Shown: positions 1 to 64,000 of the stretch, piece by piece
How positions within the stretch are numbered: position 1 is the first letter of the stretch
Layout: every line of letters begins with the position of its first letter
NCBI GenBank assembly: GCA_045617945.1
Contig: JAZLJS010000101.1
Coordinates: 11,529-75,528 of the forward strand
Source of the DNA: Lachnospiraceae bacterium
Lineage (GTDB): Bacteria > Bacillota > Clostridia > Lachnospirales > Lachnospiraceae
Length of the DNA: 64,000 nucleotides
Direction: 5' to 3'
Notes under the pieces: generated by a model
Database searches by the model: none
What the model was told of the DNA's origin: nothing
What the model saw: the letters and a program-made list of their open reading frames with translations, nothing else
Position numbers and translations under genes: made by a program

Positions 1-5
1 GAACA

Positions 6-2498
6 TTGTATGTTCGTAATCCTTCAGATGACAGCCGCACAAAGATAGTTGGACAATCCAAAACGCGTATTGAACTTACTCAGATTACGACAGCGGAATT
101 TATCGGTCACATAGAGGATTTGAATGCACATTACGATATGATTTATATCGGCTTAAATACCGGTGCAGGAATGACCAATCCTGTCGGCCGTATGAATACG
201 ATTACCGAAACGGACGGAACCGTACGGACAGATTATAACGACAGTAATATGAATTCCCTCATTTATTCGCATATGGGTGATTCGGTGCAGTCAAGTAACG
301 GAATGGGTCTATCAGGCGAATACCGTTACAGCGGAAATGATCTGACGGAAGAGAAGAAAAACGCATTGATTGAATATATCAAAGCGGGATTCCCGATATG
401 CCTGGCGGATGACTTTATCATTACCGAAGAGAAGACGGACGGAAGTACTAAAGAGAAGGTTAATGAGAAAGTTATTGATAATTCGTCCAACATGTATGAA
501 TTTGTTGCGAATGTGCTTGTTTCGGATTACGCATCTGATATGTTTGTCGTTTCCAATCTTACTTCAGACTTGTTCAATCTGTACCTGAATGATACCAATC
601 CGCTTCTTACGTTGGCGGATGATACACAGACCGCAACGGAAAACGTGATCCGCCTGACCAAGAAGGAAGACGGCAAGTACCACGCGATTATTGACTTTAT
701 CATTTACGAGAACGGTACGCAGGGATCATATGACTATGATTGCCGCCTGTATGCCGATACGAATATTGACGGCAAATTTGCCGATGCAAGCGGTGCCGGC
801 GAGAAGATTGTAATTACTCCATCGAACTTTGCGATACATAATATGAGCTCGGAGGGAGCCTCCTATCGTGACGGAAGATTCCGCTTAACACCGAATACAT
901 GGTACAGAGCCGATTATATTTTACCGGACGATTATGAAGGCTTGTTCCCGTGGCGTTTGCAGATTGTGCAGAATCGTGATGATGAATACGATGACAGACG
1001 TCGTGCGGATGCGGACGGATATTTTGAGGTGTTCTCGGAAGAGAAAACGCCGATCAGCATTTTGCAGCTTACAGCCGACCAGGGTTCGACATGGAACATG
1101 GAAGATTCGTATGCGGATACGGGCAGCAAGTTCTATCGCTATATGTCGGATGAACGTGTGAATTATGATGCAAGTATTACAACGCTTACTTTATCGGAAT
1201 TCTATACAAACGGTGGTGATGTACAGTCGATGCTTGCATATATGAATGGGTTTGATGTTGTTGTAATCGGATGTGCCAATGCCTACACCGGATTAACGGG
1301 TGAGGCCAAGTCGGCTATATACGAGTATATGCGTGCGGGTCGAAGCATTGTGTTTACGAATGATACGCTAGTGCCTGTAACTGCGGATATTCGTGACTTT
1401 CCGGGGGTGAACCGATTCTCGCATGACAAGACATATACGCCGCGCAGCAATCGGAATGAAACGTTGGAGGATGGCGCCGGTTACACGTACGGATATTTGA
1501 ATTACGGTATTCATTCCTCCAAATATGCGAATCTTGCGGACATCAAGACCGGTAGTGCCGAGTATGACAGAATGTTTGCGGATAATGTGAACAAAGGTCA
1601 GCTTATGATGTATCCTTATACGATTTCCGAACGTATAGATATCAGTACGGTGCATCCCGGCATTTATCAGCTGGATTTCATGCGGGATGATGATGCAGAC
1701 GGTAAAACGGACGTAACGGTCTGGTATACCATCGGCGGCTCTCAAAACACTGTGGAGAACGATGCATATAAGCGCAGTCCGAAGGATGCATCCAATAATT
1801 ACTACATGTTCAATAAGAGCAATATCAGCTATATGAATATCGGAAGCCGTGATGTGAACCTGTGTACCGATATGGAAATGAAGCTCTTTATTAATACGTT
1901 GATTGATACATATCGTGCAGGTGTGCATCCGCCGAAAGTTTCCATCGTGGAAAGTTATCACGAAGATGCGAGAAAAATACAGAATTTATACGTTTCATAT
2001 GATACAATTTATGCAACGTATACACAGAATATTCTGGATATTTCCGAGGATATGTATTTCAGAATCAAGGAAGTTCCTCTTACGGGCGTGAACGCAAAGT
2101 CACGCATCTCGTATTCTGCGAAGCTGTATGTGGAAGTTCCCGCCGGCACACCCGGTTGCGTCGTGCGCGGCTATCAGGGTAAGAACATTTATGCATTTCC
2201 GCTTGAAATAACAGAATTGTATTATCTGGCAGATGACGGCGTAACAGAGATTCCGGTTACGGATCTTAATAATCTTCTGCCCGAGAAGAATTACAAAACC
2301 AAGATTCCGATTCAGATTCTGGCTTCGGCCAATATGCTGTGGGATGAAACGGGCACGAATGCGATGACGCTCAATACCCGTCGTTTCTTTGTGGAAGCCA
2401 TTGAAAAGGTGGAGAATGATTATACCCACGCCAGCTTCAATCTGACGGCGCTTGACGATGCGAATCTTGTTCGTGTACAGATGTTTGATTTGGATTAA
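6..2498 (+). CDS. C-terminal 830+ aa of a large protein of unknown function (5' end probably outside the window)
   Basis: Longest ORF here, and the frame stays open to the window edge (first listed codon is TTG). Segments DMIYIGLN and FDVVVIGCANAY...AGRSIVFTND look like a GATase1/ThuA-like strand-helix pattern. No catalytic motif recognised. Confidence 0.6.
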   Translation: MYVRNPSDDSRTKIVGQSKTRIELTQITTAEFIGHIEDLNAHYDMIYIGLNTGAGMTNPVGRMNTITETDGTVRTDYNDSNMNSLIYSHMGDSVQSSNGMGLSGEYRYSGNDLTEEKKNALIEYIKAGFPICLADDFIITEEKTDGSTKEKVNEKVIDNSSNMYEFVANVLVSDYASDMFVVSNLTSDLFNLYLNDTNPLLTLADDTQTATENVIRLTKKEDGKYHAIIDFIIYENGTQGSYDYDCRLYADTNIDGKFADASGAGEKIVITPSNFAIHNMSSEGASYRDGRFRLTPNTWYRADYILPDDYEGLFPWRLQIVQNRDDEYDDRRRADADGYFEVFSEEKTPISILQLTADQGSTWNMEDSYADTGSKFYRYMSDERVNYDASITTLTLSEFYTNGGDVQSMLAYMNGFDVVVIGCANAYTGLTGEAKSAIYEYMRAGRSIVFTNDTLVPVTADIRDFPGVNRFSHDKTYTPRSNRNETLEDGAGYTYGYLNYGIHSSKYANLADIKTGSAEYDRMFADNVNKGQLMMYPYTISERIDISTVHPGIYQLDFMRDDDADGKTDVTVWYTIGGSQNTVENDAYKRSPKDASNNYYMFNKSNISYMNIGSRDVNLCTDMEMKLFINTLIDTYRAGVHPPKVSIVESYHEDARKIQNLYVSYDTIYATYTQNILDISEDMYFRIKEVPLTGVNAKSRISYSAKLYVEVPAGTPGCVVRGYQGKNIYAFPLEITELYYLADDGVTEIPVTDLNNLLPEKNYKTKIPIQILASANMLWDETGTNAMTLNTRRFFVEAIEKVENDYTHASFNLTALDDANLVRVQMFDLD

Positions 2499-2553
2499 AG
2501 GGATTGCTTTTGTAAGATTGTATTTGATTTGGATTAAAGGGATTGCTTTTGTA
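2484..2553. repeat. Tandem duplication, 31-nt exact copies with a 39-bp period
   Basis: TTTGATTTGGATTAAAGGGATTGCTTTTGTA occurs at 2484-2514 and 2523-2553. Copy 1 contains the TAA stop of the upstream ORF. Copy 2 ends on the A of the ATG at 2553. Confidence 0.9.
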
Positions 2554-3509
2554 TGATCGTGTTTCGTTTGCCTAAGGCATTAAGCCTTCAATATGAAAAG
2601 TCAATAGCAAGCTTTTACGACAATTTCGCCATGGACGGAACCTGCGTTATTATCGGAAACGAGCTGTTTGTTCTGGGTAATCCGCAAACTGTGCAGTTCC
2701 GTTTTAAACGACGCAAGGTGGATTATATGCATCCCGCAAGCGAGTGGGTATTTGATGCGAACCACAAGATTGGGCTTTTTGAGGAAGGCTCTATAAAGGA
2801 GCAGGTCCTGCAATGGATATTGATGCAGATTCGTATCTGGCAGCAGGTGGAACCGTTTGCGAACGAATATATGGCAGGAGCACTCCTTACGAAACTGAAC
2901 AAAGCACTCAAACCGTATGGCATTACGGCGGAAGGCTATTACGATGCGGGCGAGGAGCAGAGTTATGTGGCGTTCTTGTTTTGCGGTCAGGCATTTACTC
3001 TTGAAGAAATATTGAATATACTTGATGCAACGGATTATGCGAAGATGACCATGTTGCGTCGTAAAGCGGATTTGATGGAAGGTGAGCATTTGGCTGCACT
3101 TGGCAGACATGAGGATGCTATTCCGTATTTCCGCAAAGTGACGGATTTCGAAGAAGACGATTCGATAATGTATACGCTTGCAAACTTTGATCTGGGGGAT
3201 GCACTTTATTTTACGGATGATTGTGAGGGTGCTATTGCGGCATACAGAAAGTGTCGACTTCAGTACATTTCAGATCTGGATACATACTATATTCATATGG
3301 GACATGCATGTTTGGATGACCATATGAGAGAACATACGCAGATGGTAAAGGCGTATTGCCGTGGACAGTGGTGTGAGGCATACAGAAGTTCACATGTTGA
3401 GGATTACTGGCCTGCGAAACAGGAACTTGCGGATGATTGGGAAGACTATGAGAAGCAGTGTCTTACCATAGGAAAGTCAAAGGGGGCAAAGAGAGAAAAT
3501 GGCAGATGA
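2553..3509 (+). CDS. Hypothetical protein, possibly TPR-like in its C-terminal half
   Basis: 318-aa ORF with no competing frame. Helical-repeat-like stretches (LAALGRHEDAIPYFRKV, GDALYFTDDCEGAIAAYRKC). Its end overlaps the next ORF start by 11 nt. Confidence 0.55.
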   Translation: MIVFRLPKALSLQYEKSIASFYDNFAMDGTCVIIGNELFVLGNPQTVQFRFKRRKVDYMHPASEWVFDANHKIGLFEEGSIKEQVLQWILMQIRIWQQVEPFANEYMAGALLTKLNKALKPYGITAEGYYDAGEEQSYVAFLFCGQAFTLEEILNILDATDYAKMTMLRRKADLMEGEHLAALGRHEDAIPYFRKVTDFEEDDSIMYTLANFDLGDALYFTDDCEGAIAAYRKCRLQYISDLDTYYIHMGHACLDDHMREHTQMVKAYCRGQWCEAYRSSHVEDYWPAKQELADDWEDYEKQCLTIGKSKGAKRENGR

Positions 3510-4011
3510 CATTTTTTTACAGTTAGCGAATTTGGCCAAAACAAGTACATTTACAGTTGAAGAGTCTATCGAGGCGGCACATGATTATATTAGTACGGAT
3601 GAAATGATTGTACCGGATATCAAGCCGAAGAAGGCAGAGAACGGACGCCCGACGATTCTTGTAATTGATGATGACTTTTCTACGATTGATTTGATGAAGA
3701 TTTATTTGCAGCGCGATTACGAATATGTAGCGTATGCCAATCCGAAGGAAGCAATCTTCTATCTGAACAATCATATTCCCGACCTGATATTTATTGACAG
3801 TTACCTGACCATGATTAATACGCGCAAGGTTATGGATATTATTTGCAGCTATAAAGAATTGAGTGAGGTGCCGATATATTATCTGTGTGATTCGACGGAG
3901 ATTGGTGCCATTACGACGAAGTTACCTTCCCGCGTGAAGGCATGTATTTCACGACCGGTGAATCGCGGAGAATTGCAGGCGATTCTAGATGTGGAAGTGA
4001 AAGTAAAATAG
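3499..4011 (+). CDS. Atypical stand-alone receiver (REC)-like protein
   Basis: ILVIDDD acidic pair and DLIFIDSY phospho-acceptor-like Asp are present. The usual K-P of beta5 reads SRP. About 50 aa of N-terminal extension. Start overlaps the previous gene. Confidence 0.6.
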   Translation: MADDIFLQLANLAKTSTFTVEESIEAAHDYISTDEMIVPDIKPKKAENGRPTILVIDDDFSTIDLMKIYLQRDYEYVAYANPKEAIFYLNNHIPDLIFIDSYLTMINTRKVMDIICSYKELSEVPIYYLCDSTEIGAITTKLPSRVKACISRPVNRGELQAILDVEVKVK

Positions 4012-4108
4012 CGTCGGAAGCGTACATTTTTATTTTATTTTTACGGAGCGTATGATAGAATACACTTATAATTCTACACATTAATTCGTCAAAGTGATGA
4101 GGTGCCTT

Positions 4109-4462
4109 ATGGATTTACATGAATTTTATAAGGCTGTTGACGGCAGTTACGATGAGGTAATGGGTCGTCTGGCCAAAGAAGATCGTATTAAGAAATATGT
4201 GAAGATGTTTGAATCAGCCGAAGATTATAAGGAAATGCTTGCTGCACTTGCAGAGCAGCGTTACGAGGATGCGTTTCGCAGCGTCCATAATCTAAAAGGC
4301 GTTTCTCTTAATCTTGGTTTGGGTTGTCTGCAGAGCGTTAGCAGTGAGCTGTGTGAGCAACTGCGTCATGGTGCGCCTTCTTGCGATATTACCGCTATGG
4401 TAGATGCTGTTTCGGCTGCATATGAGAAGGTTATTGCGAATATTCAGAATTTGGATGTATAG
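4109..4462 (+). CDS. Histidine phosphotransfer (Hpt) domain protein
   Basis: Hpt signature VHNLKGVSLNLG (HxLKGxxxxxG). The ATG at 4109 is preceded by GAGGTG. The ORF track's longer start at 4094 is GTG. Confidence 0.75.
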   Translation: MDLHEFYKAVDGSYDEVMGRLAKEDRIKKYVKMFESAEDYKEMLAALAEQRYEDAFRSVHNLKGVSLNLGLGCLQSVSSELCEQLRHGAPSCDITAMVDAVSAAYEKVIANIQNLDV

Positions 4463-4471
4463 ACATGAATA

Positions 4472-4498
4472 CCGGTAGGCTTTCCTACCGGCATTTTT
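4472..4498 (+). terminator. Rho-independent terminator-like hairpin
   Basis: CCGGTAGG-cttt-CCTACCGG followed by CATTTTT, 10 nt after the Hpt stop. Confidence 0.6.
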
Positions 4499-4525
4499 GG
4501 ATAACAATAATAGGAGATTACATTA

Positions 4526-5602
4526 GTGGAAAAGATTCTTGTAATTGACGATATGGAAATCAATTTGGAGATTCTGGAAGGGATTCTGGAGGATTATTAT
4601 TGTGTCCTTAAGGCGCATGACGGATTGGAAGCAGTACAGTTGTTAGATGAGAATCCGGATATTTCTTTGATGCTTTTGGATTTGTGCATGCCCAGAATGG
4701 ATGGCTTTGGTGTGATGAATGCCATGAAGGAAAGCGGTATGTTGGGACGTATTCCCATCATCGTCATCACGGGTGATGACTCTCTTGACAATGAGAGGCG
4801 ATGCTATGACTATGGTGTGAGTGACTTTATACGTAAGCCGTTTAACAGTACGATTGTACGTCTCAGAGTCGGAAATATCGTCAAACTGTATTCTTACAAG
4901 AACAGTTTGGAGGATACGGTTGCGGAACAGACCGAAGATCTGAAGAAACAGTATCTGTTGGTAAAGGAACAGGCTACAAAGCTTGTCGAATCCAATCAGA
5001 AGATTATCGATATTCTCGGTACTGTCGTTGAATCTCGTAATTTAGAGAGCGGACAGCATATTCAGCGTGTGAAGAATTATACTGAGATTCTTGCGAAACA
5101 GGTGATGGCGGATTGTCCGGAATATGGGATTACACAGCATGCGATTGATGTAATGGTTCCTGCGAGTGCACTTCACGATGTCGGTAAGATTGCGATTCCC
5201 GACAATATTCTTTTGAAGCCGGGTCGATTAACTTCCGAGGAATTCGATGTTATGAAAAGTCATACAATCAGGGGTTGTGAGATACTGGATAATATTAAAG
5301 GTGCCTGGGATAAAGAGTACGCCAGAATGAGTTATGAGATTTGTCGCTATCATCACGAGAAATACGACGGCAAGGGTTATCCTGACGGTTTGGTAGGGGA
5401 CGATATTCCCATTGCGGCACAGATTGTATCTGTTGCAGATATATATGATGCTCTCGTGAATGAACGTTGCTATAAGGATGCTTTTTCCAAAGAAAAAGCT
5501 TTTGAAATGATAACGCAGGGAGAGTGCGGTGCATTTTCAGATAAACTTATGAATGCGTTTTCAAAGGTGCGCGAAGAGTTTGAAAAGGTTACGGTCGGAT
5601 AG
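4526..5602 (+). CDS. Response regulator with HD-GYP c-di-GMP phosphodiesterase domain (RpfG type)
   Basis: REC motifs (ILVIDD, LMLLDLCMPRMDG, IRKP). HD-GYP motifs ALHDVGKIAIPD and HHEKYDGKGYPDG. GTG start 9 nt after AGGAG. Confidence 0.85.
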   Translation: MEKILVIDDMEINLEILEGILEDYYCVLKAHDGLEAVQLLDENPDISLMLLDLCMPRMDGFGVMNAMKESGMLGRIPIIVITGDDSLDNERRCYDYGVSDFIRKPFNSTIVRLRVGNIVKLYSYKNSLEDTVAEQTEDLKKQYLLVKEQATKLVESNQKIIDILGTVVESRNLESGQHIQRVKNYTEILAKQVMADCPEYGITQHAIDVMVPASALHDVGKIAIPDNILLKPGRLTSEEFDVMKSHTIRGCEILDNIKGAWDKEYARMSYEICRYHHEKYDGKGYPDGLVGDDIPIAAQIVSVADIYDALVNERCYKDAFSKEKAFEMITQGECGAFSDKLMNAFSKVREEFEKVTVG

Positions 5603-5647
5603 AATGATTGGTGCTTTTGGTGACTTTCTGACGGGGGATAGGGAATA

Positions 5648-7966
5648 ATGGTAAATGTTGGTGTGTTATATGCAATCACAGCCGGTGTGGCTGCTATGGT
5701 GGTTGCAGTAATTTATAATCGTTTGAATGCAACAGGGTTTAAGGATCAGATTGATCAGAAACTGAGTTATTTGATCCGTTTTGTTCTTATATTCTGTATG
5801 GTTGATATGCTTTGGGGACTGTTGACGGCCAGATTGCATCCTGTTCTGATTAATCAATTCCTTTATTCGATATTTACGTATGCGTTTCATTGCGGTGCAG
5901 CTTTATCCTCATTTTTATGGTTCGGATATGTTATCCATTATTTGGATGAAGAACGTGCTGCTTCCATGAAAGTGTTGAATATTATTCGCGGAACGCTTTT
6001 GACAGTTCAGTTCTTGATTTTGATCAGTAATTTGTGGAATCACAAGTTCTTTTCCATTGATGCGGATGCACAGTACCATTCATATGTTTTGCGCAATACT
6101 ATGTTTTATCTTCAGTTTGCGTATTATATCGGACTTATTCTCAACGGAATCATTAAATGGATTTATTATGGCCGTAAGGGCAGAGTAGATCGTGTGTCGA
6201 AATACAAGACATCTATACTTTATTCCTGCGTTCCGTTGGCATTTGGTGTCGGCCAGATGTTATGGCCGGATGCAAGTATGTATTCGTTGGGATTTATGCT
6301 TACCTGTACGTTAATCTATTCGTTTAGTATTACTTCCGAAAGAGAAGGATATTTGCGTGACTTTTACAAGAAAGAAAACAGTAAGCTGATGGAACTGGCA
6401 GCAGGTCTTTCCGACGATAGTGAAGCGGTATATTTCGTGAATCTGGAAACAAATGAATACGAGACATATATCAACAGCCGAAATTACCAGGATGGGGTTA
6501 ATGCCAAGATTAATCACGGTAAGGATTTCTTCGAAGACCTGAAGAGTAATATCGGTATGGTTATTGCTCCCGAAGATCGGGATATGGTCACGAAAATGCT
6601 TATGAAGGAGTATGTTTTGGAAGAACTTTCGACCAAGCCTTCTTTTAGTTTTAACTACAAAATTGATGTGAATGGGCAGGAAAGGTATTATCTGATGAAG
6701 ATAGTCAAGCCTGTCGAAATGTCCGGTAAAAATATTGTTATCGGTGTATTTGATGATGATGAACGTGTCAGAAGCGAGATAGAACAACGCAGTCGTCTGC
6801 AGGAGGCGATGGAGCAGGCGGAACGTGCCAACCAGGCCAAGACGAACTTCCTGTTTAATATGAGCCATGATATTCGTACACCCATGAATGCGATTTTGGG
6901 ATTTACGGATCTTGCCAAGAAGCATATGGATGATCCGAAGTATTTATTGGATTGCCTGGATAAAGTGTCTGTATCCGGCAATCATCTGCTGGCATTGATT
7001 AATGATGTTCTTGATATGTCCCGTATTGAATCCGGTAAGCTTGTGATTAATTCCAAGAATGAGAATATTCGGGAACAAAGTGAAGAAATCGTCTCCATTA
7101 TGAAAGAGCTGGCGATTGCCAAGAGCATTGCGTTTAATCCGATTTATAAGGATTTGACGACGGAGTATGTTGTATGTGATGCGCTCCATTTGAATAAGAT
7201 TTTGATGAATATTCTTTCCAATGCAATAAAGTATACGCCGATGGGTGGACGTGTGGATTATATTATGGAGCAGATGCCAAATGATAATCCCGATAAGGCA
7301 ACGTTTAGGTTTGTTGTGCAGGATACCGGCGTAGGAATGAGTAAGGAATTTCTGGAACATGTTTTTGATGAATTCGAGCGCGAGTATTCTGCCACATTAA
7401 GCGGCGTGGAAGGAACAGGTCTCGGAATGTCTATTGTTAAACAGCTGGTGGATATGATGCAGGGTACTATCAATATTCAGAGTATCCGTGGTATCGGTAC
7501 AACAGTTGAGTGTATATTGACTTTCCCGAAGGGTGAGGTAATTGCTTCACAAGAGGATCAACACCGTGAAGATGAATCTGTTGATTTCACGGGTAAGCGT
7601 ATTCTCCTTGTAGATGATAATATTCTGAATCGTGAAATTGCGAATGATATTTTGCAGGATATGGGGGTTGAAGTTGAAACGGCCGATGACGGTGTAGATG
7701 CATGTGAGATGGTAGAGGCTGCTGCTCCCGGTTATTATAACCTGATTCTGATGGATGTTCAGATGCCTCGTATGGACGGTTATCAGGCAACTCGGAATAT
7801 TCGTGCATTATCGAATCCGGAGCTGGCAAACATTCCTATCGTAGCCATGACCGCTAACGCATTTGAAGAGGACAAGAAGAATGCCTTCGATTCCGGTATG
7901 AATGCCCACCTTGCGAAGCCAATTCATGTTGATCGATTGACTGAAGTGCTGAAAAGATATTTGTAA
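5648..7966 (+). CDS. Hybrid sensor histidine kinase/response regulator with multi-TM N-terminus
   Basis: H-box MSHDIRTPMNAILGF, N-box NILSNAIKYTP, G-boxes QDTGVGMS and GTGLGMS. C-terminal REC (ILLVDDN, LILMDVQMPRMDG, HLAKP). Confidence 0.9.
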   Translation: MVNVGVLYAITAGVAAMVVAVIYNRLNATGFKDQIDQKLSYLIRFVLIFCMVDMLWGLLTARLHPVLINQFLYSIFTYAFHCGAALSSFLWFGYVIHYLDEERAASMKVLNIIRGTLLTVQFLILISNLWNHKFFSIDADAQYHSYVLRNTMFYLQFAYYIGLILNGIIKWIYYGRKGRVDRVSKYKTSILYSCVPLAFGVGQMLWPDASMYSLGFMLTCTLIYSFSITSEREGYLRDFYKKENSKLMELAAGLSDDSEAVYFVNLETNEYETYINSRNYQDGVNAKINHGKDFFEDLKSNIGMVIAPEDRDMVTKMLMKEYVLEELSTKPSFSFNYKIDVNGQERYYLMKIVKPVEMSGKNIVIGVFDDDERVRSEIEQRSRLQEAMEQAERANQAKTNFLFNMSHDIRTPMNAILGFTDLAKKHMDDPKYLLDCLDKVSVSGNHLLALINDVLDMSRIESGKLVINSKNENIREQSEEIVSIMKELAIAKSIAFNPIYKDLTTEYVVCDALHLNKILMNILSNAIKYTPMGGRVDYIMEQMPNDNPDKATFRFVVQDTGVGMSKEFLEHVFDEFEREYSATLSGVEGTGLGMSIVKQLVDMMQGTINIQSIRGIGTTVECILTFPKGEVIASQEDQHREDESVDFTGKRILLVDDNILNREIANDILQDMGVEVETADDGVDACEMVEAAAPGYYNLILMDVQMPRMDGYQATRNIRALSNPELANIPIVAMTANAFEEDKKNAFDSGMNAHLAKPIHVDRLTEVLKRYL

Positions 7967-8072
7967 GGGTTGTGGATGGTGAAAGGCATACAGATGTTGC
8001 AAGGGTTGTGAATGGTGAAGGCATACAGATGTTGCGAGGGTTGTGAATGGTGAAAGGACCATAGTGTTGTAG
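7967..8072. repeat. Tandem repeat, about 35-36 bp x 3
   Basis: GGGTTGTG(G/A)ATGGTGAA(A)GGCATACAGATGTTGC(A/G)A units start at 7967, 8003 and 8038. The first follows the kinase TAA stop directly. Confidence 0.85.
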
Positions 8073-8100
8073 GACTTCGCAATTGAGTTGAAATAAATTA

Positions 8101-8130
8101 AAAGGAGATGCAAAATGCATCTCCTTTTAT
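8101..8130. terminator. Bidirectional terminator hairpin between the kinase (+) and tRNA-Arg (-)
   Basis: AAAGGAGATGCA-aaa-TGCATCTCCTTT, with a T run on the + strand and an A run (T run on the - strand) on the other side. Confidence 0.7.
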
Positions 8131-8132
8131 AG

Positions 8133-8206
8133 CGTGTGCTAGAGGATTCGAACCCCCGACCTTTTGGTCCGTAGCCAAACGCTCTATCCAGCTGAGCTAA
8201 GCACAC
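8133..8206 (-). tRNA. tRNA-Arg (anticodon ACG)
   Basis: Hand-folded cloverleaf, 74 nt. Acceptor GTGTGCT/AGCACAC, D arm GCTC..GAGC, anticodon stem TTTGG/CCAAA with loop CTACGGA, T loop TTCGAAT. Confidence 0.9.
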
Positions 8207-8314
8207 ACGTTACTCATCAGCAACGTTGTTATATTAGCACAGAGACATTCGTTCGTCAAGGATGAATTACATTCGACATATCTAAATCAAATGGTGGATT
8301 CTTTTTTTCAGAGA

Positions 8315-8423
8315 GATGAATCTATGCGGTTTCAAAGGATGGATTTATGCGGTTTTCAATGATGGATTTATGTGGTTTCAAAAGATGGATTTATGCGGTT
8401 TCAAAGGATGGATTTATGCGGTT
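8315..8423. repeat. Tandem repeat, 23 bp x about 4.7
   Basis: GATGGATTTATGCGGTTTCAAAG units at 8315, 8338, 8361, 8384 and 8407, with 0-4 mismatches per unit. Confidence 0.9.
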
Positions 8424-8475
8424 AAATGTTGCGCTGTGTTTTGATTATTTAGTGCTGTCTGTTGTATTACTTCAG

Positions 8476-8541
8476 CCTGGTGTGCATCTGGCGAGTATCT
8501 GGTGAGCGTCTGGTGAGTATCTGGTGAGCGTCTGATGAGTA
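8476..8541. repeat. Tandem repeat, 11 bp x 6 (22-bp higher order)
   Basis: TCTGGTGAG(C/T)(G/A) units run head to tail from 8476/8487 to 8541. Confidence 0.85.
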
Positions 8542-8641
8542 TTTGGTTATTTTGTTAAGGTTATGGTAAGATTATATTCAAGACACAGAAAGAATCTTTA
8601 TCCATAATTTAACAGTAAGAAGAAAAGAAAGGACGATTTAT

Positions 8642-9442
8642 ATGAAAAAAGAATTAAACGGAATAAAATTCTTTATGCCACTTATAGCTATTATTTGTGG
8701 ATTAGGTGGTGCATTTATTGCAGCAATTCCTCTGAAGTCTGATAATTTTGTTCTTTCCGAAAATCTGTTATCAATACTTCTGGAATCTGTTATTGTTGCC
8801 GTTACTATTTTTATAGCAATAAAATTTATACCTAAACTGTTTTCAAACTGCAGTAATTATTCAGTTAAAAAACCACAAGTTCCCATTATACTGGCTATAC
8901 TTCTCGTAATACCATTTATAAAAATACTTGAATATGATTTTATATATAAAATATCGTACGCAGAATCATCGAATATTGAAATACTACCGTTCATCGCTGA
9001 CTCTTTTCCGGAGACGCTTTTCGAGAGCATATCGGCTGTTTTATTAGCACCGGTATTGGAAGAACTTACCTTCAGATATATGGCATTAAGTCCATTCAAA
9101 AAACGCAGTTCCAGAATAATTGTACTAATCGTTGTTTCCTTAATATTTGGTCTTGTTCACAGTAGAAATTATATTGCAGTCACAATCGATGCCATTGTAT
9201 ATGGTATTATATTCCTCTCATCAAAGAACATAATCTATCCTATTATTTGCCATTCATTTTTCAATCTGACCAGTACAATATTTGGTATATTATCAACATT
9301 CAACATCACAAAAATAACATATACAAATGGTAGACCAATAGCTTTACTTTTTACTACAAATGCTCACATTTGCTTTGGTATATTGTTCTTTATTGGCATA
9401 ATTGTGTTGTGCTTATCCAACAAACGTAAATATTATATCTGA
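8642..9442 (+). CDS. CPBP family intramembrane glutamic endopeptidase (CAAX/Abi-type)
   Basis: Multi-TM protein with the three CPBP motifs: LEELTFRYM (EExxxR), FGLVHSRN (FxxxH), CHSFFNL (HxxxN). The gene is markedly AT-rich compared with its neighbours. Confidence 0.8.
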   Translation: MKKELNGIKFFMPLIAIICGLGGAFIAAIPLKSDNFVLSENLLSILLESVIVAVTIFIAIKFIPKLFSNCSNYSVKKPQVPIILAILLVIPFIKILEYDFIYKISYAESSNIEILPFIADSFPETLFESISAVLLAPVLEELTFRYMALSPFKKRSSRIIVLIVVSLIFGLVHSRNYIAVTIDAIVYGIIFLSSKNIIYPIICHSFFNLTSTIFGILSTFNITKITYTNGRPIALLFTTNAHICFGILFFIGIIVLCLSNKRKYYI

Positions 9443-9527
9443 ATGCAGTACATTCTGGAGTATCTCACCGGAAACGCTCGACTCGTAGAAATAGGATTCG
9501 GAGAATCACTCGTAGAAACACACTTTA

Positions 9528-9887
9528 TACCGATAAGATTTGCAAAAACGCGATTTTTATCGGTACGTTTTTACTCGAAAATTGAGCTGCGTACCGATAA
9601 GATTTGCAAAAACGCGATTTTTATCGGTACGTTTTTACTAAAAAAACGGGTTGCGTACCGATAAGATTTTTAAAAACTCAATTTTTATCGGTACAATCAG
9701 TCTATAAATGACGTTTTTCATACCGATAAGATTCTTACAAACGCAATTCTTATCGGTACGTGCGTTCTAAAATGTCATATTTTATACTGATAAGATTTCC
9801 CAAAACCCATTTCTTATCGGTACTTGCACCTCAGAACGACAAATTTCATACCGATAAAATTCCCCAAACCGCGATTCTTATCGGTAC
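9528..9887. repeat. Array of six 39-bp palindromic elements on a 64-65 bp period
   Basis: TACCGATAAGATT-N13-AATCTTATCGGTAC-like units at 9528, 9592, 9656, 9721, 9785 and 9849. Copies 1 and 2 are identical. The arms are conserved and the centres diverge. The 25-26 bp spacers are partly related to each other. Confidence 0.9.
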
Positions 9888-9935
9888 AAGCCGGCCGAAT
9901 CCTCCTCGGCATTCCGCAAAGACCGAAATTTATGA

Positions 9936-9956
9936 CATAATTCATGATGAATTATG
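9936..9956. promoter_or_regulatory. Perfect 21-bp palindrome (operator-like)
   Basis: CATAATTCAT-g-ATGAATTATG lies between the palindrome array and the GTPase gene. Confidence 0.4.
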
Positions 9957-10046
9957 TTTCATTTCATATCGTGATTGTATTATTATGAAGTTGATGTGTG
10001 AGCACAGAACCGACAAAGCAGAAGTGACAGTAAAGAAGCAGCAGTA

Positions 10047-10127
10047 CAGAAGCAACAATATAGAGCCACAATTCAATAGCAATAGCACAGAAGCAACAGT
10101 GCAGAAGCAACAATACAGAGCCACAAT
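10047..10127. repeat. 26-bp direct repeat x 2 within a T-poor, CA/GA-rich leader
   Basis: CAGAAGCAACAATA(T/C)AGAGCCACAAT at 10047-10072 and 10102-10127. The roughly 130 nt before the ATG at 10160 contain very few T on the + strand. Confidence 0.8.
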
Positions 10128-10159
10128 ACAAATAGCAACAGTTAGGATATTACAGAGTT

Positions 10160-12103
10160 ATGCATAATTTATGTATCAGCCTTTTGGGTCATGTGGATGC
10201 CGGCAAAACGACTTTGACGGAGTCCTTATTGTATATAAGCGGTGCGATTCGCAAGCAGGGTCGTGTTGATAATAAAGATGCTTTTTTGGATACTTACGCG
10301 GTGGAGAAACAGCGCGGTATTACGGTGTTTTCAAAATGTGCCAGATTGATAGCTCCGAATGAGCGACAGTTAATTCTACTGGATACTCCGGGGCACGTTG
10401 ACTTCTCGGCGGAAGCCGAGCGTACGGCGGCTGTACTGGACGCAGCTGTGCTTATTTTGGGTGGAATGGATATGGTGACGGGCCATGCGATTCGATTATG
10501 GAAGTTGCTTCGCCAAAGTCATGTTCCCACGTTCATTTTCGTTAACAAATCGGATTTGGCAGGATTTGACTATGACGAAATCATGGACAGCATACACAGA
10601 AATTTGTCCGATGCGGCGGTGGATTTCGGCGGATGCTTGCGTTCGCCAAATCAGAATATAAGTATTCAGAATGAAAATGGTCGCAATATCGATGCGCAAC
10701 GTTTGGCGCAGCGTGATGAAGATGCGGCATCCTGCGACGAGACGTTAATGGAGATTTTCCTGGAAAAAGGGATGCTTTCTGATGAGGATTTGGCGGATGC
10801 GATACATCGGGAAGCGATTTTTCCGTGCTTTTGCGGAAGCGCTTTGAATAATGTCGGAACCGAAGAATTGCTGGAGGCATTACAAAGGTATGTTTCTCCA
10901 CGCAATACGCAGCTTCCCGGAGATATTGTCGGGGATGGATTTACGGGGCGTGTTGTGAAGATTTCATATGATGATAAGGGGAATCGTGAAACACATCTGA
11001 AGGTGATTTCGGGAACTCTTAAGGTGAAGAGCCTTCTTATGGGAGAGAAAGTCAATGAAGTCCGGTTATACAACGGAGCGAAGTATACGAATTGCGATAC
11101 CGTTTGCAGCGGAGATTTCTGTGCGATACTGGGGCCGACGATGACCAAGGCTTTTACGGATGGATTCTTTGCGCCCGTTATGTCGTACAGCGTGCATTCT
11201 TCTTCCTGCGCCGATCCGATGAAGCTGTTGGCGATTATGCGTCGTATTGAGGATATGCAGCCAGAAATTGCTCTTTCTTATAACAGTACAACAAAGGATA
11301 TGCAGGTGATGCTGATGGGTGTGATGCAAACGGAAGTTTTGCAGCATCTGGTGGCAGATTTGTATCATGAAAGCATTGAATTTGATGATCCGCGTATTGC
11401 GTACAGAGAAACAATTGCGCAGACTACGTTTGGCATCGGCCATTATGAGCCGCTTCGCCATTTTGCGGATGTGCATCTTCGCATGGATCCGATGCCGGTT
11501 GGAAGCGGCTTATCCTACGCGACGGAGATTTCCGAAGATGATTTGGCGGGTAATTGGCAACGATTGATTCTGACACATTTGAAGGAGAAGGAGCATGTCG
11601 GTGTGCTGACCGGCAGTCCGATTACCGATATGCAAATTACGCTGATTGACGGAAAGGCGCATTTAAAGCATACGGAGGGCGGCGACTTTCGCGAAGCGAC
11701 GTACCGTGCTGTGCGACAGGGCTTAATGAAGGCGGAAAGTCACTTGCTTGAGCCGATTTATGAGTATACACTTACTGTTCCAACGGAGTGCGTCGGGCGT
11801 GCAATTACAGACCTGCAATTGATGAAGGCAGAACATGATGTAACGGCTGATGCGCAGGGCAACAGTATAATCACAGGAAAATGTCCTGTTTCCGAAATGA
11901 ATGGATATGAGATTACAATGCAGTCCTATACAAAAGGCAGGGGACGGTTGGAGCTTGCGGTTGCGGGATATGCGCTGTGCCATAATGAAGAGGAAGTGAT
12001 TGCGCAATTCGGGTACGATCCTGAGAGAGATACACAGAACCCGGTTGATTCCGTATTTTGCTCGCACGGAGCCGGGCATATTGTGAAGTGGAATGAACTG
12101 TGA
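10160..12103 (+). CDS. Translational GTPase of the EF-G / Tet(M)-Tet(O) ribosomal-protection family (divergent)
   Basis: 647 aa. G1 [16 protein letters not shown], G3 DTPGHVDF, G4 NKSD. The N-terminus is collinear with my recollection of Tet(M) ([21 protein letters not shown]), and the length fits RPPs. Confidence 0.75.
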   Translation: [647 protein letters not shown]

Positions 12104-12165
12104 AACTTGCGCAAATTGCGATACACTCTTTAAAACAACGAAAAAGCGTGAGCCAATGAGAATAA

Positions 12166-12525
12166 TTATAAAAATTTGCTTAAATGCGTTTTGATGGTCT
12201 CGAATGTTTCGTCGGAAATGTCGTGCTCGATCTTACAGGCGTCTTTTTGCGCGATATCCTCGCTGACGCCAATTCGTATAAGGGCTTCGGTAAGCAGTTT
12301 GTGACGCTCATACATTTTCTCGGCTATATCCAGACCTTTATTGGTTAATAAAAGATACCCGTTTGCGTCGGTTTCAATGCAACCGTCGTTTTTGAGGATG
12401 CTGACCGCACGCGAAACAGAGGGCTTGGAAAAGCCCATATATTCAGCCACATCTATGGATCGCACATCACCCTTCTGGGATAGAATGTGAATCGTTTCGA
12501 GATACATTTCACCGGATTCTTTCAT
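12166..12525 (-). CDS. DtxR/MntR-family metal-dependent transcriptional regulator (short form)
   Basis: Winged-HTH region MYLETIHILSQKG..VRSIDVAEYMGFSKPSVSRAVSILKNDG. I chose the internal ATG at 12525 because the longer ORF (to 12741) runs into the AraC gene. Confidence 0.75.
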   Translation of the reverse strand: MKESGEMYLETIHILSQKGDVRSIDVAEYMGFSKPSVSRAVSILKNDGCIETDANGYLLLTNKGLDIAEKMYERHKLLTEALIRIGVSEDIAQKDACKIEHDISDETFETIKTHLSKFL

Positions 12526-12622
12526 ATATGTTTGTCTGCCTTCTATTATGCACGTTTTGGCGCCGGCGATAATTCCGGCATAGAATATCCTTTCTTCACC
12601 TGCGAAATTTGGAGTGCAATAA

Positions 12623-13501
12623 TTACTCCTTACGCTGGTACTGCAGCCGACGCTGCTTTGGCGTGATATTGCGGAATTTCTTGTATGTTTTGATAAAATG
12701 GGAACTGTCGGTAAATCCCATTTCCTGACTGATATAATCAAGCGGGTAGTCTGTAAACAGGAGCATGTCGTCCGCCTTGCAGATGCGGATAAACTCTATA
12801 TATTCTTTACATGTCTTGCCGTATATTTCGCGGAAACGTTTCGCAAAGTAGGAATAACTCATATTACACATCACGGCCAGATCTTCTACCAGAATATTAT
12901 CGCCGGAGTGCGCATCGATATATTCCGTAATGTTATCGATGTCGGCATCGGTATCTTTGGTGACCGGAGCAGTTTTGGGAGAAAATCCTTTGGCAGCCCA
13001 GACGCGCAACAAATGAACGATGATTGCGCAAATAAGCGAATGCACCTGTATATCGTAGCCGTACTCCTTGGAATTCAGTTCATTAATGCAGGCATTGAAG
13101 AAATAATCTATCGGTATTCCGGCAAGCTCGTCTGCATGGAAAATGGGGGATACCGCTGAAGAAGTACGAACGGTTTCCAAAATGGATGCAATTCTCGGCG
13201 TATAACTGCTGTTTACGGTAAGCATGTTGGCATCAAACTTAATTACATCATATTTGAGTGCAACATGTGTTGTTGCATATACGGAATGAACCACCTTCGG
13301 TGGAAAAATCAGGAGATCGCCTGTTTCTACAGAGTAACTGCGATCGTCATATTCCATCATTCCGCATCCTTCCGTTACATATATAATTTCTGCAAAGTAG
13401 TGCCAATGCGGCTTGATCGGTGCGCCAAGCATACGTATGTCCTGTTTGAACGCTTCGTACGGATTGTTAATCGCATCGCTGTTTTCAAAAAGAAAATGCA
13501 T
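12623..13501 (-). CDS. AraC family transcriptional regulator (cupin N-domain plus HTH)
   Basis: N-terminal cupin-like region (PHWHYFAEIIYV, GDLLIFPPKVVH). C-terminal AraC HTH (MSYSYFAKRFREIYG, GFTDSSHFIKTYKKF). Confidence 0.85.
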   Translation of the reverse strand: MHFLFENSDAINNPYEAFKQDIRMLGAPIKPHWHYFAEIIYVTEGCGMMEYDDRSYSVETGDLLIFPPKVVHSVYATTHVALKYDVIKFDANMLTVNSSYTPRIASILETVRTSSAVSPIFHADELAGIPIDYFFNACINELNSKEYGYDIQVHSLICAIIVHLLRVWAAKGFSPKTAPVTKDTDADIDNITEYIDAHSGDNILVEDLAVMCNMSYSYFAKRFREIYGKTCKEYIEFIRICKADDMLLFTDYPLDYISQEMGFTDSSHFIKTYKKFRNITPKQRRLQYQRKE

Positions 13502-13627
13502 TGTCTTATACCTCAGCTAATAGATTTTTACGATTTTTCCATATGAACATTATAGCACTAATTACGGCATAGTGATACATTAATGTTGTTTTTGAAGATA
13601 AATGTTATAAAAGTTGGTATTGACAGC

Positions 13628-13748
13628 GTAAGAAACAGTATATGAAGTTTCGTAAGAAACAGTGTTTGAAACAGTATATGAAGTTTCATAAGAAACAGTG
13701 TTTGAAATCGTATATGAAATTGCGTTGGAAATAGTGTATGAAATTGTC
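13628..13748. repeat. Degenerate tandem repeats (12-nt core, 24/36-bp higher order) in the AraC/GH divergent intergenic region
   Basis: GTAAGAAACAG-TGTTTGAAACAG-TATATGAAGTTTC blocks are repeated. The core GAAACAGT(A/G)T(A/T)TGAA occurs about six times. Confidence 0.8.
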
Positions 13749-13770
13749 TTAGATACAGCGGGAGAGCTAT

Positions 13771-14712
13771 ATGAGCAGATTATTGAATCATCCTATACAT
13801 GCTGTAACATTTGGTGCGTTTTGCCCGAATTCGAAATTGTCGTCAGAGGAAGCTCGTGAAAGTTTCCTGAAGTTAACGGCGAAAACAGGATGTAATACGA
13901 TTACACTTGTTCCTAATGGATTGCAGGAACGTGCGCAGAGTGAAACAATTCGATATGATATGAATGCTACATGCTCGGATGAGGAACTGGGGGCATTTAT
14001 TGACTTTGCACATGAAAACGGTGTGAGTGTTATCTTGAAACCAACCGTGAATTGCATGGACGGAACATGGAGAGCACATATTTGCTTTTTTGAAAGGGAT
14101 GTGCCGTGCGAACCGAAGTGGAGCAACTGGTTTGCTTCCTATACGGAATTTCAGATGCATTATGCGCGTATTGCCGAAGAACATGGATGCGAGATGTTTA
14201 TCCCGGGCTGTGAGATGGTGCAATCCGAGCATCGCGAGGCAGAGTGGCGTAAGCTTATTACGGATTTGAGGACGGTTTATTCCGGACCTATCGCATATAA
14301 TACGGATAAATATCAGGAAGATATGGTTACCTGGTGGGATGCGGTGGACTATATTGCTTCCAGCGGATATTATCCGATCGATGATTGGGATGAACAGCTT
14401 GCAAGAATTAAGGGTGTTGTCGAAAAGTTTAAGAAGCCGTTTTTCTTTGCTGAGATGGGATGTATGTCTACAGTCGGTTCTTCGAAGGTGCCGAATGATT
14501 GGAGTATGCAGGGCAAAGTTGATTTGCAGGAACAGAAACGGTGGTACGAAACCGCATTTTCGGCTATAGCAAAGGAAGAATGGATTGTCGGTACATGTTT
14601 GTGGGATTGGCCGATTCATCTTTATATGGCAGCAGAGGGTATGAGTGATAAATCATATTCCGTATATGCAAAACCGGCATGTGATGTTGTCGCGAAATAC
14701 TATAAGAAATGA
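13771..14712 (+). CDS. Intracellular clan GH-A (TIM-barrel) glycoside hydrolase, GH113/GH5-like (possible beta-mannanase/mannosidase)
   Basis: 313 aa with no signal peptide. Candidate catalytic Glu contexts are FIPGCEMV and FFFAEMGC. Overall resemblance to small GH113-type enzymes is from memory only. Confidence 0.5.
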   Translation: MSRLLNHPIHAVTFGAFCPNSKLSSEEARESFLKLTAKTGCNTITLVPNGLQERAQSETIRYDMNATCSDEELGAFIDFAHENGVSVILKPTVNCMDGTWRAHICFFERDVPCEPKWSNWFASYTEFQMHYARIAEEHGCEMFIPGCEMVQSEHREAEWRKLITDLRTVYSGPIAYNTDKYQEDMVTWWDAVDYIASSGYYPIDDWDEQLARIKGVVEKFKKPFFFAEMGCMSTVGSSKVPNDWSMQGKVDLQEQKRWYETAFSAIAKEEWIVGTCLWDWPIHLYMAAEGMSDKSYSVYAKPACDVVAKYYKK

Positions 14713-14744
14713 AGAGAATAGAATAACTCACACGTGCAGATTGA

Positions 14745-14781
14745 AGCTCACAGGATATTTCTTGTGAGCTTTTATTTTTTT
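14745..14781 (+). terminator. Rho-independent terminator
   Basis: AGCTCACAGG-atattt-CTTGTGAGCT followed by TTTATTTTTTT. Confidence 0.7.
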
Positions 14782-14931
14782 CCACAAATTTTTCACACAT
14801 TTTTTTTCTATTCGTGGTATAGTATATTACGTGTGGCCAAGACACAAGATGTTGTGATTAGGATACATATAGCGAGATAGCGATCTCGCATTCCATATTT
14901 CCCCTATATTAATTAAGAATGAGGTTCCCCC

Positions 14932-16746
14932 ATGCAGCAAGATGAGAAAAAATTGAAGAAAAATGAGAAGCTTTCGAAGGATGTGGTTGCAGAAACGGAA
15001 GCATCTTTAGTGGAAAATGCAGTTTCGGAAGACAATGATATTTCGGAAAACGATATTATTTCCGAAAATGATGCAATTCCTGAGAATGATGCAGTTTCGG
15101 AAGATAAAGCAGCTCTCCCGGTTTCGGAGAATAGAAAAGTTCGAAAAGAAAAGAGTGCAGAGCAGATTGAAAAAGATCGGAAGACCAAAGAACGTGAACG
15201 GGGTGTTAAAGCACAGAAACGTGCTTCCAAGTTTGTTCGTTTCCTAAAAAGGAGAAAAGGGCTTCTGATTTTTCTTGTGATAGTCCTTCTACTGTTCCTG
15301 GGGTATAAGTATGTGAATCGTAAATCACAGGAAGCGCTTGCGGCATTGACAACTCCCACGCAGGAAGTGGATTCGGTGCAGAAGATGGACCTTTCAAGTA
15401 GAATTGCGACAACGGGAACCATTATCAGCCCGGAGACCAGAACGCTTACGTCGGTACTGAACGGCAAAACAATCACTGCCGTAAATGCGGAAGTAGGCGA
15501 CAAGGTGTATGCGGGTGATATTCTTGTGACTTTTTCTACGGATGACATTAACCGTTCCATCAAGGAACTCGAGGAAGATATTGTAAAGAGTGCACAGCGC
15601 GATACGATTGACTCGCAGGATTACTCACGTGATTATGTTTATTCATACGGTACGCAGGCATATAATCTGTCCAAGGCAGCGGAGAGAGTGGACCAGGCGT
15701 TGAAGGATCTGTACAATGCGTGCGACGGATACGGCGATGCCAGAAGAGCCAAAGAGAAGTATCTGAATGAGGGCGGCGCCGATCAGATGACAATTGATAA
15801 TCTGGATGCGCAGATTTCGGCAGCATATGTGAAGGAAGAAGCGGCACAGACGGCATATGATTCGGCGGTTGCGGAACAGGCGGAAGCACTTCGTAATGCA
15901 ACCAACAGTATGTCGATGGCAGATTCTACTTTCCAGAAGAATACATTGAACGCGGGATCTTCAACAGAAGATTTGCAGCGTAAACTTGAAGAATATCAGG
16001 ATTCTCTTGCCGATTATGTTGTGACTTCTCCGATAGACGGTATTGTTACGGCAGTAAATGTGCAGGCTGAGAATGGTTTTGCCGGCGGCCAGCTGATGAC
16101 GATTCAGAACGTTGATTCATATGTGGTTACAACGGAAATTGATGAATATGATATTCCCGACGTGCAGGTGGGGCAGCAGGTAATTATCAAGACAGATGCG
16201 ACGCGTGATGATGAACTTGCCGGTACGGTATCGTTTGTATCGCCTACGGCAACCGTAGCGCAGGGAAGTAATGCTACTACATATCAGGTAAAGATTGATA
16301 TCGATACGATGGACAATCGTATTAAGCTCGGTATGTCGGCGAAGCTGAATATTATTACGGAACAGCATTTTGGCGTATTGGCGGTTCGCTATGACGCACT
16401 TGGTGAAGATCAGGATGGTAATCCGGTGATTTATATTCGCGATGAAAGCGCTGTTGATGCGACTGCTCCTCAGGCGGACGGACGTGGTGAATCCATTTCT
16501 GTTGTCAGTGTGGACGGACAGCAGGTAGGTGGTAAGAAACCGAAGAAGGATGCGACTGTGGATCCGTTAACACAGAAGATCCCTACCAAAGAGGTTCCGG
16601 TTCGTATCGGTGTAGTTGGTGATTATTATACTGAAGTTATTTCACCGGATATTTACGACGGGATGGAGATTATCGTTCCTGAGTCAGAGAAGACCAAGAG
16701 CCCGCTTGAACAGCTGATGGAGAGCCTTGGCGGCCCGGTTAGGTAA
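14932..16746 (+). CDS. Efflux transporter periplasmic adaptor (HlyD/MacA-like) with a long charged N-terminal extension
   Basis: TM helix LLIFLVIVLLLFLGY. Lipoyl/beta-barrel-type segments (YAGDILVTF, VTSPIDGIVTAVNV, VGQQVIIKTDA). The first 100 or so aa are SE(N/D)D repeats followed by a K/R-rich stretch. Confidence 0.8.
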   Translation: MQQDEKKLKKNEKLSKDVVAETEASLVENAVSEDNDISENDIISENDAIPENDAVSEDKAALPVSENRKVRKEKSAEQIEKDRKTKERERGVKAQKRASKFVRFLKRRKGLLIFLVIVLLLFLGYKYVNRKSQEALAALTTPTQEVDSVQKMDLSSRIATTGTIISPETRTLTSVLNGKTITAVNAEVGDKVYAGDILVTFSTDDINRSIKELEEDIVKSAQRDTIDSQDYSRDYVYSYGTQAYNLSKAAERVDQALKDLYNACDGYGDARRAKEKYLNEGGADQMTIDNLDAQISAAYVKEEAAQTAYDSAVAEQAEALRNATNSMSMADSTFQKNTLNAGSSTEDLQRKLEEYQDSLADYVVTSPIDGIVTAVNVQAENGFAGGQLMTIQNVDSYVVTTEIDEYDIPDVQVGQQVIIKTDATRDDELAGTVSFVSPTATVAQGSNATTYQVKIDIDTMDNRIKLGMSAKLNIITEQHFGVLAVRYDALGEDQDGNPVIYIRDESAVDATAPQADGRGESISVVSVDGQQVGGKKPKKDATVDPLTQKIPTKEVPVRIGVVGDYYTEVISPDIYDGMEIIVPESEKTKSPLEQLMESLGGPVR

Positions 16747-16761
16747 TAAAGGAGCGGGAAC

Positions 16762-17481
16762 ATGTCAGAAGGCAGAGTTATTATAGATATGCATAATATC
16801 GTGAAACGCTACTTTATCGGGCAACCGAATGAGCTTGAGGTGCTTCACGGAATAGATTTGAAAGTGCGCGAGGGCGAGTTTGTTGCAATTGTTGGGCAGT
16901 CCGGTTCCGGTAAATCAACACTTATGAATATGATTGGGGCACTGGACCTTCCGACGGAAGGCTCATATACGCTGGACGGTGTGGATATGTTTGATGCGAA
17001 TCAGGACGAACTTTCGGCGATTCGTTGTCGTAAGATTGGATTTGTATTTCAAACATATAATCTGGTGGCGCGTACATCGGCACTTCGGAACGTTGAACTT
17101 CCCATGCTGTATGCCAAGATGTCGAGACATCAGCGTAACATTCGTGCCAAACAACTTCTGGATATGATGGGTATGGGCGACCGTATGTATCATAAGTCGG
17201 ACGAGCTTTCGGGTGGACAGAAACAACGAGTTGCCATTGCACGTGCGATGGCTAATGATCCGGCTATTATTCTTGCGGATGAGCCGACAGGTGCGCTGGA
17301 CTCCGCTACAGGCAGATTGATTATGGATATCTTTCATAAACTTAACAAAGAACAGGGCAAGACGATTGTTCTGATCACACATTCCCCGGAATTGGCTGAG
17401 GAATGTGAGCGTATTCTGACGCTGAAAGACGGCATGATCACCGGAGAGAGAAAGGGGAGTGGTAAGCGTGTTACTTCTTGA
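16762..17481 (+). CDS. ABC transporter ATP-binding protein (MacB/LolD type)
   Basis: Walker [10 protein letters not shown], signature LSGGQKQR, Walker B ILADEPT. Confidence 0.9.
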
Positions 17482-18748
17482 GAATATTGCACTGGCTATT
17501 TCATCTCTCCTGTCAAACAAGATGCGTGCTTTGCTGACGATGCTTGGAATTATTATCGGTATCGCTTCGGTTATTGCAATAGAAACGGTCGGTAATTCTC
17601 TGACCAATTCCTTTACATCAGAGATGGATTCCATGGGCGCCAACAATATTACTGTCGGCATACAATACAAACCTACAGAGGAAGAAACAACCGACTCGGG
17701 TATGACTTTTAGGGGACCCGAGAGGCAACGTGCAGCAACGGAAGATGATTTGGTAACGGATGAAATGCTGATGGACTACATTACGGAATTCCGTGACGAT
17801 ATACAGGACGTTTCCATATCGTCGAATTTGGGAAACGGCGAGGTTACGGTAGGCAATCATTCTGCCAAGGTCAGCGTAGTCGGCGGCAATCAGGGGTATT
17901 TTGCCGATGCCGATCTTACGATACTTGCAGGACACGAATTGGATGAAAAGGCATTTCGTGAGGGTAAAGGTGTATGCCTTGTGTCGGATTATCTGGTTGA
18001 TAAGCTTTACAAAGGTGAGAAAGAGAAGGCCTTGGGCGAAACCGTGGAAGCGGTTATCGGCAACAAATTCTATTCTTATACGATCGTCGGAGTCTATGAG
18101 TATGTAAGCAATGGGTTTAGTATGGAGTCGAGCGACAACAGAACGACAGATTTGTATACAGCCGTGAAATCAATTCAGAACAAGACACATGTGAAGGGCT
18201 ATGCTTCTTTTACCGTTATGATAGAAAACGGCGTGGATACGGATGATTTTATGAAGCGTACAGAGACATTCTTTGATAAATATTATCATCAGAATGACTA
18301 TTTTAAGATTTCCTGTTCTTCAATGAAGTCCCTAATCGGTTCGCTAACGGACATGCTGGATAAGATTTCTCTCGCGATTTCTATTATTGCAGGAATTTCG
18401 CTTTTGGTAGGCGGTATCGGTGTAATGAACATTATGCTGGTGTCCATTTCCGAGCGTACCCGTGAGATTGGTACCCGAAAAGCGCTTGGAGCAACAAACG
18501 CATCCATCCGCACGCAGTTTATCGTTGAATCCGTTGTGATGTGTTTAATTGGTGGCGTTTTCGGAATTATCGTAGGAGTGTTGGGCGGTTCATTTGGCGC
18601 GGAGAAGCTGGGTTATGCGGCAGCACCTTCCGTAAAGTCAATCGTAGTGTCGGTTCTGTTCTCCCTGTTTATCGGTGTATTCTTTGGGTTCTATCCGGCG
18701 AATAAGGCCGCTAAGATGAATCCGATTGATGCATTGAGATATGAGTAG
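17459..18748 (+). CDS. ABC transporter permease, FtsX/MacB family
   Basis: [31 protein letters not shown]-terminus, large extracytoplasmic loop, C-terminal FtsX helices (REIGTRKALGA). The start is uncertain; GTG at 17468 is equally plausible. Confidence 0.85.
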   Translation: MVSVLLLENIALAISSLLSNKMRALLTMLGIIIGIASVIAIETVGNSLTNSFTSEMDSMGANNITVGIQYKPTEEETTDSGMTFRGPERQRAATEDDLVTDEMLMDYITEFRDDIQDVSISSNLGNGEVTVGNHSAKVSVVGGNQGYFADADLTILAGHELDEKAFREGKGVCLVSDYLVDKLYKGEKEKALGETVEAVIGNKFYSYTIVGVYEYVSNGFSMESSDNRTTDLYTAVKSIQNKTHVKGYASFTVMIENGVDTDDFMKRTETFFDKYYHQNDYFKISCSSMKSLIGSLTDMLDKISLAISIIAGISLLVGGIGVMNIMLVSISERTREIGTRKALGATNASIRTQFIVESVVMCLIGGVFGIIVGVLGGSFGAEKLGYAAAPSVKSIVVSVLFSLFIGVFFGFYPANKAAKMNPIDALRYE

Positions 18749-18786
18749 GCTTAGAGGTTCATTAAATAATTGCATATAAATAGAAT

Positions 18787-18816
18787 GAGGCCCGACGTTA
18801 TGTCGGACCTCTTTTG
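18787..18816. terminator. Terminator hairpin between convergent genes
   Basis: GAGGCCCGAC-gttat-GTCGGACCTC (one mismatch) followed by TTTT. Confidence 0.6.
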
Positions 18817-18852
18817 CCTTTCGGCGCACATTGTGATCAAAAAGGGCGGAGA

Positions 18853-21291
18853 TTACCCCATGATTACTTCAACATTATATTGTTTCTTGCCGGCTTCGTA
18901 AGGAATAACCGTTCCGGAAACTTCCTTGCCATCAACGATCAACTTCGCAACACCCTTTTCAACATCGCTCGGGTTCTTAACATTGATGTTGTAGATAGCA
19001 TCACGATATTCACGTGTGATGGTAAAGTCACCAAATCCCTTAGGTGTACAAGGATTGATGGACAGACCCTTATGTGTGGGATAAACACCCAGAATGTATT
19101 GGAAGATGTTTACAAATGTCCATGCTGCACAACCGGTTAACCAGGAGTTCTTGCCTTCACCGTGGAACTTCGCATCGCATCCTGCAACCATCTGGCAGTA
19201 GATGTAAGGCTCAGTACGATGAATCTCACTGATTTCTTCTGTGTAAGCGGGGCAGGTCTCCTTGTAAATCTGGAATGCTCTGTCACCACGTCCGACAACT
19301 GTTTCTGCGATGGATACCCAAGGGTTGTTATGACAGAAGATACCGGCATTCTCTTTATATCCGGGCGGATATGAGGAAACTTCACCGAGTTCTTCGTGAT
19401 ATCTTGTATAAGCGGGCTGTAAAAGAACGATACCGTATTTGGTTTCCAGTCTGTTCTTGACGGAATCAAGAGCCTTTACTGCTTCACCTGTTTCAACACC
19501 GACACCTGCGAGTACGCAGAAGCCTTGCGGCTCGATATAAATCTGACCTTCTTCACATTCCTTGGAACCGACTTTGTTACCGTAGGAATCATATGCACGG
19601 ATGAACCATTCACCGTCCCAGCCTGCATCTGTAAGAAGCAAATCCTTCATTGCTGCGGATTCTTTCTCGGCACGAACTGCTTCGTCTTCATTACCTACGA
19701 GACGGCACAGGTCTGCATATTCCTGACCGTATTTAACGAACATACCTGCGATGAATACGGATTCGGCAACAGGTCCTTCGGAAGGACCGAATGTCTGGAA
19801 GGATTCGCCGGGCTGTGTGCTGTGGCAGTTTAAGTTCAGGCAATCGTTCCAGTCTGCACGACCAATCAAAGGAAGTTTATGAGGTCCTCTGTGTGTATTG
19901 ATATACTCGAAAGATCTTCTCAAATGTTCCATCAAAGGCTGGGCAAGTTCTTCGTTATTATCAAAAGGAACCTTTTCATCCAAAACTGTGAGGTCACCTG
20001 TTTCACGAACATATGCGGAAACAGCGGCAATCAACCACAACGGATCATCGTTAAATCCGGAACCGATGTCTGAGTTACCTCTCTTTGTAAGGGGCTGGTA
20101 CTGATGGTATGCACGACCGTCTTCGAACTGAGTTGCAGCGATATCGAGAATACGCTGACGAGCTCTGTCGGGGATCAGATGCATGAATCCAAGAAGATCC
20201 TGACAGGAATCTCTGAAGCCCATACCACGTCCGATTCCGGATTCATAATAAGAAGCGGAACGGGACATATTGAATGTAACCATGCACTGGTACTGGTTCC
20301 AAATATTAACCATACGATTGACTTTGTCATTAGCGCTTTCTACATGGCACTTGGACAACAGTTTCTTCCAGTATTCGTTAAGTTCTGCAAAAGCCTTATC
20401 AACATCAGCATCACTCTTGTAGCGATTGAGCATATCGAAAGCTTTTGTCTTGTTGATGATACCGTAGCTTTCCCATTTGTCATCTTCGGCGTTTTCGATA
20501 TAACCGAGAACAAATACGAATGTCTTGCTCTCACCGGGTTGTAAGGAAACGTTGATCTGATGAGAAGCAATGGGATACCAGCCGGATGCAATACTGTTGT
20601 TGCATTTGCCGTTCTTGATAGCTTCCGGTGCATCGGGTCCGTTGTATACGCCAAGGAATTCGTCACGGCTTGTGTCGAATCCGTCAATCGGTGTATTAAC
20701 GGAGTAGATTGCGTAGTGATTACGACGCTCTCTGTATTCTGTCTTATGGAAAATCGTGGAGTCGACAACTTCTACTTCGCCTGTAGACAAATTACGCTGG
20801 AAGTTCTTCATGTCGTCATCAGCATTCCACAAACACCATTCTACATAAGAAAAGAGCTGCAGATTCTTGGCTGCTTTTGAATTATTGGTAATCGTCAGCT
20901 TGGAAACTTCACAATTATCATTCATGGGAACAAATGTCAGAACTGTGGCCTGAACATCATTCTTCTGTGAAGTGAATTTGCTGTAGCCGATACCGTGACG
21001 GCATTCATATGCATCAAGTTCTGTCTTAACGGGCTGCCAACCGGGATTCCATACGGTATCACCATCTTTGATATAGAAGTATTTACCGTTTGTGTCGGTA
21101 GGACAGGAATTGTAGCGGTAACGGGTAAGTCTTAATAATTTAGCGTCTTTGTAAAAAGTATAACCGCCGCATGTGTTGGAGATTAAGCTGAAGAACTCAT
21201 TGCATCCGAGGTAGTTAATCCAGGGAAGGGGAGTTCTGGGTGTTGTGATGACGTATTCAGCATTCGCATCATCAAAATAACCGAATTTCAT
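18853..21291 (-). CDS. GH94 cellobiose/cellodextrin phosphorylase
   Basis: From the ATG at 21291 the protein starts [29 protein letters not shown], the canonical cellobiose phosphorylase N-terminus. 812 aa. The 35 aa upstream in the ORF track are discarded. Confidence 0.85.
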
Positions 21292-21352
21292 ATTTGTCAC
21301 TCCATTCTGTAGGTTAATATAGTAGGTTGCAAGGTTGATTTTACTATCAAGT

Positions 21353-21363
21353 AAACGATTAAG
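21353..21363. promoter_or_regulatory. Candidate LacI-type operator half/motif, copy 1
   Basis: AAACGATTAAG (within GTAAACGATTAAG) in the GH94/lacI divergent region. It partly resembles TGTAAACGTTTACA-type operators. Confidence 0.25.
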
Positions 21364-21549
21364 TAAGTTGATAAAAAAAATAACCCCCGATGGCATAAGT
21401 ATATCGAATCATATGTTGTAAATCAACATCAAAATGTGAAAAAAGAGTACTTTTTTGCAAAATCAACAATTTTGCATTATGAAAATGTCACAAAAAAACA
21501 AATAGTTAGTTGAAAAAAATAGGAAAAAGTGTTATTTTTTAGTAAACGA

Positions 21550-21560
21550 AAACGATTAAG
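21550..21560. promoter_or_regulatory. Candidate LacI-type operator half/motif, copy 2
   Basis: An exact second copy of AAACGATTAAG, 53 nt upstream of the LacI-family gene start. Confidence 0.25.
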
Positions 21561-21612
21561 AAATTTTTTGATATAAACAAATTGTCTATTACGAACCGGA
21601 AGAGGATAACGT

Positions 21613-22617
21613 ATGGTATCAATGAAAGATATTGCCCAAAAGTGTGGTGTTTCTGTTGCTACAGTCAGCAAGGCATTAAATGACCACAGTGATATTGGGG
21701 AAGAAACCAAGAATCAGATTCGACAGATGGCGCAGGAAATGGGATATTTTCCGAACAGTTTTGCCAGAGCATTGAAGACGAAGCGTACCTATAATTTGGG
21801 TGTGCTGTTTGTTGATGACTCTTCCAGTGGTTTGACGCATGACTATTTTGCTCACGTTTTGGATTCGTTTAAGCGTTATGCCGAGAATAATGGGTATGAT
21901 ATTACATTTATTAACGGTCAGATTCGCAATAATATGAATTATTTGGAACACAGCCGTTATCGTGGCGTTGATGGCGTTGTTATCGCCTGTGTCGACTTCG
22001 ATGATTCGAATGTTTTGGAGTTGATTCGAAGCGATCTACCGGTAGTTACGATTGACCATGTTTTTGATGATCGTATTTCCGTTGTCAGTGATAACGCCGG
22101 CGGCATGCAGGAATTGACGGAATATGTATGTGCCTGCGGACACCGTCGAATCGCATATATTCACGGTGATGATACGGCTCCGACCAGAAACCGTGTGGCA
22201 AGTTTCTATAAGGTCCTTGCGGGTTACGGTGTTACACCGCCTGATGAATATGTATGTCCTTCTACATACCGTAATTCATCGATGGCATGGCGTTATACCA
22301 AGAAACTGTTACAGCTTCCCGAGCGCCCGACATGTATTCTGTATCCGGATGACTTTTCCTGTATAGGAGGAATCAATGCTATTACAGAGGAAGGCCTTCG
22401 AATTCCGGAGGATATTTCCGTAGCCGGATACGACGGCAGCTATGTATCCAGAATTTTCAGCCCTAAGATTACGACAATGGTGCAGGACACCGGTGAGATC
22501 GGTCGTATCGCGGCGGAGAAGCTGATTTCGATGATTGAGAGTCCGAAGAGTACGATTATAGAGAAGATAGTTGTTCCGGGAACATTGTATGTAGGCGCAT
22601 CGGTCGGACCGGTGTAG
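21613..22617 (+). CDS. LacI family transcriptional regulator
   Basis: N-terminal HTH MKDIAQKCGVSVATVSKALN followed by a periplasmic-binding-protein-like sugar-binding core. Confidence 0.9.
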   Translation: MVSMKDIAQKCGVSVATVSKALNDHSDIGEETKNQIRQMAQEMGYFPNSFARALKTKRTYNLGVLFVDDSSSGLTHDYFAHVLDSFKRYAENNGYDITFINGQIRNNMNYLEHSRYRGVDGVVIACVDFDDSNVLELIRSDLPVVTIDHVFDDRISVVSDNAGGMQELTEYVCACGHRRIAYIHGDDTAPTRNRVASFYKVLAGYGVTPPDEYVCPSTYRNSSMAWRYTKKLLQLPERPTCILYPDDFSCIGGINAITEEGLRIPEDISVAGYDGSYVSRIFSPKITTMVQDTGEIGRIAAEKLISMIESPKSTIIEKIVVPGTLYVGASVGPV

Positions 22618-22630
22618 ATAAGGAGGGGTT

Positions 22631-24139
22631 ATGTACAAATTATTTGTTAATCCGGCAGTGAAAAAGGGGCATATTAATCCTGAATTGCAGGGACATTTTT
22701 CCGAACATTTGGGACGTTGTATTTACGGCGGTTTGTATGTTGGAGAGAATTCGGATATTCCCAATACAAATGGCATACGAAATGATGTTGTGGAAGCTCT
22801 TCGCGAAATGAAGATTCCGGTTCTGCGTTGGCCGGGCGGATGCTTTGCAGATGAGTATCACTGGAAGGACGGAATCGGTCCGAAAGAGAATCGCAAGAAG
22901 ATGATAAATACGCATTGGGGCGGTGTCGTTGAGGACAACAGCTTTGGTACGCATGAGTATATGGAATTGTGCCGCCAGCTCGGATGTAAGAGCTATGTGA
23001 ACGGAAACGTCGGCAGCGGAACTGTTCAGGAGATGAGCGAATGGGTGGAATATATGACTTTTGAAGGCGTTTCTCCCATGGCGGATATGAGAGCGCAGAA
23101 TGGTCATAAGGATTCCTGGGATTTGAATTATTTCTGCGTAGGAAACGAGAACTGGGGTTGCGGCGGCAATATGCTTCCGGAATATTATGCGAACTTGTAC
23201 AGACGTTATCAGACTTATGTGCGCAATTATGATAGTAACAAACATATTTTCAAGATTTGTTGCGGTCCGAATGCCGATGATTACGATTGGACGGATACAG
23301 TTATGAAACAATGTTTCAAAAAGTCACCCGATTCCGTTCACGGCTTTATGGATGGACTGTCGCTTCACTATTATACGGTGCCGAAAACATGGGAAACCAA
23401 GGGCGGAGCTACGGGATTTGACGAGGAAACGTATTATCAGACGCTTAAGAAGACATTGTATATGGAAGAATTAGTTTCGCGTCATACGGCAATCATGGAT
23501 AAGTATGATAAGGAACATAAGGTGGCTCTTGTTGTGGACGAATGGGGTACCTGGTACGATGTTGAGCCCGGAACGAATCCCGGATTCTTATATCAGCAGA
23601 ATACGATGCGTGATGCGATTGTTGCGGGCATTAACCTGAATATCTTCAACAAGCATTGTGATCGCGTGAAGATGGCGAATATTGCGCAGCTTGTCAATGT
23701 TTTGCAGTCAGTGATCCTGACCGAAGGCGACAAGATGGTGAAAACTCCGACGTATTATGCATTTAAGATGTACAGCTGCCATCAGGATGCAGAGCTTTTG
23801 GACAGCTTTATCCAAACCGATATGATTGGAACCGATGAGACCAAGGTTCCCAATCTTTGTGAATCGGTTTCTGTTTCGGAAGACGGAACGATCAATATGA
23901 CGATTGTGAATCTGTCGAATCGTGATTTGTATGAAGTGGAAAGTGTATTTGCGGATGCAAAAGTCACAGGCGTGAAGGGTGATATTCTTACGGCCGAGAT
24001 GGGTGCGCACAATACTTTTGATTGTCCGGATGCAGTGGGAACAAAAGAGTTTTCCGATTATTCGTTTGATGGAAACAGGATTATGATGAAGATACCGGCA
24101 TGCTCAATTGTTGCATTGAATGTGAAGGTTGCTGAATAG
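22631..24139 (+). CDS. GH51 alpha-L-arabinofuranosidase
   Basis: 502 aa. The N-terminus [25 protein letters not shown]...[15 protein letters not shown] and the GNENWGCGG catalytic region are typical of AbfA-type GH51. Confidence 0.85.
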
Positions 24140-24178
24140 GAGGCGCCGGGATAATATTGAAATAATGGCAAACTTGGA

Positions 24179-24460
24179 ATGATCATGGAACAAGAAGGAA
24201 AAACAGCAGATTCGTTGAGGGTATGCTATCGGTGCCTGATTCGTGAGATGATGGATTCTACAAACTATTATGAACGAATCGGTAAATATATCGATGCAAT
24301 TTCCACAGATGAGAAGGCTTCAAAGGAATTGTACGAGGAAAGATTGAATATATGCAGGCAATGTGCAGACCTTTTGGAAGGAACATGTAATTCTTGCGGG
24401 TGTTATGTGGAACTTCGGGCAGCTTCCGATAAATCCTATTGCCCCAATAAAAAATGGTAG
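24179..24460 (+). CDS. Small cysteine-rich protein (putative metal-binding), function unknown
   Basis: 93 aa with CYRC, CRQC, CNSCGC and CP motifs. Its stop codon lies in the stem of the following terminator. Confidence 0.55.
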   Translation: MIMEQEGKTADSLRVCYRCLIREMMDSTNYYERIGKYIDAISTDEKASKELYEERLNICRQCADLLEGTCNSCGCYVELRAASDKSYCPNKKW

Positions 24461-24481
24461 CGAAAATTCGCTACCATTTTT
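24456..24481. terminator. Terminator hairpin
   Basis: GGTAGCGA-aaat-TCGCTACC followed by ATTTTTG. Confidence 0.7.
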
Positions 24482-24495
24482 GTATGTATGCAATT

Positions 24496-24583
24496 ACAGG
24501 CAAGTCATGTCACTTTTATAGACAAGTCATACCACTTCTATAGGCGAGCCATACCACTTCTACAGGCGAGCTACGCCGCTTTT
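24496..24583. repeat. Tandem repeat, 22 bp x 4, seeded in the 3' end of the malic enzyme gene
   Basis: Units at 24496, 24518, 24540 and 24562 (A(C/T)AGGCGAGC(C/T)A(T/C)(A/G)CC(A/G)CTT(C/T)T). Unit 4 encodes the last residues (SGVARL) and the stop sits at the unit 3/4 boundary. Confidence 0.85.
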
Positions 24584-25732
24584 ACGGGCAGCTTCTGCAA
24601 CTGCCTCTGCAACTGCTTTTGTAACGTTCGCATTAAAACTGTCGGGAATGATGTAATCGGCACGAAGCTCTTTTTCGGATACATTTCCGGCGATGGCATA
24701 AGCTGCGGCAAGCTTCATTTCATCATTGATATCTTTTGCACGAACATCCAATGCACCGCGGAATATTCCGGGGAATGCCAATACGTTATTAATCTGATTC
24801 GGATAATCACTTCGGCCTGTCGCCATGATTGCAACACCTGCAGCTTTGGCAATGTCGGGCATAATCTCGGGAACGGGATTGGCCATTGCAAAAACAATCG
24901 GATCTTTGGCCATTTTCTTAACCATTTCTTCTGTCAAAACTCCGGGAGCAGATACGCCGATAAATACATCCGCGCCTTCGATAACGTCAGCAAGCAAACC
25001 TTTCTTCATGCTGCGGTTGGAGATGGCAGCCATCTCGGCTTTGATCGGATTCAGATGATCGCGGCCTTCGTAAATGGCACCCTTCTTATCGCACAGAATT
25101 ACATTCTTTAATCCTGTCTTCATCAGAAGCTTTGTAATGGCGATGCCGGCAGCACCGGAACCATTGACAACGACTTCGATATCTTCAATATTCTTATGAA
25201 CGAGCTTTAACGCATTGATCAGTCCTGCCAGAACAACAACGGCTGTTCCGTGCTGATCATCGTGGAAAATGGGAATATCGCAACGTTCTTTTAGTTTCTT
25301 CTCAATCTCAAAACATCTCGGAGCAGCAATATCTTCGAGATTGACACCACCGAATGAGCCGGCAAGAAGTGCAACCGTGTTGACGATTTCATCAACATCC
25401 TTGGAACGGATACATAACGGAAACGCGTCAACATTTCCGAAACGTTTGAATAATACACATTTGCCTTCCATGACGGGCATTCCCGCCTCCGGTCCGATGT
25501 CGCCCAATCCCAAAACGGCTGTGCCGTCGGTTACTACGGCAACGAGATTGGCACGTCTTGTGTACGTGTATGATAATTCGGTGTCTTTTTGAATCTCCAG
25601 GCAGGGCTGCGCAACACCGGGTGTGTAAGCAACTGCCAGATCGGCCATAGTATCAACCTTGGCGCGATAATTAACTTCGATTTTTCCTTGCCATTCTTTG
25701 TGCTTTTCTAAAGCCAGTTCTTTGACGTCCAT
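24560..25732 (-). CDS. NAD(P)-dependent malic enzyme (oxaloacetate-decarboxylating)
   Basis: 390 aa. Typical short-form malic enzyme segments (AVAYTPGVAQPC, VAVVTDGTAVLGLGDIG, FGGVNLEDI, VVNGSGAAGIA). Confidence 0.9.
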   Translation of the reverse strand: MDVKELALEKHKEWQGKIEVNYRAKVDTMADLAVAYTPGVAQPCLEIQKDTELSYTYTRRANLVAVVTDGTAVLGLGDIGPEAGMPVMEGKCVLFKRFGNVDAFPLCIRSKDVDEIVNTVALLAGSFGGVNLEDIAAPRCFEIEKKLKERCDIPIFHDDQHGTAVVVLAGLINALKLVHKNIEDIEVVVNGSGAAGIAITKLLMKTGLKNVILCDKKGAIYEGRDHLNPIKAEMAAISNRSMKKGLLADVIEGADVFIGVSAPGVLTEEMVKKMAKDPIVFAMANPVPEIMPDIAKAAGVAIMATGRSDYPNQINNVLAFPGIFRGALDVRAKDINDEMKLAAAYAIAGNVSEKELRADYIIPDSFNANVTKAVAEAVAEAARKSGVARL

Positions 25733-25990
25733 AGTAATCTCCGTTTCACCTGTGAAATCAGGACTGTTTATCCTTTTTGTTTTTAGACAGTACAGTAGCC
25801 CGATGGGGGAACCAACGGGCTACGATGAGGGGAGTATAAATAATTAATAAGGGGTCGTAATTGAGAATCGTTTGAAGGGGAGATTCTCGCTTACAGGTGT
25901 TATTATATTATATGATTTTGGAAAAAACAACCGATTTTGGAAAATAGTATGTAAGAATTTTTCAGTAACAAGATGTTGTAGAATTATGGT

Positions 25991-27922
25991 ATGATAAGGC
26001 TTATGAGAATCTTATTAGTGGCAATAAACAGCAAATATATTCATTCCAACCCTGCCGTATATGACCTCAGGGCTTATACTATAGCACACTTTTTTGAGGA
26101 TTGCGATACTACATATCCCGCTGACGCGAAAGTCACTCGTTCCGAGAATATGCCCGACATCCTGATTCGTGAATATACTATTAATCAGCCGCTAATGGAT
26201 ATTGCACGTGACATTTACAGGAATAAGCCGGATGTTTTGGCGTTCTCCTGTTATATTTGGAATATCGAAACCGTATCGCAGCTTTTGGGAATCCTTCATA
26301 AGATAATGCCTGATGTACCGATTTGGCTGGGCGGTCCCGAAGTAAGCTATGATGTTGCGAAAGACTCCGAAGTTGCAAGAAATTCTGCGAAGCATCCTTT
26401 GAACTTTGATGGAAATTCTGTGGAGCGTTCTATGAACTCTGACGGATATTCAGATGTAAGGGGAATTATCTGCGGCGAAGGCGAGAAGAGTTTTTGCAGA
26501 CTTGTAAGAGCATATGCCTGCGGACAGCAGGATGACCTGCCGCACGTTCTTTATCCTGACAGTGAACTGTCTATGGATGATCTTCCGTTTCCTTATGAAG
26601 ATACCGAACCGTTTCGCAACCGTATTATATATTACGAAACCAGTCGCGGCTGCCCATACGCATGTAGCTACTGCCTTTCCGCAGGCGAGCGACTTTTGGG
26701 GACAGGACAACAAACTGCAGGTGAGCGACTTTTGGGGATAGGACAACAAACTGCGGGCGAGCGACTTTCGCCCTTGGGCGGGGACTGCAACAGTCGTATA
26801 AAGTTTCGCAGCCTGTCGCTTGTTTATAAGGAATTGCAACATTTTCTGGATGCGCGTGTGCCGCTTGTAAAGTTTGTGGATCGTACGTTTAACTGTAATC
26901 ATGCGCATGCCATGGGCATCTGGGAATATTTGAGCGATCATGATAATGGGGTAACGACGTTTCATTTTGAGATTGCGGGTGAGATCCTGACGGAGGAAGA
27001 GATAGCGTTGCTGTCAACGCTTCGAAAAGGGCTGGTGCAGTTGGAAATCGGCGTGCAGACTGTTAATTCCGAGACTTTGCGTGCTATTTGCAGAGCATCC
27101 GATCCCGGGAAATTGCGCAGAATTGTGGCAAAACTCCTCGCGCCGGCGAACATACATATTCATCTTGACCTGATTGCCGGGTTGCCGTTTGAGAATCTGG
27201 CATCGTTCCGTCATTCCTTTGACGAAGTGTATTCGATGGGCGGGCATGATTTGCAGCTTGGATTTTTGAAACTTTTGAAGGGGTCGCCGTTATATGAGCG
27301 GGCCCAAGAGTATGGAATTGTCTGCTCGGACTGCGCACCGTATGAGGTGCTGTATACAAAGTGGCTGTCGTTTGATGACATCCTTTTGCTTAAGAGCGTA
27401 GAGGAAATGGTGGAAGTATACCATAACAGTCTGCAGTTTATGAATACGATGGCCTATTTGGAGAGCCGATTCGATTCACCGTTTTGTATATATGAAGAAC
27501 TGGCGGTATATTATAGAGGAAACGGACTGGATGAACGCTCGCATAATCGGTTTGCCAGATATGAAATATTGCGGGATTGGTGGCTTGATAAGCATCCCGA
27601 AGATGATGCGGTATTTACGGAGATTCTTCTTACGGATATGTATCTTCGTGAGAATGTGAAGAACCGTCCTGCATATGGAAAGAACGGTGAGGTTGTTGCG
27701 CGGGAGTATCGGATGTTTTTTGAAAACCGCGGTTACGAAGAGTTCCTGCATGATTACGCTGATTATTCGCCGACCCAGGTGTCCCATATGGTACATATAG
27801 AGAAGGTCGGTGCGGCGGGCCATATTTTGTTTGATTACAGAGAACGCAATCCCATTACGGGGAATGCTACGACATATTATATAGAAGAGAAGGATTGGAG
27901 AAGGTTATGCAATACAAATTGA
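25991..27922 (+). CDS. B12-binding domain radical SAM protein (DUF4080-type C-terminus)
   Basis: MRILLVAINSKYIHSNPAVYDLRAY N-terminus. CxxxCxxC motif CPYACSYC. Carries an unusual repeat insertion right after that motif. Confidence 0.8.
   Translation: MIRLMRILLVAINSKYIHSNPAVYDLRAYTIAHFFEDCDTTYPADAKVTRSENMPDILIREYTINQPLMDIARDIYRNKPDVLAFSCYIWNIETVSQLLGILHKIMPDVPIWLGGPEVSYDVAKDSEVARNSAKHPLNFDGNSVERSMNSDGYSDVRGIICGEGEKSFCRLVRAYACGQQDDLPHVLYPDSELSMDDLPFPYEDTEPFRNRIIYYETSRGCPYACSYCLSAGERLLGTGQQTAGERLLGIGQQTAGERLSPLGGDCNSRIKFRSLSLVYKELQHFLDARVPLVKFVDRTFNCNHAHAMGIWEYLSDHDNGVTTFHFEIAGEILTEEEIALLSTLRKGLVQLEIGVQTVNSETLRAICRASDPGKLRRIVAKLLAPANIHIHLDLIAGLPFENLASFRHSFDEVYSMGGHDLQLGFLKLLKGSPLYERAQEYGIVCSDCAPYEVLYTKWLSFDDILLLKSVEEMVEVYHNSLQFMNTMAYLESRFDSPFCIYEELAVYYRGNGLDERSHNRFARYEILRDWWLDKHPEDDAVFTEILLTDMYLRENVKNRPAYGKNGEVVAREYRMFFENRGYEEFLHDYADYSPTQVSHMVHIEKVGAAGHILFDYRERNPITGNATTYYIEEKDWRRLCNTN
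26681..26785 (+). repeat. In-frame 36-bp tandem repeat (about 2.9 copies) inside the radical SAM CDS
   Basis: GCAGGCGAGCGACTTTTGGGGACAGGACAACAAACT at 26681 and 26717, plus a diverged third copy. It encodes AGERLLGTGQQT-AGERLLGIGQQT-AGERLSPLGGD. Confidence 0.9.
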
Positions 27923-29052
27923 TTGCTCCCTGTCATTTCGGCATGGAGGCGGTATTAAAGAAAGAGATTGCCGATCTCGGATATGAAATTGTTGAAGTAC
28001 AGGATGGGCGTGTGACTTTTGCGGCCGATGAGGCCGGAATTGCCAGATCCAATATATTTCTGCGCACCGCGGAGCGAATCCTTATGCAGACGGCGGATTT
28101 TGTGGCGACAACATATGATGAACTGTTTGAAGGGATAAAGTCAGTCGACTGGTCACAGTTTATTCCGGAAGACGGCAGATTCTGGGTGGCGAAGGCGGCC
28201 AGCGTGAAGAGCAAACTGTTTTCTCCGTCCGATATCCAGTCGATTATTAAGAAAGCGATGGTCGAAAGCATGAAGCGCTCGTACCATACGGACTGGTTTC
28301 CCGAGGATGGGAATGACTTTCCCTTCAGGGTGTTCCTTAATAAGGACAGAGTAACGGTCGGGCTGGATACTTCCGGAGAATCTCTGCATAAGCGCGGATA
28401 TCGAAAGCTTGTCAGTAAAGCGCCTGTGGCGGAAAACCTTGCGGCGGCGATGATTGCGCTTACCCCGTGGAATAGGGACCGAATTCTGGTGGACCCGTTT
28501 TGCGGTTGCGGAACGATTCCGATTGAGGCGGCGATGATTGCGGCAAATATCGCACCGGGTGCCAATCGCGAATTTACTGCGGAGAAATGGACGAACATTA
28601 TTCCGAGAAAGTGTTGGTATGCGGCAGTGGAAGAGGCGAATGATCTTATGGATTTGTCTGTTCGCCCGGATATTCAGGGATATGACATCGACGGTGAGAT
28701 GATAAAGGCCGCGAAGCAGAATGCGGCGCTTGCGGGCGTTGACGAAATGATTCATTTCCAGAAACGTCCGGTGGCGGAACTGTCGCATCCGAAGAAATAC
28801 GGTTTCCTGATTACGAATCCGCCATACGGCGAACGAATCGGTGAAACAGCAGAACTGATTCAACTTTATAAAGAATTGGGACAGGCATTTAATGAGCGGC
28901 TGGATTGCTGGTCCGCGTATATCATCAGTGGTTATGCGGATGTTGAGAAGTATATGGGCAGAAAGGCCGACAAGAATCGCAAGATTTACAACGGCATGAT
29001 GAAGACATATTATTATCAGTTTCTTGGCCCATACAAGAGTAAGAGGAAATGA
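27907..29052 (+). CDS. THUMP domain class I SAM-dependent RNA methyltransferase (RlmL/YpsC-like)
   Basis: NPPYGERIG motif and DPFCGCGTIPIEA SAM-binding region. ATG at 27907 is preceded by GGAGAAGG. Overlaps the preceding gene's end. Confidence 0.8.
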   Translation: MQYKLIAPCHFGMEAVLKKEIADLGYEIVEVQDGRVTFAADEAGIARSNIFLRTAERILMQTADFVATTYDELFEGIKSVDWSQFIPEDGRFWVAKAASVKSKLFSPSDIQSIIKKAMVESMKRSYHTDWFPEDGNDFPFRVFLNKDRVTVGLDTSGESLHKRGYRKLVSKAPVAENLAAAMIALTPWNRDRILVDPFCGCGTIPIEAAMIAANIAPGANREFTAEKWTNIIPRKCWYAAVEEANDLMDLSVRPDIQGYDIDGEMIKAAKQNAALAGVDEMIHFQKRPVAELSHPKKYGFLITNPPYGERIGETAELIQLYKELGQAFNERLDCWSAYIISGYADVEKYMGRKADKNRKIYNGMMKTYYYQFLGPYKSKRK

Positions 29053-29651
29053 AGATGGATGTGATTTTTGCTACGGGAAATGAAAACAAATTAAAGGAGA
29101 TCAAAGCAGTTCTGGAGGGAACGGGACTTTCGGTGATATCCATGAAAGAAGCGGGTGTGTTCCGGGACATCGACGAGACCGGGACGACCTTTGAAGAGAA
29201 TGCATTAATCAAAGCTGAAACTATACGAAACGCAACAGGCAAACTGACGCTGGCGGATGATTCGGGATTGGTTATTGATGCTTTGGGTGGCGAACCGGGC
29301 ATATATTCATCGAGATATTTGGGTGAAGATACACCGTATGATGTTAAAAACGGCATTATTTTGGAGAGAATGGCTGATGTTCCCGAAGAAAAGCGCAGCG
29401 CTCGATTTGTTTGTGCGATAGCGATTGCGTATCCCGATGGAACAAGCGAAGTGGTTCGCGGCGTTATGGAAGGCCGCATTGCCTATGAAATCGCAGGCGA
29501 GAATGGATTCGGTTACGACCCGATTTTCTTCCTTCCCAAGATGGGATGCACTTCGGCCGAGATTCCGATGGAAGAGAAGAACGCCATAAGTCACAGAGGA
29601 AAAGGTCTGCGACTTATGAAGGAGAGATTGGCTGCGCGTGGATTGATTTGA
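29049..29651 (+). CDS. rdgB: RdgB/HAM1 non-canonical purine NTP pyrophosphatase
   Basis: VIFATGNENKLKEI, DSGLVIDALGGEPGIYS, FGYDPIF, ISHRGKG. ATGA start/stop overlap with the upstream gene. Confidence 0.9.
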   Translation: MKMDVIFATGNENKLKEIKAVLEGTGLSVISMKEAGVFRDIDETGTTFEENALIKAETIRNATGKLTLADDSGLVIDALGGEPGIYSSRYLGEDTPYDVKNGIILERMADVPEEKRSARFVCAIAIAYPDGTSEVVRGVMEGRIAYEIAGENGFGYDPIFFLPKMGCTSAEIPMEEKNAISHRGKGLRLMKERLAARGLI

Positions 29652-29758
29652 TTCGGGATGTAAAAGTAGGGATTGTTCTTATGGTTGATGGATTGCTTAT
29701 ATGCATGGTGGATTGTTTCTGTGCCTGAAGTATTGAGATGTATGAGGAATTCGGTAAG

Positions 29759-30238
29759 ATGAAGGTTTTAATTGTCAGTGATACACATGGATATGACAGT
29801 AATATGTACGAAGTCATTCAGCGGGAAGAACCGTTTGACATGATGGTACATTGCGGAGATATTGAATCCGGTTATTCGCGACTTCGCTCCGTGGTGGATT
29901 GTTCGCTCCATGTGGTGGCCGGAAATAATGATTTTTGTGCCGAACTTTTGCGGACGGATGTTTTTCGAATGATGAATCATAAGGTTCTTTTGGTGCATGG
30001 ACACAGGCAACGCGTGCATTATGGCCTTTTGGATCTGTCGTATATGGCACGGGAGAATGATGCGGATATTGTTATGTTCGGACATACGCACGTGCCGCTT
30101 ATTGAAACGGTTGACGGTATTCTTTTTCTTAATCCCGGGTCGCTTACCTACCCGAGACAGTCGGGTAATCGTTACAGCTACATTGTTCTGCAGGGCAATC
30201 AGACAGATATTACAGATGCGCAGATTAAGTATCTCTAA
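29759..30238 (+). CDS. YfcE/MJ0936-family metallophosphoesterase
   Basis: MKVLIVSDTHG, HCGD, AGNND, VHGH and GHTH motifs. I chose the internal ATG at 29759. Confidence 0.85.
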   Translation: MKVLIVSDTHGYDSNMYEVIQREEPFDMMVHCGDIESGYSRLRSVVDCSLHVVAGNNDFCAELLRTDVFRMMNHKVLLVHGHRQRVHYGLLDLSYMARENDADIVMFGHTHVPLIETVDGILFLNPGSLTYPRQSGNRYSYIVLQGNQTDITDAQIKYL

Positions 30239-30278
30239 TATAAAGTCATAGAAGCGAAATTATCATTGCAAAATTTTG

Positions 30279-30307
30279 TTGACATAGTAAATTGCCTATA
30301 ATATAAT
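30279..30307 (+). promoter_or_regulatory. Consensus sigma-A-type promoter for the tRNA cluster
   Basis: TTGACA (30279-30284), a 17-nt spacer, then TATAAT (30302-30307), about 47 nt upstream of tRNA-Pro. Confidence 0.7.
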
Positions 30308-30353
30308 GATTTGTGCGTCGCGAGCGGGTAGCGGCAAGCAGGCAGCACTCTTT

Positions 30354-30428
30354 CGGGGTGTGGCTCAGCTTGGCTAGAGCGCCTGGTTTGGGACCAGGAG
30401 GTCGCAGGTTCGAATCCTGTCACCCCGA
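30354..30428 (+). tRNA. tRNA-Pro (anticodon TGG)
   Basis: Hand-folded, 75 nt. Acceptor CGGGGTG/CACCCCG, anticodon stem CCTGG/CCAGG with loop TTTGGGA, T loop TTCGAAT. Confidence 0.9.
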
Positions 30429-30435
30429 TGTATAT

Positions 30436-30509
<74 letters not shown>

Positions 30510-30583
30510 TTTGATTTGCAGAACATGAACAAATGCGACGTAGTCAGTTATTTCTGTTTGCAAATCGTGTTTGTTATGTATAT

Positions 30584-30658
<75 letters not shown>

Positions 30659-30717
30659 CTGCCAATAAGAATAATTGTTGGCGCCTTTGATTGGACGCAT
30701 TTCCGATTCAATCGCGT

Positions 30718-30789
30718 ACGGCTATCGCCAAGCGGTAAGGCACAGGGTTTTGATCCCTGCATTCGCTGGTTCGAATCCAGCTAGCCGTG
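30718..30789 (+). tRNA. tRNA-Gln (anticodon TTG)
   Basis: Hand-folded, 72 nt. Acceptor ACGGCTA/TAGCCGT, D arm GCC-AAGCGGTAA-GGC, anticodon stem CAGGG/CCCTG with loop TTTTGAT. Confidence 0.9.
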
Positions 30790-30806
30790 TTGGCACAAGC
30801 CAGAAT

Positions 30807-30879
30807 GGGATACTAGCTCAGTCGGTAGAGCACCTGACTTTTAATCAGGTTGTCGGGGGTTCGAATCCCCCGTGTCTCA
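30807..30879 (+). tRNA. tRNA-Lys (anticodon TTT)
   Basis: Hand-folded, 73 nt. Acceptor GGGATAC/GTGTCTC (with G-U pairs), anticodon stem CCTGA/TCAGG with loop CTTTTAA. Confidence 0.9.
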
Positions 30880-30890
30880 CGAACGAAAAA

Positions 30891-30935
30891 CCCTTGAATT
30901 TACTGCGGTAGACAGTTGTTCAAGGGCTTTTTTAT
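30891..30935 (+). terminator. Terminator after the tRNA cluster
   Basis: CCCTTGAA ... TTCAAGGG (20-nt loop) followed by CTTTTTTAT. Confidence 0.6.
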
Positions 30936-31005
30936 ACCGATTTTTACTTAACGCATTAATTTATTTTTCTTTCTTTATGACGAATAAGATTTGAATCCGA
31001 GAGTA

Positions 31006-31014
31006 TGGTATAAT
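31006..31014 (+). promoter_or_regulatory. Extended -10 promoter element upstream of the permease gene
   Basis: TGGTATAAT (TGnTATAAT) about 100 nt upstream of the ATG at 31113. The nearby TTGAAT is only 12 nt away, so it is not a proper -35. Confidence 0.35.
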
Positions 31015-31112
31015 TGTTATGTTTCAATGATGTACGCTTGAACGAATGTAAATCAATTGCAAGTAATACGTATTCGTGTGCGTTGTGTGTTTTTATTGTT
31101 AGAGGTGCGATC

Positions 31113-32426
31113 ATGGACAAATACTTTAAACTTACTGAGAACGGTAGTAATATTCGGACCGAGATTTTTGCCGGACTTACGACTTTTATGACAATGGCAT
31201 ATGTGCTTGTATTGAATCCTACATTCCTGTCAGCAACCGGAATGGATTGGAATAAAGCATTTTCTGCAACGGTTATTTCTTCGTTATTTGCGTGTTTGGT
31301 GATGGGATTGTATGCAAATCTTCCGTTTGCATTGGGACCGGGTGTCGGAATCAGCGCTTTCTTTTCTTATACCGTTTGCATTGGCATGGGATATTCCTGG
31401 AAGTTTGGGCTGACCGCGGTTTTTATAGAAGGAATCATATTCTTACTGATGTCGGTTTTCAAAATCCGTGAAGCAATTGTGGACAGTGTTCCGTTGTTTC
31501 TGAAGAAAGCAATCAGCGTCGGAATAGGTTTTTTTGTTGCATTTATTGGACTAAAGAATGCAGGGATTGTTGTGGCAGATGAAAGCAATTTTGTTAAGCT
31601 CTCACCAAACTGGTTGTCGGGGAGTTCGTTAGTTGCACTTATAGGACTTCTATTGACAGGCACATTATTGATCCGAAAGGTAAAAGGCGCATTACTGTTG
31701 GGAATGTTTATTACGACAATCATTGGCATTCCGTTTGGTGTCACTACTTACGCAGGTGGCAGTTATTGGCCAACTTCTCCGTATTTTTTCGATTTTGCAT
31801 TTGACGAGATTATGGCGAATGGTAAATCTATTATAGATTTTCTGGTTATTACGTTCGTCTTTCTGTTCAATGATATGTTTGATACGGTAGGAACCTTAAT
31901 AGGTTGTGCAGGCAAGTCAGGAATGGTCCGTGAAGATGGAAGTATTCCCAACTGCGGGAAAGCGTTGTTTGCAGATGCTGTCGGTACAACGGTGGGTTCG
32001 ATTTTGGGAACATCAACGATTTCCACATTTGTTGAATCATCGGCCGGTGTTGTTGCCGGAGGGCGTACCGGTCTTACTGCATTTGTAACGGCGGTTTTGT
32101 TCGGCTTGTCACTGTTTCTGTCCCCGATTTTTGCATCAATTCCGTCGGCAGCAACAGCTCCCATTCTGGTAATTGTCGGTGTGATGATGGCTGAGCCGGT
32201 GCGGGATATTGATTTTACTCAGGATATGGCTGAAGCGATTTCTGCATTTTTGACAATCATTATTATGGTGTGTACTTCGAACATTTCTAATGGAATAATG
32301 TTCGGAATCATCGGCTATGTTATTTTGAAAATTCTTAGCGGTCGCGTTCGTGAGATCAGTAAAATGGTTTGGGTATCATTCGGTATGTTCGTGTTTAATG
32401 CTGTAATGACGATTTTATCGTTCTAA
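31113..32426 (+). CDS. NCS2-family purine (adenine/guanine/hypoxanthine) permease, AzgA/PbuG type
   Basis: From the ATG at 31113: MDKYFKLTENGSNIRTEIFAGLTTFMTMAYVLVLNP, the typical N-terminus of this family. 12-14 TM segments. Confidence 0.85.
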   Translation: MDKYFKLTENGSNIRTEIFAGLTTFMTMAYVLVLNPTFLSATGMDWNKAFSATVISSLFACLVMGLYANLPFALGPGVGISAFFSYTVCIGMGYSWKFGLTAVFIEGIIFLLMSVFKIREAIVDSVPLFLKKAISVGIGFFVAFIGLKNAGIVVADESNFVKLSPNWLSGSSLVALIGLLLTGTLLIRKVKGALLLGMFITTIIGIPFGVTTYAGGSYWPTSPYFFDFAFDEIMANGKSIIDFLVITFVFLFNDMFDTVGTLIGCAGKSGMVREDGSIPNCGKALFADAVGTTVGSILGTSTISTFVESSAGVVAGGRTGLTAFVTAVLFGLSLFLSPIFASIPSAATAPILVIVGVMMAEPVRDIDFTQDMAEAISAFLTIIIMVCTSNISNGIMFGIIGYVILKILSGRVREISKMVWVSFGMFVFNAVMTILSF

Positions 32427-32533
32427 TAGCAGCAGAAAGTCGAGGTACAACAGGTTCTTTTTTATAGAAAAGAGGAGTGCTTTCTGGGTTTTGCGAGGTA
32501 GTATGCAGCATTCCTGTGAAATGGAGCGTTAGT

Positions 32534-34654
32534 ATGATTAATTTGCTTATTATTCAAAATTTATCTGAAATTCAGAATAATTCATATTGTGATACGTCGG
32601 GTTTGTGGAATCGTTTTGACAAAAAGTGTGTGTTTATTACCCGCGATAATTTGGATATATTATCTCAATCAATTGATGATAGCCAGTGCATTGTGTTTGC
32701 TTCGAACTGTCTTCGAGATGAGCAGATTTTGAAGGCATTTATGTCCGATGAGATTCGGAAAAAAATGGCAGATTTCGTCAAAAGAGGGAACAGCTGTCTG
32801 TTTCTTCATCAATTGATGCCTGATGGAACCGAATTGAATTTGTTTGATGGAATTGACGAACTTAGCTTCACAATTAAGAAGAATGCGGATAAAAACGGTA
32901 ATGGTTTGCTGGAGTTTTCTTCTTCTTTGTATTTGGCATATCAATGCTTCCCTAATGAACTTGATTTGAAAGAAATATATAACCGTTCGAGAGAATTTGT
33001 GTTTGTGCCAGGGATATTTTGGCATACGTATTACTCTCCGTCAATGATGTTTAATGCGATTCTTGAAGACTCAGATCATAATATTTTGATTAGCGTAGCC
33101 AAGAATTATCCTGTGATTTATGCCAGCATGATTCTTGATTGGCAGCTTCAAAAGGAACTTTTGGAGAATTTGATTACGAATCTTTATAGTGGTGGGAAAT
33201 GCATAGGTATTGTACATGATAAAGAGAATAAGGATATTTCCTATATGGAACTTACCAATTCCCTAAATGAGAGAAAGGTATGTTTCTATGTATATGATGC
33301 TTCTTCAGAAGCGGATCTTTTGCTTATGCGAAAAAGAATTGATTCCAAATGCCATTCGATGATTCTTTTAGATACGGATGTATTGGATTTGAATGGTGAG
33401 ATTTATGAAAAGTGTTATAAACAAGGTATTAATTGTATCCGTATAAATGCAGATTCATTACATGAATATGATAAAACGTTGGTTTGGCATGATAATTATC
33501 AGGCCAGTTATCAGATGCTTACCCAACTGGAAATAGAAGTTCAAAAAGTACTTGGTAATATGCTAATAGAGAATAGTTTTTCCACTACAATACAAGTGCT
33601 TAAGTTATTGCTTGATAGTGGGAAACCTTCCGGTAATTATGAAATTGAAAAACTTCAAATCGTGATGGATTATATTGAAAAACATCTTATGAGTGATGGG
33701 TCATATGATTATACATTTGGCGCAACGTGTAGAATGCTATGGTTTTTTAAACGTATTTGTAAGCAAAACAATCCGATTGTAGCAAAGCGGATTGCTGCGG
33801 CTAAAGCGTGGTTGAAGAATATGAATACGGATTTGTTCAGACCTCGAGAACTGATTGAATTAGCGTATGCTTGTGATGAGGATTTGAATAGTGCGCTTGA
33901 AAAATGTTTTCAATATGATTTAGATGCGGAAGCCACGGTTTATGATCTTATTGAAATGGGATCCTTGGCGCAAAAACAACAGCGATATGATTTGGAACGA
34001 ATATGTATAGAAAAACTGGTTGCACGTAAGGAGTCAATTGGGTATTCCGAAGATGAACTGATGAAGTTCTGTATGATTTTGACCCGCTTTATCGCGAAAG
34101 GCAGATTTATCAATGCAGAAGAAAAGGATAAATATTCAGCGCTCTTGGTTTCAGGAATAAGTGATTTGCAGAGCTGGGATCCGATAGGTAAAAACATTGC
34201 GAAGAATATTGAAAAGTGCCTCTTGTTTATTGAATATGAGAAATTGATTCATCATCCGATTGATACAATATTAAAGCTGCATGAAGTGGGCGATGGAAGC
34301 ATTTCGGCCAAATTACATGATCATGTCAGTATGATTGAAGATTATCGTGTTGATGTTTATGTTCAAGGAAAGCAAATTGAAAATTTGCGAAATAAGAACA
34401 GGAATCTTTCTGTATTTAAGAATGCATTTTGGATTGCAGTGATTTGCATGATCCCGATAATATATCTTAGTATCTGGTTATTGGTTTGGTTAGGGGAAAA
34501 TGCTAAACTGGGCGAGATGTTTCGTGATATAATTGTTTCCTACTGGCAATATCATACGGTCCTTGTGTCAGCATTGGTAGCGGCTACATCCGGAATTGTC
34601 AGCCGGATTATCAAGAAGAACTCTGAAAAGCATTTGGACGAATTGGAGAAATAA
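32534..34654 (+). CDS. Orphan 706-aa protein with two C-terminal TM helices; no family recognised
   Basis: ATG at 32534 lies 7 nt after GGAG. AT-rich. N-terminal strand/helix region (QCIVFASNCL...GNSCLFLHQLM), a central helical-repeat region (SDGSYDYTFGATCRMLWFF), and C-terminal FWIAVICMIPIIYLSIWLLVWL and TVLVSALVAATSGIV. Confidence 0.7.
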   Translation: MINLLIIQNLSEIQNNSYCDTSGLWNRFDKKCVFITRDNLDILSQSIDDSQCIVFASNCLRDEQILKAFMSDEIRKKMADFVKRGNSCLFLHQLMPDGTELNLFDGIDELSFTIKKNADKNGNGLLEFSSSLYLAYQCFPNELDLKEIYNRSREFVFVPGIFWHTYYSPSMMFNAILEDSDHNILISVAKNYPVIYASMILDWQLQKELLENLITNLYSGGKCIGIVHDKENKDISYMELTNSLNERKVCFYVYDASSEADLLLMRKRIDSKCHSMILLDTDVLDLNGEIYEKCYKQGINCIRINADSLHEYDKTLVWHDNYQASYQMLTQLEIEVQKVLGNMLIENSFSTTIQVLKLLLDSGKPSGNYEIEKLQIVMDYIEKHLMSDGSYDYTFGATCRMLWFFKRICKQNNPIVAKRIAAAKAWLKNMNTDLFRPRELIELAYACDEDLNSALEKCFQYDLDAEATVYDLIEMGSLAQKQQRYDLERICIEKLVARKESIGYSEDELMKFCMILTRFIAKGRFINAEEKDKYSALLVSGISDLQSWDPIGKNIAKNIEKCLLFIEYEKLIHHPIDTILKLHEVGDGSISAKLHDHVSMIEDYRVDVYVQGKQIENLRNKNRNLSVFKNAFWIAVICMIPIIYLSIWLLVWLGENAKLGEMFRDIIVSYWQYHTVLVSALVAATSGIVSRIIKKNSEKHLDELEK

Positions 34655-35497
34655 ATGTTTATTGTTTTAGGCGTAATTTTTGGTGTTTTTGTGGCAATAA
34701 CAAAAGGAATAGATACTTCAATCAATAAGTCTCTTATGGGAACCACTTCAGCGATTGATCATTCGCTGTATCGTATTCTTTTTGTTACACCTGTTTTGTT
34801 TATTGCAGCTCTTTTTCATTGGCAGATTTCAGTGGCATCTATAGGATGGTTATTGGCATATGGGGGCTTGGAAACTGTTAATATATTAACCCATCAGCTT
34901 GCGATTAAATCATTGAATTCTGTACATGCTGAGATTTTGTCCAAATCCAAGTCACTTACAACTTACATATTGAGTTTGATTTTGGTTGTTGAAAGCGTAT
35001 CGGTAAAAGGTGTCCTGGGCATTGTTATATTTACGGCCGGTATGCTGATTACTATTGATTTTAAGGAATTGGACTGGAAGAAATTCAGTTCTTTTCAGGG
35101 ATATTTGTTTGAGATAATTTCTGTTCTGGCGAGGACCATAAAGCCGTTTATTCTTTATAAATTGTTATCAGAGGGCTCTATTAGTAATGAAGTGCTGGCC
35201 TTTTTGAGTATGCCGATTGCCTTTGTGTTTATTTGGATTATTTTCAGACCTAAACTTAGTTTCAAATCAATTAACGTGAAGGGATATGTTGCACAGGCAA
35301 TAATTGTAGGCCTTTCTATGATTGCGTCCGGATATGCCATTTTATACGCCGGTGCTGTGATAACTTCAATGGTTGAAAATCTGTCGATATTTGTGGTTTG
35401 CATTATTTCATATTTCATGGTAAAGAAAAAACCCGAATATACGGTATGGATTGGCGCGACATTGGCGATTATCGGTGTGATTTTGGTATCGGTCTAG
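34655..35497 (+). CDS. Polytopic membrane protein, DMT/EamA-like (about 10 TM)
   Basis: 280 aa, hydrophobic throughout, with a two-halves organisation. The ATG directly abuts the TAA of the upstream ORF (34652-34654 / 34655). Confidence 0.6.
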   Translation: MFIVLGVIFGVFVAITKGIDTSINKSLMGTTSAIDHSLYRILFVTPVLFIAALFHWQISVASIGWLLAYGGLETVNILTHQLAIKSLNSVHAEILSKSKSLTTYILSLILVVESVSVKGVLGIVIFTAGMLITIDFKELDWKKFSSFQGYLFEIISVLARTIKPFILYKLLSEGSISNEVLAFLSMPIAFVFIWIIFRPKLSFKSINVKGYVAQAIIVGLSMIASGYAILYAGAVITSMVENLSIFVVCIISYFMVKKKPEYTVWIGATLAIIGVILVSV

Positions 35498-35630
35498 TTT
35501 CTTTTTGAAAATATGATTGATTTGAATAGAGAAAAGTTTTTGTTAGTTGAATTGATTGGGGAAGTTCTTGTTTTTCAAATTCATTTATGATACTATTCTC
35601 TTGCAATAAGCTTTAAGGAGGTATATTACT

Positions 35631-35801
35631 ATGGCATTTGTTGTTGATGATAGCGCATGTGTAGGTTGCGGTGCTTGTGAAGGCGCTTGCCCTACAGGAG
35701 CAATTAAAGTAGAAGGAACAGCATCTATCAATCCTGATGATTGTGTAAGCTGTGGCGCTTGTGCAGGAACATGCCCTTGTGGCGCTATTAACGAAGGTTA
35801 A
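35631..35801 (+). CDS. 2x[4Fe-4S] clostridial-type ferredoxin (56 aa; too short for the ORF track)
   Basis: My translation: MAFVVDDSACVGCGACEGACPTGAIKVEGTASINPDDCVSCGACAGTCPCGAINEG. It has two CxxCxxCxxxCP motifs. AAGGAGG lies 9 nt upstream. Confidence 0.9.
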   Translation: MAFVVDDSACVGCGACEGACPTGAIKVEGTASINPDDCVSCGACAGTCPCGAINEG

Positions 35802-35828
35802 TATTTAAATTTCCTGAAATTTTTGAAA

Positions 35829-35858
35829 GGGAATCGGCGATGCCGGTTCCCTTTTTTG
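35829..35858 (+). terminator. Rho-independent terminator after the ferredoxin gene
   Basis: GGGAAtCGGC-gat-GCCGgTTCCC followed by TTTTTTG. Confidence 0.75.
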
Positions 35859-36031
35859 TTATGGCGACGAAGAGAATAGACTTCGTGCTTGCACGAAAGG
35901 ATATTCGACGACCGCTAATCATAGATGCTGCTCGCGAAGCGGATTCCGAATGATAAGGAATTCGGAGAGTTCCGATAACAAAAATATAATTTGCAAGCGA
36001 CGCATGCCTGTTTGCATCACTCATTGTGGCC

Positions 36032-36080
36032 GGAATATGTTGTGGATGAATGGAATATGTTGTGGATTAACGGAATATGC
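36032..36080. repeat. Tandem repeat, 20 bp x about 2.5
   Basis: GGAATATGTTGTGGAT(G/T)AA(T/C) is repeated. Confidence 0.8.
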
Positions 36081-36146
36081 GCGTTTGGTTTACATAAAGT
36101 CACATGTGCTTTCGTGTCCTGTGTCTGGAGAAAGAAATCTGAGTTC

Positions 36147-36335
36147 ATAGACACAAAATGGTTTACATAATTCCGCACCACCAAACGATTCAGGTCGCTT
36201 TTGTGTCTGAAATGATAAAAAACGGAATCTAGACACAAAATTAGTAAAACATCAAGTTTACATAAAATCACCCATTTCATTTTTGTGTCTACGCAGCTTT
36301 AAAATCTGTTATAGACACAATTATAGTTTACATAA
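36147..36335. repeat. Cluster of AGACACAA/TTGTGTCT inverted motifs and GTTTACATAA direct motifs
   Basis: TTTTGTGTCT-N22-AGACACAAAA (36199-36240) and TTGTGTCT-N22-AGACACAA (36283-36320). GTTTACATAA at 36161, 36256 and 36326, with another copy at 36088. Confidence 0.8.
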
Positions 36336-36360
36336 CGCAAACCTGCATTACAATCCGAGT

Positions 36361-36417
36361 GAAATTACGATAATATGGATCGAAATTACGATAATATGGA
36401 TTGAAATTCAATAATCG
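36361..36417. repeat. Tandem repeat, 21 bp x about 2.7
   Basis: GAAATTACGATAATATGGAT(C/T) at 36361 and 36382, plus a partial third copy. Confidence 0.85.
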
Positions 36418-36579
36418 GCTTGACATATTGTGTATTGATGATATCATATTGATATCAAAAATAATCATTGTGTTCCAAACATATATCAGAAACGCCGCAA
36501 ACATAGCATCGCTACGCAGCAAATAGATGCTTTGGAACATTTTGAGTAGATCGGTATGAGACGTGAAAGGAGTTTTATT

Positions 36580-37560
36580 ATGGAAGAGAAAATGTTAAAC
36601 GGTAAAAAGAACGGAATGGCAATGCTTTTATTACTTATTTTATTGATGGCAGGATCAATTGCAGGAATGATATTCGGCGGCGTGAATGGATGGGGATGGC
36701 TGGTCGCTCTGTCGATAATCATATTGATTACATCATTTATTTTGTTGGCCGGTTTGACGGTATTGAAGCCGCAGGAGGCGGTTGTCCTTACTTTGTTCGG
36801 TAATTATGTCGGAACATTGAAAGGTGAAGGTTTCTACTATGTAAATCCTTTTTGCAGTGCTGTGAATCCTGCAGCGAGAACGCGTCTTTCTCAAAGCGGC
36901 GATGTAAGAGATAATTCTGCGGCAACAGCTGCTGCAGAAGGATCTTCCAAGAAACTTTCATTGAAGATAATGACCTTGAATAATTCCCGGCAGAAAATCA
37001 ACGATTGCCTCGGTAATCCTGTTGAAATCGGTATTGCGGTTACATGGAGAATTGTTGATACGGCTAAAGCAGTATTTAACGTAGAGAATTACAAAGAATT
37101 CTTATCATTGCAGTGCGATACCGCACTTCGTAACATTGTTCGTATTTATCCTTATGATGTTGCTGAAAATGTGGATACAACAGGTGACGGAATTGCAGAT
37201 GAAGGTTCTCTTCGCGGATCCAGTGAAGTAGTTGCGGCCAGAATTAAGGAAGAGATTCAGAAACGTGTTGAGGAAGCCGGTATTGAAATTGTAGAGTCCA
37301 GAATTACTTATCTTGCATATGCACCTGAAATTGCTGCTGTTATGTTGCAGCGCCAGCAGGCTTCCGCTATTATTGATGCCAGAAAGATGATTGTTGATGG
37401 TGCCGTTGGTATGGTGGAGATGGCAATCGATCGATTGAATGAAGGCGGTCGCGTAGATCTTGATGAAGAACGTAAGGCTGCGATGGTATCGAATCTGCTG
37501 GTTGTTCTGTGCGGCAATCATGATGCTCAACCTATTGTGAATTCCGGAAGCTTATATTAA
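36580..37560 (+). CDS. SPFH/band-7 domain membrane protein
   Basis: ATG at 36580 lies 7 nt after AAAGGAG. Two N-terminal TM helices. SPFH core ([54 protein letters not shown]) and a C-terminal coiled region. Confidence 0.8.
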
Positions 37561-37665
37561 TGTAATGCGGGAGCAATCTCTTGTATATTACAGCTTGTAT
37601 ATTACAGACTTAGATAAGCATTACTAATTCGGAGAATTGCAGATTCTGCGAATAAAATGAGCATG

Positions 37666-37745
37666 AATTTGCAATAAACATAGTTTGCAATAAACACAGT
37701 TTGCAATAAACACAGTTTGCAATAACCACAGTTTGCAATAATCAG
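37666..37745. repeat. Tandem repeat, 16 bp x 5, directly upstream of the RHH gene
   Basis: A(G/A)TTTGCAATAA(A/C/T)CA(C/T/G) units at 37666, 37682, 37698, 37714 and 37730. The last ends 16 nt before the ATG at 37762. Confidence 0.9.
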
Positions 37746-37761
37746 AAATGGAGAAACTGTT

Positions 37762-37977
37762 ATGCCCGAAAAGAACAGTGAAAATGGCAAAAAACAGATA
37801 CCGCTCAGACTCAGCGCGAAGTTGTATGATGCAATCGCGGCGTGGGCAGAAGATGATTTTCGGTCCGTGAATGGTCAAATCGAATATTTGCTGTCAGAAT
37901 GTGTGCGACAGCGCAAGAAGAACGGTAAATATGTGTCAGACGAACTCGATGTTCCGCCTGAACTTGATATTCATTGA
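37762..37977 (+). CDS. Arc/MetJ-type ribbon-helix-helix DNA-binding protein
   Basis: 71 aa. KQIPLRLSAKLYDAIAAWAEDDFRSVNGQIEYLL fits the RHH pattern (beta-strand RL, helix, RSxN, helix). Confidence 0.7.
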   Translation: MPEKNSENGKKQIPLRLSAKLYDAIAAWAEDDFRSVNGQIEYLLSECVRQRKKNGKYVSDELDVPPELDIH

Positions 37978-37980
37978 ATG

Positions 37981-38086
37981 AGGAGAGTTTCCCTTTTTTA
38001 TAAGTAAGCTGGAGCTTATTACGCGAAATTGAAAGGAGAGTTTCCTTTTTCCATAAGTAAAATGGAACTTATTGCGCGAAATTGAA
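37981..38086. repeat. Direct duplication, 53 bp x 2
   Basis: AGGAGAGTTTCC(C)TTTTT..ATAAGTAA..TGGA..CTTATT.CGCGAAATTGAA at 37981-38033 and 38034-38086, with about 45 of 53 positions identical by eye. Confidence 0.85.
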
Positions 38087-38108
38087 AAGAGAGTAAGGAG
38101 AGAAAGTT

Positions 38109-38996
38109 ATGGATGCGAATGCTACTGTCTCAAGTATTGCTGTTGCGGCAATGATATTTACGTTGGTTGTATCAATCGGTGTTCCGATTGTATTGATGAT
38201 TGTTTGGAAAGTCAAAACAAAAGCATCGTTGGTTCCTTTTGTAATCGGTGCCGGAACTTTTATTGTATTTGCATTAATTCTTGAATCTATTATGCATCAG
38301 ATTGTCCTGGGGGCAACGGGTGATTCCATAACCGGTAATGTTTGGCTGTATGCACTGTACGGCGGCCTTGCGGCAGGTGTTTTTGAAGAGACCGGACGGT
38401 TGGTGTCAATGAAATTTCTGATGAAGAAAAGCCTGAGCAAGGAAAACGGCATCATGTACGGTATCGGACATGGCGGAATAGAGGCCATTATTATTATCGG
38501 ATTATCGTATATCAGTAATCTTGCCATGACCTTTGTCATTAACTCAGGTATGGTTGATACGATCAAAACAGGAATTCCTGAGGCGGATCAGGCGGTGATG
38601 CAGGCGGTGGATGCGCTGGTTACGACGCCTGCTTGGCAGTTCGCATGTGCCGGAATAGAGCGAGTGAGTGCGATTACGTTGCACATTTGCCTTTCCTATT
38701 TCGTATATCGTGCGGTTAAGGATTCCAAATGGATTTATTATATATTGGCAGTTGCCATTCATGCATTTGTTGATGCCGGAACTGTTTTGCTGTTAGGAAC
38801 GAGTGCGGGTGTCCTTCTGGTTGAAGTACTGCTTATTGTTTTTGATGTGATCCTGGTTGTAATTGTGGTTCGTATCTATCGTGCAGAGAAAGTCATATCC
38901 CCAGAGGGATCGCCTTACGATATTATTGAAGGCATTTCCGAGGAAACGCTTCAAAATGGTAAAGAAAATATTGATGCAGACAATTCGGAGGAATAG
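38109..38996 (+). CDS. YhfC-family intramembrane (glutamic-type) metalloprotease
   Basis: Multi-TM protein with GVFEETGRLVSMKF, ERVSAITLHICLSYFVY and AIHAFVD motifs characteristic of YhfC/CPBP-related proteases. Confidence 0.75.
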   Translation: MDANATVSSIAVAAMIFTLVVSIGVPIVLMIVWKVKTKASLVPFVIGAGTFIVFALILESIMHQIVLGATGDSITGNVWLYALYGGLAAGVFEETGRLVSMKFLMKKSLSKENGIMYGIGHGGIEAIIIIGLSYISNLAMTFVINSGMVDTIKTGIPEADQAVMQAVDALVTTPAWQFACAGIERVSAITLHICLSYFVYRAVKDSKWIYYILAVAIHAFVDAGTVLLLGTSAGVLLVEVLLIVFDVILVVIVVRIYRAEKVISPEGSPYDIIEGISEETLQNGKENIDADNSEE

Positions 38997-39165
38997 CCTC
39001 AAATTAATAACGAAAATATGAATGACGATATTAATGAATAGTAACCAACGTAAAGAAATTGATGTGAAGTGGTGTGCTGAGACAGGTTGCGTTAATTTCT
39101 GAATTAGATTTGAAAAATCCCCCAAAGTTTATTACAATATATGTAGTGTACCTTGGGGGTTTTCT

Positions 39166-41373
39166 ATGGCTATTTTTTTGTGGATGTTAACAGCAATTAC
39201 GGTCTGCCTGGCAGGTATGGAAGTGCTGTATGTATACAAACAGAGTCCGACTCGCGAGTCGAAACTTTTACAGTTGGTGTGCTTTTGTAACCTTATTCAG
39301 GCTACAGGAAACATGGAAGCGGTCATAGGACAGACTTCGGAAGCATGTTATACCGGCTTGATAATCACATATTTCGGCGGATCGCATGTTGCGTTGTTTT
39401 TCCTTCTTCTGATGTGTGAGATTGTTCATGTTAACTTGCCGAAGTGGTTTATAACGCTGTCTACTGCAATTGATGTTATCTTCATCGGACTGGCAGTTTT
39501 CGAGGATAAGCTTCATTTCTATTACAGAAGCATTTCTTACGATACAAGCGGATTGATCAGCTCCCGTACGGTTGATTTTGCGCCGGGGTTCTATGTATAT
39601 CTTGGCTTTCTTGTATCTTATTTTATTGTTATTTTGGCAATTATTATTAAAGCCCGTGCAAGAAACGCGACGGAATTCGCGCGTGTGTTCAAAGCTGTTC
39701 GAGGTTTTATGTTTGCGGCGTTTTTTTCATACGGTGGGTCGCTTGTTTCTACGATATTCAAACTACGGTATGATTTTACGGCAGCAGGTCTTTCCATCGG
39801 TTTGCTGCTCTTGATTTTGCTTGTTTATAAGTATCGTGTATATCCGATGCGTCAGGATGCCGAGGATACAATACTGAATCAGATAAACGATGTGCTCCTT
39901 TCCTATGACAAGGATGGTCACCTTATATATTGCAACAAGCGTGCGCAGGATGTTCTTCATATTGAGACGGAATTTATGTACGGAATGCCGGTGGATGATG
40001 TCAGTGATGATCTGAGCCGGGTATTGATGCTTGCTCCGGAAGAGCAGATTACGCTTGATAATCACATTTATTCCTGTTCATTGTTCAAATTTGATACGGA
40101 AGATGGCGGCACGGGTATTATTCGCTGGCTAAGGGATATTACTTTGGAGCAAAGTCAGGTAAACGAAATGATACGACTGAAGGAGGAAGCTGATCATGCC
40201 AATGAGGCCAAGTCGGTGTTCCTGGCCAGAATGTCGCATGAGATTCGTACACCGATTAATGCCATCATTGGAATGGATGAGTTGATTCTTCGAGAAGCAC
40301 AGGAAGAGTCGATTAAGAACTACGGCGTTAATATTATGAGAGCCGGCAAAACGCTTCTGTCATTAATCAGTGATGTACTTGACTTTTCCAAAATGGAAGC
40401 AGGCAAGATGTCAATTGTTGAAGATGAGTACAGCTTGTCCGCAATGTTGCGTGATTTGTCACTGATGATTCGCATGCGCGCAGAGAAGAAGGGACTTACG
40501 TATCATTTGAACGCACCACAGGATTTGCCGGAGAAACTGTTCGGTGATGAATTGCGAGTTCGACAGATTATTACGAATGTTCTTACAAATGCCGTGAAAT
40601 ATACGCAGAGCGGCAGCATTATGATGAGCGTGGAAGCGCTTCCGACAGGAAGCGACAAGATAGAGATGCTTGTTTCAATAAAGGATACGGGTGTTGGAAT
40701 CAAGGAAGAAGATATACCGAAACTGTTCACGTCATTTGACCGCATTGAAAATGCGGAGACTCATAAGACGGAAGGCAGCGGTCTGGGCCTTAACATTACC
40801 GATAATTTGATTCGGTTAATGGGCGGCCGGATGACGGTTAAGAGTAAATACGGAGAAGGCAGTGAATTTATATTGATTATTCCGCAGCATGTGCATGGTA
40901 CGGAAACGGTTGGCGTAATTAGTGATCAGATCAGTGAATCCGAGATGAACCGTGATAAGAATCGAATTAAGTTCAGGGCTCCCGAAGCGCATATTCTGGT
41001 GGTGGATGATAATCGTGTGAACAGAACATTGTCTAAAGCATTTTTGAAAGGTACCGATATTCTTGTTGACGAAGCGGATTGCGGTCAGAAATGTTTGGAT
41101 ATGATTCGCGACACAGCATATGATTTGATATTGATGGATCACAGAATGCCGGGATTATCCGGTGTTGAGACACTTCAGATGATGCGTATGAATACCGACC
41201 ATAAATGCGTGGGTGTTCCGGTGATTATTATGACGGCCGATGTTGGAGAAGATCGGCAATCGTATTTCTTAAGAATGGGATTTGCGGCATATATCGGTAA
41301 GCCGATGAACGCGGTGGAGTATGAGAATCTTGTCAGAACATATTTGCCGCAGGAGAGGGTTATTTTGTTGTAA
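39166..41373 (+). CDS. Hybrid sensor histidine kinase/response regulator (multi-TM plus PAS-like sensor)
   Basis: H-box MSHEIRTPINAIIGM, N-box NVLTNAVKYT, G-boxes KDTGVGI and GSGLGLNI. REC (ILVVDDNRVN, LILMDHRMPGLSG, YIGKP). Confidence 0.9.
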   Translation: MAIFLWMLTAITVCLAGMEVLYVYKQSPTRESKLLQLVCFCNLIQATGNMEAVIGQTSEACYTGLIITYFGGSHVALFFLLLMCEIVHVNLPKWFITLSTAIDVIFIGLAVFEDKLHFYYRSISYDTSGLISSRTVDFAPGFYVYLGFLVSYFIVILAIIIKARARNATEFARVFKAVRGFMFAAFFSYGGSLVSTIFKLRYDFTAAGLSIGLLLLILLVYKYRVYPMRQDAEDTILNQINDVLLSYDKDGHLIYCNKRAQDVLHIETEFMYGMPVDDVSDDLSRVLMLAPEEQITLDNHIYSCSLFKFDTEDGGTGIIRWLRDITLEQSQVNEMIRLKEEADHANEAKSVFLARMSHEIRTPINAIIGMDELILREAQEESIKNYGVNIMRAGKTLLSLISDVLDFSKMEAGKMSIVEDEYSLSAMLRDLSLMIRMRAEKKGLTYHLNAPQDLPEKLFGDELRVRQIITNVLTNAVKYTQSGSIMMSVEALPTGSDKIEMLVSIKDTGVGIKEEDIPKLFTSFDRIENAETHKTEGSGLGLNITDNLIRLMGGRMTVKSKYGEGSEFILIIPQHVHGTETVGVISDQISESEMNRDKNRIKFRAPEAHILVVDDNRVNRTLSKAFLKGTDILVDEADCGQKCLDMIRDTAYDLILMDHRMPGLSGVETLQMMRMNTDHKCVGVPVIIMTADVGEDRQSYFLRMGFAAYIGKPMNAVEYENLVRTYLPQERVILL

Positions 41374-41399
41374 TTCATTACAATACGGGGGTAGTGTTA

Positions 41400-43304
41400 A
41401 TGAAGAATAAGAAAATTGCAGTATTTGCCAATGGATGGAGTGGAGAATTTCTTAAATATGTATTGGAAGGTATCCGCAAAGAAGCTGCCAAGGACGGAGT
41501 GGATATTTTCGTATATATGACATATATATTCTTCATGGATGATCCTTTGCAGAGCAAATGCCAGTTGAATATATTCCATCTTCCGAATCCGAAAGATTAT
41601 GACGGTGCAATCATGTTGACCAATACATTTAATCTTTCTGATGAGCAGGAACGAATCCGCGCCCTTTTTCAACGAGCGGGTGTTCCGATGATTTCTACCG
41701 AAGTGAAGGTGCCTGGTATGGCATACATGGGAACCGGTAATTATCAGGGCGTTTATGAACTGGCCGAGCATTTGATTACTGTCCATAATGTGAAGAACGT
41801 CGTATACTTAAGCGGGATTAAAGGAAATGAGGAATGTGCAATCCGTAAGCGTGCGCTTTGCGATGCGTTGAAGGCACACGGACTTACGTTGACGGATACG
41901 TTACAGGGCGATTTTGGATTCTATACGGGTTATATACTGACCAAGCAGTGGGTTCAAAGCGGTAAGGAGATTCCCGATGCATTTGTTTGTGCAAACGATC
42001 ACTCGGCGATCGGGGTTTCTGCAGCGTTGTATGAAATGGGAATCAAGGTTCCCGAACAGGTTATTGTTACGGGATTTGACCGTATTACGGAAGCGATTTC
42101 TTCATTCCCGATGATTGCTTCGGTAACGAGACGATGGGATAAATTCGGCGAGAATGTATACCATGAATTATGCAAGCAGATGGAGAATCTGAATCCGGAA
42201 TTTGAGCTGGTAACTGATTCGGAGTTTGTTCCGGCAGAAAGCTGTGGCTGTAAACCGTCTGAGGAAGCAATTCATGCCCGTTATGAAATTGTACGAAATG
42301 CATATTCTTCGAGAATTTATTCGGAGAGATTGGATATTTTCTTTCAGAGCATGCGTCTGGAACTTGCTAAGGTTGAATCCAAAGAGGAGTTTCATGAAGT
42401 GGCTACGAAACTGTTTGGCGCGAATGACTTTCTCGGAGATGATTTTGCGATTTGCGTGGAACCGGCATTTTTCGAGTTGGACGACGAGAGCTATCCTCAG
42501 CGAATTCGAGGTTACAGCAATGTGATGGATGTGTTGTATGAGAAACGCGCCGGAAAAGCAATGCCTCTTCGTCAGTTCCATACCAAGGAGATTATACCGA
42601 ATTATCATAAAGCTCCGAATGACTCCAATATTTATTTCCTCGTTCCGTTGAACAATCTGCAATATATTATCGGATATGTGGTTGTTAAGAACGACGCGGG
42701 AATGATTTATGACCAGACTTTCCGTAACTGGATTATGAATATGAACACGACGTTTATTAACGTTCGACAGTATATTTTTGCGCAGGAGAGCAATCGTAAG
42801 TTGAAAGAGATTTACATGATGGATTTCCTGTCAAATATGTATAATCGTACGGGTTGCGAGAAGGTGATTTTCCAGCATGTAGAGGATGAGAAGGCTGAGG
42901 GTCGAAGCGTTCTCCTGTTATTTGCGGATATTAACTGCATGAAGAAGATTAATGATGAACATGGCCATTTAATGGGAGATCTCGCAATAAAGATTACAGC
43001 TGATGCAATGCGAAAGTCATTGCCGGACGGTTGGTTATTGGGGCGCTACGGTGGTGATGAATTTGTGGCTGTCGGACCGTGCCTGGATGAGGAAACAACT
43101 ATTGCACAGAAAAATGCCCTGGATGTTTCCATGAAGCGATATATTGAGAAACTATCATTAAGTTTTCCGTTGTCGGCAAGCGTCGGATTCTCTGTTGCGA
43201 GACCGGATGAAGAAAAGAGCATTGAAGAATATATCAGTGAAGCAGATGAGTCCATGTATGATGAGAAACAGAAAGCCCATCAGCAAATGGGATTTTCGGA
43301 ATAG
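41400..43304 (+). CDS. Diguanylate cyclase with N-terminal LacI/PBP-type (sugar-binding-like) domain
   Basis: N-terminal KKIAVFANGWSGEF... periplasmic-binding-fold pattern without a signal peptide. C-terminal GGDEF domain with an intact RYGGDEF. Confidence 0.8.
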   Translation: MKNKKIAVFANGWSGEFLKYVLEGIRKEAAKDGVDIFVYMTYIFFMDDPLQSKCQLNIFHLPNPKDYDGAIMLTNTFNLSDEQERIRALFQRAGVPMISTEVKVPGMAYMGTGNYQGVYELAEHLITVHNVKNVVYLSGIKGNEECAIRKRALCDALKAHGLTLTDTLQGDFGFYTGYILTKQWVQSGKEIPDAFVCANDHSAIGVSAALYEMGIKVPEQVIVTGFDRITEAISSFPMIASVTRRWDKFGENVYHELCKQMENLNPEFELVTDSEFVPAESCGCKPSEEAIHARYEIVRNAYSSRIYSERLDIFFQSMRLELAKVESKEEFHEVATKLFGANDFLGDDFAICVEPAFFELDDESYPQRIRGYSNVMDVLYEKRAGKAMPLRQFHTKEIIPNYHKAPNDSNIYFLVPLNNLQYIIGYVVVKNDAGMIYDQTFRNWIMNMNTTFINVRQYIFAQESNRKLKEIYMMDFLSNMYNRTGCEKVIFQHVEDEKAEGRSVLLLFADINCMKKINDEHGHLMGDLAIKITADAMRKSLPDGWLLGRYGGDEFVAVGPCLDEETTIAQKNALDVSMKRYIEKLSLSFPLSASVGFSVARPDEEKSIEEYISEADESMYDEKQKAHQQMGFSE

Positions 43305-43315
43305 GATGTGATGTA

Positions 43316-43723
43316 ATGCTTGAATTTGATGAATTTACCCAGAAGGATTTGCAAACGGTAACATCTGCCATCGAAGAATATATGGAAAGCATGGGGGCTC
43401 CGATGCGGGCGACTTCACAGGTGATGATTGCATTGGATGAAATACTTAGTAATATTGTGAAGTTTGCATATCCGGGAACTGTTGGATACGCGTCGGTTGA
43501 TTATGAACCATTGCCCGATTCGAATGGTATTCGAATTGTGTTTACCGATTATGGCGTGCCGTATAATCCGCTTTTGCAGGAAGATCCTGATATTACTCTT
43601 TCGGCTCGGGAACGCGAAGCTGGTGGATTGGGAATATTCATGGTTAAGAAAACCATGAGCGATATAACATATAGGTATGAGGATAATAAAAATATTCTTA
43701 CTATAATAAAGTTATTTGCATAA
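43316..43723 (+). CDS. SpoIIAB/RsbW-like anti-sigma-type serine kinase (HATPase_c_2)
   Basis: 135 aa. N-box-like ALDEILSNIVKFAY, G1-like TDYGVPYNP, G2-like GGLGIFMVKK. Confidence 0.75.
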   Translation: MLEFDEFTQKDLQTVTSAIEEYMESMGAPMRATSQVMIALDEILSNIVKFAYPGTVGYASVDYEPLPDSNGIRIVFTDYGVPYNPLLQEDPDITLSAREREAGGLGIFMVKKTMSDITYRYEDNKNILTIIKLFA

Positions 43724-43735
43724 AGGAGAGGAAAA

Positions 43736-44035
43736 ATGAACATTACTCAGAACAAGGAAGAAACCAAGTTAACAATTGCATTGGAAGGTCGTTTGGATAC
43801 GACAACAGCGCCTTCACTTGAGGAAGTGACGAGTTCTGCACTTGTCGATGTAAAGGAATTGATTTTTGATTTTTCGCAGCTTGAGTACATTTCTTCTGCA
43901 GGACTTCGTGTTATTCTTGCCGCTCAGAAGACAATGAACAAACAGGGCGAGATGAAAGTTGTAAAGGCAAACGAGAACATTAAGGAAATCTTCGATATTA
44001 CGGGATTTTCGGATATTATTACATTGGAAGACTGA
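43736..44035 (+). CDS. STAS-domain anti-sigma-factor antagonist (SpoIIAA/RsbV-like)
   Basis: 99 aa. LEGRLDTTTAP... and LEYISSAGLRVIL with a candidate phosphorylatable Ser. Confidence 0.8.
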   Translation: MNITQNKEETKLTIALEGRLDTTTAPSLEEVTSSALVDVKELIFDFSQLEYISSAGLRVILAAQKTMNKQGEMKVVKANENIKEIFDITGFSDIITLED

Positions 44036-44051
44036 TTGAGAGAACAGTTAC

Positions 44052-46034
44052 GTGAGTAAGAAAAGAGTTCGAAAGATAAAACGGTTGAGAAGACGGCACG
44101 TTTGGCCGCATTTATTTCTTTCACTGCTTGTGTTGATTGTTTTTAACGGTGCTTTCGTTGCGTCGGCATATCTCTTTTTTGAGAATACTTTGGAGAATAA
44201 GGTTATTTCGGGATATCAACGTATCGCGATGATCGCCGATGTTTTGAATCGTCAAAACAGTGATGAGTACATTACACAGAACCTTTTCAGCATCCGGTCA
44301 ATTATTCCGGAGATTGCATCGCTATGCGTGGTTGATGCGAATAATAAGTGTACACAGCATATCGGAACACAATTTCCGAACCTTAATGAGGCCCAGAATT
44401 TGTTGGCGTCCGGGCAGGAAATGACTTTGATTCCGTTAACGGAGGAATTGTTTATTGTTACAGACTCCGGTTCGCTGGTGATTAATCCTGCAACCGTGCA
44501 AGAGAATGTTCGTGATGTCCATGTACAGTTTGAGCGTCTTTCTTATCAGGAGGAATCGGCAACATGGAAGGCCGAAAGCTGTTGGTTTATTGTTCCTTAC
44601 GGGGAAAAGGGCGAGAAATTATGCGTTTTGTGTGATGTCGCCGTTACAAATTATGAGATAAACAGCATTGCGGTGGCATCCTTGATTGCCCTTACCCTGG
44701 CCGGATTGCTATGTCTGCATCAGATATGGGAAGTTGTAAAGATTCTGAATGATCGCCGCAAGATTCGTAAGCTTGTATACACCGATTTTTCGACCGGGGC
44801 GATGAACAGAATCTTTTTCCGTGATACGGGAGATAAACTGCTTCGGAGAAGACTCTACAGACAATATGCTGTTGTGCAGCTGCAGATGGAGAAGTACAGA
44901 AATTATTGCATGTACTATTCCGAGGAAAAGGGCGAGGATTTGCTGGAGAGAATCCAGGAATACCTTGTGAAGTTTATTAATCACAGAGAGTGCGTTGCGC
45001 ATATTGAGGCGGCTGATTTTGCACTTCTTTTGATGTACACGAATGAGACGGAATTGAATCAGCGGATAAACGGCCTGATGCAGTCCTTAAAGGGTCTGAT
45101 ACCGACCAATAAGGATTGCTTTTTGGCGGGTGTATCTGCCTGCGGTCACGAAAATGATGTAATGCATTATTATATAGAAGCAGGTGTTGCACGCCATTCC
45201 ATCAGGGATGATTCCGAAACCCGGATCTTGTGGTTTAATGAAGACCTGAAGGCTACACAGATATGGGAACGCAAGGTGGAAGACGATATGGAAGGCGCGT
45301 TATCAAGACACGAATTCCAATTGTTCATTCAGCCGAAGTACAGTGCCAAGGAAGAGAAAATTGCAGGCGGCGAGGCACTTATTCGTTGGATGCATCCGAC
45401 AGAAGGTTTTGTGTCACCCGGCCGTTTTATTCCTATATTTGAGAATAACGGATTTATTACCAAAATAGATGATTATATGATTAGCGCACTTGCTGCGGCA
45501 CAGGCCAAATGGTTGTCGGAAGGCAAGCCGATTGTCCCGATTTCCGTAAATGTATCGCGCGTTCATTTTATGCGCGATGATCTTGCGGAGCATATCTGTT
45601 CGCTTGTGGATGCATATAATGTTCCACATGAATATATTGAACTGGAACTTACCGAGAGCGCATTCTTCGATGACAAAGATGTTTTGTTACGTATTGTAAA
45701 GAAAATGCAATCGTACGGCTTCCACGTATCGATGGATGACTTTGGCTCGGGATATTCATCTCTGAATTCATTAAAGGAATTGCCGCTGAATGTAATCAAA
45801 CTCGATGCCGAATTCTTCAGAGGTTCGGATGATTTGATTGAGAGATCCAAAGTCATTGTGCGCAATACGATTGAACTGGCGAAGGAACTGGGAATGACGA
45901 TTGTCGCCGAGGGCGTTGAATACCGTGAGCAGGTTGACTTTTTGGCATCCATTGATTGCGATTTGATTCAAGGTTTCTATTTTGACAAGCCGATGCCGGC
46001 ACAGGAATTTGCCAAGAAAGCGTTCGGAGAATAA
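44052..46034 (+). CDS. Membrane-anchored degenerate-GGDEF / EAL c-di-GMP phosphodiesterase
   Basis: GTG start. Two TM helices flank an extracytoplasmic-looking domain. The GGDEF position reads IEAADF. EAL motifs are intact (EALIRW, ELTES, DDFGSGYSSL, EGVE, QGF). Confidence 0.85.
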   Translation: MSKKRVRKIKRLRRRHVWPHLFLSLLVLIVFNGAFVASAYLFFENTLENKVISGYQRIAMIADVLNRQNSDEYITQNLFSIRSIIPEIASLCVVDANNKCTQHIGTQFPNLNEAQNLLASGQEMTLIPLTEELFIVTDSGSLVINPATVQENVRDVHVQFERLSYQEESATWKAESCWFIVPYGEKGEKLCVLCDVAVTNYEINSIAVASLIALTLAGLLCLHQIWEVVKILNDRRKIRKLVYTDFSTGAMNRIFFRDTGDKLLRRRLYRQYAVVQLQMEKYRNYCMYYSEEKGEDLLERIQEYLVKFINHRECVAHIEAADFALLLMYTNETELNQRINGLMQSLKGLIPTNKDCFLAGVSACGHENDVMHYYIEAGVARHSIRDDSETRILWFNEDLKATQIWERKVEDDMEGALSRHEFQLFIQPKYSAKEEKIAGGEALIRWMHPTEGFVSPGRFIPIFENNGFITKIDDYMISALAAAQAKWLSEGKPIVPISVNVSRVHFMRDDLAEHICSLVDAYNVPHEYIELELTESAFFDDKDVLLRIVKKMQSYGFHVSMDDFGSGYSSLNSLKELPLNVIKLDAEFFRGSDDLIERSKVIVRNTIELAKELGMTIVAEGVEYREQVDFLASIDCDLIQGFYFDKPMPAQEFAKKAFGE

Positions 46035-46168
46035 GGATTATATGTGCAAAAAGTACATAAAAGTAAAATTTGTGCGTATAAATGTAAAAGAATTGTATTC
46101 TCATTGATATGGGGAATGATTAAAATGACACTAGTATTTGTGCAAGTTGTTGGATGAAGGAAGATAAA

Positions 46169-46726
46169 ATGAAGAAATTTAGTCTTTATTCGATAATAGG
46201 CGCGATCCTCATGATGGGCACACTGCTGGTGGGCTGCGGATCACAGAAAGTGGAATCTCCCGTAGTTGGTAAGTGGGCATACATCCACGATGAGACGACA
46301 GAAATTTTGAATGTTTCCGCGAACGGAACGGCTGTATATAAAGGTGATAAGTACAAAGTTGCCGATGAAAACGGATTTCTGATTTTATCCGGAACGGGCA
46401 AAGATAAGCTGAAACTTCGGTACGAGATATCCGGTGAAGATTTATATTTATACGAACCGGCCTTCTATACATTCGAAGGCAGCGAGGATCCGGAAGGCTT
46501 AATTGGAAAGTGGTCCAATCCCACAACCAAATGGAGCTTTGAGTTCTATGATGACGGTACATTCCGTGAGGACGGATATTTCCCCGGTTATTATATGCTC
46601 GATGAAGCAACATCATCTTTTAAGCTGGCATACGAAGATCATTTTGAGGATACGACCTGTTATTACAATATAGAAGGCAGAGAACTTACAGTCGAATATC
46701 CTTGGCGCATGATTCGAATGAAATAG
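46169..46726 (+). CDS. Small lipoprotein of unknown function
   Basis: Signal peptide with lipobox LLVGCGS. I chose the ATG at 46169, after GAAGGA. Confidence 0.65.
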   Translation: MKKFSLYSIIGAILMMGTLLVGCGSQKVESPVVGKWAYIHDETTEILNVSANGTAVYKGDKYKVADENGFLILSGTGKDKLKLRYEISGEDLYLYEPAFYTFEGSEDPEGLIGKWSNPTTKWSFEFYDDGTFREDGYFPGYYMLDEATSSFKLAYEDHFEDTTCYYNIEGRELTVEYPWRMIRMK

Positions 46727-46822
46727 GTGCCGAATGAATAAGTGTGATTGCGCAAAGCGCTTCACGGGGCAATGCAAGGGCGTTGCTCAAATATATTTTT
46801 TTATTTTCATAGGAGGGATAAT

Positions 46823-48178
46823 ATGAAAAAGAAAGTACTTGCAACTCTTATGGCAGTTTGCATGGTAGCATCTTTGGCAGCATGTGGCGAAGCAGCAGCT
46901 CCCGCACCTGCAGCTGAGGCTCCCGCTGCTGTAGAAGAAACAAAAGAAGAAGCTCCCGCAGCTGAAGAAGCTCCCGCAGCTGAAGAAGAAGTAGTAGAAG
47001 AAGCTGCTGCTGAATCTTTCGATCTTACAATGTGGTGTATCGCTACTGAGTCTGACTCTAACCGTCATTCTTATGAAGCAGCTATCGCTGATGTAACAGC
47101 TAACCATCCTGAAATCAACTTCTCATGGGAAGCAATCGAAAACGAAGCTTACAAGACAAAGATTAAAGCAGCTGTTGCAGCTGATGATATGCCGGACATC
47201 TTCTTTACATGGTCTTGCGCATTCCTTGGTGATTTCGTTGACGCTGGTCGTGTTTACTGCCTCGATGATGAATATGCTAACTGGGCATCTTCTCTTCCTG
47301 AAGTTATGACAGGTAACACAACTTACAACGGAAGCCATTATGGTGTTCCCCTTACAATGAACATCGTTGGTTTGTTCGCTAACATGGATCTTCTTGGCCA
47401 GGTTGGTTATGATGAAGTTCCCGGAACATACGAAGAGTTCATCGCTTGCTGTGACGCTCTTAAGGCTGCTGACATTATGCCTTTCGGTTGTGCTGGTAAG
47501 GAAACATGGTGTGTAACTGAGTATCTTGAGTCTGTTATTGAGAAATCCGTTGGTGCTGATGCCCTTAACGATATCTTCCTTGGCAGAGCTACATGGGCTA
47601 ACCCCGATGTTGCAGCTGCTGTTGATACATTCCAGGGTATGGTAAACGATGGTTACTTTGATCCTTCAGGTGCTGCTCTTTCTAACGACGAAGTTAAGCA
47701 GAACTTCATCGATGGCAAGTATGCATTCTACATGAACGGAACATGGAACTGTGCAGACTTCGCTAATGCTGGTATCAATTGTAAGGTTGCTGAATTCCCT
47801 GTAATCAATGCTGATGCAGCTTCTTTGGGACAGCTTATCGGTGGACCTTCAGATACATTGGCAGTTGCAGCTTCCTCTGAGCATGCAGCAGAAGCAGCAG
47901 CATTCACATTCGAACTTGGTAAGGAAATCTGCCACTATGGTTACCTTGATGGTTGTGGTCTTCCCGCTTGGACACCTGACTACGACACAAGCTCTATCAA
48001 TCCTTTGACAAATGCAGTTTCTGATATCTGTGCTAACGCTAAGAGCTATGTTCTCTTTGGTGATACAGCTCAGAACGCTGACGATGCAGCTACATACCTT
48101 GATTATGTTTCACAGGTTTACACATGCGACATCGACGGTCAGGGCTTTATTGATGGACTTGCTGCTGATATCAGATAA
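46823..48178 (+). CDS. ABC transporter extracellular solute-binding lipoprotein (carbohydrate, family 1)
   Basis: MKKKVLATLMAVCMVASLAACGE lipobox, A/E/P-rich linker, then an SBP fold. ATG at 46823 follows AGGAGGG. Confidence 0.85.
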   Translation: MKKKVLATLMAVCMVASLAACGEAAAPAPAAEAPAAVEETKEEAPAAEEAPAAEEEVVEEAAAESFDLTMWCIATESDSNRHSYEAAIADVTANHPEINFSWEAIENEAYKTKIKAAVAADDMPDIFFTWSCAFLGDFVDAGRVYCLDDEYANWASSLPEVMTGNTTYNGSHYGVPLTMNIVGLFANMDLLGQVGYDEVPGTYEEFIACCDALKAADIMPFGCAGKETWCVTEYLESVIEKSVGADALNDIFLGRATWANPDVAAAVDTFQGMVNDGYFDPSGAALSNDEVKQNFIDGKYAFYMNGTWNCADFANAGINCKVAEFPVINADAASLGQLIGGPSDTLAVAASSEHAAEAAAFTFELGKEICHYGYLDGCGLPAWTPDYDTSSINPLTNAVSDICANAKSYVLFGDTAQNADDAATYLDYVSQVYTCDIDGQGFIDGLAADIR

Positions 48179-48217
48179 TTTCACCTAATATTAGTTGCAA
48201 TTTTAATTGACTAATTT

Positions 48218-48267
48218 GGTGGCTTCCCGATTCTCCGTTGGGAGTCGGGCGGCCACCATTTTTTTTT
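48218..48267 (+). terminator. Strong hairpin plus T9 (terminator/attenuator) between the SBP and permease genes
   Basis: GGTGGC..CCCGA.TCTCC-gtt-GGGAG.TCGGG..GCCACC followed by ATTTTTTTTT. Confidence 0.75.
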
Positions 48268-48280
48268 GGAAGGATCAGTT

Positions 48281-49165
48281 ATGCGTAAAAAGAAATTGAC
48301 CACTGCAAGAGACGTATTCTTATTTTTACTTCCCGCTATTATTTTGTTCGGCGGAATTCTGATCGCGCCTATTGTCATGTCATGCTATTACAGCTTTTTT
48401 GACTGGCATTTGGTTAAGGGTAATCAAGGATTTGTAGGTCTTGAGAACTACAAAGAATTGTTTACCAGTAATTCGATTGCTTTTTCAAAAGCAATAGGTA
48501 ATTCGCTTTTGTTGGCATTCCTTTCGGTTTTCATTCAGTTACCTATCTCTCTTGGATTAGCGCTTTTGCTCGGTAGAAAGATTAAAGGTGAAAGAGTATT
48601 CCTTTCCATTTTCTTCTTACCGGTACTTATTTCAACAGTTGTTATCGGCCAGTTGTGGTTAAAGATCTATAACCCGAACTATGGCCTTTTGAATGTAGCC
48701 TTGGTTGGCTTGGGATTTGACAAATTTACCGACTTCACATGGTTGACGGATAAGACTGCAATATGGGCATGTTTCATTCCGACCTTGTGGCAATATGTCG
48801 GTTATCATATGTTATTGATGTATGCAGGCGTTAAATCGGTTCCGACCGATTATCGTGAAGCTGCTAAGATTGATGGTGCCACTGAGAGCCAGGTTAACAG
48901 ATATATCGTTATTCCTTACATTAAGGGTATCCTTAAGGTTAGCGTTATTTTCGCTGTTACCGGTTCCCTCAAGTCTTACGATATGATTAAGGTTTTGTTA
49001 GGTGGCCAGAAACACAGTCCTGTAGAAGTTCCTACAACACGATTGATCAATCAGATTATTGAACGAAACAAAGTCGGAACAGGTAGTTCTATCGCAGTAA
49101 TGCTGATTATTCTTTGCTTTGCATTTGCGTTGATTATTGGCAGAGTATTTAGGGAGGATGATTAA
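48281..49165 (+). CDS. Carbohydrate ABC transporter permease (MalF/BPD type)
   Basis: Six-TM permease with an EAA-loop-like REAAKIDGATESQ. ATG at 48281 follows GGAAGGA. Confidence 0.85.
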   Translation: MRKKKLTTARDVFLFLLPAIILFGGILIAPIVMSCYYSFFDWHLVKGNQGFVGLENYKELFTSNSIAFSKAIGNSLLLAFLSVFIQLPISLGLALLLGRKIKGERVFLSIFFLPVLISTVVIGQLWLKIYNPNYGLLNVALVGLGFDKFTDFTWLTDKTAIWACFIPTLWQYVGYHMLLMYAGVKSVPTDYREAAKIDGATESQVNRYIVIPYIKGILKVSVIFAVTGSLKSYDMIKVLLGGQKHSPVEVPTTRLINQIIERNKVGTGSSIAVMLIILCFAFALIIGRVFREDD

Positions 49166-49167
49166 CA

Positions 49168-50037
49168 ATGGCGAAAGACAGAAATAGCGAAATGGAATAT
49201 ACCATTAAGAAAACCAGTAAAGCCCGTATTGTTATTACTTACATTTTCCTTGTAATCTGGGCTGTTATTAACTTGTTCCCCATTTACTGGATGTTCACAT
49301 TCTCTTTGAAAGATAATTCCGAAATTTTCGGTGCGAATGTTGCAGGTCTTCCTACAAAATGGTTGTGGAGCAACTATGCTTCTGCTTGGAATACCGGTGA
49401 TATGCCGAGATTCTTTGTAAACAGTATCGTTATTACGATTGTAACGATTGCACTTACATTGATTGCTTCTATTATGGCAACGTATGCAATCACGCGAATC
49501 AACTGGAGAGGCTCCAAACTTACAAACAGTTTCTTTATGTTGGGACTTACAATTCCGGTTCACTCGGCATTGATTCCTATTTATAAGGTACTCATTAAGA
49601 CGAATCTTACCAACAGTTATGCTGCTTTGATTTTGCCGTATGCGGCATTTTCACTTGCAATGGGTATCTTAATTTGTACAGGATTTATGCAGGAGATTCC
49701 CAAAGATATTGATGAAGCTGCTTATATCGATGGTTCCGGTCGATGGGGCACCTTCTTCAAGATTATTGTACCGCTTATGAAACCGGCTGTTGCAACGGTA
49801 TCCATTTATACATTCCTTCAGAGTTGGAATGAATTTATGTTTGCCAGCATCTTCAACACCAAGAGTGTCTATATGACGATTCCTGCCGGTGTTCAGCAGT
49901 TGTTCGGTTCCTATACGACAGACTGGGGCCCGATCGGTGCGGCACTTTCAATTGCAACATTCCCGACGATTTTTGCTTACATCTTCCTGAACAGAAAGAT
50001 TCAGGACAGCTTTATTGCCGGTGCTGTAAAGGGTTGA
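49168..50037 (+). CDS. Carbohydrate ABC transporter permease (MalG type)
   Basis: EAA-loop DEAAYIDGSGRWGTFFKI, six TM helices. Starts 2 nt after the upstream stop. Confidence 0.85.
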   Translation: MAKDRNSEMEYTIKKTSKARIVITYIFLVIWAVINLFPIYWMFTFSLKDNSEIFGANVAGLPTKWLWSNYASAWNTGDMPRFFVNSIVITIVTIALTLIASIMATYAITRINWRGSKLTNSFFMLGLTIPVHSALIPIYKVLIKTNLTNSYAALILPYAAFSLAMGILICTGFMQEIPKDIDEAAYIDGSGRWGTFFKIIVPLMKPAVATVSIYTFLQSWNEFMFASIFNTKSVYMTIPAGVQQLFGSYTTDWGPIGAALSIATFPTIFAYIFLNRKIQDSFIAGAVKG

Positions 50038-50102
50038 TGTATATGTGCTCAATAGTGTGAGTATGTTGAATTTACAAGTGAATAGTTCGATAGAATTATT
50101 GA

Positions 50103-50134
50103 AAACCTGCCCAACTTTTTGGGCGGGTTTTTTT
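50103..50134 (+). terminator. Rho-independent terminator
   Basis: AAACCTGCCC-aacttttt-GGGCGGGTTT running into TTTTTTT. Confidence 0.75.
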
Positions 50135-50144
50135 ATTTGCTATA

Positions 50145-51956
50145 ATGCCGCCAAGGAATTACAATAAACGTATGAATATTTTGCGAATCAGAGATATGAA
50201 ACAGAATATGAAATCAACAGAAAGTCACACGACCATTGTTAAGCTCGTAGGGATAATATTTGGAACTGTGTGTGCTCTTTTTCTGTTGGCATTTATCATC
50301 TCTGCATTTCTTATTAAATCCAGAACAGATATGGATTACGAGATCCGAACAGCAGAAACCAGATTGAATAATATCGGCGCGAATATAGAGGCGACATTGG
50401 ACAATTACAAGGACTTATCACGTCTGGTAATGTTAAACGAGGTCGTCATGAAGTTTTTCCGTGCATTAAGCGTAGATGCCGGAATGATTAACGATGCCCG
50501 CTTTGGCGTTATGGATATTATGAATGTTTCCGATAACCTTGATTCGGTTATTCTTATACGAAATGATTATTCGTATATGAATAATGGACGTAGTATATAC
50601 TTGTTTGATACAGATATGATGCGTACCGATGAGTGGCGCAATATTTATCTCGACAAGAGGGGCGGCGCGGTTGTATCAATTAATGCGAGCAATGCTGTTG
50701 CCAGACAAGACGGGGCTCCGCTTATTACAATCGGTCGAGCGGTATATGATATCAATTCGCAGAAGCAAAAGGGAATGATGCTTCTTGACTTTACAACGGG
50801 AATGCTCGATCGAATTATTAAGTCGCAAGGGAATTCGGATGTTTGTATTATGACTGTGGACGGTAAATATTTGTCGGGCAAGAAGGATCTTGTGCAATAT
50901 TTTTCACCGGAATATGCATCGGAGGATATTGTTCATGAAGAACATGGATACATATTTAAGAAGCGCATGATTAGTGCAATGTCTGTAAAGGATACTCCAT
51001 TTGTAATTATTTGTGAAACAAGTGCGGACAGTGATACTGTACCGAAGGAAATTCTTTTAAGCTTTGTACTGTTAATAGTCGCATTTCTTATTTCCGTTGG
51101 AATAACAGCTCTGTCTGTTATGCGTAATTTTACAAGACCTATATTGAATCTGACCAAAGCGATGGAAGAAACCAAGAAGTCCGGCTGGCTGAAGAAGGTT
51201 GATGTATCGATGCCGAACAATGAAATCGGTATTTTGGCAGACAGTTATAACGGCATGATAGAATATCTGAATGATATGTTTAACCGCCTTTTGGAGAATG
51301 AGAAGGAGATTCAAAAGGCAGAAATGCGTGTCCTGCAGGAACAAATCAAGCCCCATTTTTTGTATAATTCATTGGAGTGCATTAATTGCATGGCGCTGGA
51401 AGAGGGTGCAGAGAGCGTTCAAAAGGCTATAGAGACGCTGGGAAGCTTTTATCGCAATTCATTAAGTAAAGGAAATCGCGAGATTCCCATGAAACGTGAA
51501 ATCAGTATAATAAAGGATTATTTGTATTTGCAGCGACTTCGTTACGGTGACGATTTGGCGGATAGCTATGATGTGGCCGAGGATACAGTTGAGTTGTATG
51601 TTCCGAAGCTCATTTTACAGCCGCTTGTTGAGAATAGTATATATCATGGAATTCGCTTAAAGGGTGAAGAAGGCATTATTCGTGTTTCTTCACGGATTGA
51701 AGACGGAGAATTGCATCTTTATGTGTATGATACCGGTGTGGGAATGAGCGAGGAAGCTATAGCGGAGGCGCTTGCGCCGTCTGTTAAGCCGGATTCACGT
51801 AAGGACGAAGCATTGCACGGTTTCGGATTGCGCGGAACGATTGAACGTGTAAGATATTACAGTAACCGAGAAGATGCTGTACAAATCCGAAGTGAGTTGG
51901 GAGAATATACCGAGATTGAAATGATTTTGCCTATAATGCGAAAGGAGAGCTACTGA
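50145..51956 (+). CDS. Sensor histidine kinase, YesM/LytS-like (HAMP plus His_kinase plus HATPase)
   Basis: Two TM helices around an extracellular domain. HAMP. HFLYNSLECINCMA phosphoacceptor box, VENSIYHG N-box, DTGVGM. The start is uncertain (alternative ATGs at 50172 and 50199). Confidence 0.8.
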   Translation: MPPRNYNKRMNILRIRDMKQNMKSTESHTTIVKLVGIIFGTVCALFLLAFIISAFLIKSRTDMDYEIRTAETRLNNIGANIEATLDNYKDLSRLVMLNEVVMKFFRALSVDAGMINDARFGVMDIMNVSDNLDSVILIRNDYSYMNNGRSIYLFDTDMMRTDEWRNIYLDKRGGAVVSINASNAVARQDGAPLITIGRAVYDINSQKQKGMMLLDFTTGMLDRIIKSQGNSDVCIMTVDGKYLSGKKDLVQYFSPEYASEDIVHEEHGYIFKKRMISAMSVKDTPFVIICETSADSDTVPKEILLSFVLLIVAFLISVGITALSVMRNFTRPILNLTKAMEETKKSGWLKKVDVSMPNNEIGILADSYNGMIEYLNDMFNRLLENEKEIQKAEMRVLQEQIKPHFLYNSLECINCMALEEGAESVQKAIETLGSFYRNSLSKGNREIPMKREISIIKDYLYLQRLRYGDDLADSYDVAEDTVELYVPKLILQPLVENSIYHGIRLKGEEGIIRVSSRIEDGELHLYVYDTGVGMSEEAIAEALAPSVKPDSRKDEALHGFGLRGTIERVRYYSNREDAVQIRSELGEYTEIEMILPIMRKESY

Positions 51957-51958
51957 CC

Positions 51959-52705
51959 ATGCATCGTGTAATGATTATTGATGATGAGCCTACCGCAAGA
52001 AAATTGTTGATTAAGTCGATAGACTGGGCAGCATATGACCTTGAAATTGTGGGTGAGGCAGCAAACGGAATAGAAGCAATCAATGTAATTGATGAGATGA
52101 AGCCGGATTTGGCTTTTGTGGATATTTCGATGCCGTTTATGGATGGAATATCGTTTACGGAGATTGCAACGGAACGTTATCCGAACTTGATTATTATTAT
52201 TCTGACAGCATTTGATGAGTTTGAAAATGCAAGGAAATGTGTTCGACTGCCGGTTTTGGATTATCTTTTGAAACCGATTGTCCGTGAAGAAGTAGAGGAT
52301 GCTCTGCGTGCGGCTAATAAGAAGCTTTCTGCCATGGAAGACAGGAAAGGACGTGAGTCCCGCGATGATGCACCGCCCACAGAGTCCTCTTCCATGGATC
52401 AGATAGAGAAGTATCTGATTAGTAATTATACGGATTCCACGATTAATCTTGCTTCGGTTTCCTTGAAATTTGGGTTTAACCCCAGCTATCTCAGCCGTAA
52501 GTTTAAACAGGATATAGGAAAAAGTTTTGTTGAGTACTTGACGGAAAAGCGTATGGAAAAGGCTGTTGAGCTGGCGGAAAACAATGTGAAAATGTTCTGT
52601 GCGGCCGAGGAAGTCGGTATTCCCGATCCGAATTATTTCGGACGATGTTTCAAGAAATATACCGGGGTCAGTTACTCGGAGTATGCAGCCAAGAATAAAA
52701 AGTGA
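51959..52705 (+). CDS. Response regulator with AraC-type HTH output (YesN-like)
   Basis: REC (VMIIDDE, LAFVDISMPFMDG, LLKP) plus an AraC HTH (GFNPSYLSRKFKQ, IPDPNYFGRCFKKY). Confidence 0.85.
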   Translation: MHRVMIIDDEPTARKLLIKSIDWAAYDLEIVGEAANGIEAINVIDEMKPDLAFVDISMPFMDGISFTEIATERYPNLIIIILTAFDEFENARKCVRLPVLDYLLKPIVREEVEDALRAANKKLSAMEDRKGRESRDDAPPTESSSMDQIEKYLISNYTDSTINLASVSLKFGFNPSYLSRKFKQDIGKSFVEYLTEKRMEKAVELAENNVKMFCAAEEVGIPDPNYFGRCFKKYTGVSYSEYAAKNKK

Positions 52706-52720
52706 TGATTTGTGGGGTGA

Positions 52721-53998
52721 ATGATGAACGACGGTTTTAAGCGTTTCGATATGAAAAAGCCGCCTATTATGTGCAGATGGTTTTTAAAGCCGATTGCGTG
52801 GGCAATTGTATTTCCGGGTATTTGGAAGCATCATACCCATATTACAAAGATTGGCATGGAAGGCATTAAGCCGCCTTATATTCTGTTGGGCAATCATAAT
52901 GCGTTCTTTGATATGAATGTTTCATCGGCTGCGACTTTCCCGCATTTTGGGAATTATGTGGTAGCCATAGACGGATATATCGGACGCGAATGGCTGCTGC
53001 GAAATATAGGGTGTATCTGCAAGCGTAAATTTACAAATGATGTAATGATACTTCGACATATCAAGACGGTTTTGCATCGGAAGGGAATTGCGGCGATTTA
53101 TCCCGAGGCGCGCTATTCCCTGTGCGGAACGACAGCACCGCTTCCGGAGTCTTTGGGTAAATTGTGTAAGATGATGGATGTTCCGGTGGTTACGCTGATA
53201 TGCCACGGACATCATATTAATCATCCGTTTTGGAATACGCGCCACGAGCGCAAAGTCACACCGACCGAGGCTACAATGAAGATGTTTTTGACGCGCGATG
53301 AAGTGCGTAGTTTGACGGTTGATGAGATAAACGCGCGGTTGGTTGAAGAATTTCAGTATGATGACTTTGCCTGGCAGGCAGATAATAAGGTGAAAGTGGA
53401 TTGCAAGGACCGTGCGGAGGGGCTGGAGAAGATATTGTACCAGTGCCCGCATTGTCTGAAGGAATTCCAAATGCGTACGGCGAAACATTTGTTGTCCTGC
53501 ATTTCCTGCGGCAAGTCTTGGGCCATGAATGAGTATGGCAAATTGCAGGCACTAGAGGGAGATACGGAATTTGATCATATTCCCGACTGGTACGAGTGGG
53601 AACGTAAGAATGTACGTCGCGAAGTAGAGGAAGGACGTTATTCGTCGGGTGAACTGCCTGTTTATGTGAAGAGTCTTCCCAATGCAAAAGGGTACATAAA
53701 GCTGGGAAACGGAACGATGATTCACGATATGAACGGATTCCACGTTAAGGTAAAGGATGAGAATGGTCATGAATACGAGATGGAAAAGAGCGTTTCCTCA
53801 CAGTATTCCTGTCATGTGGAATATGAATATCTGTTTAAGGACGGTGACTGTGTTGACCTGAACACATTGACGGATACATGGTATACCTATCCGTATGACA
53901 AGCCGTTTTCCGTTACGAAGATGGCTCTCGCAACTGAGGAGCTGTATTACGATTACAGAAAGAAATCCGGCCGGCCGTGTAAACCGGGGCTGGCATAA
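52721..53998 (+). CDS. Lysophospholipid/glycerol-3-phosphate acyltransferase family protein (PlsC-like) with C-terminal extension
   Basis: HX4D motif GNHNAFFD, then IYPEARYS. Internal zinc-ribbon-like CPHC...CISC. Confidence 0.7.
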   Translation: MMNDGFKRFDMKKPPIMCRWFLKPIAWAIVFPGIWKHHTHITKIGMEGIKPPYILLGNHNAFFDMNVSSAATFPHFGNYVVAIDGYIGREWLLRNIGCICKRKFTNDVMILRHIKTVLHRKGIAAIYPEARYSLCGTTAPLPESLGKLCKMMDVPVVTLICHGHHINHPFWNTRHERKVTPTEATMKMFLTRDEVRSLTVDEINARLVEEFQYDDFAWQADNKVKVDCKDRAEGLEKILYQCPHCLKEFQMRTAKHLLSCISCGKSWAMNEYGKLQALEGDTEFDHIPDWYEWERKNVRREVEEGRYSSGELPVYVKSLPNAKGYIKLGNGTMIHDMNGFHVKVKDENGHEYEMEKSVSSQYSCHVEYEYLFKDGDCVDLNTLTDTWYTYPYDKPFSVTKMALATEELYYDYRKKSGRPCKPGLA

Positions 53999-54022
53999 TT
54001 ATTTACGAAAGAGGATTGGTGT

Positions 54023-54670
54023 ATGAAAGACATACATATTACACGAGACCAGGTAAAGACAATATATGATGCGAAATTCTTAAAGATGTTTGATCTGCAG
54101 TATGCCGAGGGACGTCATTATTATAATGCCACACGTCGGAGCGCGGAGAATCTGGTTGCGCTTAAATCGGAAGAAGAATTTCAAAAGATGCTTCCGGATG
54201 CGGTTACTATTGCGGTTATCGTAACACTTCCGAATGATGAACCGAAGCTTCTGTTATCATACGAATACAGATATCCCGTGAGTCAGTTTTTACTTAGCCC
54301 TGTGGCGGGATTGATTGATGAGGAAGATATCGCTGCACCCAATCCGCTTGTTTCGGCAGCAATTCGTGAGATTAAGGAAGAATGCGGTCTGACGGTTAAA
54401 GAGTCTGATTCGGTGGAAGTAATTAATCCGTGCGCATTTTCTTCGCCGGGAATGACGGATGAGAGCAATGCATTTTTGTGTGCCCGGATCACCGTTTCTG
54501 ACCTTAGTGAGATGAATCAGGATGGTGCTGTCGGCGGCGAAGTCTTTGATGGATTCGAACTTTTGACGAAGGATGAAGCGAAGAAATTGTTTGCTGCCGG
54601 CAGAGATAAGAACGGTAATTTCTTCTCGCTGGCAACGTGGGCTGTTTTGGCATATTTTGCGAATTGTTGA
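54023..54670 (+). CDS. NUDIX hydrolase
   Basis: Nudix box GLIDEEDIAAPNPLVSAAIREIKEECGL (Gx5Ex7REUxEExGU-like). Confidence 0.8.
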   Translation: MKDIHITRDQVKTIYDAKFLKMFDLQYAEGRHYYNATRRSAENLVALKSEEEFQKMLPDAVTIAVIVTLPNDEPKLLLSYEYRYPVSQFLLSPVAGLIDEEDIAAPNPLVSAAIREIKEECGLTVKESDSVEVINPCAFSSPGMTDESNAFLCARITVSDLSEMNQDGAVGGEVFDGFELLTKDEAKKLFAAGRDKNGNFFSLATWAVLAYFANC

Positions 54671-54768
54671 TTTGGTGTATCTGCGAAGTTTGTTTTTGCA
54701 AATTGTTGATGTATTTGTGAAGAATATTTTGCGAATTGTTGATTTGGTGTATCCGTGAAGAATATTTG
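54652..54768. repeat. Tandem duplication (about 36-bp unit x 3; 30-nt exact copies 72 bp apart) across a stop codon and the next start
   Basis: ATATTTTGCGAATTGTTGATTTGGTGTATC at 54652-54681 and 54724-54753. Copy 1 contains the last codons and TGA of the NUDIX gene. Copy 2 ends 1 nt before the GTG at 54755. Confidence 0.9.
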
Positions 54769-56272
54769 GAAATTGATTGGAAAGTGCATATTGGTTCTTG
54801 TCCCGGTGCTTCTGATTGCGCTTTATGCCGCGGCTAATTTCATGGCATACGCAGATTCGGAAGCTCCTTATTATGTGTGGAATCGTGAGGTTACCACATC
54901 TGTACAGGATGGCCCTGTTGATGTGATGATTCTGGGAGATTCTGCGGCAAATGCTGCATTTATGCCGGAACTTCTGTCTGAATCCACAGTGAATCTGGCC
55001 CTTGGCGGAACCACACCGTTGGAAAATTACTATGTGTTCACCGAGTGGCTTGCGCATAATGCTCCTCCGAAAGATTTGTTTATTGCATTTTCCGATTTGC
55101 ATATGCGTAAAGCAAATTGTTTCTGGGAGCGAACGATGTATTCGCATCGATTTACGCCTTCGGAGAATTATCGGATGATTCGCGAAGCGGCCAAGTATCA
55201 TGATGAAACGATTGCGCATCGCGGATGGCCGGCAGATTATCTGGCGTATGAATTGTACATGCCGGGGAAGTATATCACTTCGCTAACGGCAGCAGGTTTC
55301 AATAAGCGATTGGAGGACAATCGGTTCTATAAAGAAGAGATAGAGGTGTGCGGCGGTCGCTATATTGCACGTGGAAACACGGAGTGGGCAGCCGAGGCGC
55401 AAACGCTCGATGAATATGTTGTTTCCGATTTGATGGATTGTTATTATCGTCGAATTATTGACCTTGCGATTACGAACGGATGTCGTGTGCATGTAATCAA
55501 GCTTCCGTCACCGAATTGTGTGTTTACCGCATATACGTACATCGAACAGTGTAATGCATATTATGACGGCTTAAAGGAGAGTTACCCTGATATTACGGTG
55601 GATTGGTGGGGCGCATATGAGCCGTTTAGATTTTTTGATGATGTTCATATGAATACACATGGTGCGAGACTCTTTTCCACAGAACTTCGTGCCAAATATC
55701 AGGAATGTTTTACAGCTTCGGGTGATTCATCAGAAAGTGTCGCTGTGAACGCTTTATCTGAAAGTACAGCTTCGAACGATTCATCAGAAAGTGTCGCTGT
55801 GGCGGTTTCGGCGAATTTCGGTGCGCAGGGCGGTCGTAGTCTTGTTGCACGAAATAATGACATTTCTGCCGAAAATTACAAGGAGGAAATGGTGTATTGG
55901 ATTGACGGGCAGGACTACAGTCTGGTAGTTATGGATCCGACCGGGGAGATGGGAGAAGTGTTTTCCACATCAATTGCGGTATTGCAGGATCTTGATATGA
56001 AGAGTTACGCGCAGAATTCGGTATACATTGCACCACCGCATGCTGTGGCACGAGGCCTTGATATTGACGGAATGGCTGTGCCGGGTGCTTATATAATCGA
56101 TGGATTTGAGGGCGCATCCGAGAATTTTGCTGTGACTTTTGACGGGCAGTCCGTAACGATCATGTGCCCGGACGGAAGCAGTGAATTGTTGGATATGTAT
56201 GGTGAATATACGTTGTCAATGTGCGTTGTAGATAATTGCAGCGGCAAGATCTTATGCCGCAAGGATTTCTGA
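54755..56272 (+). CDS. Membrane-anchored SGNH/GDSL-like hydrolase or acyltransferase-accessory protein
   Basis: N-terminal TM helix. VMILGDSAANAAF (block I) and DDVHMNTHG (block V, DxxH). Internal SSESVAV repeat. GTG start with no clear RBS. Confidence 0.55.
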   Translation: MKNIWKLIGKCILVLVPVLLIALYAAANFMAYADSEAPYYVWNREVTTSVQDGPVDVMILGDSAANAAFMPELLSESTVNLALGGTTPLENYYVFTEWLAHNAPPKDLFIAFSDLHMRKANCFWERTMYSHRFTPSENYRMIREAAKYHDETIAHRGWPADYLAYELYMPGKYITSLTAAGFNKRLEDNRFYKEEIEVCGGRYIARGNTEWAAEAQTLDEYVVSDLMDCYYRRIIDLAITNGCRVHVIKLPSPNCVFTAYTYIEQCNAYYDGLKESYPDITVDWWGAYEPFRFFDDVHMNTHGARLFSTELRAKYQECFTASGDSSESVAVNALSESTASNDSSESVAVAVSANFGAQGGRSLVARNNDISAENYKEEMVYWIDGQDYSLVVMDPTGEMGEVFSTSIAVLQDLDMKSYAQNSVYIAPPHAVARGLDIDGMAVPGAYIIDGFEGASENFAVTFDGQSVTIMCPDGSSELLDMYGEYTLSMCVVDNCSGKILCRKDF

Positions 56273-56351
56273 TTATTGAAACAGAAAATTGTGTTCTGTT
56301 ATATTCGGAGCACTTGTGATTAAGTAAGTGAAATGGAGGATAGTGATTTAT

Positions 56352-57599
56352 ATGAGAAAAGTCATTGTATGTTGTCTTTCGTTAGCCATTGCGGCATCTT
56401 TATGTGCCTGCACGGTTGATGTGCATGTGAGCGAAGCCCCACAGGCCGGAATGAATGAAGAGACAGATGCCGGGATGAGTGAAGAGAAGGATGCCGGAAC
56501 AGGTGCTGAATCGTCGGTCGGAATGAATGAAGAGCAGGCTACGGAGGTATTGGAAACAGAGCCTATGTCTATCGAATACGAGGATAAGTTTGGAAGTGTA
56601 TACGGACAGGATACGATTGAAGAATTTATCGCGCGCGGCTTTGAATTCGGCGACAGTCTTGATGTGGAATTCAGTAACGGCAAGCATTTTGAGGATATTC
56701 CGTTTTACAGCGGATATTTTACGAGAAACGGAGAAATGCTTTTGGTTGGATATCAGGGATATCCGCATATTTGCTTTGCAAGTAATAATGGCGATGGTAT
56801 GCGCGAGATCTTAAATGCCGATGAAGATACAGATACGATGGTTGTGCGGTTACACGAGAAGGCAAAGTATATTGATATTCAAAACGCGATGGCGATGACA
56901 TATTCCTCTGAGCGGAGTGACTTTTCTTCGGATGCAGAATTCGCAAACTTCCGTGAAGTGAAAGTTGGTGGTTTGGCATCGGGCAGAATGTATCGATCTG
57001 CATCGCCGTGTGATGACAGTTATCATCGTGCACCGTATGTGAATGACTTGTGTGAGGAGAATGGTATTTCATTCATCATGGACTTGGCGGATAATGAGGA
57101 TGACATTCAAGCACATTTGCAAAATGATACACTAAACAATACGTATTGGCGAAACCTGTATGAGCAGGGCTCTGTATGTGCAATGGGCATGTCTACGGCT
57201 TATTACACGGATAAAAATAAGCAGAAGCTGGCCGATGGGATTCGCGCATTGCTGGCATCCGACGGCCCGTTTTTGGTGCATTGTACCGAGGGAAAGGACA
57301 GGACCGGATTTATCTGTCTTTTGCTTGAATCGCTTGCCGGTGCATCACTAGATGAACTTGAAGCAGATTATATGGAGACCTATGATAATTATTTTGGCAT
57401 CACAGAGGAAACGAATCCTGTATCATACGATGCATATTTATCGTTAAAATTGGGAGATATGTATCGTCTTTTGTTGCAGCAGGATGACATTTCGGATGTG
57501 ACGGGCGAAGAACTGACACAGGGTGTAAGAGATTATCTGATGAGCACGGGACTTTCGGAAGACGAGGTAGATAAACTTAAGGAACGGTTGTGTGATTAG
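56352..57599 (+). CDS. Lipoprotein with protein-tyrosine/dual-specificity phosphatase-like domain
   Basis: Lipobox SLCAC, acidic low-complexity linker, CX5R active-site loop HCTEGKDRTG. Confidence 0.75.
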   Translation: MRKVIVCCLSLAIAASLCACTVDVHVSEAPQAGMNEETDAGMSEEKDAGTGAESSVGMNEEQATEVLETEPMSIEYEDKFGSVYGQDTIEEFIARGFEFGDSLDVEFSNGKHFEDIPFYSGYFTRNGEMLLVGYQGYPHICFASNNGDGMREILNADEDTDTMVVRLHEKAKYIDIQNAMAMTYSSERSDFSSDAEFANFREVKVGGLASGRMYRSASPCDDSYHRAPYVNDLCEENGISFIMDLADNEDDIQAHLQNDTLNNTYWRNLYEQGSVCAMGMSTAYYTDKNKQKLADGIRALLASDGPFLVHCTEGKDRTGFICLLLESLAGASLDELEADYMETYDNYFGITEETNPVSYDAYLSLKLGDMYRLLLQQDDISDVTGEELTQGVRDYLMSTGLSEDEVDKLKERLCD

Positions 57600-57600
57600 G

Positions 57601-58785
57601 ATGAGCAAGAACTATAAACAGACATTAACCGCGTGTTATTTGGGGTTTGTGACCCAGGCAATTTGTGCCAATTTTGCCCCGTTGTTGTTTCTTACTTTTC
57701 ATAGTGAGTATGGGATAAGCTTTGCATCGTTGGCATTGATTTCTACTGTGTTTTTCTTTACGCAGCTTCTGGTTGATCTGGTATGCACAAAACTTGTGGA
57801 TATTATCGGGTACAGAACCTGCGTGGTAGCCGCGGAAGTCACATCGGCACTTGGACTTGCGGGTTTTGCATTCATTCCGAATTTATTGCCGACTCCTTTT
57901 TCCGGAATTATTTTATGCGTGATCATATATGCTATCGGAAGCGGACTTACCGAAGTCTTGGTAAGCCCGATTGTGGAGGCATGTCCATTTGATAATAAAG
58001 AAGCGACCATGAGTTTGTTGCACTCATTCTATTGCTGGGGAAGCGTGGGCGTAATCCTCGGGTCAACCGTTTTCTTCGCATTGTTCGGGGTAGAGAATTG
58101 GAAGATCCTGGCAGTTTTATGGGCGCTTGTTCCTATGGTTAATATATATAATTTTGCTGTTTGTCCTATCGAACGCCTTGTTGAAGACGGAGAGGGTATG
58201 ACGGTTCGAGAGCTTTTCTCGACGAAGATTTTTTGGGTGTTTATCATCTTAATGATATGTGCCGGTTCATCCGAACTGGCCATGGCACAGTGGGCTTCTG
58301 CATTTGCGGAGTCTGCACTTGGCGTTTCCAAAACAATCGGTGACTTGGCGGGACCATGTGGATTTGCGATATGCATGGGAATCAGTCGTGCGTTGTACGG
58401 AAAGTATGGTGAACGGATTGATTTGACGACATTTATGGTATTTTCCGGTCTGCTGTGTCTGGGCTGTTATTTACTGGCGGCGTTGGCACAGATTCCGATA
58501 TTGGGACTTGTGGGATGCGCGCTTTGCGGATTCTCCGTAGGCATTATGTGGCCGGGCTCCATTAGCATTTCTTCGCGTATCCTCAAAAAGGGCGGGACTG
58601 CATTGTTTGCGCTTTTGGCACTTGCGGGCGATCTGGGAGGTTCTCTCGGACCGGCAATTGTAGGATTGTTTTCGCAGAGGGCGGGAGAAAATCTGCAGGC
58701 CGGGGTGCTATATGGTATCGGATTTCCGATAGTGCTGGTATTGTGTGTTTTGTATATTCGAAGACAAAAGAAAGCGGAGTCCTAA
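57601..58785 (+). CDS. MFS transporter
   Basis: About 12 TM helices in a two-halves organisation. Its stop overlaps the stop of the convergent kinase gene (CTAA, 58782-58785). Confidence 0.75.
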   Translation: MSKNYKQTLTACYLGFVTQAICANFAPLLFLTFHSEYGISFASLALISTVFFFTQLLVDLVCTKLVDIIGYRTCVVAAEVTSALGLAGFAFIPNLLPTPFSGIILCVIIYAIGSGLTEVLVSPIVEACPFDNKEATMSLLHSFYCWGSVGVILGSTVFFALFGVENWKILAVLWALVPMVNIYNFAVCPIERLVEDGEGMTVRELFSTKIFWVFIILMICAGSSELAMAQWASAFAESALGVSKTIGDLAGPCGFAICMGISRALYGKYGERIDLTTFMVFSGLLCLGCYLLAALAQIPILGLVGCALCGFSVGIMWPGSISISSRILKKGGTALFALLALAGDLGGSLGPAIVGLFSQRAGENLQAGVLYGIGFPIVLVLCVLYIRRQKKAES

Positions 58786-61274
58786 GACAGCGCTTTCTTG
58801 ACTTTCTCTATCAGTTGTGCAGGATTAATCGGCTTGGAAATGTAGTCGCTAAATCCCATATTTATATATTGTTCGACAGCACCGAGCATAGCATTTGCGG
58901 TTTGTACGATTACCGGAGTATCGATATTCATGCCATCTTGCTGTGCTCGAATTCTTTGCAGTGTTTCTTCACCATCCATTTCAGGCATCATATGATCCAT
59001 GAGGATTAAGTCATATTTGGTCTTGGCTGTGTATTCCAGTGCTTCGGCACCGCTTGTTGCAAGATCCAGATTGACTTCGGTCTTTTTCAAAAGTCCCTTC
59101 AGTACGCGCAAATTGACGGAAGTATCATCAACTGCAAGGATGTGAGCATTCGGAGCCTTGAAGACTTCGGGTTCTTCCTTCTTGATCTCGACTTTCTGCT
59201 CAACATATTCCAGATCATCGGTTGTTTCGCTGCCACACATTTTCTGTGTAATGTAAGCGGTAAAGGTGGAGCCTTCGCCATATGTGCTCTTAACATCAAT
59301 ATCGCCGTTCATTAATTCCGTCAGCATTTTGGACAGCGGAAGCCCTAGCCCTGTTCCTTGTACAGTGCGATTGACTTTCTCATTCAGACGACGGAAAGTT
59401 GTAAACAGATGCGGAATATCTTCGGGTTTGATGCCTTGACCGCTGTCTTCGACGGACATATACAGACAAATGTTATCGTCGGCAAGATCCTTCCAATCAA
59501 TCAAAACGTGAATGAAGCCCTTCTCCGTATATTTGATGGAATTGGAGATTAAGTTGTTCAGAATCTGGCGGACACGTGCCTCGTCACCGAACAGTTTGCA
59601 GGGAATCGGCTTGGCAAAGTTCACGGAAAAATCGAGATTCTTCTGATGTGCAGAATTCGAATTTATCATGAAACATTCACGAATGATGGAAACAAGATTA
59701 TACTCTGCTTCGTTCAAATCCAATTTGCCGGATTCGATCTTGGACAAATCAAGAATATTATTAATAATTGAAAGCAAAATATGGCCGGTAGTGTCGATAT
59801 CCTCGGCATATTTGAGGATGGCCGGCTCGGTACATTCTTTGAGAATAATGGAATTCATGCCCAACACGCCGTTTAGCGGTGTACGCATCTCATGGGACAT
59901 ATTGGTCAAAAAGACGCTCTTGGCTTCGCTGGCTGCTTTGCTGGCGGCGCTCTTCTTGGCTTCTTCAAGCATTTCGTAACGTAGGCAGTTTACGCAGTTT
60001 TCCTTGGTGTTGAATCCATTGTAAATGGCGTCAACCATTTGCGTACAGGAATCGTAGCCGCAACTGGAGCAATTGATTTTGCGCTCTGCACTTGTTTGCT
60101 TGCCCATGGATTCGAAGATGGCGTCGCGTTCTTCGTCAGTCGGCGTGGTATAGCCACAATGTGCGGACAAATCGGTATATATTCTGAGAAAGTCACTCAA
60201 CTCAAGATCGGCAAACTGCTCGTTCAGTTTCGCAAGGCGTTCTTCTTTGGAAAGTGACGGATCCCATGGATTGTCCTGATTGGATTGTTTGATTGCGTTG
60301 CGAATATGCATCTGTGAGAAGAGTACAAAGTCATGCTCGTTCTTCTCGGGATCACATCCGGTGCCGTAAATACAACCGTTGGAGCAGTTTAAGGCATCTA
60401 CCAGAATAAACGGAGCTATCTTGTTCTTGAGAATGGATTTGTTCTTCTCCAGATAATGGTACATGCGCTTCTCACCATCCATCTGGCGGACAAAAGCATC
60501 CTCGCCCAAGAACCAGCGAATGTTCTCGGTCAGACCGCCGGGCATAGGGTATACGCTTCCCAAACCGTACGGAACTTCATCGGTACAGGTAGATGGAATG
60601 CGGGGATGTGACTTTATGTATTGTATTAAATGTTTGAATGTGATGTTATAGCTGACGCGCCCTTCGTTAACGGGATCGTCAATTTCCATCTTCTTGGCAA
60701 TGCAAGGAGAGATGAATGCCAGAGAATCAGTGATGTTCATGTGTTTCTTGGCATAGATGGCAGCACACATCAACGGACTTTGAACGGGAATCAGGCAGTC
60801 AATCAATTCCGGAAGATGTCGTTCAACGTAGCTGACAACAGCCGGACAAGGTTGAGAGATTCCACCTTTAAAGTCATACTTCTGTATATAATTGATGTAT
60901 CCCCATGTGGCAATATCGGCACCAAACGATACGTTAATAAAGCGGTTTACACCGCAGGAACGCAAATAGCCGAGAAAGATGGGGTATTCGTTGGGATAGT
61001 TTGCTTTGAAGGCGGGTGCAATGAGAACCGAGATTTGTTTGCCGTTCTGCAAATCTTCGAAGAATCTCTCGGTATCGTCGCGGAATTCTCGAGCATGATG
61101 TTCACAAACATCCAGGCAGGCACCACAGCCGACGCAACGATTGGCGTCAACACGAATTTTGTGCACTCCGTTTTCTTCTACAGCAACACAAGCTCCGTTG
61201 GAGGAGCAAACACTGATACATCTGTTGCATCCGATACAATTGTCATTTGTGTAAATAAGTGAATTAGTAAGCAT
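58782..61274 (-). CDS. Hybrid histidine kinase/response regulator with N-terminal ferredoxin plus [FeFe]-hydrogenase-like (H-cluster-type) sensor domain
   Basis: 2x CxxCxxCxxxC (CIGCNRCISVC, CVGCGACLDVC). Hydrogenase-like motifs SQPCPAV, SPCIAKKME, NCSNGCIYG. CSSCGYDSCTQMVDAI Fe-S motif. H-box MSHEMRTPLNGVLGM. REC ILAVDD / LILMDHMMPEMDG. I chose the ATG at 61274; a TTG at 61292 is possible. Confidence 0.85.
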   Translation of the reverse strand: MLTNSLIYTNDNCIGCNRCISVCSSNGACVAVEENGVHKIRVDANRCVGCGACLDVCEHHAREFRDDTERFFEDLQNGKQISVLIAPAFKANYPNEYPIFLGYLRSCGVNRFINVSFGADIATWGYINYIQKYDFKGGISQPCPAVVSYVERHLPELIDCLIPVQSPLMCAAIYAKKHMNITDSLAFISPCIAKKMEIDDPVNEGRVSYNITFKHLIQYIKSHPRIPSTCTDEVPYGLGSVYPMPGGLTENIRWFLGEDAFVRQMDGEKRMYHYLEKNKSILKNKIAPFILVDALNCSNGCIYGTGCDPEKNEHDFVLFSQMHIRNAIKQSNQDNPWDPSLSKEERLAKLNEQFADLELSDFLRIYTDLSAHCGYTTPTDEERDAIFESMGKQTSAERKINCSSCGYDSCTQMVDAIYNGFNTKENCVNCLRYEMLEEAKKSAASKAASEAKSVFLTNMSHEMRTPLNGVLGMNSIILKECTEPAILKYAEDIDTTGHILLSIINNILDLSKIESGKLDLNEAEYNLVSIIRECFMINSNSAHQKNLDFSVNFAKPIPCKLFGDEARVRQILNNLISNSIKYTEKGFIHVLIDWKDLADDNICLYMSVEDSGQGIKPEDIPHLFTTFRRLNEKVNRTVQGTGLGLPLSKMLTELMNGDIDVKSTYGEGSTFTAYITQKMCGSETTDDLEYVEQKVEIKKEEPEVFKAPNAHILAVDDTSVNLRVLKGLLKKTEVNLDLATSGAEALEYTAKTKYDLILMDHMMPEMDGEETLQRIRAQQDGMNIDTPVIVQTANAMLGAVEQYINMGFSDYISKPINPAQLIEKVKKALS

Positions 61275-61394
61275 ACTATCAGAATACCACAATGAGGCAG
61301 GAATACAAGAAATATTCAGCGTGAAATTGAAATTTCGGTGTTGTAAATTTATAATAATCGTGTAAATCTTTTGCAGATATTAGGGAGACCGAAC

Positions 61395-61649
61395 GTGAAT
61401 AGAGGAATTAAACGGGTGGGGGTATTGGCAGTGAGTATTATATCGATGCTTTCATTTTTGAGCGGATGCGGTAAGGCCGGTAATAACGGTGAAACCGTAA
61501 CACTTACCGAAGGTGCGGAACTGGTTGGTTTGTATATGACGCATCAGGGGATGGCAATGGAACCGCATTACATTTTGCGAATAAATGGTCCCTTGGGGAC
61601 GGGGTTAGGGGGTCATTTTTCCTTGGAACGAGTTGATTTGAATAAGTAA
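61395..61649 (+). CDS. Short lipoprotein-like ORF, possibly truncated
   Basis: GTG at 61395 lies 7 nt after AGGGAG. Signal peptide with lipobox FLSGCGK. The last 20 or so codons run through direct-repeat copy 1. Confidence 0.45.
   Translation: MNRGIKRVGVLAVSIISMLSFLSGCGKAGNNGETVTLTEGAELVGLYMTHQGMAMEPHYILRINGPLGTGLGGHFSLERVDLNK
61586..61618. repeat. 33-bp direct repeat, copy 1 (upstream of the CAT-family gene)
   Basis: TGGTCCCTTGGGGACGGGGTTAGGGGGTCATTT. It matches 62303-62335 at 32 of 33 positions. Confidence 0.95.
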
Positions 61650-61659
61650 AGGAGTAGGT

Positions 61660-62298
61660 ATGCGGGAAATAGATTTGGAATCATGGGAGCGCAAGAGCTT
61701 ATATGAAGGTTATATGGGATTTGATCGCGGATGTTTTAACATTACCGTGAAGATTCCGGCGCAGGAAACATATGATTATTGCAAAAGTCATGGGATTTCG
61801 TTTTTTCTGGCATCTTTATACGGAATAGCGCGAACGGCGAATGAGGTTGAGAACTTCAAATATCGAGAACTTTCGGAGGGCCATGTGGCAATTATGGATC
61901 CTGTGAATATTGTGACTCCTATCGATATAGGAAATGATTTGTTTAAAGAGATGGAGATGCGCTACTATCCGGAATTCGGGCAATTTGTGGAGGAAGCGAA
62001 CAAGGTTATTGCGTCGGCTAAGGGCCGCACGGATGCTTCGATGGGAGATTGCGACGAATATTCAATGATTGTCAGTTGTGTACCATGGATTCATTTTGAA
62101 GCATTGACACTTCCGGATTATACTTTTCGGCAGAGCACGCCGATCATTACGTACGGTCGCCTGAAGGACGGTGAGATACCTGTTAATATTCGCGCGCATC
62201 ATGCATTCATAGATGGTAAGCATGTCAGCCATTTTGTGGATCTGCTTGGCAAAATATGGGGGGAATCCTGCGGAATATTTGAATTCTTGAACTCTTGA
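61660..62298 (+). CDS. CAT-family (CatA-like) O-acetyltransferase
   Basis: 212 aa, collinear with type-A chloramphenicol acetyltransferases: W-x-R near the N-terminus, PWIHF, and the catalytic region AHHAFIDGKHVSHF (compare HHAVCDGFHV). AAAGGAG RBS. Confidence 0.75.
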   Translation: MREIDLESWERKSLYEGYMGFDRGCFNITVKIPAQETYDYCKSHGISFFLASLYGIARTANEVENFKYRELSEGHVAIMDPVNIVTPIDIGNDLFKEMEMRYYPEFGQFVEEANKVIASAKGRTDASMGDCDEYSMIVSCVPWIHFEALTLPDYTFRQSTPIITYGRLKDGEIPVNIRAHHAFIDGKHVSHFVDLLGKIWGESCGIFEFLNS

Positions 62299-62302
62299 GG
62301 TG

Positions 62303-62335
62303 TGGTCTCTTGGGGACGGGGTTAGGGGGTCATTT
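62303..62335. repeat. 33-bp direct repeat, copy 2 (downstream of the CAT-family gene, carrying the SD of the GNAT gene)
   Basis: TGGTCTCTTGGGGACGGGGTTAGGGGGTCATTT ends immediately before the ATG at 62336. Confidence 0.95.
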
Positions 62336-63181
62336 ATGAAGAAAGAATATTTTACAATTTTCGATGCTTGTTTTCCGAACATGAAGATTTCCTATGAAAT
62401 CTTTTGCGAACTGCTGCATGCAGATGATTGTGTTTGTTTTGAAAGCAAGGTTGATAATGAAATTTGTGCATTTGCCATTGTTGAAGATTCAGCGATTCGT
62501 CTTTTGTGTGTAAGCCCTTCAAAACAAAGGCGGGGTATTGGAACTGCGTTGTTTGCCGACATAGAAAAATATGCCGAAAGCAAAGGCTTTGACGAATTGC
62601 TTACCGGTGGTGTGTCCTCTAAACTGTTTATTGGCGCGACATCCGAAAGCTGGGGATTTTTTGAAAAAATGGGATTTGTATCCGTTGGCGGATGTGATGA
62701 AATGCTTCTTTTGTTGGATGACTTTCATTTTGATCAGCTTACATTGCACGGTAGCGATGTTGCCGAATATGGATGGTTTCAAGGGGATATGAACGACATC
62801 AGGTCTGCTGTTGCGCAGGTAAATGAGAATTGGGTACAGTTTTATACACAGCCCGATAATATATATGTTGCAACGGTGAACGGTGAAATCGCCAGTTTCT
62901 GTTTGGTTGATACCAATTGTCGGAATTATTTGACAGACAAGTATGGGAAAGTCGGAATGCCGGGGTGTGTTGGCTCAGTTCCCAAGTTCAGGGATAAAGG
63001 AATTGCTCTTGAAATGATTGCCAGAGTGACGGATTATCTAAAAGATCAAGGGATGGATATTTCTTTCATTTTCTTTACCGGAGTGGCAAAATGGTACGAA
63101 AAAATCGGGTACCGTACGTTTCTTTCGGAATGTTTTGGAGTAAAACGGCTGGACATTAGTAATCGGAGAATAAACCAGTGA
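62336..63181 (+). CDS. GNAT family N-acetyltransferase (two-domain)
   Basis: Acetyl-CoA motif VSPSKQRRGIGTALF. I chose the ATG at 62336 after AGGGGG. The upstream 12 codons in the ORF track lie in the repeat. Confidence 0.75.
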   Translation: MKKEYFTIFDACFPNMKISYEIFCELLHADDCVCFESKVDNEICAFAIVEDSAIRLLCVSPSKQRRGIGTALFADIEKYAESKGFDELLTGGVSSKLFIGATSESWGFFEKMGFVSVGGCDEMLLLLDDFHFDQLTLHGSDVAEYGWFQGDMNDIRSAVAQVNENWVQFYTQPDNIYVATVNGEIASFCLVDTNCRNYLTDKYGKVGMPGCVGSVPKFRDKGIALEMIARVTDYLKDQGMDISFIFFTGVAKWYEKIGYRTFLSECFGVKRLDISNRRINQ

Positions 63182-63345
63182 AATATGCAATTATATCAGA
63201 TATACATGGGAATGTTTACGCTTTGAATGCCGTATTGGAGGATGCAGAAGAGTATGCGAATGAGATTGGCGATTCGCAAAGCCCCTATTCTGTAGAAACT
63301 TGGGAACAGGCCTTCTACAGCCGGAAAGGACCTTTGTGGAAATAA
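63178..63345 (+). pseudogene. Remnant of a metallophosphoesterase gene (55 codons)
   Basis: My translation: VKYAIISDIHGNVYALNAVLEDAEEY... It has the N-terminal DxHG motif of calcineurin-like phosphoesterases but stops after 55 codons. The GTG overlaps the GNAT stop. Confidence 0.5.
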
Positions 63346-63405
63346 TTGTTGAGGCAGTGACTTTTCGCCATATTAATTACGTTGTTTTGTGAAATGGAGA
63401 GAATT

Positions 63406-63834
63406 ATGTTTAGTTATGTTTGGCCGTTGGGGCTTGTGGTTTTATCAAATGTTTTTTACCAGATTTGTGCAAAGTCAGTTCCCGATAGAATGAATCCGTT
63501 CGCGTCATTGACGATAACATATGTAGTAGGTGCGCTTGCATCGTTTATTATGTATTTTGTCTTAAACAGGGGCGGAAACATTACTGAAGAGTATCGGAAG
63601 GCCAATTGGGCGCCGTTTGTCTTGGGACTTGTTATTGTTGGTTTGGAAGTGGGCTACATTTATGCATATAAGGCAGGGTGGCCGGTAAGCGTTGCCCAAA
63701 TTGTACAAGCGGCGGTTTTGGCGGTTATATTGATATTTGTTGGATATATGCTTTATAAAGAAGCGATCACATGGAACAAAATAGTTGGAATTATTGTTTG
63801 CCTGGCCGGATTAGGGTTGATTAACTTAAAATAG
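63406..63834 (+). CDS. Small EamA/DMT-type membrane protein (single 5-TM half)
   Basis: 142 aa from the ATG at 63406 (after GGAGAG). Hydrophobic helices ending IVGIIVCLAGLGLINLK, typical of EamA domains. Confidence 0.65.
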   Translation: MFSYVWPLGLVVLSNVFYQICAKSVPDRMNPFASLTITYVVGALASFIMYFVLNRGGNITEEYRKANWAPFVLGLVIVGLEVGYIYAYKAGWPVSVAQIVQAAVLAVILIFVGYMLYKEAITWNKIVGIIVCLAGLGLINLK

Positions 63835-64000
63835 TTTTGCAGAAAGCATGTATTTCATCAATCCTTGCGGCAACGTCTTCTTTGTGTTCAACGGAAACCA
63901 GACCCAATTTGCCGCATGATTCAATCTCCAGATGACCGTGAAAATGTTCAATGCTGCTAATGATTCGCTCACATTCAGGCATGCTTGGACCAGTTCTCAA
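63821..64000 (-). CDS. 3' end of an unidentified gene that continues beyond the window
   Basis: My reverse-strand translation is open for 59 codons to the window edge (...PECERIISSIEHFHGHLEIESCGKLGLVSVEHKEDVAARIDEIHAFCKTILS*). The stop lies at 63821-63823 and overlaps the + gene by 14 nt. Confidence 0.3.
   Translation of the reverse strand: MRTGPSMPECERIISSIEHFHGHLEIESCGKLGLVSVEHKEDVAARIDEIHAFCKTILS

Follow-up and report, generated by a model that had tools for sequence, protein, structure and literature searches.

The 64-kb stretch of DNA that we analyzed (the window) carries, between two genes on its plus strand, an array of six dyad-symmetric units of 38 bp separated by spacers of 26 to 27 bp (positions 9528 to 9886). 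The upstream gene (8642 to 9442, plus strand) encodes a CPBP/Rce1-like intramembrane protease, the stop codon of which lies 85 bp before the first unit. The downstream gene (10160 to 12103, plus strand) encodes an EF-G/Tet(M)-like translation-factor GTPase with EF-Tu/EF-G domains and starts 273 bp after the sixth unit. For neither of these flanking genes are identical protein records on record. The array lies upstream of the GTPase promoter region, and a separate, unrelated tandem repeat, (CAGAAGCAACAGTA)n, occupies positions 10004 to 10142, in the interval that separates the array from the GTPase start codon. Many further intergenic tandem repeats are present in the window.

RESULTS

Six palindromic units with a 64-bp period

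A first-pass annotation of this DNA had described a six-copy palindromic array, and we confirmed its six units, starting at 9528, 9592, 9656, 9721, 9785, and 9849, together with the reported periods of 64, 64, 65, 64, and 64 bp. The repeat unit itself stands, but its length of 39 bp does not: it measured 38 bp (40 bp including the flanking G/C) and has the form TACCGATAAGA-N16-TCTTATCGGTA. Units 1 (9528 to 9565) and 2 (9592 to 9629) are identical, as had been noted, and read TACCGATAAGATTTGCAAAAACGCGATTTTTATCGGTA; each is followed by CGTTTTTAC (9566 to 9574 and 9630 to 9638, plus strand), which gives a hairpin plus U-run that resembles an intrinsic terminator. Unit 3 (9656 to 9693) reads TACCGATAAGATTTTTAAAAACTCAATTTTTATCGGTA. 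Perfect 11-bp arms, TACCGATAAGA and TCTTATCGGTA, are found in unit 4 (9721 to 9758), while the left arm of unit 5 (9785 to 9822), TACTGATAAGA, has one change from C to T, and that of unit 6 (9849 to 9886) is TACCGATAAAA.

Tandem Repeats Finder reported positions 9527 to 9887 of the window as a repeat of period 64 with 5.6 copies, 76% matches, and a score of 271. The spacers align with one another, with the same 76% matches over the 64-bp unit, which bears out their earlier description as related to each other yet diverged. In the alignment of the six units, 28 columns were invariant; 27 of them fell within the palindrome plus one base (27 of 39 columns), and a single one fell in the 26-nt spacers. 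The 16-nt centers vary between units. Because 64 bp cannot be divided by three, the frame shifts at each unit, and the array is therefore not coding. The 11-mer arm, with at most one mismatch, matched 12 times within the array and twice outside it (single arms at 17551 and 48615), against a chance expectation of 0.68 for the whole window, and none of 100 shuffles reached 14 matches. No second copy of the full motif was found in the 64-kb window.

To judge from their sequence, units 1 and 2 with the U-run may act as candidate terminators of CPBP transcripts as well; a simple terminator scan of the window did not flag the tail after unit 1. The U-run tail is a local feature and no property of the family described below, in the base-frequency table of which no T-run appears 3' of the right arm.

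Related arrays in gut and rumen Clostridia and in Treponema

Palindrome arrays like that of the window lie between genes in gut and rumen Clostridia and in Treponema and together make up a family that is apparently undescribed; we found no account of the element in the literature. We scanned 185,579 species genomes with a single-unit pattern, which is unbiased for spacing, and detected arrays in Lachnospiraceae RUG11393 (L030, 8 units), Saccharofermentans (L036, L043, and L046), an uncultured Clostridia bin (L010 and L023), a Clostridiales MAG (L082), and Treponema (L081). A two-unit pattern identified further arrays in metagenomes. Two arrays, L081 and L196, were assigned to Treponema by their flanking proteins. 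Arrays of the family contain 3 to 8 units of 34 to 38 bp, with the common core CCGATAA-N20-TTATCGG.

All of these arrays are intergenic, usually 30 to 140 bp past the 3' end of a gene, and four are located between convergent genes. The flanking genes differ and are unrelated from locus to locus. An all-against-all BLAST of the ORFs around 21 to 49 arrays found no recurrent neighbor protein other than syntenic duplicates and a probable ABC-transporter family, which was judged by its window member only. At the same loci in close relatives, among them array-free sister species at the Treponema purF and malQ loci, the arrays are absent, a pattern that would suit accessory or selfish DNA better than an essential host site. 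A genome can hold several arrays with spacers that are unrelated between them, up to a maximum of three arrays per MAG, and in the species-genome scan, all exact matches in array-bearing MAGs belonged to an array or a pair. The first-pass annotation had raised the prospect of genome-wide scatter as a generic REP/MITE-like element; recurrence at several loci and in several genomes was indeed seen, but hundreds of single copies were not.

Searches of phage contigs with the single-unit and two-unit patterns yielded no arrays, only single unrelated matches, and BLAST against a plasmid collection gave no match. Rfam 15 returned no family for the window at gathering and permissive thresholds or for 15 other array loci at gathering thresholds; plant miRNA models appeared as noise far below the cutoff. 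Four single palindromes (L066, L021, L074, and L013), located inside coding regions or forming bidirectional terminators, were judged to be chance matches, as were L120 and several other metagenome matches inside genes. In a Verrucomicrobiae MAG, a perfect palindrome with the arms of the family is dispersed.

Conservation of the arms and of dyad symmetry

In a base-frequency table of 103 distinct units, CCGATAA and TTATCGG were conserved at 93 to 100% per position. The half-site can be written as T-W-CCGATAA-R-A, and the dyad itself carries a run of A/T. The 7-mer arms are constant across two phyla and across arrays with unrelated spacers that range from 16% to 72% G+C. Between the orthologous arrays L211 and L172, none of 56 arm columns differed, compared with 24 of 187 columns in the spacers (13%) and 19 of 80 in the unit centers (24%); the downstream ORF differs at 47 of 466. 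At the spacer rate, about 7 arm changes would be expected, and by our own calculation for this pair, the chance of observing zero is about 5e-4. The earlier suggestion of selection on the palindrome arms is upheld.

Changes in the arms tend to be matched across the dyad. Symmetric double changes were found within single arrays, such as CGGATAA/TTATCCG (L082), CCTATAA/TTATAGG (L135), and CCGTCAA/TTGACGG, and double-changed cells numbered 52, against 21.6 ± 3.8 in shuffles, far above what independent mutation would give. Dyad symmetry was kept through such changes at 7 of 11 pairs, with 89.7% of cells paired, compared with 35 to 55% when the partners were slid. The unit centers are more self-complementary than shuffled centers (mean z of about −0.65), and between the two orthologues the center was replaced yet stayed self-complementary (CGCC..GGCG in L211 and CCTG..CAGG in L172). 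Base pairing in a hairpin predicts both the double changes and the self-complementarity of the centers, whereas a site for a homodimer predicts them only if mutation corrects the palindrome.

Other details of the units do not follow a strand. The dyad holds either an A-run or a T-run, and both kinds occur in 8 of 21 arrays. At position 8, the bases that face each other are G and T or A and C, whichever the arm and even inside one array; in L030, the strand with the G-T combination is antisense to the two flanking genes, and in the window, it is the sense strand. The centers of the two half-sites are about 27 to 29 bp apart, which is no whole number of turns and counts against the protein-site reading given below.

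Helical spacing, A/T phasing, and predicted curvature

Arrays found with the single-unit pattern had periods mostly of 63 to 65 or 73 to 75 bp, with one period of 83 bp and one interval of 189 bp (L046). Among 51 distinct dyad-to-dyad distances from 21 arrays, we observed clusters at 63 to 65, 73 to 75, 93.5 to 95.5, and 105 to 106 bp. These clusters, at 64, 74, 95, and 105 bp, equal 6, 7, 9, and 10 turns of 10.5 bp (Rayleigh R = 0.70 and mean phase of 0.04 turn at 10.5 bp per turn, with a p-value inflated because units within an array are related by duplication).

The strongest spectral peak of A/T periodicity was at 10.25 to 10.75 bp in 14 of 17 arrays. In the spacers alone, which are unrelated between arrays, phase-locked A/T periodicity peaked at 10 to 10.5 bp with a z-score of about 8, which the same duplication inflates; with one spacer per array, z ranged from 0.9 to 5.8, with a median of about 3.4.

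We also predicted curvature, using tables entered by hand. The window array was the second or third most curved segment of the 64 kb, depending on the model. Of 15 other arrays, 13 ranked in the top 0.6% of windows in their own locus when the De Santis tables were used; by the Trifonov tables, several arrays (L030, L043, and L036) were not unusual in curvature.

DISCUSSION

A phased array of candidate protein-binding sites

An array of dimeric protein-binding sites (centromere- or iteron-like), one of the options put forward in the first-pass annotation, best fits the whole-turn spacing, the 10.5-bp A/T phasing, and the predicted curvature. Our leading explanation, which we hold tentatively, is that the units form a phased array of dyad-symmetric candidate sites for a DNA-binding protein that acts on double-stranded DNA. 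Each unit of 34 to 38 bp would be bound by a sequence-specific protein as a dimer or higher oligomer, and the units would be set whole helical turns apart, six (64 bp) in the window and seven, nine, or ten in other arrays. Because whole-turn spacing of the units is combined with A/T tracts every 10.5 bp, all sites would face one side of curved DNA, and the bound proteins could stack on it or wrap it into one cooperative complex. We infer the binding, its cooperativity, and its purpose from these features of the sequence. Such an array would probably have a structural or topological role, whether as a barrier or roadblock, as a locus that titrates the protein, or by bringing a topoisomerase or nucleoid protein to the ends of genes.

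We found no candidate for the binding protein: no protein family recurs beside the arrays, and the half-site matches no operator known to us. DnaA boxes, dif/Xer arms, hix/gix sites, the HipB operator, NarL heptamers, and the IHF consensus were compared by eye and had the wrong spacing or orientation.

By analogy, the geometry of the arrays resembles that of BIME-2 or sopC. The sopC locus of F consists of 12 units of 43 bp, each with an inverted repeat that is bound by SopB, and plasmid centromeres consist of curved DNA that is wrapped up in a single nucleoprotein complex. In E. coli, BIME-2 arrays bind DNA gyrase, which is itself a DNA-wrapping enzyme. Like sopC and the parC of R1, the arrays are made of tandem units with one dyad-symmetric site each and have a period near whole turns. 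Unlike these centromeres, they are chromosomal, lie among housekeeping genes, and can number several per genome, and their periods are 64 to 105 bp compared with 11 to 43 bp for sopC and parC. An adjoining gene pair for a centromere-binding protein and a partition ATPase, as expected of a plasmid centromere, did not turn up: no ParA-, ParB-, or ParR-like genes were found among the 43 large ORFs scanned in the window or the scanned neighbors of other arrays.

A second comparison is with datA (DnaA boxes plus an IHF site) and with iterons, which share with the window array the arrangement of a promoter-independent cluster of sites for one protein, possibly a decoy or sink. However, no replication genes are located near the arrays, and long palindromes take the place of short direct iterons. 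The half-site differs from the DnaA box as well. TTATCGGWA shares 6 of 9 positions with TTATCCACA and lacks the CAC triplet, which is taken as critical in the DnaA box.

We further speculate, with considerable doubt, that the arrays are the cis sites of an undescribed chromosomal DNA-organizing system, in which a protein would polymerize on phased palindromes and wrap curved DNA at gene ends. Such a protein would be common to rumen and gut Clostridia and Treponema, perhaps having spread by horizontal transfer, and the "positioning array" would insulate topologically or transcriptionally, or else it would recruit gyrase or a nucleoid protein.

Inverted pairs of CCGATAA that stay constant across two phyla while the intervening sequence changes are worth the attention of specialists. 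Whole-turn spacing together with A/T phasing is the signature of a specific protein-DNA architecture, one that seemingly has gone unannotated so far. If a binding protein exists, the arrays would become a natural model, defined in sequence, for work on cooperative DNA wrapping in anaerobes that otherwise are difficult to investigate.

A possible alternative: stem-loops of the REP, REPIN, or BIME kind

The main rival to a phased protein-binding array is a REP/REPIN/BIME-like element, in which the units would act as stem-loops in single-stranded DNA or RNA and would be accessory or selfish DNA instead of a host binding site. We consider this possible, if rather doubtful. A trans-acting enzyme, RAYT-like or of another kind, could spread or maintain such an element, or the element could be a 3'-end stabilizer or terminator in transcripts, and it would grow by tandem duplication. 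Like our arrays, BIME-2/REP arrays (of E. coli, e.g., REP325) and the REPIN clusters of Pseudomonas are intergenic, are mostly found past the 3' ends of genes, and consist of tandem imperfect palindromes with conserved arms, variable loops, and compensated stem changes. REPIN clusters are tandem repeats of REPINs plus their flanks, and the arrays share with them growth by duplication of the unit and its flank (PMC3116915).

Much of what we observed is consistent with stem-loops. Dyad symmetry is retained through double changes, the center was swapped but is still self-complementary between L211 and L172, and the unit centers raise hairpin stability. The 34- to 38-bp intergenic units, usually placed after gene 3' ends and in four arrays between convergent genes, are short imperfect extragenic palindromes, as REPs are. 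Gain and loss between close relatives, several arrays with unrelated spacers in one genome, the dispersed palindrome with the same arms in the Verrucomicrobiae MAG, and the U-run after window units 1 and 2 point in the same direction.

However, stem-loops leave the whole-turn spacing, the 10.5-bp A/T phasing of unrelated spacers, and the predicted curvature unexplained. To our knowledge, whole-turn spacing with 10.5-bp A/T phasing has not been reported for REP clusters. Centers with A-runs and T-runs are mixed within arrays, the G-U pattern is not strand-consistent, the polarity of an array is independent of the direction of its flanking genes (L030 differs from the window), and in the family no T-run follows the stem.

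The arrays also depart from BIME and REP elements in number and in sequence. REPs occur in tens to hundreds of copies, mostly as singles or doublets, whereas we found one array in 64 kb, a small number of arrays in any one genome, and practically no solitary units. BIMEs alternate Y and Z REPs; here, every unit has the same orientation. There is no GTAG-type 5' motif, the flanks being T-W, or GTAC in the window, and neither a RAYT gene nor another Y1 transposase was found among the array neighbors. REP families are normally lineage-specific, but one arm sequence is held in common by Bacillota and Spirochaetota. If the units do function as hairpins, REP/BIME biology would extend to Clostridia and spirochaetes, and maintenance of the arms across phyla would become the question.

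Less probable explanations

A functionless 64-bp minisatellite, with its symmetry kept by template-switch (quasi-palindrome) mutation and gene conversion between units, is improbable. Tandem repeats are indeed plentiful elsewhere between the genes of the window, arrays come and go between relatives, and duplication has been recent, since units 1 and 2 are identical and four units of L030 are 96 to 100% identical. Against this stand the invariance of the 7-mer arms across two phyla and across spacers of widely differing G+C content, the lack of arm changes between orthologous arrays with 13% divergence in their spacers, and the recurrence of the 64- and 74-bp periods in independent lineages.

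Still less probable is that the units serve as sigma-28 (FliA/SigD) promoters or as a decoy for the sigma-28 holoenzyme, which they would titrate. The −10 element of sigma-28 is conserved across phyla, and many of the host taxa are motile. The arm core CCGATAA matches the core of the FliA −10 element GCCGATAA (PMC4183435) at 7 of 7 positions, and TAAA is present 13 to 14 nt upstream of ACCGATAA, in window units 3 to 5 only. However, the TAAA expected about 15 nt upstream of a −10 element GCCGATAA is not a feature of the family, as TAAA was not enriched at −35 when about 105 half-sites were examined on each side. In addition, the base preceding CC is A or T instead of G, the two arms would give convergent transcription 20 bp apart, and the compensated arm variants change core −10 positions.

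The first-pass annotation had also proposed that the array could be a leader or attenuator with multiple hairpins, acting on the Tet(M)-like GTPase downstream. The tet(M) gene of Tn916 is under the control of a leader that contains terminator hairpins, the array is on the same strand as the GTPase and 273 bp upstream of it, and units 1 and 2 resemble terminators. Nevertheless, we regard a leader as very unlikely, and the specific link to the GTPase did not hold up. The upstream regions (36 to 133 bp) of the three closest homologues, with 52 to 56% identity, contain no unit, so the array is not a conserved leader of this GTPase, which is a member of a family widespread in Lachnospiraceae chromosomes. 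Related arrays adjoin unrelated genes, namely, those for a deaminase, an SRP RNA, an NTP transferase, and a GNAT protein, as well as purF and malQ. No leader peptide or ORF is present, and of the six units, it is the two most distant from the GTPase that carry the terminator-like tails.

A CRISPR array or a type III toxin-antitoxin (ToxI-type) RNA repeat, suggested by a partly palindromic repeat of about 38 nt, spacers of about 26 nt in the window (26 to 36 bp across arrays), and tandem repeats upstream of a gene, is effectively refuted: repeat centers differ between units where CRISPR repeats are near-identical over their full length, the spacers are homologous to each other where CRISPR spacers are unrelated and come from foreign DNA, no leader, protospacers, or phage matches to the arrays were found, and the downstream gene encodes an EF-G-like GTPase, with no ToxN/CptN/TenpN endoribonuclease, the neighbors of other arrays being unrelated. 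Pfam scans, which covered 43 of the window's 62 ORFs of at least 150 aa but not four non-nested ones (12166 to 12741, 61660 to 62298, 62300 to 63181, and 63382 to 63834), detected no cas genes. The first reading of the array as a diverged tandem repeat and not a CRISPR agrees with these results, and annotations of the window should describe it neither as a CRISPR nor as a leader that regulates the Tet(M)-like GTPase.

Structure of the window array

Direct reading of the sequence and a tandem-repeat search of the window confirmed the six-copy palindrome array, with a period of about 64 bp, that the first-pass annotation had described. Units start at 9528, 9592, 9656, 9721, 9785, and 9849, and the search returned a tandem repeat at 9527 to 9887 (period 64, 5.6 copies, 76% matches). 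Each unit has the form TACCGATAAGA-N16-TCTTATCGGTA and measures 38 bp, not the 39 bp originally given, with spacers of 26 to 27 bp between units. As annotated, units 1 and 2 are identical in sequence and share the same tail, CGTTTTTAC; these two may additionally act as terminators of transcripts from the upstream CPBP gene. The described pattern of conserved arms and drifting centers also held, in that 27 of the 28 invariant columns of the six-unit alignment fall in the palindrome plus one base. Of the matches to the 11-mer arm with at most one mismatch, 12 lie in the array and two, both lone arms, lie in other parts of the window (whole-window expectation, 0.68). A period of 64 bp changes the reading frame from one unit to the next, so the array is noncoding.

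The array lies within a 717-bp gap between a CPBP/Rce1-like protease gene (8642 to 9442, plus strand) upstream and an EF-G/Tet(M)-like GTPase gene (10160 to 12103, plus strand) downstream. The remaining window is ordinary chromosome, with two-component and c-di-GMP signaling genes, glycoside hydrolases, ABC transporters, and a tRNA cluster.

Related arrays in two phyla

One genome from each of 185,579 species was scanned with the pattern TACCGATAA-N19-21-TTATCGGTA. Scattered single matches made up the majority, and true arrays were also recovered: in Lachnospiraceae RUG11393 (L030; eight units, period 63 to 64), on three contigs of Saccharofermentans Horse_feces246 (L036, L043, and L046; period 73 to 74, some 63 to 64), in an uncultured Clostridia bin (L010 and L023; period 74 to 75), in a Clostridiales MAG (L082; periods 75, 83, and 75), and in Treponema (L081; three units, period 63 to 64). 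Many further arrays came from metagenomes scanned with a two-unit pattern. The proteins flanking two arrays match Treponema (PurF at L081, 84 to 90% identical to named Treponema proteins; MalQ at L196, 64 to 68% identical), and the array family therefore spans Bacillota and Spirochaetota.

Spacers are unrelated from array to array, ranging from 16% to 72% G+C, and so are the neighbors, which include a deaminase with an SRP RNA gene, an NTP transferase, P5C reductase, GNAT, ArsC, purF, and malQ. Comparison of the ORFs around arrays found no recurrent protein family, the single- and two-unit scans found no arrays in phage contigs, and neither the window array nor the other array loci searched had an Rfam match. 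Neither Rfam nor the searchable literature yielded a description of this palindrome element, an absence that is weak evidence. Intergenic palindrome arrays are already known as a general kind (PMC3116915); new, as far as we know, is the combination of arm conservation across two phyla, whole-turn spacing along with A/T phasing, and the finding of units mainly in arrays.

At L030, the genes on the two sides of the array are a tadA-like deaminase gene and an SRP RNA gene (6380 to 6571), the latter adjoining the array. The SRP RNA gene is itself flanked by a radical-SAM ORF and by an unrelated 30-bp tandem repeat (4.5 copies, 6599 to 6734) directly beside palindrome units. In L158, L135, and the window, there are tRNA genes within 0.2 to 1.3 kb of the array.

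Symmetry and evolution of the units

Across 103 distinct units, the half-site consensus is T-W-CCGATAA-A/G-A and the core is CCGATAA-N20-TTATCGG, the 34-bp form being dominant (range, 33 to 36 bp). Among ungapped 42-nt units (n = 65), pairing held in 89.7% of cells for the 11 proposed pairs, versus 35 to 55% with partners slid. Both sides had changed in seven pairs, giving 52 double-changed cells versus 21.6 ± 3.8 in shuffles, and compensated arm variants occur inside single arrays (CGGATAA/TTATCCG, CCTATAA/TTATAGG, CCGTCAA/TTGACGG, and CCGACAA/TTGTCGG). The hairpin stability added by unit centers exceeds that of shuffled centers (mean z, about -0.65). These data fit either hairpin base pairing or a symmetric protein site maintained by palindrome-correcting mutation.

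Between two orthologous arrays, L211 and L172, the arms differ at 0 of 56 columns, the spacers at 24 of 187 (12.8%), the unit centers at 19 of 80 (23.8%), and the downstream ORF at 47 of 466 (10.1%). This alignment shows the arms to be under purifying selection and the centers to be the fastest-changing part; one center was swapped yet is still self-complementary (CGCC..GGCG to CCTG..CAGG). No array was found at the corresponding position in Treponema relatives with 88 to 95% identical PurF or in those with 81 to 89% identical MalQ; arrays are not retained across longer evolutionary distances. Window units 1 and 2, like four units of L030, show recent tandem duplication.

Spacing, A/T phasing, and curvature

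Arrays found with the single-unit pattern, which carry no spacing bias, have periods mostly of 63 to 65 or 73 to 75, the exceptions being a period of 83 and, in L046, an interval of 189. In 21 arrays, 51 distinct distances between symmetry centers (dyads) clustered at 63 to 65, 73 to 75, 93.5 to 95.5, and 105 to 106 bp, that is, at 6, 7, 9, and 10 whole helical turns; at 10.5 bp per turn, Rayleigh R was 0.70 and the mean phase 0.04 turn, where the metagenome pattern constrained one period per array to 56 to 82 bp and units of one array are nonindependent. The strongest A/T-dinucleotide periodicity fell at 10.25 to 10.75 bp in 14 of 17 arrays. Spacers alone, with palindromes removed, retained a phase-locked A/T periodicity peaking at 10 to 10.5 bp (z of about 8, 77 spacers; with one spacer per array, z of 0.9 to 5.8, median about 3.4). 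Two wedge models, whose figures are approximate, predicted the window array to be the second or third most curved segment in the 64 kb, depending on the model, and placed most other arrays in the top 1% of their own locus under at least one model; with the De Santis tables, 13 of 15 other arrays were in the top 0.6%.

The A/T run at the dyad may be an A-run or a T-run, and both kinds occur in 8 of 21 arrays. At position 8, G faces T or A faces C, in either arm and at times inside one array; relative to the flanking genes, the G-T combination is on the sense strand in the window and on the antisense strand in L030. Spacing, A/T phasing, curvature, dyad-run mixing, and the position-8 pattern point to double-stranded DNA, and an RNA-acting hairpin predicts none of them.

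The reading we prefer, tentatively and with a little less than even confidence, is a phased array of dyad-symmetric sites on curved DNA for a putative DNA-binding protein, in which the array would play a structural, topological, or titrating role. F sopC and E. coli BIME-2 have a similar geometry. Its main rival, a REP/REPIN-like hairpin element, would account for the compensated changes, for arrays being gained and lost among relatives, and for their location after gene 3' ends; it leaves the helical phasing unexplained, and we consider it rather unlikely. Protein sites and hairpins are not fully mutually exclusive, because BIMEs are both.

Readings tied to genes or promoters

The suggestion that the array is a leader or attenuator for the GTPase gene was not upheld: in the three closest homologues (52 to 56% identity), the gaps upstream measure 133, 36, and 118 bp and contain no unit, and similar arrays stand beside quite different genes. 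The array has no specific association with the GTPase gene. This GTPase family is widespread in Lachnospiraceae chromosomes, and the best homologues are 48 to 56% identical, indicating that the source organism is poorly sampled. The window protein has 647 aa; most homologues (about 48% identity, Lachnospiraceae) have 870 to 920 aa, including a C-terminal NYN domain (PF05991) absent from the window protein.

CCGATAA is the FliA -10 core (PMC4183435); no -35 element is enriched beside it, leaving a sigma-28 promoter unsupported. A CRISPR array is likewise unsupported; no cas, partition, or transposase genes were found among the 43 large window ORFs scanned (a few ORFs at 12.2 to 12.7 kb and beyond 61.6 kb were outside the scan). 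A ToxI-like antitoxin also found no support.

Other repeats and similar palindromes

A second, T-poor tandem repeat, (CAGAAGCAACAGTA)n, unrelated to the array, occupies 10004 to 10142 (period 14/28/55), stopping 17 nt short of the start codon of the GTPase gene. A short direct repeat, ACTCGTAGAAA, is present in two copies 27 bp apart (9481 to 9491 and 9508 to 9518) in the interval from the CPBP stop codon to unit 1. ATTTCATATCG, at 9961 to 9971, is similar to the ATTTCATACCG junction opening units 4 and 6 and may be a decayed-unit remnant, though out of register with the 64-bp period. At another palindrome locus, L032, an unrelated short-period repeat (about 32 bp, three copies, near 5560 to 5650) adjoins the units. 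The repeat search found an unusual abundance of intergenic tandem repeats in the window, their periods ranging from 16 to 53 bp (2484 to 2564, 7961 to 8057, 8306 to 8423, 8477 to 8547, 13632 to 13743, 37668 to 37741, 37981 to 38094, and 54652 to 54767), which suggests a general tendency to tandem duplication in the noncoding DNA of this genome.

The Verrucomicrobiae MAG MFD03250.bin.1.70 carries a dispersed near-perfect palindrome, ACCGATAAAACGTAACGGCCGTTACGTTTTATCGGT, with the same arms as the window units (L006, 6242; L029, 2519 and 2685; L067, 4285, 7078, and 7898). This palindrome has six copies in 24 kb of the genome (65% G+C), most of them immediately 3' of genes, and one copy is a compensated variant. 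It appears to be a REP-type family of the classical kind, from a third phylum; its likeness to the window array family could reflect relatedness or coincidence. Single palindromes with TACCGATAA arms, conserved across genera, occur in Bacteroidetes (L018, L037, L045, and L061, from Porphyromonas, Hoylesella, Prevotella, and an unclassified Bacteroidetes MAG) and cyanobacteria (L001, L003, and L071, two of them Pseudanabaena), and may be operators or structured elements in their own right. The Bacteroidetes form approximates TGTTACCGATAAGTAAC-N-GTTACTTATCGGTAACA, with one or two inner-arm mismatches in some copies, and the three cyanobacterial genomes have another conserved site in common.

Follow-up and report, generated by a model that had tools for sequence, protein, structure and literature searches.

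Organization of the ORF1/ORF2 locus

The window analyzed here, a DNA stretch of 64,000 nucleotides, contains the consecutive genes ORF1 and ORF2 (Table 1), and the TAA of ORF1 at 34652-34654 is followed by the ATG of ORF2 without a gap, as a previous sequence-only reading of the locus had described. The start of ORF1 at the ATG is supported because the family members align from residues 1-3. Terminator and structure predictions gave neither a terminator nor a stable or structured RNA in the interval between the upstream permease gene and ORF1, and downstream of the pair, the hairpin listed in Table 1 is the nearest predicted terminator. The pair is a conserved two-gene operon whose members are translationally coupled.

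When the composition was computed, the impression that the pair is AT-rich was confirmed. The GC contents of ORF1 and ORF2 were 0.355 (z of −2.7) and 0.365 (z of −2.4), respectively, compared with 0.438 ± 0.031 in the remaining 42 genes of the window, and the tetranucleotide deviation peaked at 33-36 kb, where it was the largest of the whole window (z of 3.2). The five-tRNA cluster that had been pointed out lies at 30353-30880, 1.65 kb 5′ of the pair, and is separated from it by the upstream permease gene. The ferredoxin gene and the repeat-dense spacer reported on the 3′ side are likewise present, and the spacer comprises 754 bp of non-coding DNA, in which two tandem arrays, both short, occur and repeats of 12-20 nt are scattered. 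The possibility that the module includes the ferredoxin as well was rejected, as it is not downstream of the pair in the loci L081, L083, L130, L131, L133, and L137.

Table 1. Coordinates of genes, signals, and predicted protein segments in the ORF1/ORF2 region, given as window positions
Feature	Position	Strand	Remarks
Ribosome-binding site of ORF1, GGAG	32523-32526	+	7 nt 5′ of ATG 32534; read from the sequence
ORF1	32534-34654	+	706 aa from ATG; open frame begins at GTG 32477
Class I GATase-fold/ThuA-like α/β domain	32534-33199	+	Residues 1-222; Foldseek and sub-threshold ThuA matches
"Nucleophile elbow" L91-H92-Q93-L94	32804-32815	+	After strand 87-90 (DSSP of AlphaFold2 model)
Second small α/β domain	33200-33496	+	Residues 223-321; flavodoxin-like alternation (DSSP of AlphaFold2 model)
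All-α domain, 13 helices	33497-34303	+	Residues 322-590 (DSSP of AlphaFold2 model)
GSYDYTFGATC motif, G389-C399	33698-33730	+	Top-conserved motif of the helical domain
Stalk, soluble part	34304-34429	+	Residues 591-632 of one helix of ~65 residues, 590-655 (DSSP)
Transmembrane helix 1	34430-34486	+	Residues 633-651; Kyte-Doolittle 19-residue mean 2.5
Transmembrane helix 2	34556-34612	+	Residues 675-693; hydropathy 1.82
Ribosome-binding site of ORF2, GGAG	34645-34648	+	Within the 3′ end of ORF1, 6 nt before the ORF2 ATG
ORF2	34655-35497	+	280 aa; EamA/DMT-superfamily permease, ~10 hydrophobic segments
Ferredoxin	35631-35801	+	56 aa, 2×[4Fe-4S]; Fer4 2.5e-16
Intrinsic-terminator-like hairpin	35825-35855	+	14 pairs and a T run

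ORF1 belongs to a rare protein family

ORF1 did not match any entry in Pfam, NCBIfam, PADLOC, PHROGs, or the PDB sequences, its scans of genome contigs and viral contigs returned no relative, and a word-indexed homology search with ORF1 alone or with a 60-sequence profile returned only the query itself. An exhaustive phmmer search, however, collected 104 homologous cluster representatives of approximately 700-790 aa. The protein had been called an orphan, a description that no longer applies, and the lack of a match in the word-indexed search did not make it one. We denote this uncharacterized family as FAM; its metagenome scan used a 23-sequence subfamily alignment. Profiles of the full-length protein, the helical domain, the N-domain, and EamA had no significant match among the PDB sequences, and Foldseek found nothing among viral structures. 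A supposed likeness of ORF1 to the ORF at 6-2498 was not borne out, since the latter is DUF5057 and unrelated (hhalign probability of 0.5%). In the literature on ThuA-like/GlcNAc or nagA/EamA neighborhoods, we found no description of the family. ORF1/ORF2 is a real, rare, uncharacterized two-gene cassette, and although the ORF1 family stands outside the curated resources, it combines a confident predicted structure and invariant polar residues with two mutually exclusive gene partners whose conservation is strict.

Predicted architecture of ORF1

The AlphaFold2 model of ORF1 built with 60 homologues had a pLDDT of 88.3 and a pTM of 0.72; a single-sequence model was useless (pLDDT of 41). The model and the hydropathy profile agree with the layout that had been sketched from the sequence, in which an α/β N-terminus is followed by a helical center, then by a long helix, and at the C-terminus by a pair of hydrophobic helices. 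When the model was compared with the PDB using Foldseek, the best 50 matches were nearly all GATase1 domains, with 29 of these 50 at E ≤ 1e-3, a best E-value of 5e-5, and a probability of 1.0. The TM-scores on the target were 0.5-0.6 for stand-alone GATase subunits over ~230 columns, where the pLDDT of the ORF1 model exceeds 90. The N-domain of the model has the GATase1 α/β fold.

The likeness to class I GATases (PabA, TrpG, and the N-domain of GuaA) lies at the level of the fold, with Foldseek E-values of 5e-5 to 5e-3, and includes the H-Q-L after the nucleophile elbow, which is conserved in FAM. However, no PDB chain is matched by FAM at the level of the sequence, FAM has no synthase partner domain, and the nucleophile Cys of the class I elbow is absent, with Leu in its place both in ORF1 and in the consensus of the family. 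The consensus of the elbow is GxGxLxLHQL, where Q93 is 97% conserved, and we take the catalytic Cys position of the GATase motif G-x-C-x-G-H-Q-L to correspond to the Leu of the ORF1 elbow. ORF1 itself reads S87-C88-L89-F90-L91-H92-Q93, so that C88 is one position out of register, and this Cys is only partly conserved. H164 (70%) and D202 (98%) are conserved in sequence and may be candidates for the His-Glu that completes the GATase triad near the domain end. Because Leu stands in for the nucleophile Cys, we infer that the N-domain is not a glutamine amidotransferase. The invariant residues of the N-domain are N9, E12, D62, Q93, P140, W163, D202, and N212, and the polar ones follow β1 (Q8-N9-x-S-E12), β3 (N58...D62), and β4 (H92-Q93). 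In GATase-fold proteins, the substrate is bound at exactly this post-strand position. Considering that the invariant polar residues of the model lie at the GATase substrate site, the Cys-less N-domain has probably kept a ligand-binding or catalytic pocket.

ThuA proteins are approximately 250 aa in length and soluble or periplasmic, whereas the corresponding domain of FAM is fused to a stalk and a membrane hairpin as well as to two more domains. The two share a GATase1-type α/β fold without the catalytic Cys, and weak matches to the ThuA profile PF06283 recur in the FAM N-domains (7/30 members, best E-value of 2.5e-4) and in 3/60 full-length members, with E-values from 2.5e-4 to 0.1 over both sets, but all of them are under the Pfam gathering score and ORF1 itself gave none. 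ThuA, annotated as "trehalose utilisation", is a subunit of the ThuAB dehydrogenase of Agrobacterium/Sinorhizobium, which forms 3-keto-disaccharides (PMC8121099). A tie to sugar metabolism is a further likeness, while the FAM loci differ in having no adjacent ThuB-type gene; among the conserved neighbors in ~45 loci, no ThuB-type Gfo/Idh/MocA oxidoreductase was found.

Y254 and H274 are conserved in the second α/β domain. In the helical domain, which has no match in Pfam or among the PDB sequences, a G-S/T-aromatic...S/T-T/A motif occurs four times, always just ahead of a helix, with the consensus sequences DGSFWST, GSYDEVFGATC, GxWxDxxTTA, and PWxxKAST. The DGSYDYTFGAT stretch that had attracted attention in ORF1 turned out to belong to the best-conserved motif of the family, GSYD..FGATC (G389 97%, S390 97%, Y391 88%, D392 95%, F395 88%, and C399 85%). 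The pLDDT falls below 50 at residues 588-594, and this segment of the model reads as a flexible hinge. RNKNRN precedes transmembrane helix 1 and would place the positive charge on the cytoplasmic side, and with RIIKKNSEKH after transmembrane helix 2, both ends of the hairpin would be cytoplasmic. Since ORF1 has no signal peptide and the hairpin runs in-out-in, the bulk of the protein is expected to hang on the cytoplasmic face of the membrane. As such, the model describes ORF1 as a cytoplasmic multidomain protein tethered by a C-terminal two-helix membrane hairpin.

ORF2 is a dedicated EamA-type permease

ORF2 matched PF00892 in two stretches with 50.7 bits, above the cutoff of 28.2, and the hydropathy profile gave ten hydrophobic segments, so that the proposal of a transporter with 10 TM helices is supported and can be narrowed to the EamA/DMT type. 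With its two EamA repeats and ~10 TM helices, ORF2 resembles EamA/DMT permeases such as LicB (7b0k) and the SLC35 nucleotide-sugar transporters, and weak profile matches were obtained to LicB, PfCRT, and SLC35B1. However, ORF2 matched no substrate-specific or curated functional DMT subfamily, and its own subfamily is small, with 19 clusters at E ≤ 1e-10. All members of this subfamily that were looked up are encoded directly downstream of the gene for the ~700-aa protein. In the closest pair, identity reaches 75% for the EamA partner but 45% for the large protein, so that the former is the better conserved of the two. ORF2 is a divergent 10-TM EamA/DMT permease and the dedicated partner of ORF1.

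Gene neighborhoods across the family

A gene for an EamA protein of ~280 aa lies directly 3′ of the FAM gene in 10/10 distinct loci of the ORF1 clade, and the stop and start codons abut or overlap in these loci, as checked from both the large-protein and the EamA sides. The two genes had been regarded as one functional unit, and this pairing supports that view. Each of the pairs is located in a different housekeeping neighborhood, e.g., UvrC/HprK, gyrase, or L21/L27/Obg; as the wider flanks are not conserved, the conserved unit consists of these genes only. In one locus (L122), the order is FAM-EamA-BadF/NagK-like kinase.

In a neighbor-joining tree, one EamA-paired clade stands apart from nagA-paired clades. 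Outside the EamA-paired clade, every clade has nagA, the gene for GlcNAc-6-phosphate deacetylase, as its fixed neighbor. Most family members are adjacent to nagA, which adjoins the FAM gene in 26 metagenomic loci, and the neighboring nagA genes score 309-381 bits on TIGR00221 (cutoff of 225.65), which makes them bona fide at the equivalog level. A hexapeptide acyltransferase gene is found within 3.5 kb in 17 loci, about a dozen of which have it directly 3′ of the FAM gene. The acetyltransferase beside the nagA-type members is a WcaF/Maa-like sugar O-acetyltransferase, a usual but not universal neighbor. Taken together, the conserved neighbors of the wider family hint at amino-sugar metabolism rather than defense, a reading that was absent from the interpretation made from the sequence.

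The equivalog-level nagA beside most FAM members and the NagK-like kinase at one EamA-type locus recall the nag operons for GlcNAc use (nagA/nagB/nagK/nagE and nagP/nagX). In contrast with these operons, no nagB, PTS, NagC/NagR, glycosidase, or glycosyltransferase gene is conserved near the family genes, and the window locus carries no nagA, nagB, or nagK and no nag gene at all. To our knowledge, the described nag operons contain no counterpart of the ~700-aa protein, and a literature search likewise gave none.

Possible function of the pair

The reading that we prefer, with a confidence somewhat short of even, is that ORF1 is an amino-sugar binding or processing protein at the membrane face, coupled to a dedicated permease. 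From the nagA, O-acetyltransferase, and NagK-like neighbors, the most likely ligand would be an N-acetyl-amino sugar or a close derivative. ORF1, tethered on the cytoplasmic face, would bind or process this sugar at the inner mouth of ORF2, and ORF2 would move the amino-sugar compound, or its product, across the membrane. Against this reading, neither ORF1 nor ORF2 carries a substrate-specific signature, the link from the nagA-type clades to the EamA-type clade is one of guilt by association between proteins of 20-30% identity, the window locus has none of the three nag genes, and the ThuA matches are below the Pfam threshold. If FAM does bind or convert GlcNAc-type compounds, and needs NagA or its permease for this, a new membrane-associated step would be added to the nag pathways, and a substrate could be assigned to one DMT subfamily. 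A more far-reaching and rather doubtful proposal is that the ~700-aa family could be a missing membrane-face component of amino-sugar metabolism, i.e., an enzyme or receptor of the ThuA fold that is Cys-independent and has either NagA and an O-acetyltransferase or a dedicated DMT permease as its obligate partner. Together, these proteins would define a previously unrecognized route by which anaerobic Firmicutes and many environmental bacteria take up, recycle, or export an N-acetyl-amino sugar or a lipid-linked derivative of it.

The loss of the Cys nucleophile also fits a purely structural or regulatory pseudoenzyme. In that case, the GATase-like domain would sense a metabolite, and the tethered protein would gate or stabilize its partner, the DMT permease here and NagA elsewhere, without chemistry of its own. 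The long stalk and membrane tether resemble signaling or scaffold proteins, the large protein evolves approximately twice as fast as its partner, and one conserved core is combined with two alternative partners, all of which would suit such a regulator or scaffold. However, the eight invariant, mostly polar residues at the active-site location of the GATase fold suit catalysis as well as binding, and the protein has no DNA-binding, kinase, or other output domain. We regard such a regulator or scaffold as unlikely.

The preferred amino-sugar reading can also be compared with a role in envelope glycans, in which an amino sugar linked to polyprenyl phosphate would be bound by the helical domain, as a toroid of the terpenoid-cyclase/prenyltransferase type, and flipped across the membrane by the DMT partner, by analogy with the modification and flipping of lipid-linked sugars by ArnD/ArnEF-type systems. 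An α/α-toroid had been suggested for this region, and the 13 helices and four Gly-Ser-aromatic loop motifs are compatible with a closed (α/α)6-type barrel, with the motifs placed before alternate helices as in prenyltransferase repeats; the best 50 Foldseek matches of the uncropped model all fall on the N-domain. The membrane tether of ORF1, the acetyltransferase and deacetylase neighbors found elsewhere, and the fact that lipid-linked sugar flippases belong to the DMT superfamily would fit as well. However, none of PF00432 (Prenyltrans), PF13243 and PF13249 (SQHop_cyclase), and LANC_like was matched in the helical domains of 30 members, even at E ≤ 10, or in 60 full-length members at E ≤ 0.1, and the toroid suggestion was not confirmed. 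Moreover, the deacetylase partner is a NagA at the equivalog level, an enzyme whose substrate is soluble GlcNAc-6-P, and no glycosyltransferase is conserved nearby. A function in envelope glycans appears improbable.

Least probable is the earlier suggestion of a horizontally acquired defense or accessory-island gene pair, for which the compositional deviation, the nearby tRNA cluster, the neighborhood that differs in every genome, and the rare and patchy distribution of the family would speak, but neither protein has a PADLOC match at E ≤ 1 or a PHROG match, the pair contains no nuclease, protease, or pore-forming effector domain, and its flanks are housekeeping genes. Some nagA-type loci, which would count in its favor, adjoin an IS110 transposase, SMC-like ATPases, a dGTPase, or a helicase. 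Regarding acquisition itself, no integrase or integrase-size ORF lies near the pair, no 13-mer that could represent an att-like repeat is common to 30301-30950 (the tRNAs) and 32401-37000, and the plasmid and phage searches gave no match for the pair. Among 185,579 species genomes, the flanking permease has no relative above 67% identity, and no usable synteny was obtained. Of the claim of horizontal acquisition, the deviation in composition is real, but the GC content of the FAM gene is below that of its flanks in 22/23 loci, in hosts that span 27-69% GC. Since this holds in nearly all hosts, the AT-richness is a trait of the family and not proof of recent transfer, and low GC relative to the flanks may, in general, be a property of a gene family.

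Organization of the gene pair

The frame of ORF1, which encodes the 706-aa protein, is open from a GTG at 32477; we took the ATG as its true start because it is preceded by a GGAG at a distance of 7 nt and because alignments with homologues begin at residue 1-3. The contiguity of ORF1 with the permease gene ORF2, the nearby tRNA cluster, the ferredoxin gene after the pair and the repeat-dense non-coding DNA beyond it all proved as the sequence-only reading had described them (Table). Between the tRNA cluster and the pair lies a xanthine/uracil-family permease gene, and the non-coding stretch, past a terminator-like hairpin, holds 754 bp that lack a convincing ORF and contain several scattered repeats of 12-20 nt besides two short tandem arrays.

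Features of the window and of the ORF1 protein
Feature	Position	Strand	Description
DUF5057 ORF	6-2498	+	830 aa, from window start; PF16480, 3.3e-33
tRNA-Arg(acg)	8132-8206	-	lone tRNA, adjoins next gene
Rce1/CPBP-like intramembrane protease gene	8642-9442		GC 0.307 (z -4.3), GC3 0.251
tRNA cluster	30353-30880		five tRNA genes
ORF1	32534-34654	+	706 aa; stop TAA 34652-34654
ORF2	34655-35497	+	280 aa; ATG directly after ORF1 stop; own GGAG within ORF1 3' end
Ferredoxin gene	35631-35801		56 aa, two-cluster
Terminator-like hairpin	35825-35855		strong; after ferredoxin gene
RF01699-like match	35854-35983	+	model positions 1-166
Repeat spacer	36031-36447	+	20-nt unit x2.5 (36031-36079); 21-nt unit x2.7 (36361-36415)
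SPFH/Band-7 gene	36556-37560		downstream of repeat spacer
YhfC-type intramembrane metalloprotease gene	38109-38996		
Signalling genes	39166-46034	+	
ORF1 domain 1	residues 1-222		alpha/beta domain, class-I glutamine amidotransferase fold (AlphaFold2 model, Foldseek)
ORF1 domain 2	residues 223-321		second small alpha/beta unit (AlphaFold2 model)
ORF1 helical region	residues 322-590		13 helices (AlphaFold2 model)
ORF1 long helix	residues 590-655		single helix running into first hydrophobic helix (AlphaFold2 model)
ORF1 hydrophobic helices	residues 633-651, 675-693		Lys/Arg on outer flank of each

With a PF00892 score of 50.7 bits, two repeats and some ten hydrophobic segments, ORF2 is a permease of the EamA/DMT type, as the transporter partner considered earlier would be, and no curated functional DMT subfamily fits it. 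An EamA gene of 278-282 aa lay directly downstream of the family gene, that is, the gene of any ORF1 homologue, in the contigs of the relatives' proteins P0002, P0004, P0007 (two assemblies), P0105, P0106 and P0108, and likewise at the metagenomic locus L122. The ORF2 subfamily comprises only 19 clusters at E<=1e-10, and in the two members looked up, P0122 and P0127, the gene directly upstream is a full-length family gene (family-HMM E-values of 1e-162 to 1e-171) whose stop overlaps the permease start (ATGA, TAATG). Co-occurrence therefore held from both the large-protein and the permease side, at 10 of 10 distinct loci, window included. The flanks of the pair differ per locus (UvrC/HprK/MurB, gyrase/GH25, L21/L27/Obg, SHMT/FGGY, thymidine kinase, SpoIIE/Maf, PFL-activase/QueA), with no mobile-element genes in those of the EamA-paired loci examined. 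Conservation is far higher in the permease than in the large protein; for the closest pair, identity is 75% versus 45%. Taken together, ORF1 and ORF2 form a translationally coupled, conserved two-gene unit in which ORF2 is a dedicated DMT permease. At locus L137 (GCA_054284165.1, 1291-3732, +), an 813-aa protein with neither a Pfam nor a family-HMM match is encoded directly upstream of the family gene.

The ORF1 family and its predicted architecture

ORF1 matched nothing in Pfam, NCBIfam, PADLOC, PHROGs or the PDB sequence set, and a word-indexed search of 5.8 billion proteins retrieved only ORF1 itself. It had been called an orphan, but an exhaustive phmmer search covering 1.84 billion cluster representatives yielded 104 proteins at E<=1e-3 (69 at E<=1e-10), all without a name in their source and almost all 700-790 aa long, the nearest with 45%, 35%, 30% and 29% full-length identity. 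Even with a 60-sequence profile, the word-indexed search missed every relative in that profile, whereas the exhaustive HMMER scan found the 104, so retrieval of "only itself" by such a search should not be taken to mean an orphan. The family is rare and uncharacterised. In the 60-sequence alignment, invariant or near-invariant positions are spread along the first 590 residues. ORF1 is unrelated to the DUF5057 ORF, in which a likeness had been seen; profile comparison showed no similarity (probability 0.5%). Separately, locus L081 carries a DUF5058 gene 4 kb before the family gene.

Using the family alignment, AlphaFold2 yielded a confident model with a mean pLDDT of 88.3 and a pTM of 0.72, compared with a pLDDT of 41 from the single sequence. 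For residues 1-222, Foldseek returned 29 matches at E<=1e-3 with probability 1.0 and TM-scores on the target of 0.5-0.6 (stand-alone GATase subunits); GATase1 domains made up almost all of the top 50 listed, and the fold is like that of PabA, TrpG and the GuaA N-domain. ThuA is the Cys-less branch of the class-I glutamine amidotransferase fold, and its profile gave sub-threshold matches from 7 of 30 family N-domains. While amidotransferases carry the nucleophile elbow G-x-C-x-G-H-Q-L, that of the family reads x-L-x-L-H-Q-L (S-C-L-F-L-H-Q-L in ORF1), and therefore H-Q-L is kept and the Cys nucleophile is absent. The invariant residues N9, E12, D62, Q93, D202 and N212 come after strands beta1, beta3 and beta4, and in the model would occupy the substrate-binding position of the fold.

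An alpha/alpha-toroid had been suggested for the centre of the protein. Four related loop motifs in residues 322-590 (DGSFWST, GSYDEVFGATC, GxWxDxxTTA, PWxxKAST), each before a helix, do resemble prenyltransferase/terpene-cyclase repeats; however, neither such a Pfam family, even at E<=10, nor a PDB sequence matched this region, and N-domain matches took all places among those Foldseek listed for the ORF1 model. The toroid fold is thus unproven. Considering the Lys/Arg flanks of the hydrophobic helices and that ORF1 has no signal peptide, the soluble part is predicted to be wholly cytoplasmic and tethered to the membrane by a hairpin, and the model presents ORF1 as a cytoplasm-facing, membrane-tethered, Cys-less GATase/ThuA-fold protein.

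Alternative partners and proposed role

A metagenome scan with an alignment of a subfamily of the ORF1 family gave 46 loci, whose neighbour genes we clustered. An amidohydrolase gene adjoins the family gene in 26 of them, and its product is a genuine NagA (TIGR00221, 309-381 bits versus a cutoff of 225.65). In 17 loci a hexapeptide-repeat acyltransferase, WcaF/Maa/LacA-like, is encoded no more than 3.5 kb away, and in roughly a dozen of these its gene separates the family gene directly from the amidohydrolase gene. The wider flanks are mutually unrelated (IS110, NrdD, helicase, SMC-like ATPases, dGTPase, HemY). In a neighbour-joining tree, EamA-paired members form one clade and nagA-paired members all other clades; sister clades pair alternatively with nagA and a sugar acetyltransferase. 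The gene order at L122 is family gene, EamA, BadF/NagK-like kinase.

Our preferred reading, put forward tentatively, is that ORF1 may bind or process an N-acetyl-amino sugar, or a compound derived from one, on the inner face of the membrane; in the window's clade, the compound would be exchanged with its own permease, passing from ORF1 to the permease or the reverse. That the Cys-less ORF1 is instead a non-catalytic regulator or scaffold seems unlikely, and a lipid-linked glycan or flippase module, formed by the tethered protein and the DMT permease, is distinctly improbable. The folds are not new, and the transporter superfamily is a common one; in the databases and literature searched, no description came up of the 700-aa architecture, of its absence from all curated libraries or of its pair of exclusive partners.

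Composition and the question of transfer

The AT-richness noticed by eye was confirmed on computing: GC is 0.355 in ORF1 (z -2.7) and 0.365 in ORF2 (z -2.4) versus 0.438 +/- 0.031 in the other 42 window genes, below average at all three codon positions, and tetranucleotide deviation reaches its largest value in the whole window at 33-36 kb (z 3.2). In 22 of the 23 loci examined, though, from hosts of 27-69% GC, the family gene falls below the remainder of its locus in GC; the other one is a tie. The AT bias is therefore a family trait and does not specifically argue for a recent event in the window; amino-acid composition, codon use or repeated transfer may be its source. Horizontal acquisition, as proposed earlier, keeps its compositional basis, but the bias is family-wide, no integrase lies by the pair, no repeat is common to the pair region and the tRNA cluster, and no ORF1 homologue occurs among 72,556 plasmids, 50,697 phage records or IMG/VR. 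With no PADLOC match for the pair either, the defence role thought possible is unsupported, and a defence or accessory island is very hard to credit. The host is without a near relative among species-representative genomes, where no match to the flanking permease exceeds 67% identity.

Other observations

In a small sample, several nagA-type loci of the family lie by defence-island-like or mobile genes (L107 1329-5540, L102 1722-4187, L104 4563-5789, L096 10224-12815), the neighbours being an SMC-like 791-aa protein with a dGTPase, an SMC_N/AAA_23 ATPase, an IS110 transposase and a DEAD/ResIII helicase. The dGTPase resembles the anti-phage type (197 bits versus a cutoff of 400).

Within the window, the Rce1/CPBP-like protease gene is the most AT-rich, and tetranucleotide z is 2.0 at 7-10 kb; the 8132-9442 region is more plausible as a small acquired islet than the ORF1-ORF2 pair. 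A second compositional anomaly lies at 46000-50000 (tetranucleotide z 1.7-2.3), with genes at 46748-48178 (GC3 0.335), 48266-49165 and 49168-50037.

Right after the ferredoxin terminator begins a sub-threshold match to the Rfam Clostridiales-1 RNA (RF01699; 37.6 bits versus a gathering score of 48, E 1.5e-5), which could be a divergent member and hints at a Clostridiales-type Firmicute as host. The repeat spacer also contains TAGACACAA, repeated exactly 82 nt apart, and three copies of TGGTTTACATAA; after the repeats comes the region's best promoter-like site (TTGACA-16-TATCAT with TG, 36420-36447), and the spacer looks like an array of putative regulator-binding sites. Beyond the YhfC-type metalloprotease gene, the signalling genes encode a 7TM-receptor hybrid histidine kinase with receiver domain, a periplasmic-binding-protein-GGDEF protein and a GGDEF-EAL protein, a run that looks like a c-di-GMP module.

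Follow-up and report, generated by a model that had tools for sequence, protein, structure and literature searches.

A four-unit array of 82-bp composite palindromic repeats in a mosaic intergenic spacer of a Lachnospiraceae bacterium: a possible protein-docking platform

Organization of the spacer between the ferredoxin and SPFH genes

The locus lies in a 64,000-nucleotide stretch of DNA from a Lachnospiraceae bacterium (GCA_045617945.1, JAZLJS010000101.1:11529-75528), referred to here as the window; positions are counted from its first letter. The ferredoxin gene is followed by its intrinsic terminator on the plus strand (35825-35855), which consists of a 14-bp stem and a T-tail and was detected by both the terminator scan and the repeat finder. 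On the other side of the spacer, the plus-strand gene at 36580-37560 encodes an SPFH/Band-7 protein (Pfam PF01145, E 8.6e-20), its start codon ATG at 36580 being preceded by AGGAG within an ORF open from 36556.

The gap of about 700 bp between these two genes is a mosaic of five independent elements arranged end to end, in the 5' to 3' order of a Clostridiales-1-type RNA, a 20-bp tandem repeat, an array of 82-bp period, a 21-bp tandem repeat and the SPFH promoter. Most of the spacer is ordinary, consisting of an RNA in a known motif class, the promoter of the downstream gene and slippage repeats; the array is what deserves attention. The first-pass annotation, made from the sequence alone, had described the spacer as a non-coding region packed with several unrelated repeat families. 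All the items that it listed were found at the place given or within 1-2 bp. The ORFs of the region have no Pfam match, and the array shows no coding signal.

A short Clostridiales-1-like RNA

The segment 35854-35983 on the plus strand carries a short variant of Clostridiales-1-like RNA with a three-stem fold, detected as a match to RF01699 and by its MFE fold. It is the sole Rfam match in the region, with a cmscan score of 37.6 bits (E 1.8e-6 in a 1-kb search) that does not reach the gathering score of 48, and the alignment spans the whole RF01699 model, positions 1-166, including the conserved GCUUGC hairpin apex. In the whole-genome search with RF01699, the window RNA was not listed at E of 0.01 or below. 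The closing stem UUUUGUUAU/AUAACAAAA was found by the repeat finder to be complementary at 10 of 10 positions. The independent MFE fold of the same segment gives three stems in agreement with the RF01699 alignment, at -39.9 kcal/mol (z -3.56), and none of 200 shuffled sequences folded equally well. The small hairpins near 35885 and 35945 listed in the first-pass annotation are real by both folding and the terminator scan, which marked terminator-like sites on the minus strand at 35881-35898 and 35962-35975.

The same genome contains two full-length RF01699 members, scoring 141.3 and 127.0 bits, and a sibling copy of short architecture (C110:7967-8094) that scores 62.8 bits, above the gathering threshold. 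The C110 copy and the window copy have the closing stem, the middle segment and the 3' hairpin in common. We read 35854-35983 as a putative short, somewhat degenerate member of the Clostridiales-1 motif class, because its fold matches and because the C110 sibling passes the threshold. In the description of the motif by Weinberg et al. (2010; PMC2864571), Clostridiales-1 is a probable non-cis-regulatory RNA from Clostridiales and the human gut. The window RNA resembles this class in its closing stem, in the 5' hairpin with GUGCUUGCAC apex and in the 3' GGAAUUCG hairpin, but it lacks about 36 nt, its middle hairpin is truncated and its score is sub-threshold. The earlier suggestion of a structured ncRNA locus fits these 5' 130 bp and not the region as a whole, and the Rfam covariance-model scan proposed along with it yielded this below-threshold match and no family for the array.

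The window RNA and a partial copy on C99 both start exactly in the T-tails of unrelated terminator hairpins (at 35825-35862 in the window and at C99:13150-13300). These starts of two short-variant copies suggest either placement in 3' UTRs or a habit of insertion that targets terminators.

Promoter of the SPFH gene

At the opposite end of the spacer, the plus-strand segment 36420-36457 was recognized as the SPFH promoter/operator by the promoter scan (11/12 with TG) and by comparison of orthologues. It is the best promoter match of the region, with TTGACA at 36420-36425, a gap of 16 nt and an extended -10 element, TG-TATCAT, reaching to 36447. A direct repeat, TGATATCAtatTGATATCA, at 36439-36457 overlaps this promoter. 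The arrangement TTGACA-N13/14-TGATATC-N4-TGATATC is located upstream of all six same-genus SPFH orthologues, the upstream neighbours of which all differ. Among 80 orthologues from other Clostridia (loci L086-L165, from Lachnospiraceae, Oscillospiraceae, Acutalibacteraceae and other Clostridia), TGATATC-N4-TGATATC was found with two or fewer mismatches within 300 bp upstream in 79, at a median distance of 35 bp from the start codon.

Since this element is kept across the orthologues, 36420-36457 is predicted to be the SPFH gene's own conserved promoter of sigma-A type, with a TGATATC operator. The possibility that the array forms part of the SPFH cassette was rejected, as none of the 80 orthologues or the six same-genus copies carries an array upstream; everything to the left of 36420 is thus, as judged from the comparison of orthologues, outside the cassette. 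The SPFH gene and its promoter look like a portable, self-regulated cassette, and the TGATATC-repeat promoter is a ready candidate operator for this widespread accessory cassette.

Short tandem repeats

Two short tandem repeats flank the central block. By Tandem Repeats Finder, the 20-bp unit CGGAATATGTTGTGGATGAA is repeated 2.5 times at 36031-36079 (annotated before at 36032-36080), and the 21-bp unit GAAATTACGATAATATGGATC is repeated 2.7 times at 36361-36415 (annotated before at 36361-36417). Within this genome, both unit sequences are unique to the window locus. The genome as a whole contains 422 tandem-repeat loci, or 157 per Mb, of which half lie in the non-coding DNA that makes up about 10% of the genome and about 17 lie in the window; samples of two congeners gave densities of 61 and 100 per Mb. 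A short tandem repeat was found in 11 of 16 array flanks, its unit being different each time. We read the 20-bp and 21-bp repeats as products of a genome-wide tendency to short intergenic duplication, with an enrichment in long spacers such as these, and not as parts of the array. These two duplications are young.

Structure of the 82-bp array

The central block, 36076-36346, is a single composite unit of 82 bp repeated to form a four-unit array, of which the first unit is truncated. Each unit consists of TTTGTGTCT, 22 nt with an A/T centre, AGACACAA, a linker of 5-6 nt, GTTNACATAA and about 28 nt of further sequence. The repeat finder placed the starts of the palindrome units at 36117, 36199 and 36281, at successive distances of 82 and 82 bp. 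Individual units were scored with R1, a covariance model of the unit tolerant of covariation in the arms, and all are on the plus strand. Unit 1 (36076-36108) is a remnant in which GTTTACATAA alone is kept (36088-36097), giving a weak match of 11.6 bits; its palindrome has been lost beside the 20-bp repeat, and the array at C87 is truncated likewise. This segment was assigned to unit 1 because the N5, N5, N6, N6 order of linkers in complete arrays places it there. Unit 2 (36116-36197, 51 bits) reads TGTGTCT-N22-AGACACA-N5-GTTTACATAA. In unit 3 (36198-36279, 40.6 bits) the palindrome is intact and the motif at the canonical position is degenerate, a perfect GTTTACATAA at 36256 being shifted to 18 nt past the arm with the 82-bp period maintained. 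Unit 4 (36280-36346, 60.9 bits) reads TGTGTCT-N22-AGACACA-N6-GTTTACATAAC.

The elements listed separately in the first-pass annotation fall into this scheme. Its two long inverted repeats were recovered by the repeat finder as TTTTGTGTCT-N22-AGACACAAAA (36199-36240) and TTGTGTCTA-N20-TAGACACAA (36283-36320), and the four copies of GTTTACATAA start at 36088, 36161, 36256 and 36326, those at 36161 and 36326 lying 5-6 nt past the right arm. A third palindrome, TGTGTCT-N22-AGACACA at 36120-36155, had been overlooked. Since the inverted repeats and GTTTACATAA belong together in a single 82-bp unit, the description as unrelated families does not hold for them.

A family of arrays in the genome

A scan of the 2.69-Mb genome with a looser pattern detected ten arrays with 34 units, all outside long ORFs: two on C22, one each on C48, C70, C87, C90, C98 and C101 (the window), and an inverted pair on C50. 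The BLASTN search that had been proposed for the repeat found no similarity among 72,556 plasmids or 50,697 phages. Of the 26 intervals between units, 22 measure 81-83 bp. For the composite TGTGTCT-N20-24-AGACACA-N4-7-GTTNACATAA, the genome has 27 occurrences versus none for the reversed-pattern control, and for the bare palindrome 32 versus 3 in the control.

The six complete arrays all contain four units, in the order N5, N5, N6, N6, and their motif variants match: in units 1-2 the linker is 5 nt long and is followed by GTTG/GTTT, and in units 3-4 it is a 6-nt ATTTTN sequence followed by GTT(T/A)ACATAACAT. The arrays are therefore homologous as wholes.

GTTTACATAA is present in 70 copies in the genome versus about 12 expected, many of them located 5-6 nt past AGACACAA and recurring at 82-83 bp. 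It was also considered as a genus-wide operator, being over-represented in 25 of 25 congeners. In the own genome, however, 39 of its 70 copies are in crude coding DNA, and for this reason the excess is taken as k-mer bias and not as evidence for a regulator. GTTTACATAA also occurs in tandem arrays free of the palindrome, at C70:5516-5594, C78:166310-166355 and C13:154887-154907, with periods of 39, 15/30 and 20 bp, respectively.

Pattern of conservation within the units

Across the units, the arms show 97.5% pairwise identity, while the outer loop positions are 31.6% identical versus 25% expected at random from composition. The five central loop positions are 83-100% A/T, and the bases adjoining the arms are purines to the left and pyrimidines to the right. 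The period is maintained despite the saturation of the spacers. With motifs about 97% identical and spacers random, long-lasting selection on the motifs is needed.

Covariation in the arms, examined over 33 units, gave a score of 0.089 versus a shuffled mean of 0.093, and 299 of 500 shuffles scored at least as high. Among the 8 core arm pairs, 4 are invariant and none shows two-sided change; of the 10 pairs tested, only the innermost does so. No Rfam family matched the window array or the eight other array loci. The units contain no conserved -10 box or terminator, and the scan for intrinsic terminators, which have a G+C-rich stem, a loop of 3-8 nt and a T-run, gave no site in 36076-36346. The pattern of conservation is one of selection on specific DNA words and geometry and not on an RNA fold or a coding frame.

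Distribution and genomic surroundings of the arrays

The composite does not occur in any of 40 relatives, among them 24 species of the genus; in these genomes the bare palindrome is found at control frequency. The search for relatives with a diverged array, carried out with the covariance model on 200 genomes of the order, gave a single weak singleton and was set aside. The strict pattern was found 0 times in a collection of genomes from 185,579 species, in IMG/VR and in a metagenome collection, near-identical genomes possibly lying outside these collections. In the literature, the motif strings matched only primers and unrelated sequences. The nearest sampled species are about 91% identical in LepA, which makes it plausible that the family is lineage-specific and its spacers saturated. 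The 82-bp array family thus appears to be lineage-restricted, with one sampled species, and is apparently undescribed.

The neighbours of the arrays are functionally diverse: ferredoxin and SPFH, LepA and an esterase, IspF-CysS and tRNAs, IorA and a transporter, an EssC-like ATPase, and a large adhesin. No gene for a DNA-binding protein lies beside any array, and no recombinase was found in the array flanks inspected. A search for Y1 (RAYT/IS200-type) transposase, PF01797, gave none in the own genome, the control search being positive in 6 of 14 reference genomes. When the edges of the arrays were inspected by eye, target-site duplications and element-wide terminal repeats were not seen. Orientation of the arrays is mixed with respect to flanking transcription and also to GC skew (7 anti, 3 co); this lack of uniformity led us to reject polar sites of Ter, KOPS or Chi type.

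The array at C98 is located at the lepA edge of a 14-kb block between rpsT and lepA, two genes that are adjacent in a congener. This block (C98:149541-163619) encodes an esterase, three zinc-ribbon membrane proteins and two surface proteins (989 and 1828 aa); it is without a recombinase and has the G+C content of the contig. At the C22b array, the gene upstream of ispF is unlike that in most relatives. A tRNA gene lies 109-647 bp from the end of unit 4 at 3 of 9 loci (C22:94509-94659, C48:2407-2487 and C90:22732-22803) versus 2-4% of long intergenic segments (P about 0.005), and its 3' end always faces the array. One unit spacer at C90 holds a 13-nt copy of the tRNA-Trp T-arm; 13-mers recur by chance throughout the genome.

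Two other repeat families are found near the arrays. A palindrome family with a period of 64 bp forms about 17 arrays of 3-8 units (mostly 4-8), including the window copy at 9527-9887, and its arrays lie less than 5 kb from 82-bp arrays at three loci, C22, C90 and C98, the latter two flanking lepA. A fold-back element of about 230 nt (...AATCTGCC...GGCAGATTAAAGAAGTAGCCAAGCACAAGCAAG...) is present in four copies (C18:57548, C48:856, C50:58591 and C90:22418), three of them less than 2 kb from an 82-bp array and the fourth beside an array of the 64-bp family; the C90 copy, when scanned, gave no Rfam match. Taken together, because of the synteny breaks, the nearby tRNA genes and the co-localized repeat families, the arrays favour junctions of variable DNA.

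At C50:57733-59376, two inverted half-arrays of 2 units each flank 1.3 kb of DNA and constitute an inverted repeat of 80 bp with about 93% identity. The cargo of this segment comprises a gene for a small helical protein, a fold-back element and a gene for a double-glycine-leader peptide with a weak match to the Bacteriocin_IIc leader. The segment may be invertible or rearranged.

Possible functions of the array

Based on the pattern of conservation, we give about an even chance to the array being a phased docking platform at the DNA level for one or more sequence-specific proteins, as a family of REP/BIME-like kind. Each unit would offer a 36-bp palindrome with arms TTTGTGTCT/AGACACAAA about 29 bp apart from centre to centre, an obligatorily A/T-rich and probably bent palindrome centre, and a second, asymmetric site, GTTNACATAA, 5-6 bp past the palindrome. 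A protein or a pair of proteins could then contact both arms and the adjacent asymmetric motif, and four such units at 82-83 bp might support cooperative assembly into one higher-order complex. Candidate roles for this complex are that of a platform of recombination or integration and, where variable DNA is joined, that of a boundary or insulator. Several observations stand against docking. The period of 82.3 bp corresponds to 7.8 turns at 10.5 bp per turn and would be integral only if the DNA were overwound or wrapped, and the arm separation of 29 bp is unusual for a simple dimer. The family occurs in a single sampled species, so that function cannot be argued in the usual way from conservation between species, and placement at synteny breaks and tRNA genes suits the history of a mobile element equally well.

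That history is the substance of a rather unlikely alternative, in which the array is a non-autonomous repeat of REP/BIME, BOX or MITE kind that is selfish or spread by recombination. It would then be devoid of host function, and any protein recognizing it could only be a trans-acting transposase or recombinase. The family is dispersed and lineage-restricted as such a repeat would be, and the surroundings agree with it: the C98 copy at the edge of the 14-kb insertion between rpsT and lepA, the altered gene upstream of ispF at C22b, the proximity to tRNA 3' ends at 3 of 9 loci (P about 0.005), the co-localized fold-back element and second palindrome-array family, and the inverted half-arrays around the 1.3-kb cargo at C50. 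However, the genome is without Y1 transposase, the flanks examined are without recombinase, and inspection by eye detected neither target-site duplications nor element-wide terminal repeats. Divergence is also not uniform as in transposed copies, given motifs about 97% identical next to random spacers, and the four-unit format and the period are fixed. Should the binder be a recombinase, the docking and selfish readings would overlap. An action of the array as RNA, namely as successive hairpins of a 3' UTR or sRNA that stabilize transcripts or bind a protein, appears improbable. REP hairpins act in this way in E. coli mRNAs, a hairpin of 8-10 bp is possible in each unit, the window array follows a terminator and a structured RNA, and several arrays lie downstream of gene 3' ends; but no compensatory change was found in 33 units, the arm sequence being invariant, and loops of 22 nt with A/U centres make weak hairpins. 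The mixed orientation (7 to 3), the lack of an Rfam match, and the asymmetric GTTNACATAA with a strict 82-bp period, for which there is no obvious RNA rationale, likewise argue against an RNA role.

The first-pass annotation had also raised an iteron-like nature of the region, and a replication origin or partition site of plasmid or phage type, left by an integrated replicon and combining DnaA boxes, iterons and an AT-rich unwinding element, was considered in this connection. Such an origin is very unlikely and, as an origin or DnaA-box cluster, largely refuted. In its favour, the 20-bp repeat has TGTGGATGA and TGTGGATTA, both one mismatch from a DnaA box, the 21-bp repeat is AT-rich, and the array is iteron-like and resembles sopC. 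The two DnaA-box look-alikes are, however, not significant, one-mismatch boxes being expected about 0.15 times per 700 bp by chance and the two copies not being independent. Moreover, a single genome of 2.7 Mb has ten array loci, the other arrays are flanked by repeats of unrelated sequence that have no DnaA boxes, the neighbours are housekeeping or surface proteins without rep/par genes, the GC skew shows no switch here, and the plasmid and phage collections gave no match. Of the other possibilities named in that annotation, a protein-binding, operator-like region is supported at the 3' end by the SPFH promoter and is where the conservation of the central block points, and the scar of a mobile element is compatible with the placement of the central block at a synteny break and near tRNA genes, which also fits a mobile or recombination-linked origin; neither accounts for the whole region.

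Several known element types were examined and rejected. The units are not sigma-70 promoters: GTTGACA contains TTGACA, but the other arrays are without a conserved -10 element at 16-18 nt. A CRISPR array, in which identical direct repeats of 23-47 bp alternate with unique foreign spacers in open-ended number, does not agree with two alternating motifs in a fixed set of four units with positional identity, and the longest matches of 56 spacers were distributed as in control intergenic DNA, against CRISPR-like acquisition of spacers. As to integron attC sites, in which RYYYAAC and GTTRRRY core sites flank cassette ORFs, GTT(T/G/A)ACA is unlike GTTRRRY and there are no ORFs between the units.

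The docking reading can be carried one step further, more doubtfully, to include both repeat families: the 82-bp and 64-bp arrays might be landing pads of an undescribed protein-DNA system with two motif types, a bent A/T centre and a four-unit nucleoprotein body, marking the junctions between core and variable DNA, among them the edges of islands and sites close to tRNA genes. If so, they would serve as domain boundaries or insulators, or as platforms of integration or recombination, and arrays of this kind, with a motif that differs from one bacterium to the next, may be present in many gut bacteria. The architecture of the 82-bp array is unusually clean, with two motifs, an obligatory A/T centre, a period of 82 bp and four units. 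Because its motifs are under unmistakable selection and the intervening sequence is randomized, it makes a well-defined bait for a DNA-binding protein in this uncultured lineage of gut/rumen Clostridia.

Comparison with known repeat and centromere systems

REP/BIME elements are found in enterobacteria and pseudomonads, as BIME-2 arrays and REPIN clusters, and are bound in known cases by IHF and gyrase. The window array is similar to them in being extragenic, in occurring at many loci and in the regular arrangement of short palindromes with fixed linkers; the genome thus has the dispersed extragenic palindrome arrays of this class but not its RAYT. The number of loci is about ten and not hundreds, the arms are 7-10 bp across 22 free bases and not a tight imperfect hairpin, and here there is a second asymmetric motif, a fixed set of four units and one sampled species. 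The BOX element of Streptococcus pneumoniae, boxA-boxB(n)-boxC, is a modular intergenic repeat and shares with the array its presence in Firmicutes, the intergenic location, an internal tandem module and the positional identity of modules. BOX elements are, however, similar over their full length and fold as RNA, whereas here the motifs alone are kept and there is no support for pairing; compensatory base changes, the mark of a structured-RNA repeat, were not found.

Among plasmid centromeres, sopC of F has 12 repeats of 43 bp that each contain an inverted repeat of 7 bp, and parS of P1 has two motif types on either side of an IHF bend. The array is like sopC in its tandem units each with an inverted repeat, and like P1 parS in its two motif classes and in the A/T-rich, presumably bent centre between the arms. 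In contrast to these centromeres and to iteron origins, which occupy a single locus with adjacent rep/par genes, the arrays are chromosomal and multi-locus, with a period of 82 bp and without an adjacent parA/parB-type gene. The closest counterpart within the genome, the 64-bp family, has the same conserved palindrome with A/T centre, strict period and many intergenic loci; it differs in its motif, ACCGATAAG...CTTATCGGT, in its 4-8 units, in being without a second asymmetric motif and in its far more homogeneous loops. The array adds an example from Firmicutes to the poorly understood phased arrays of extragenic palindromes.
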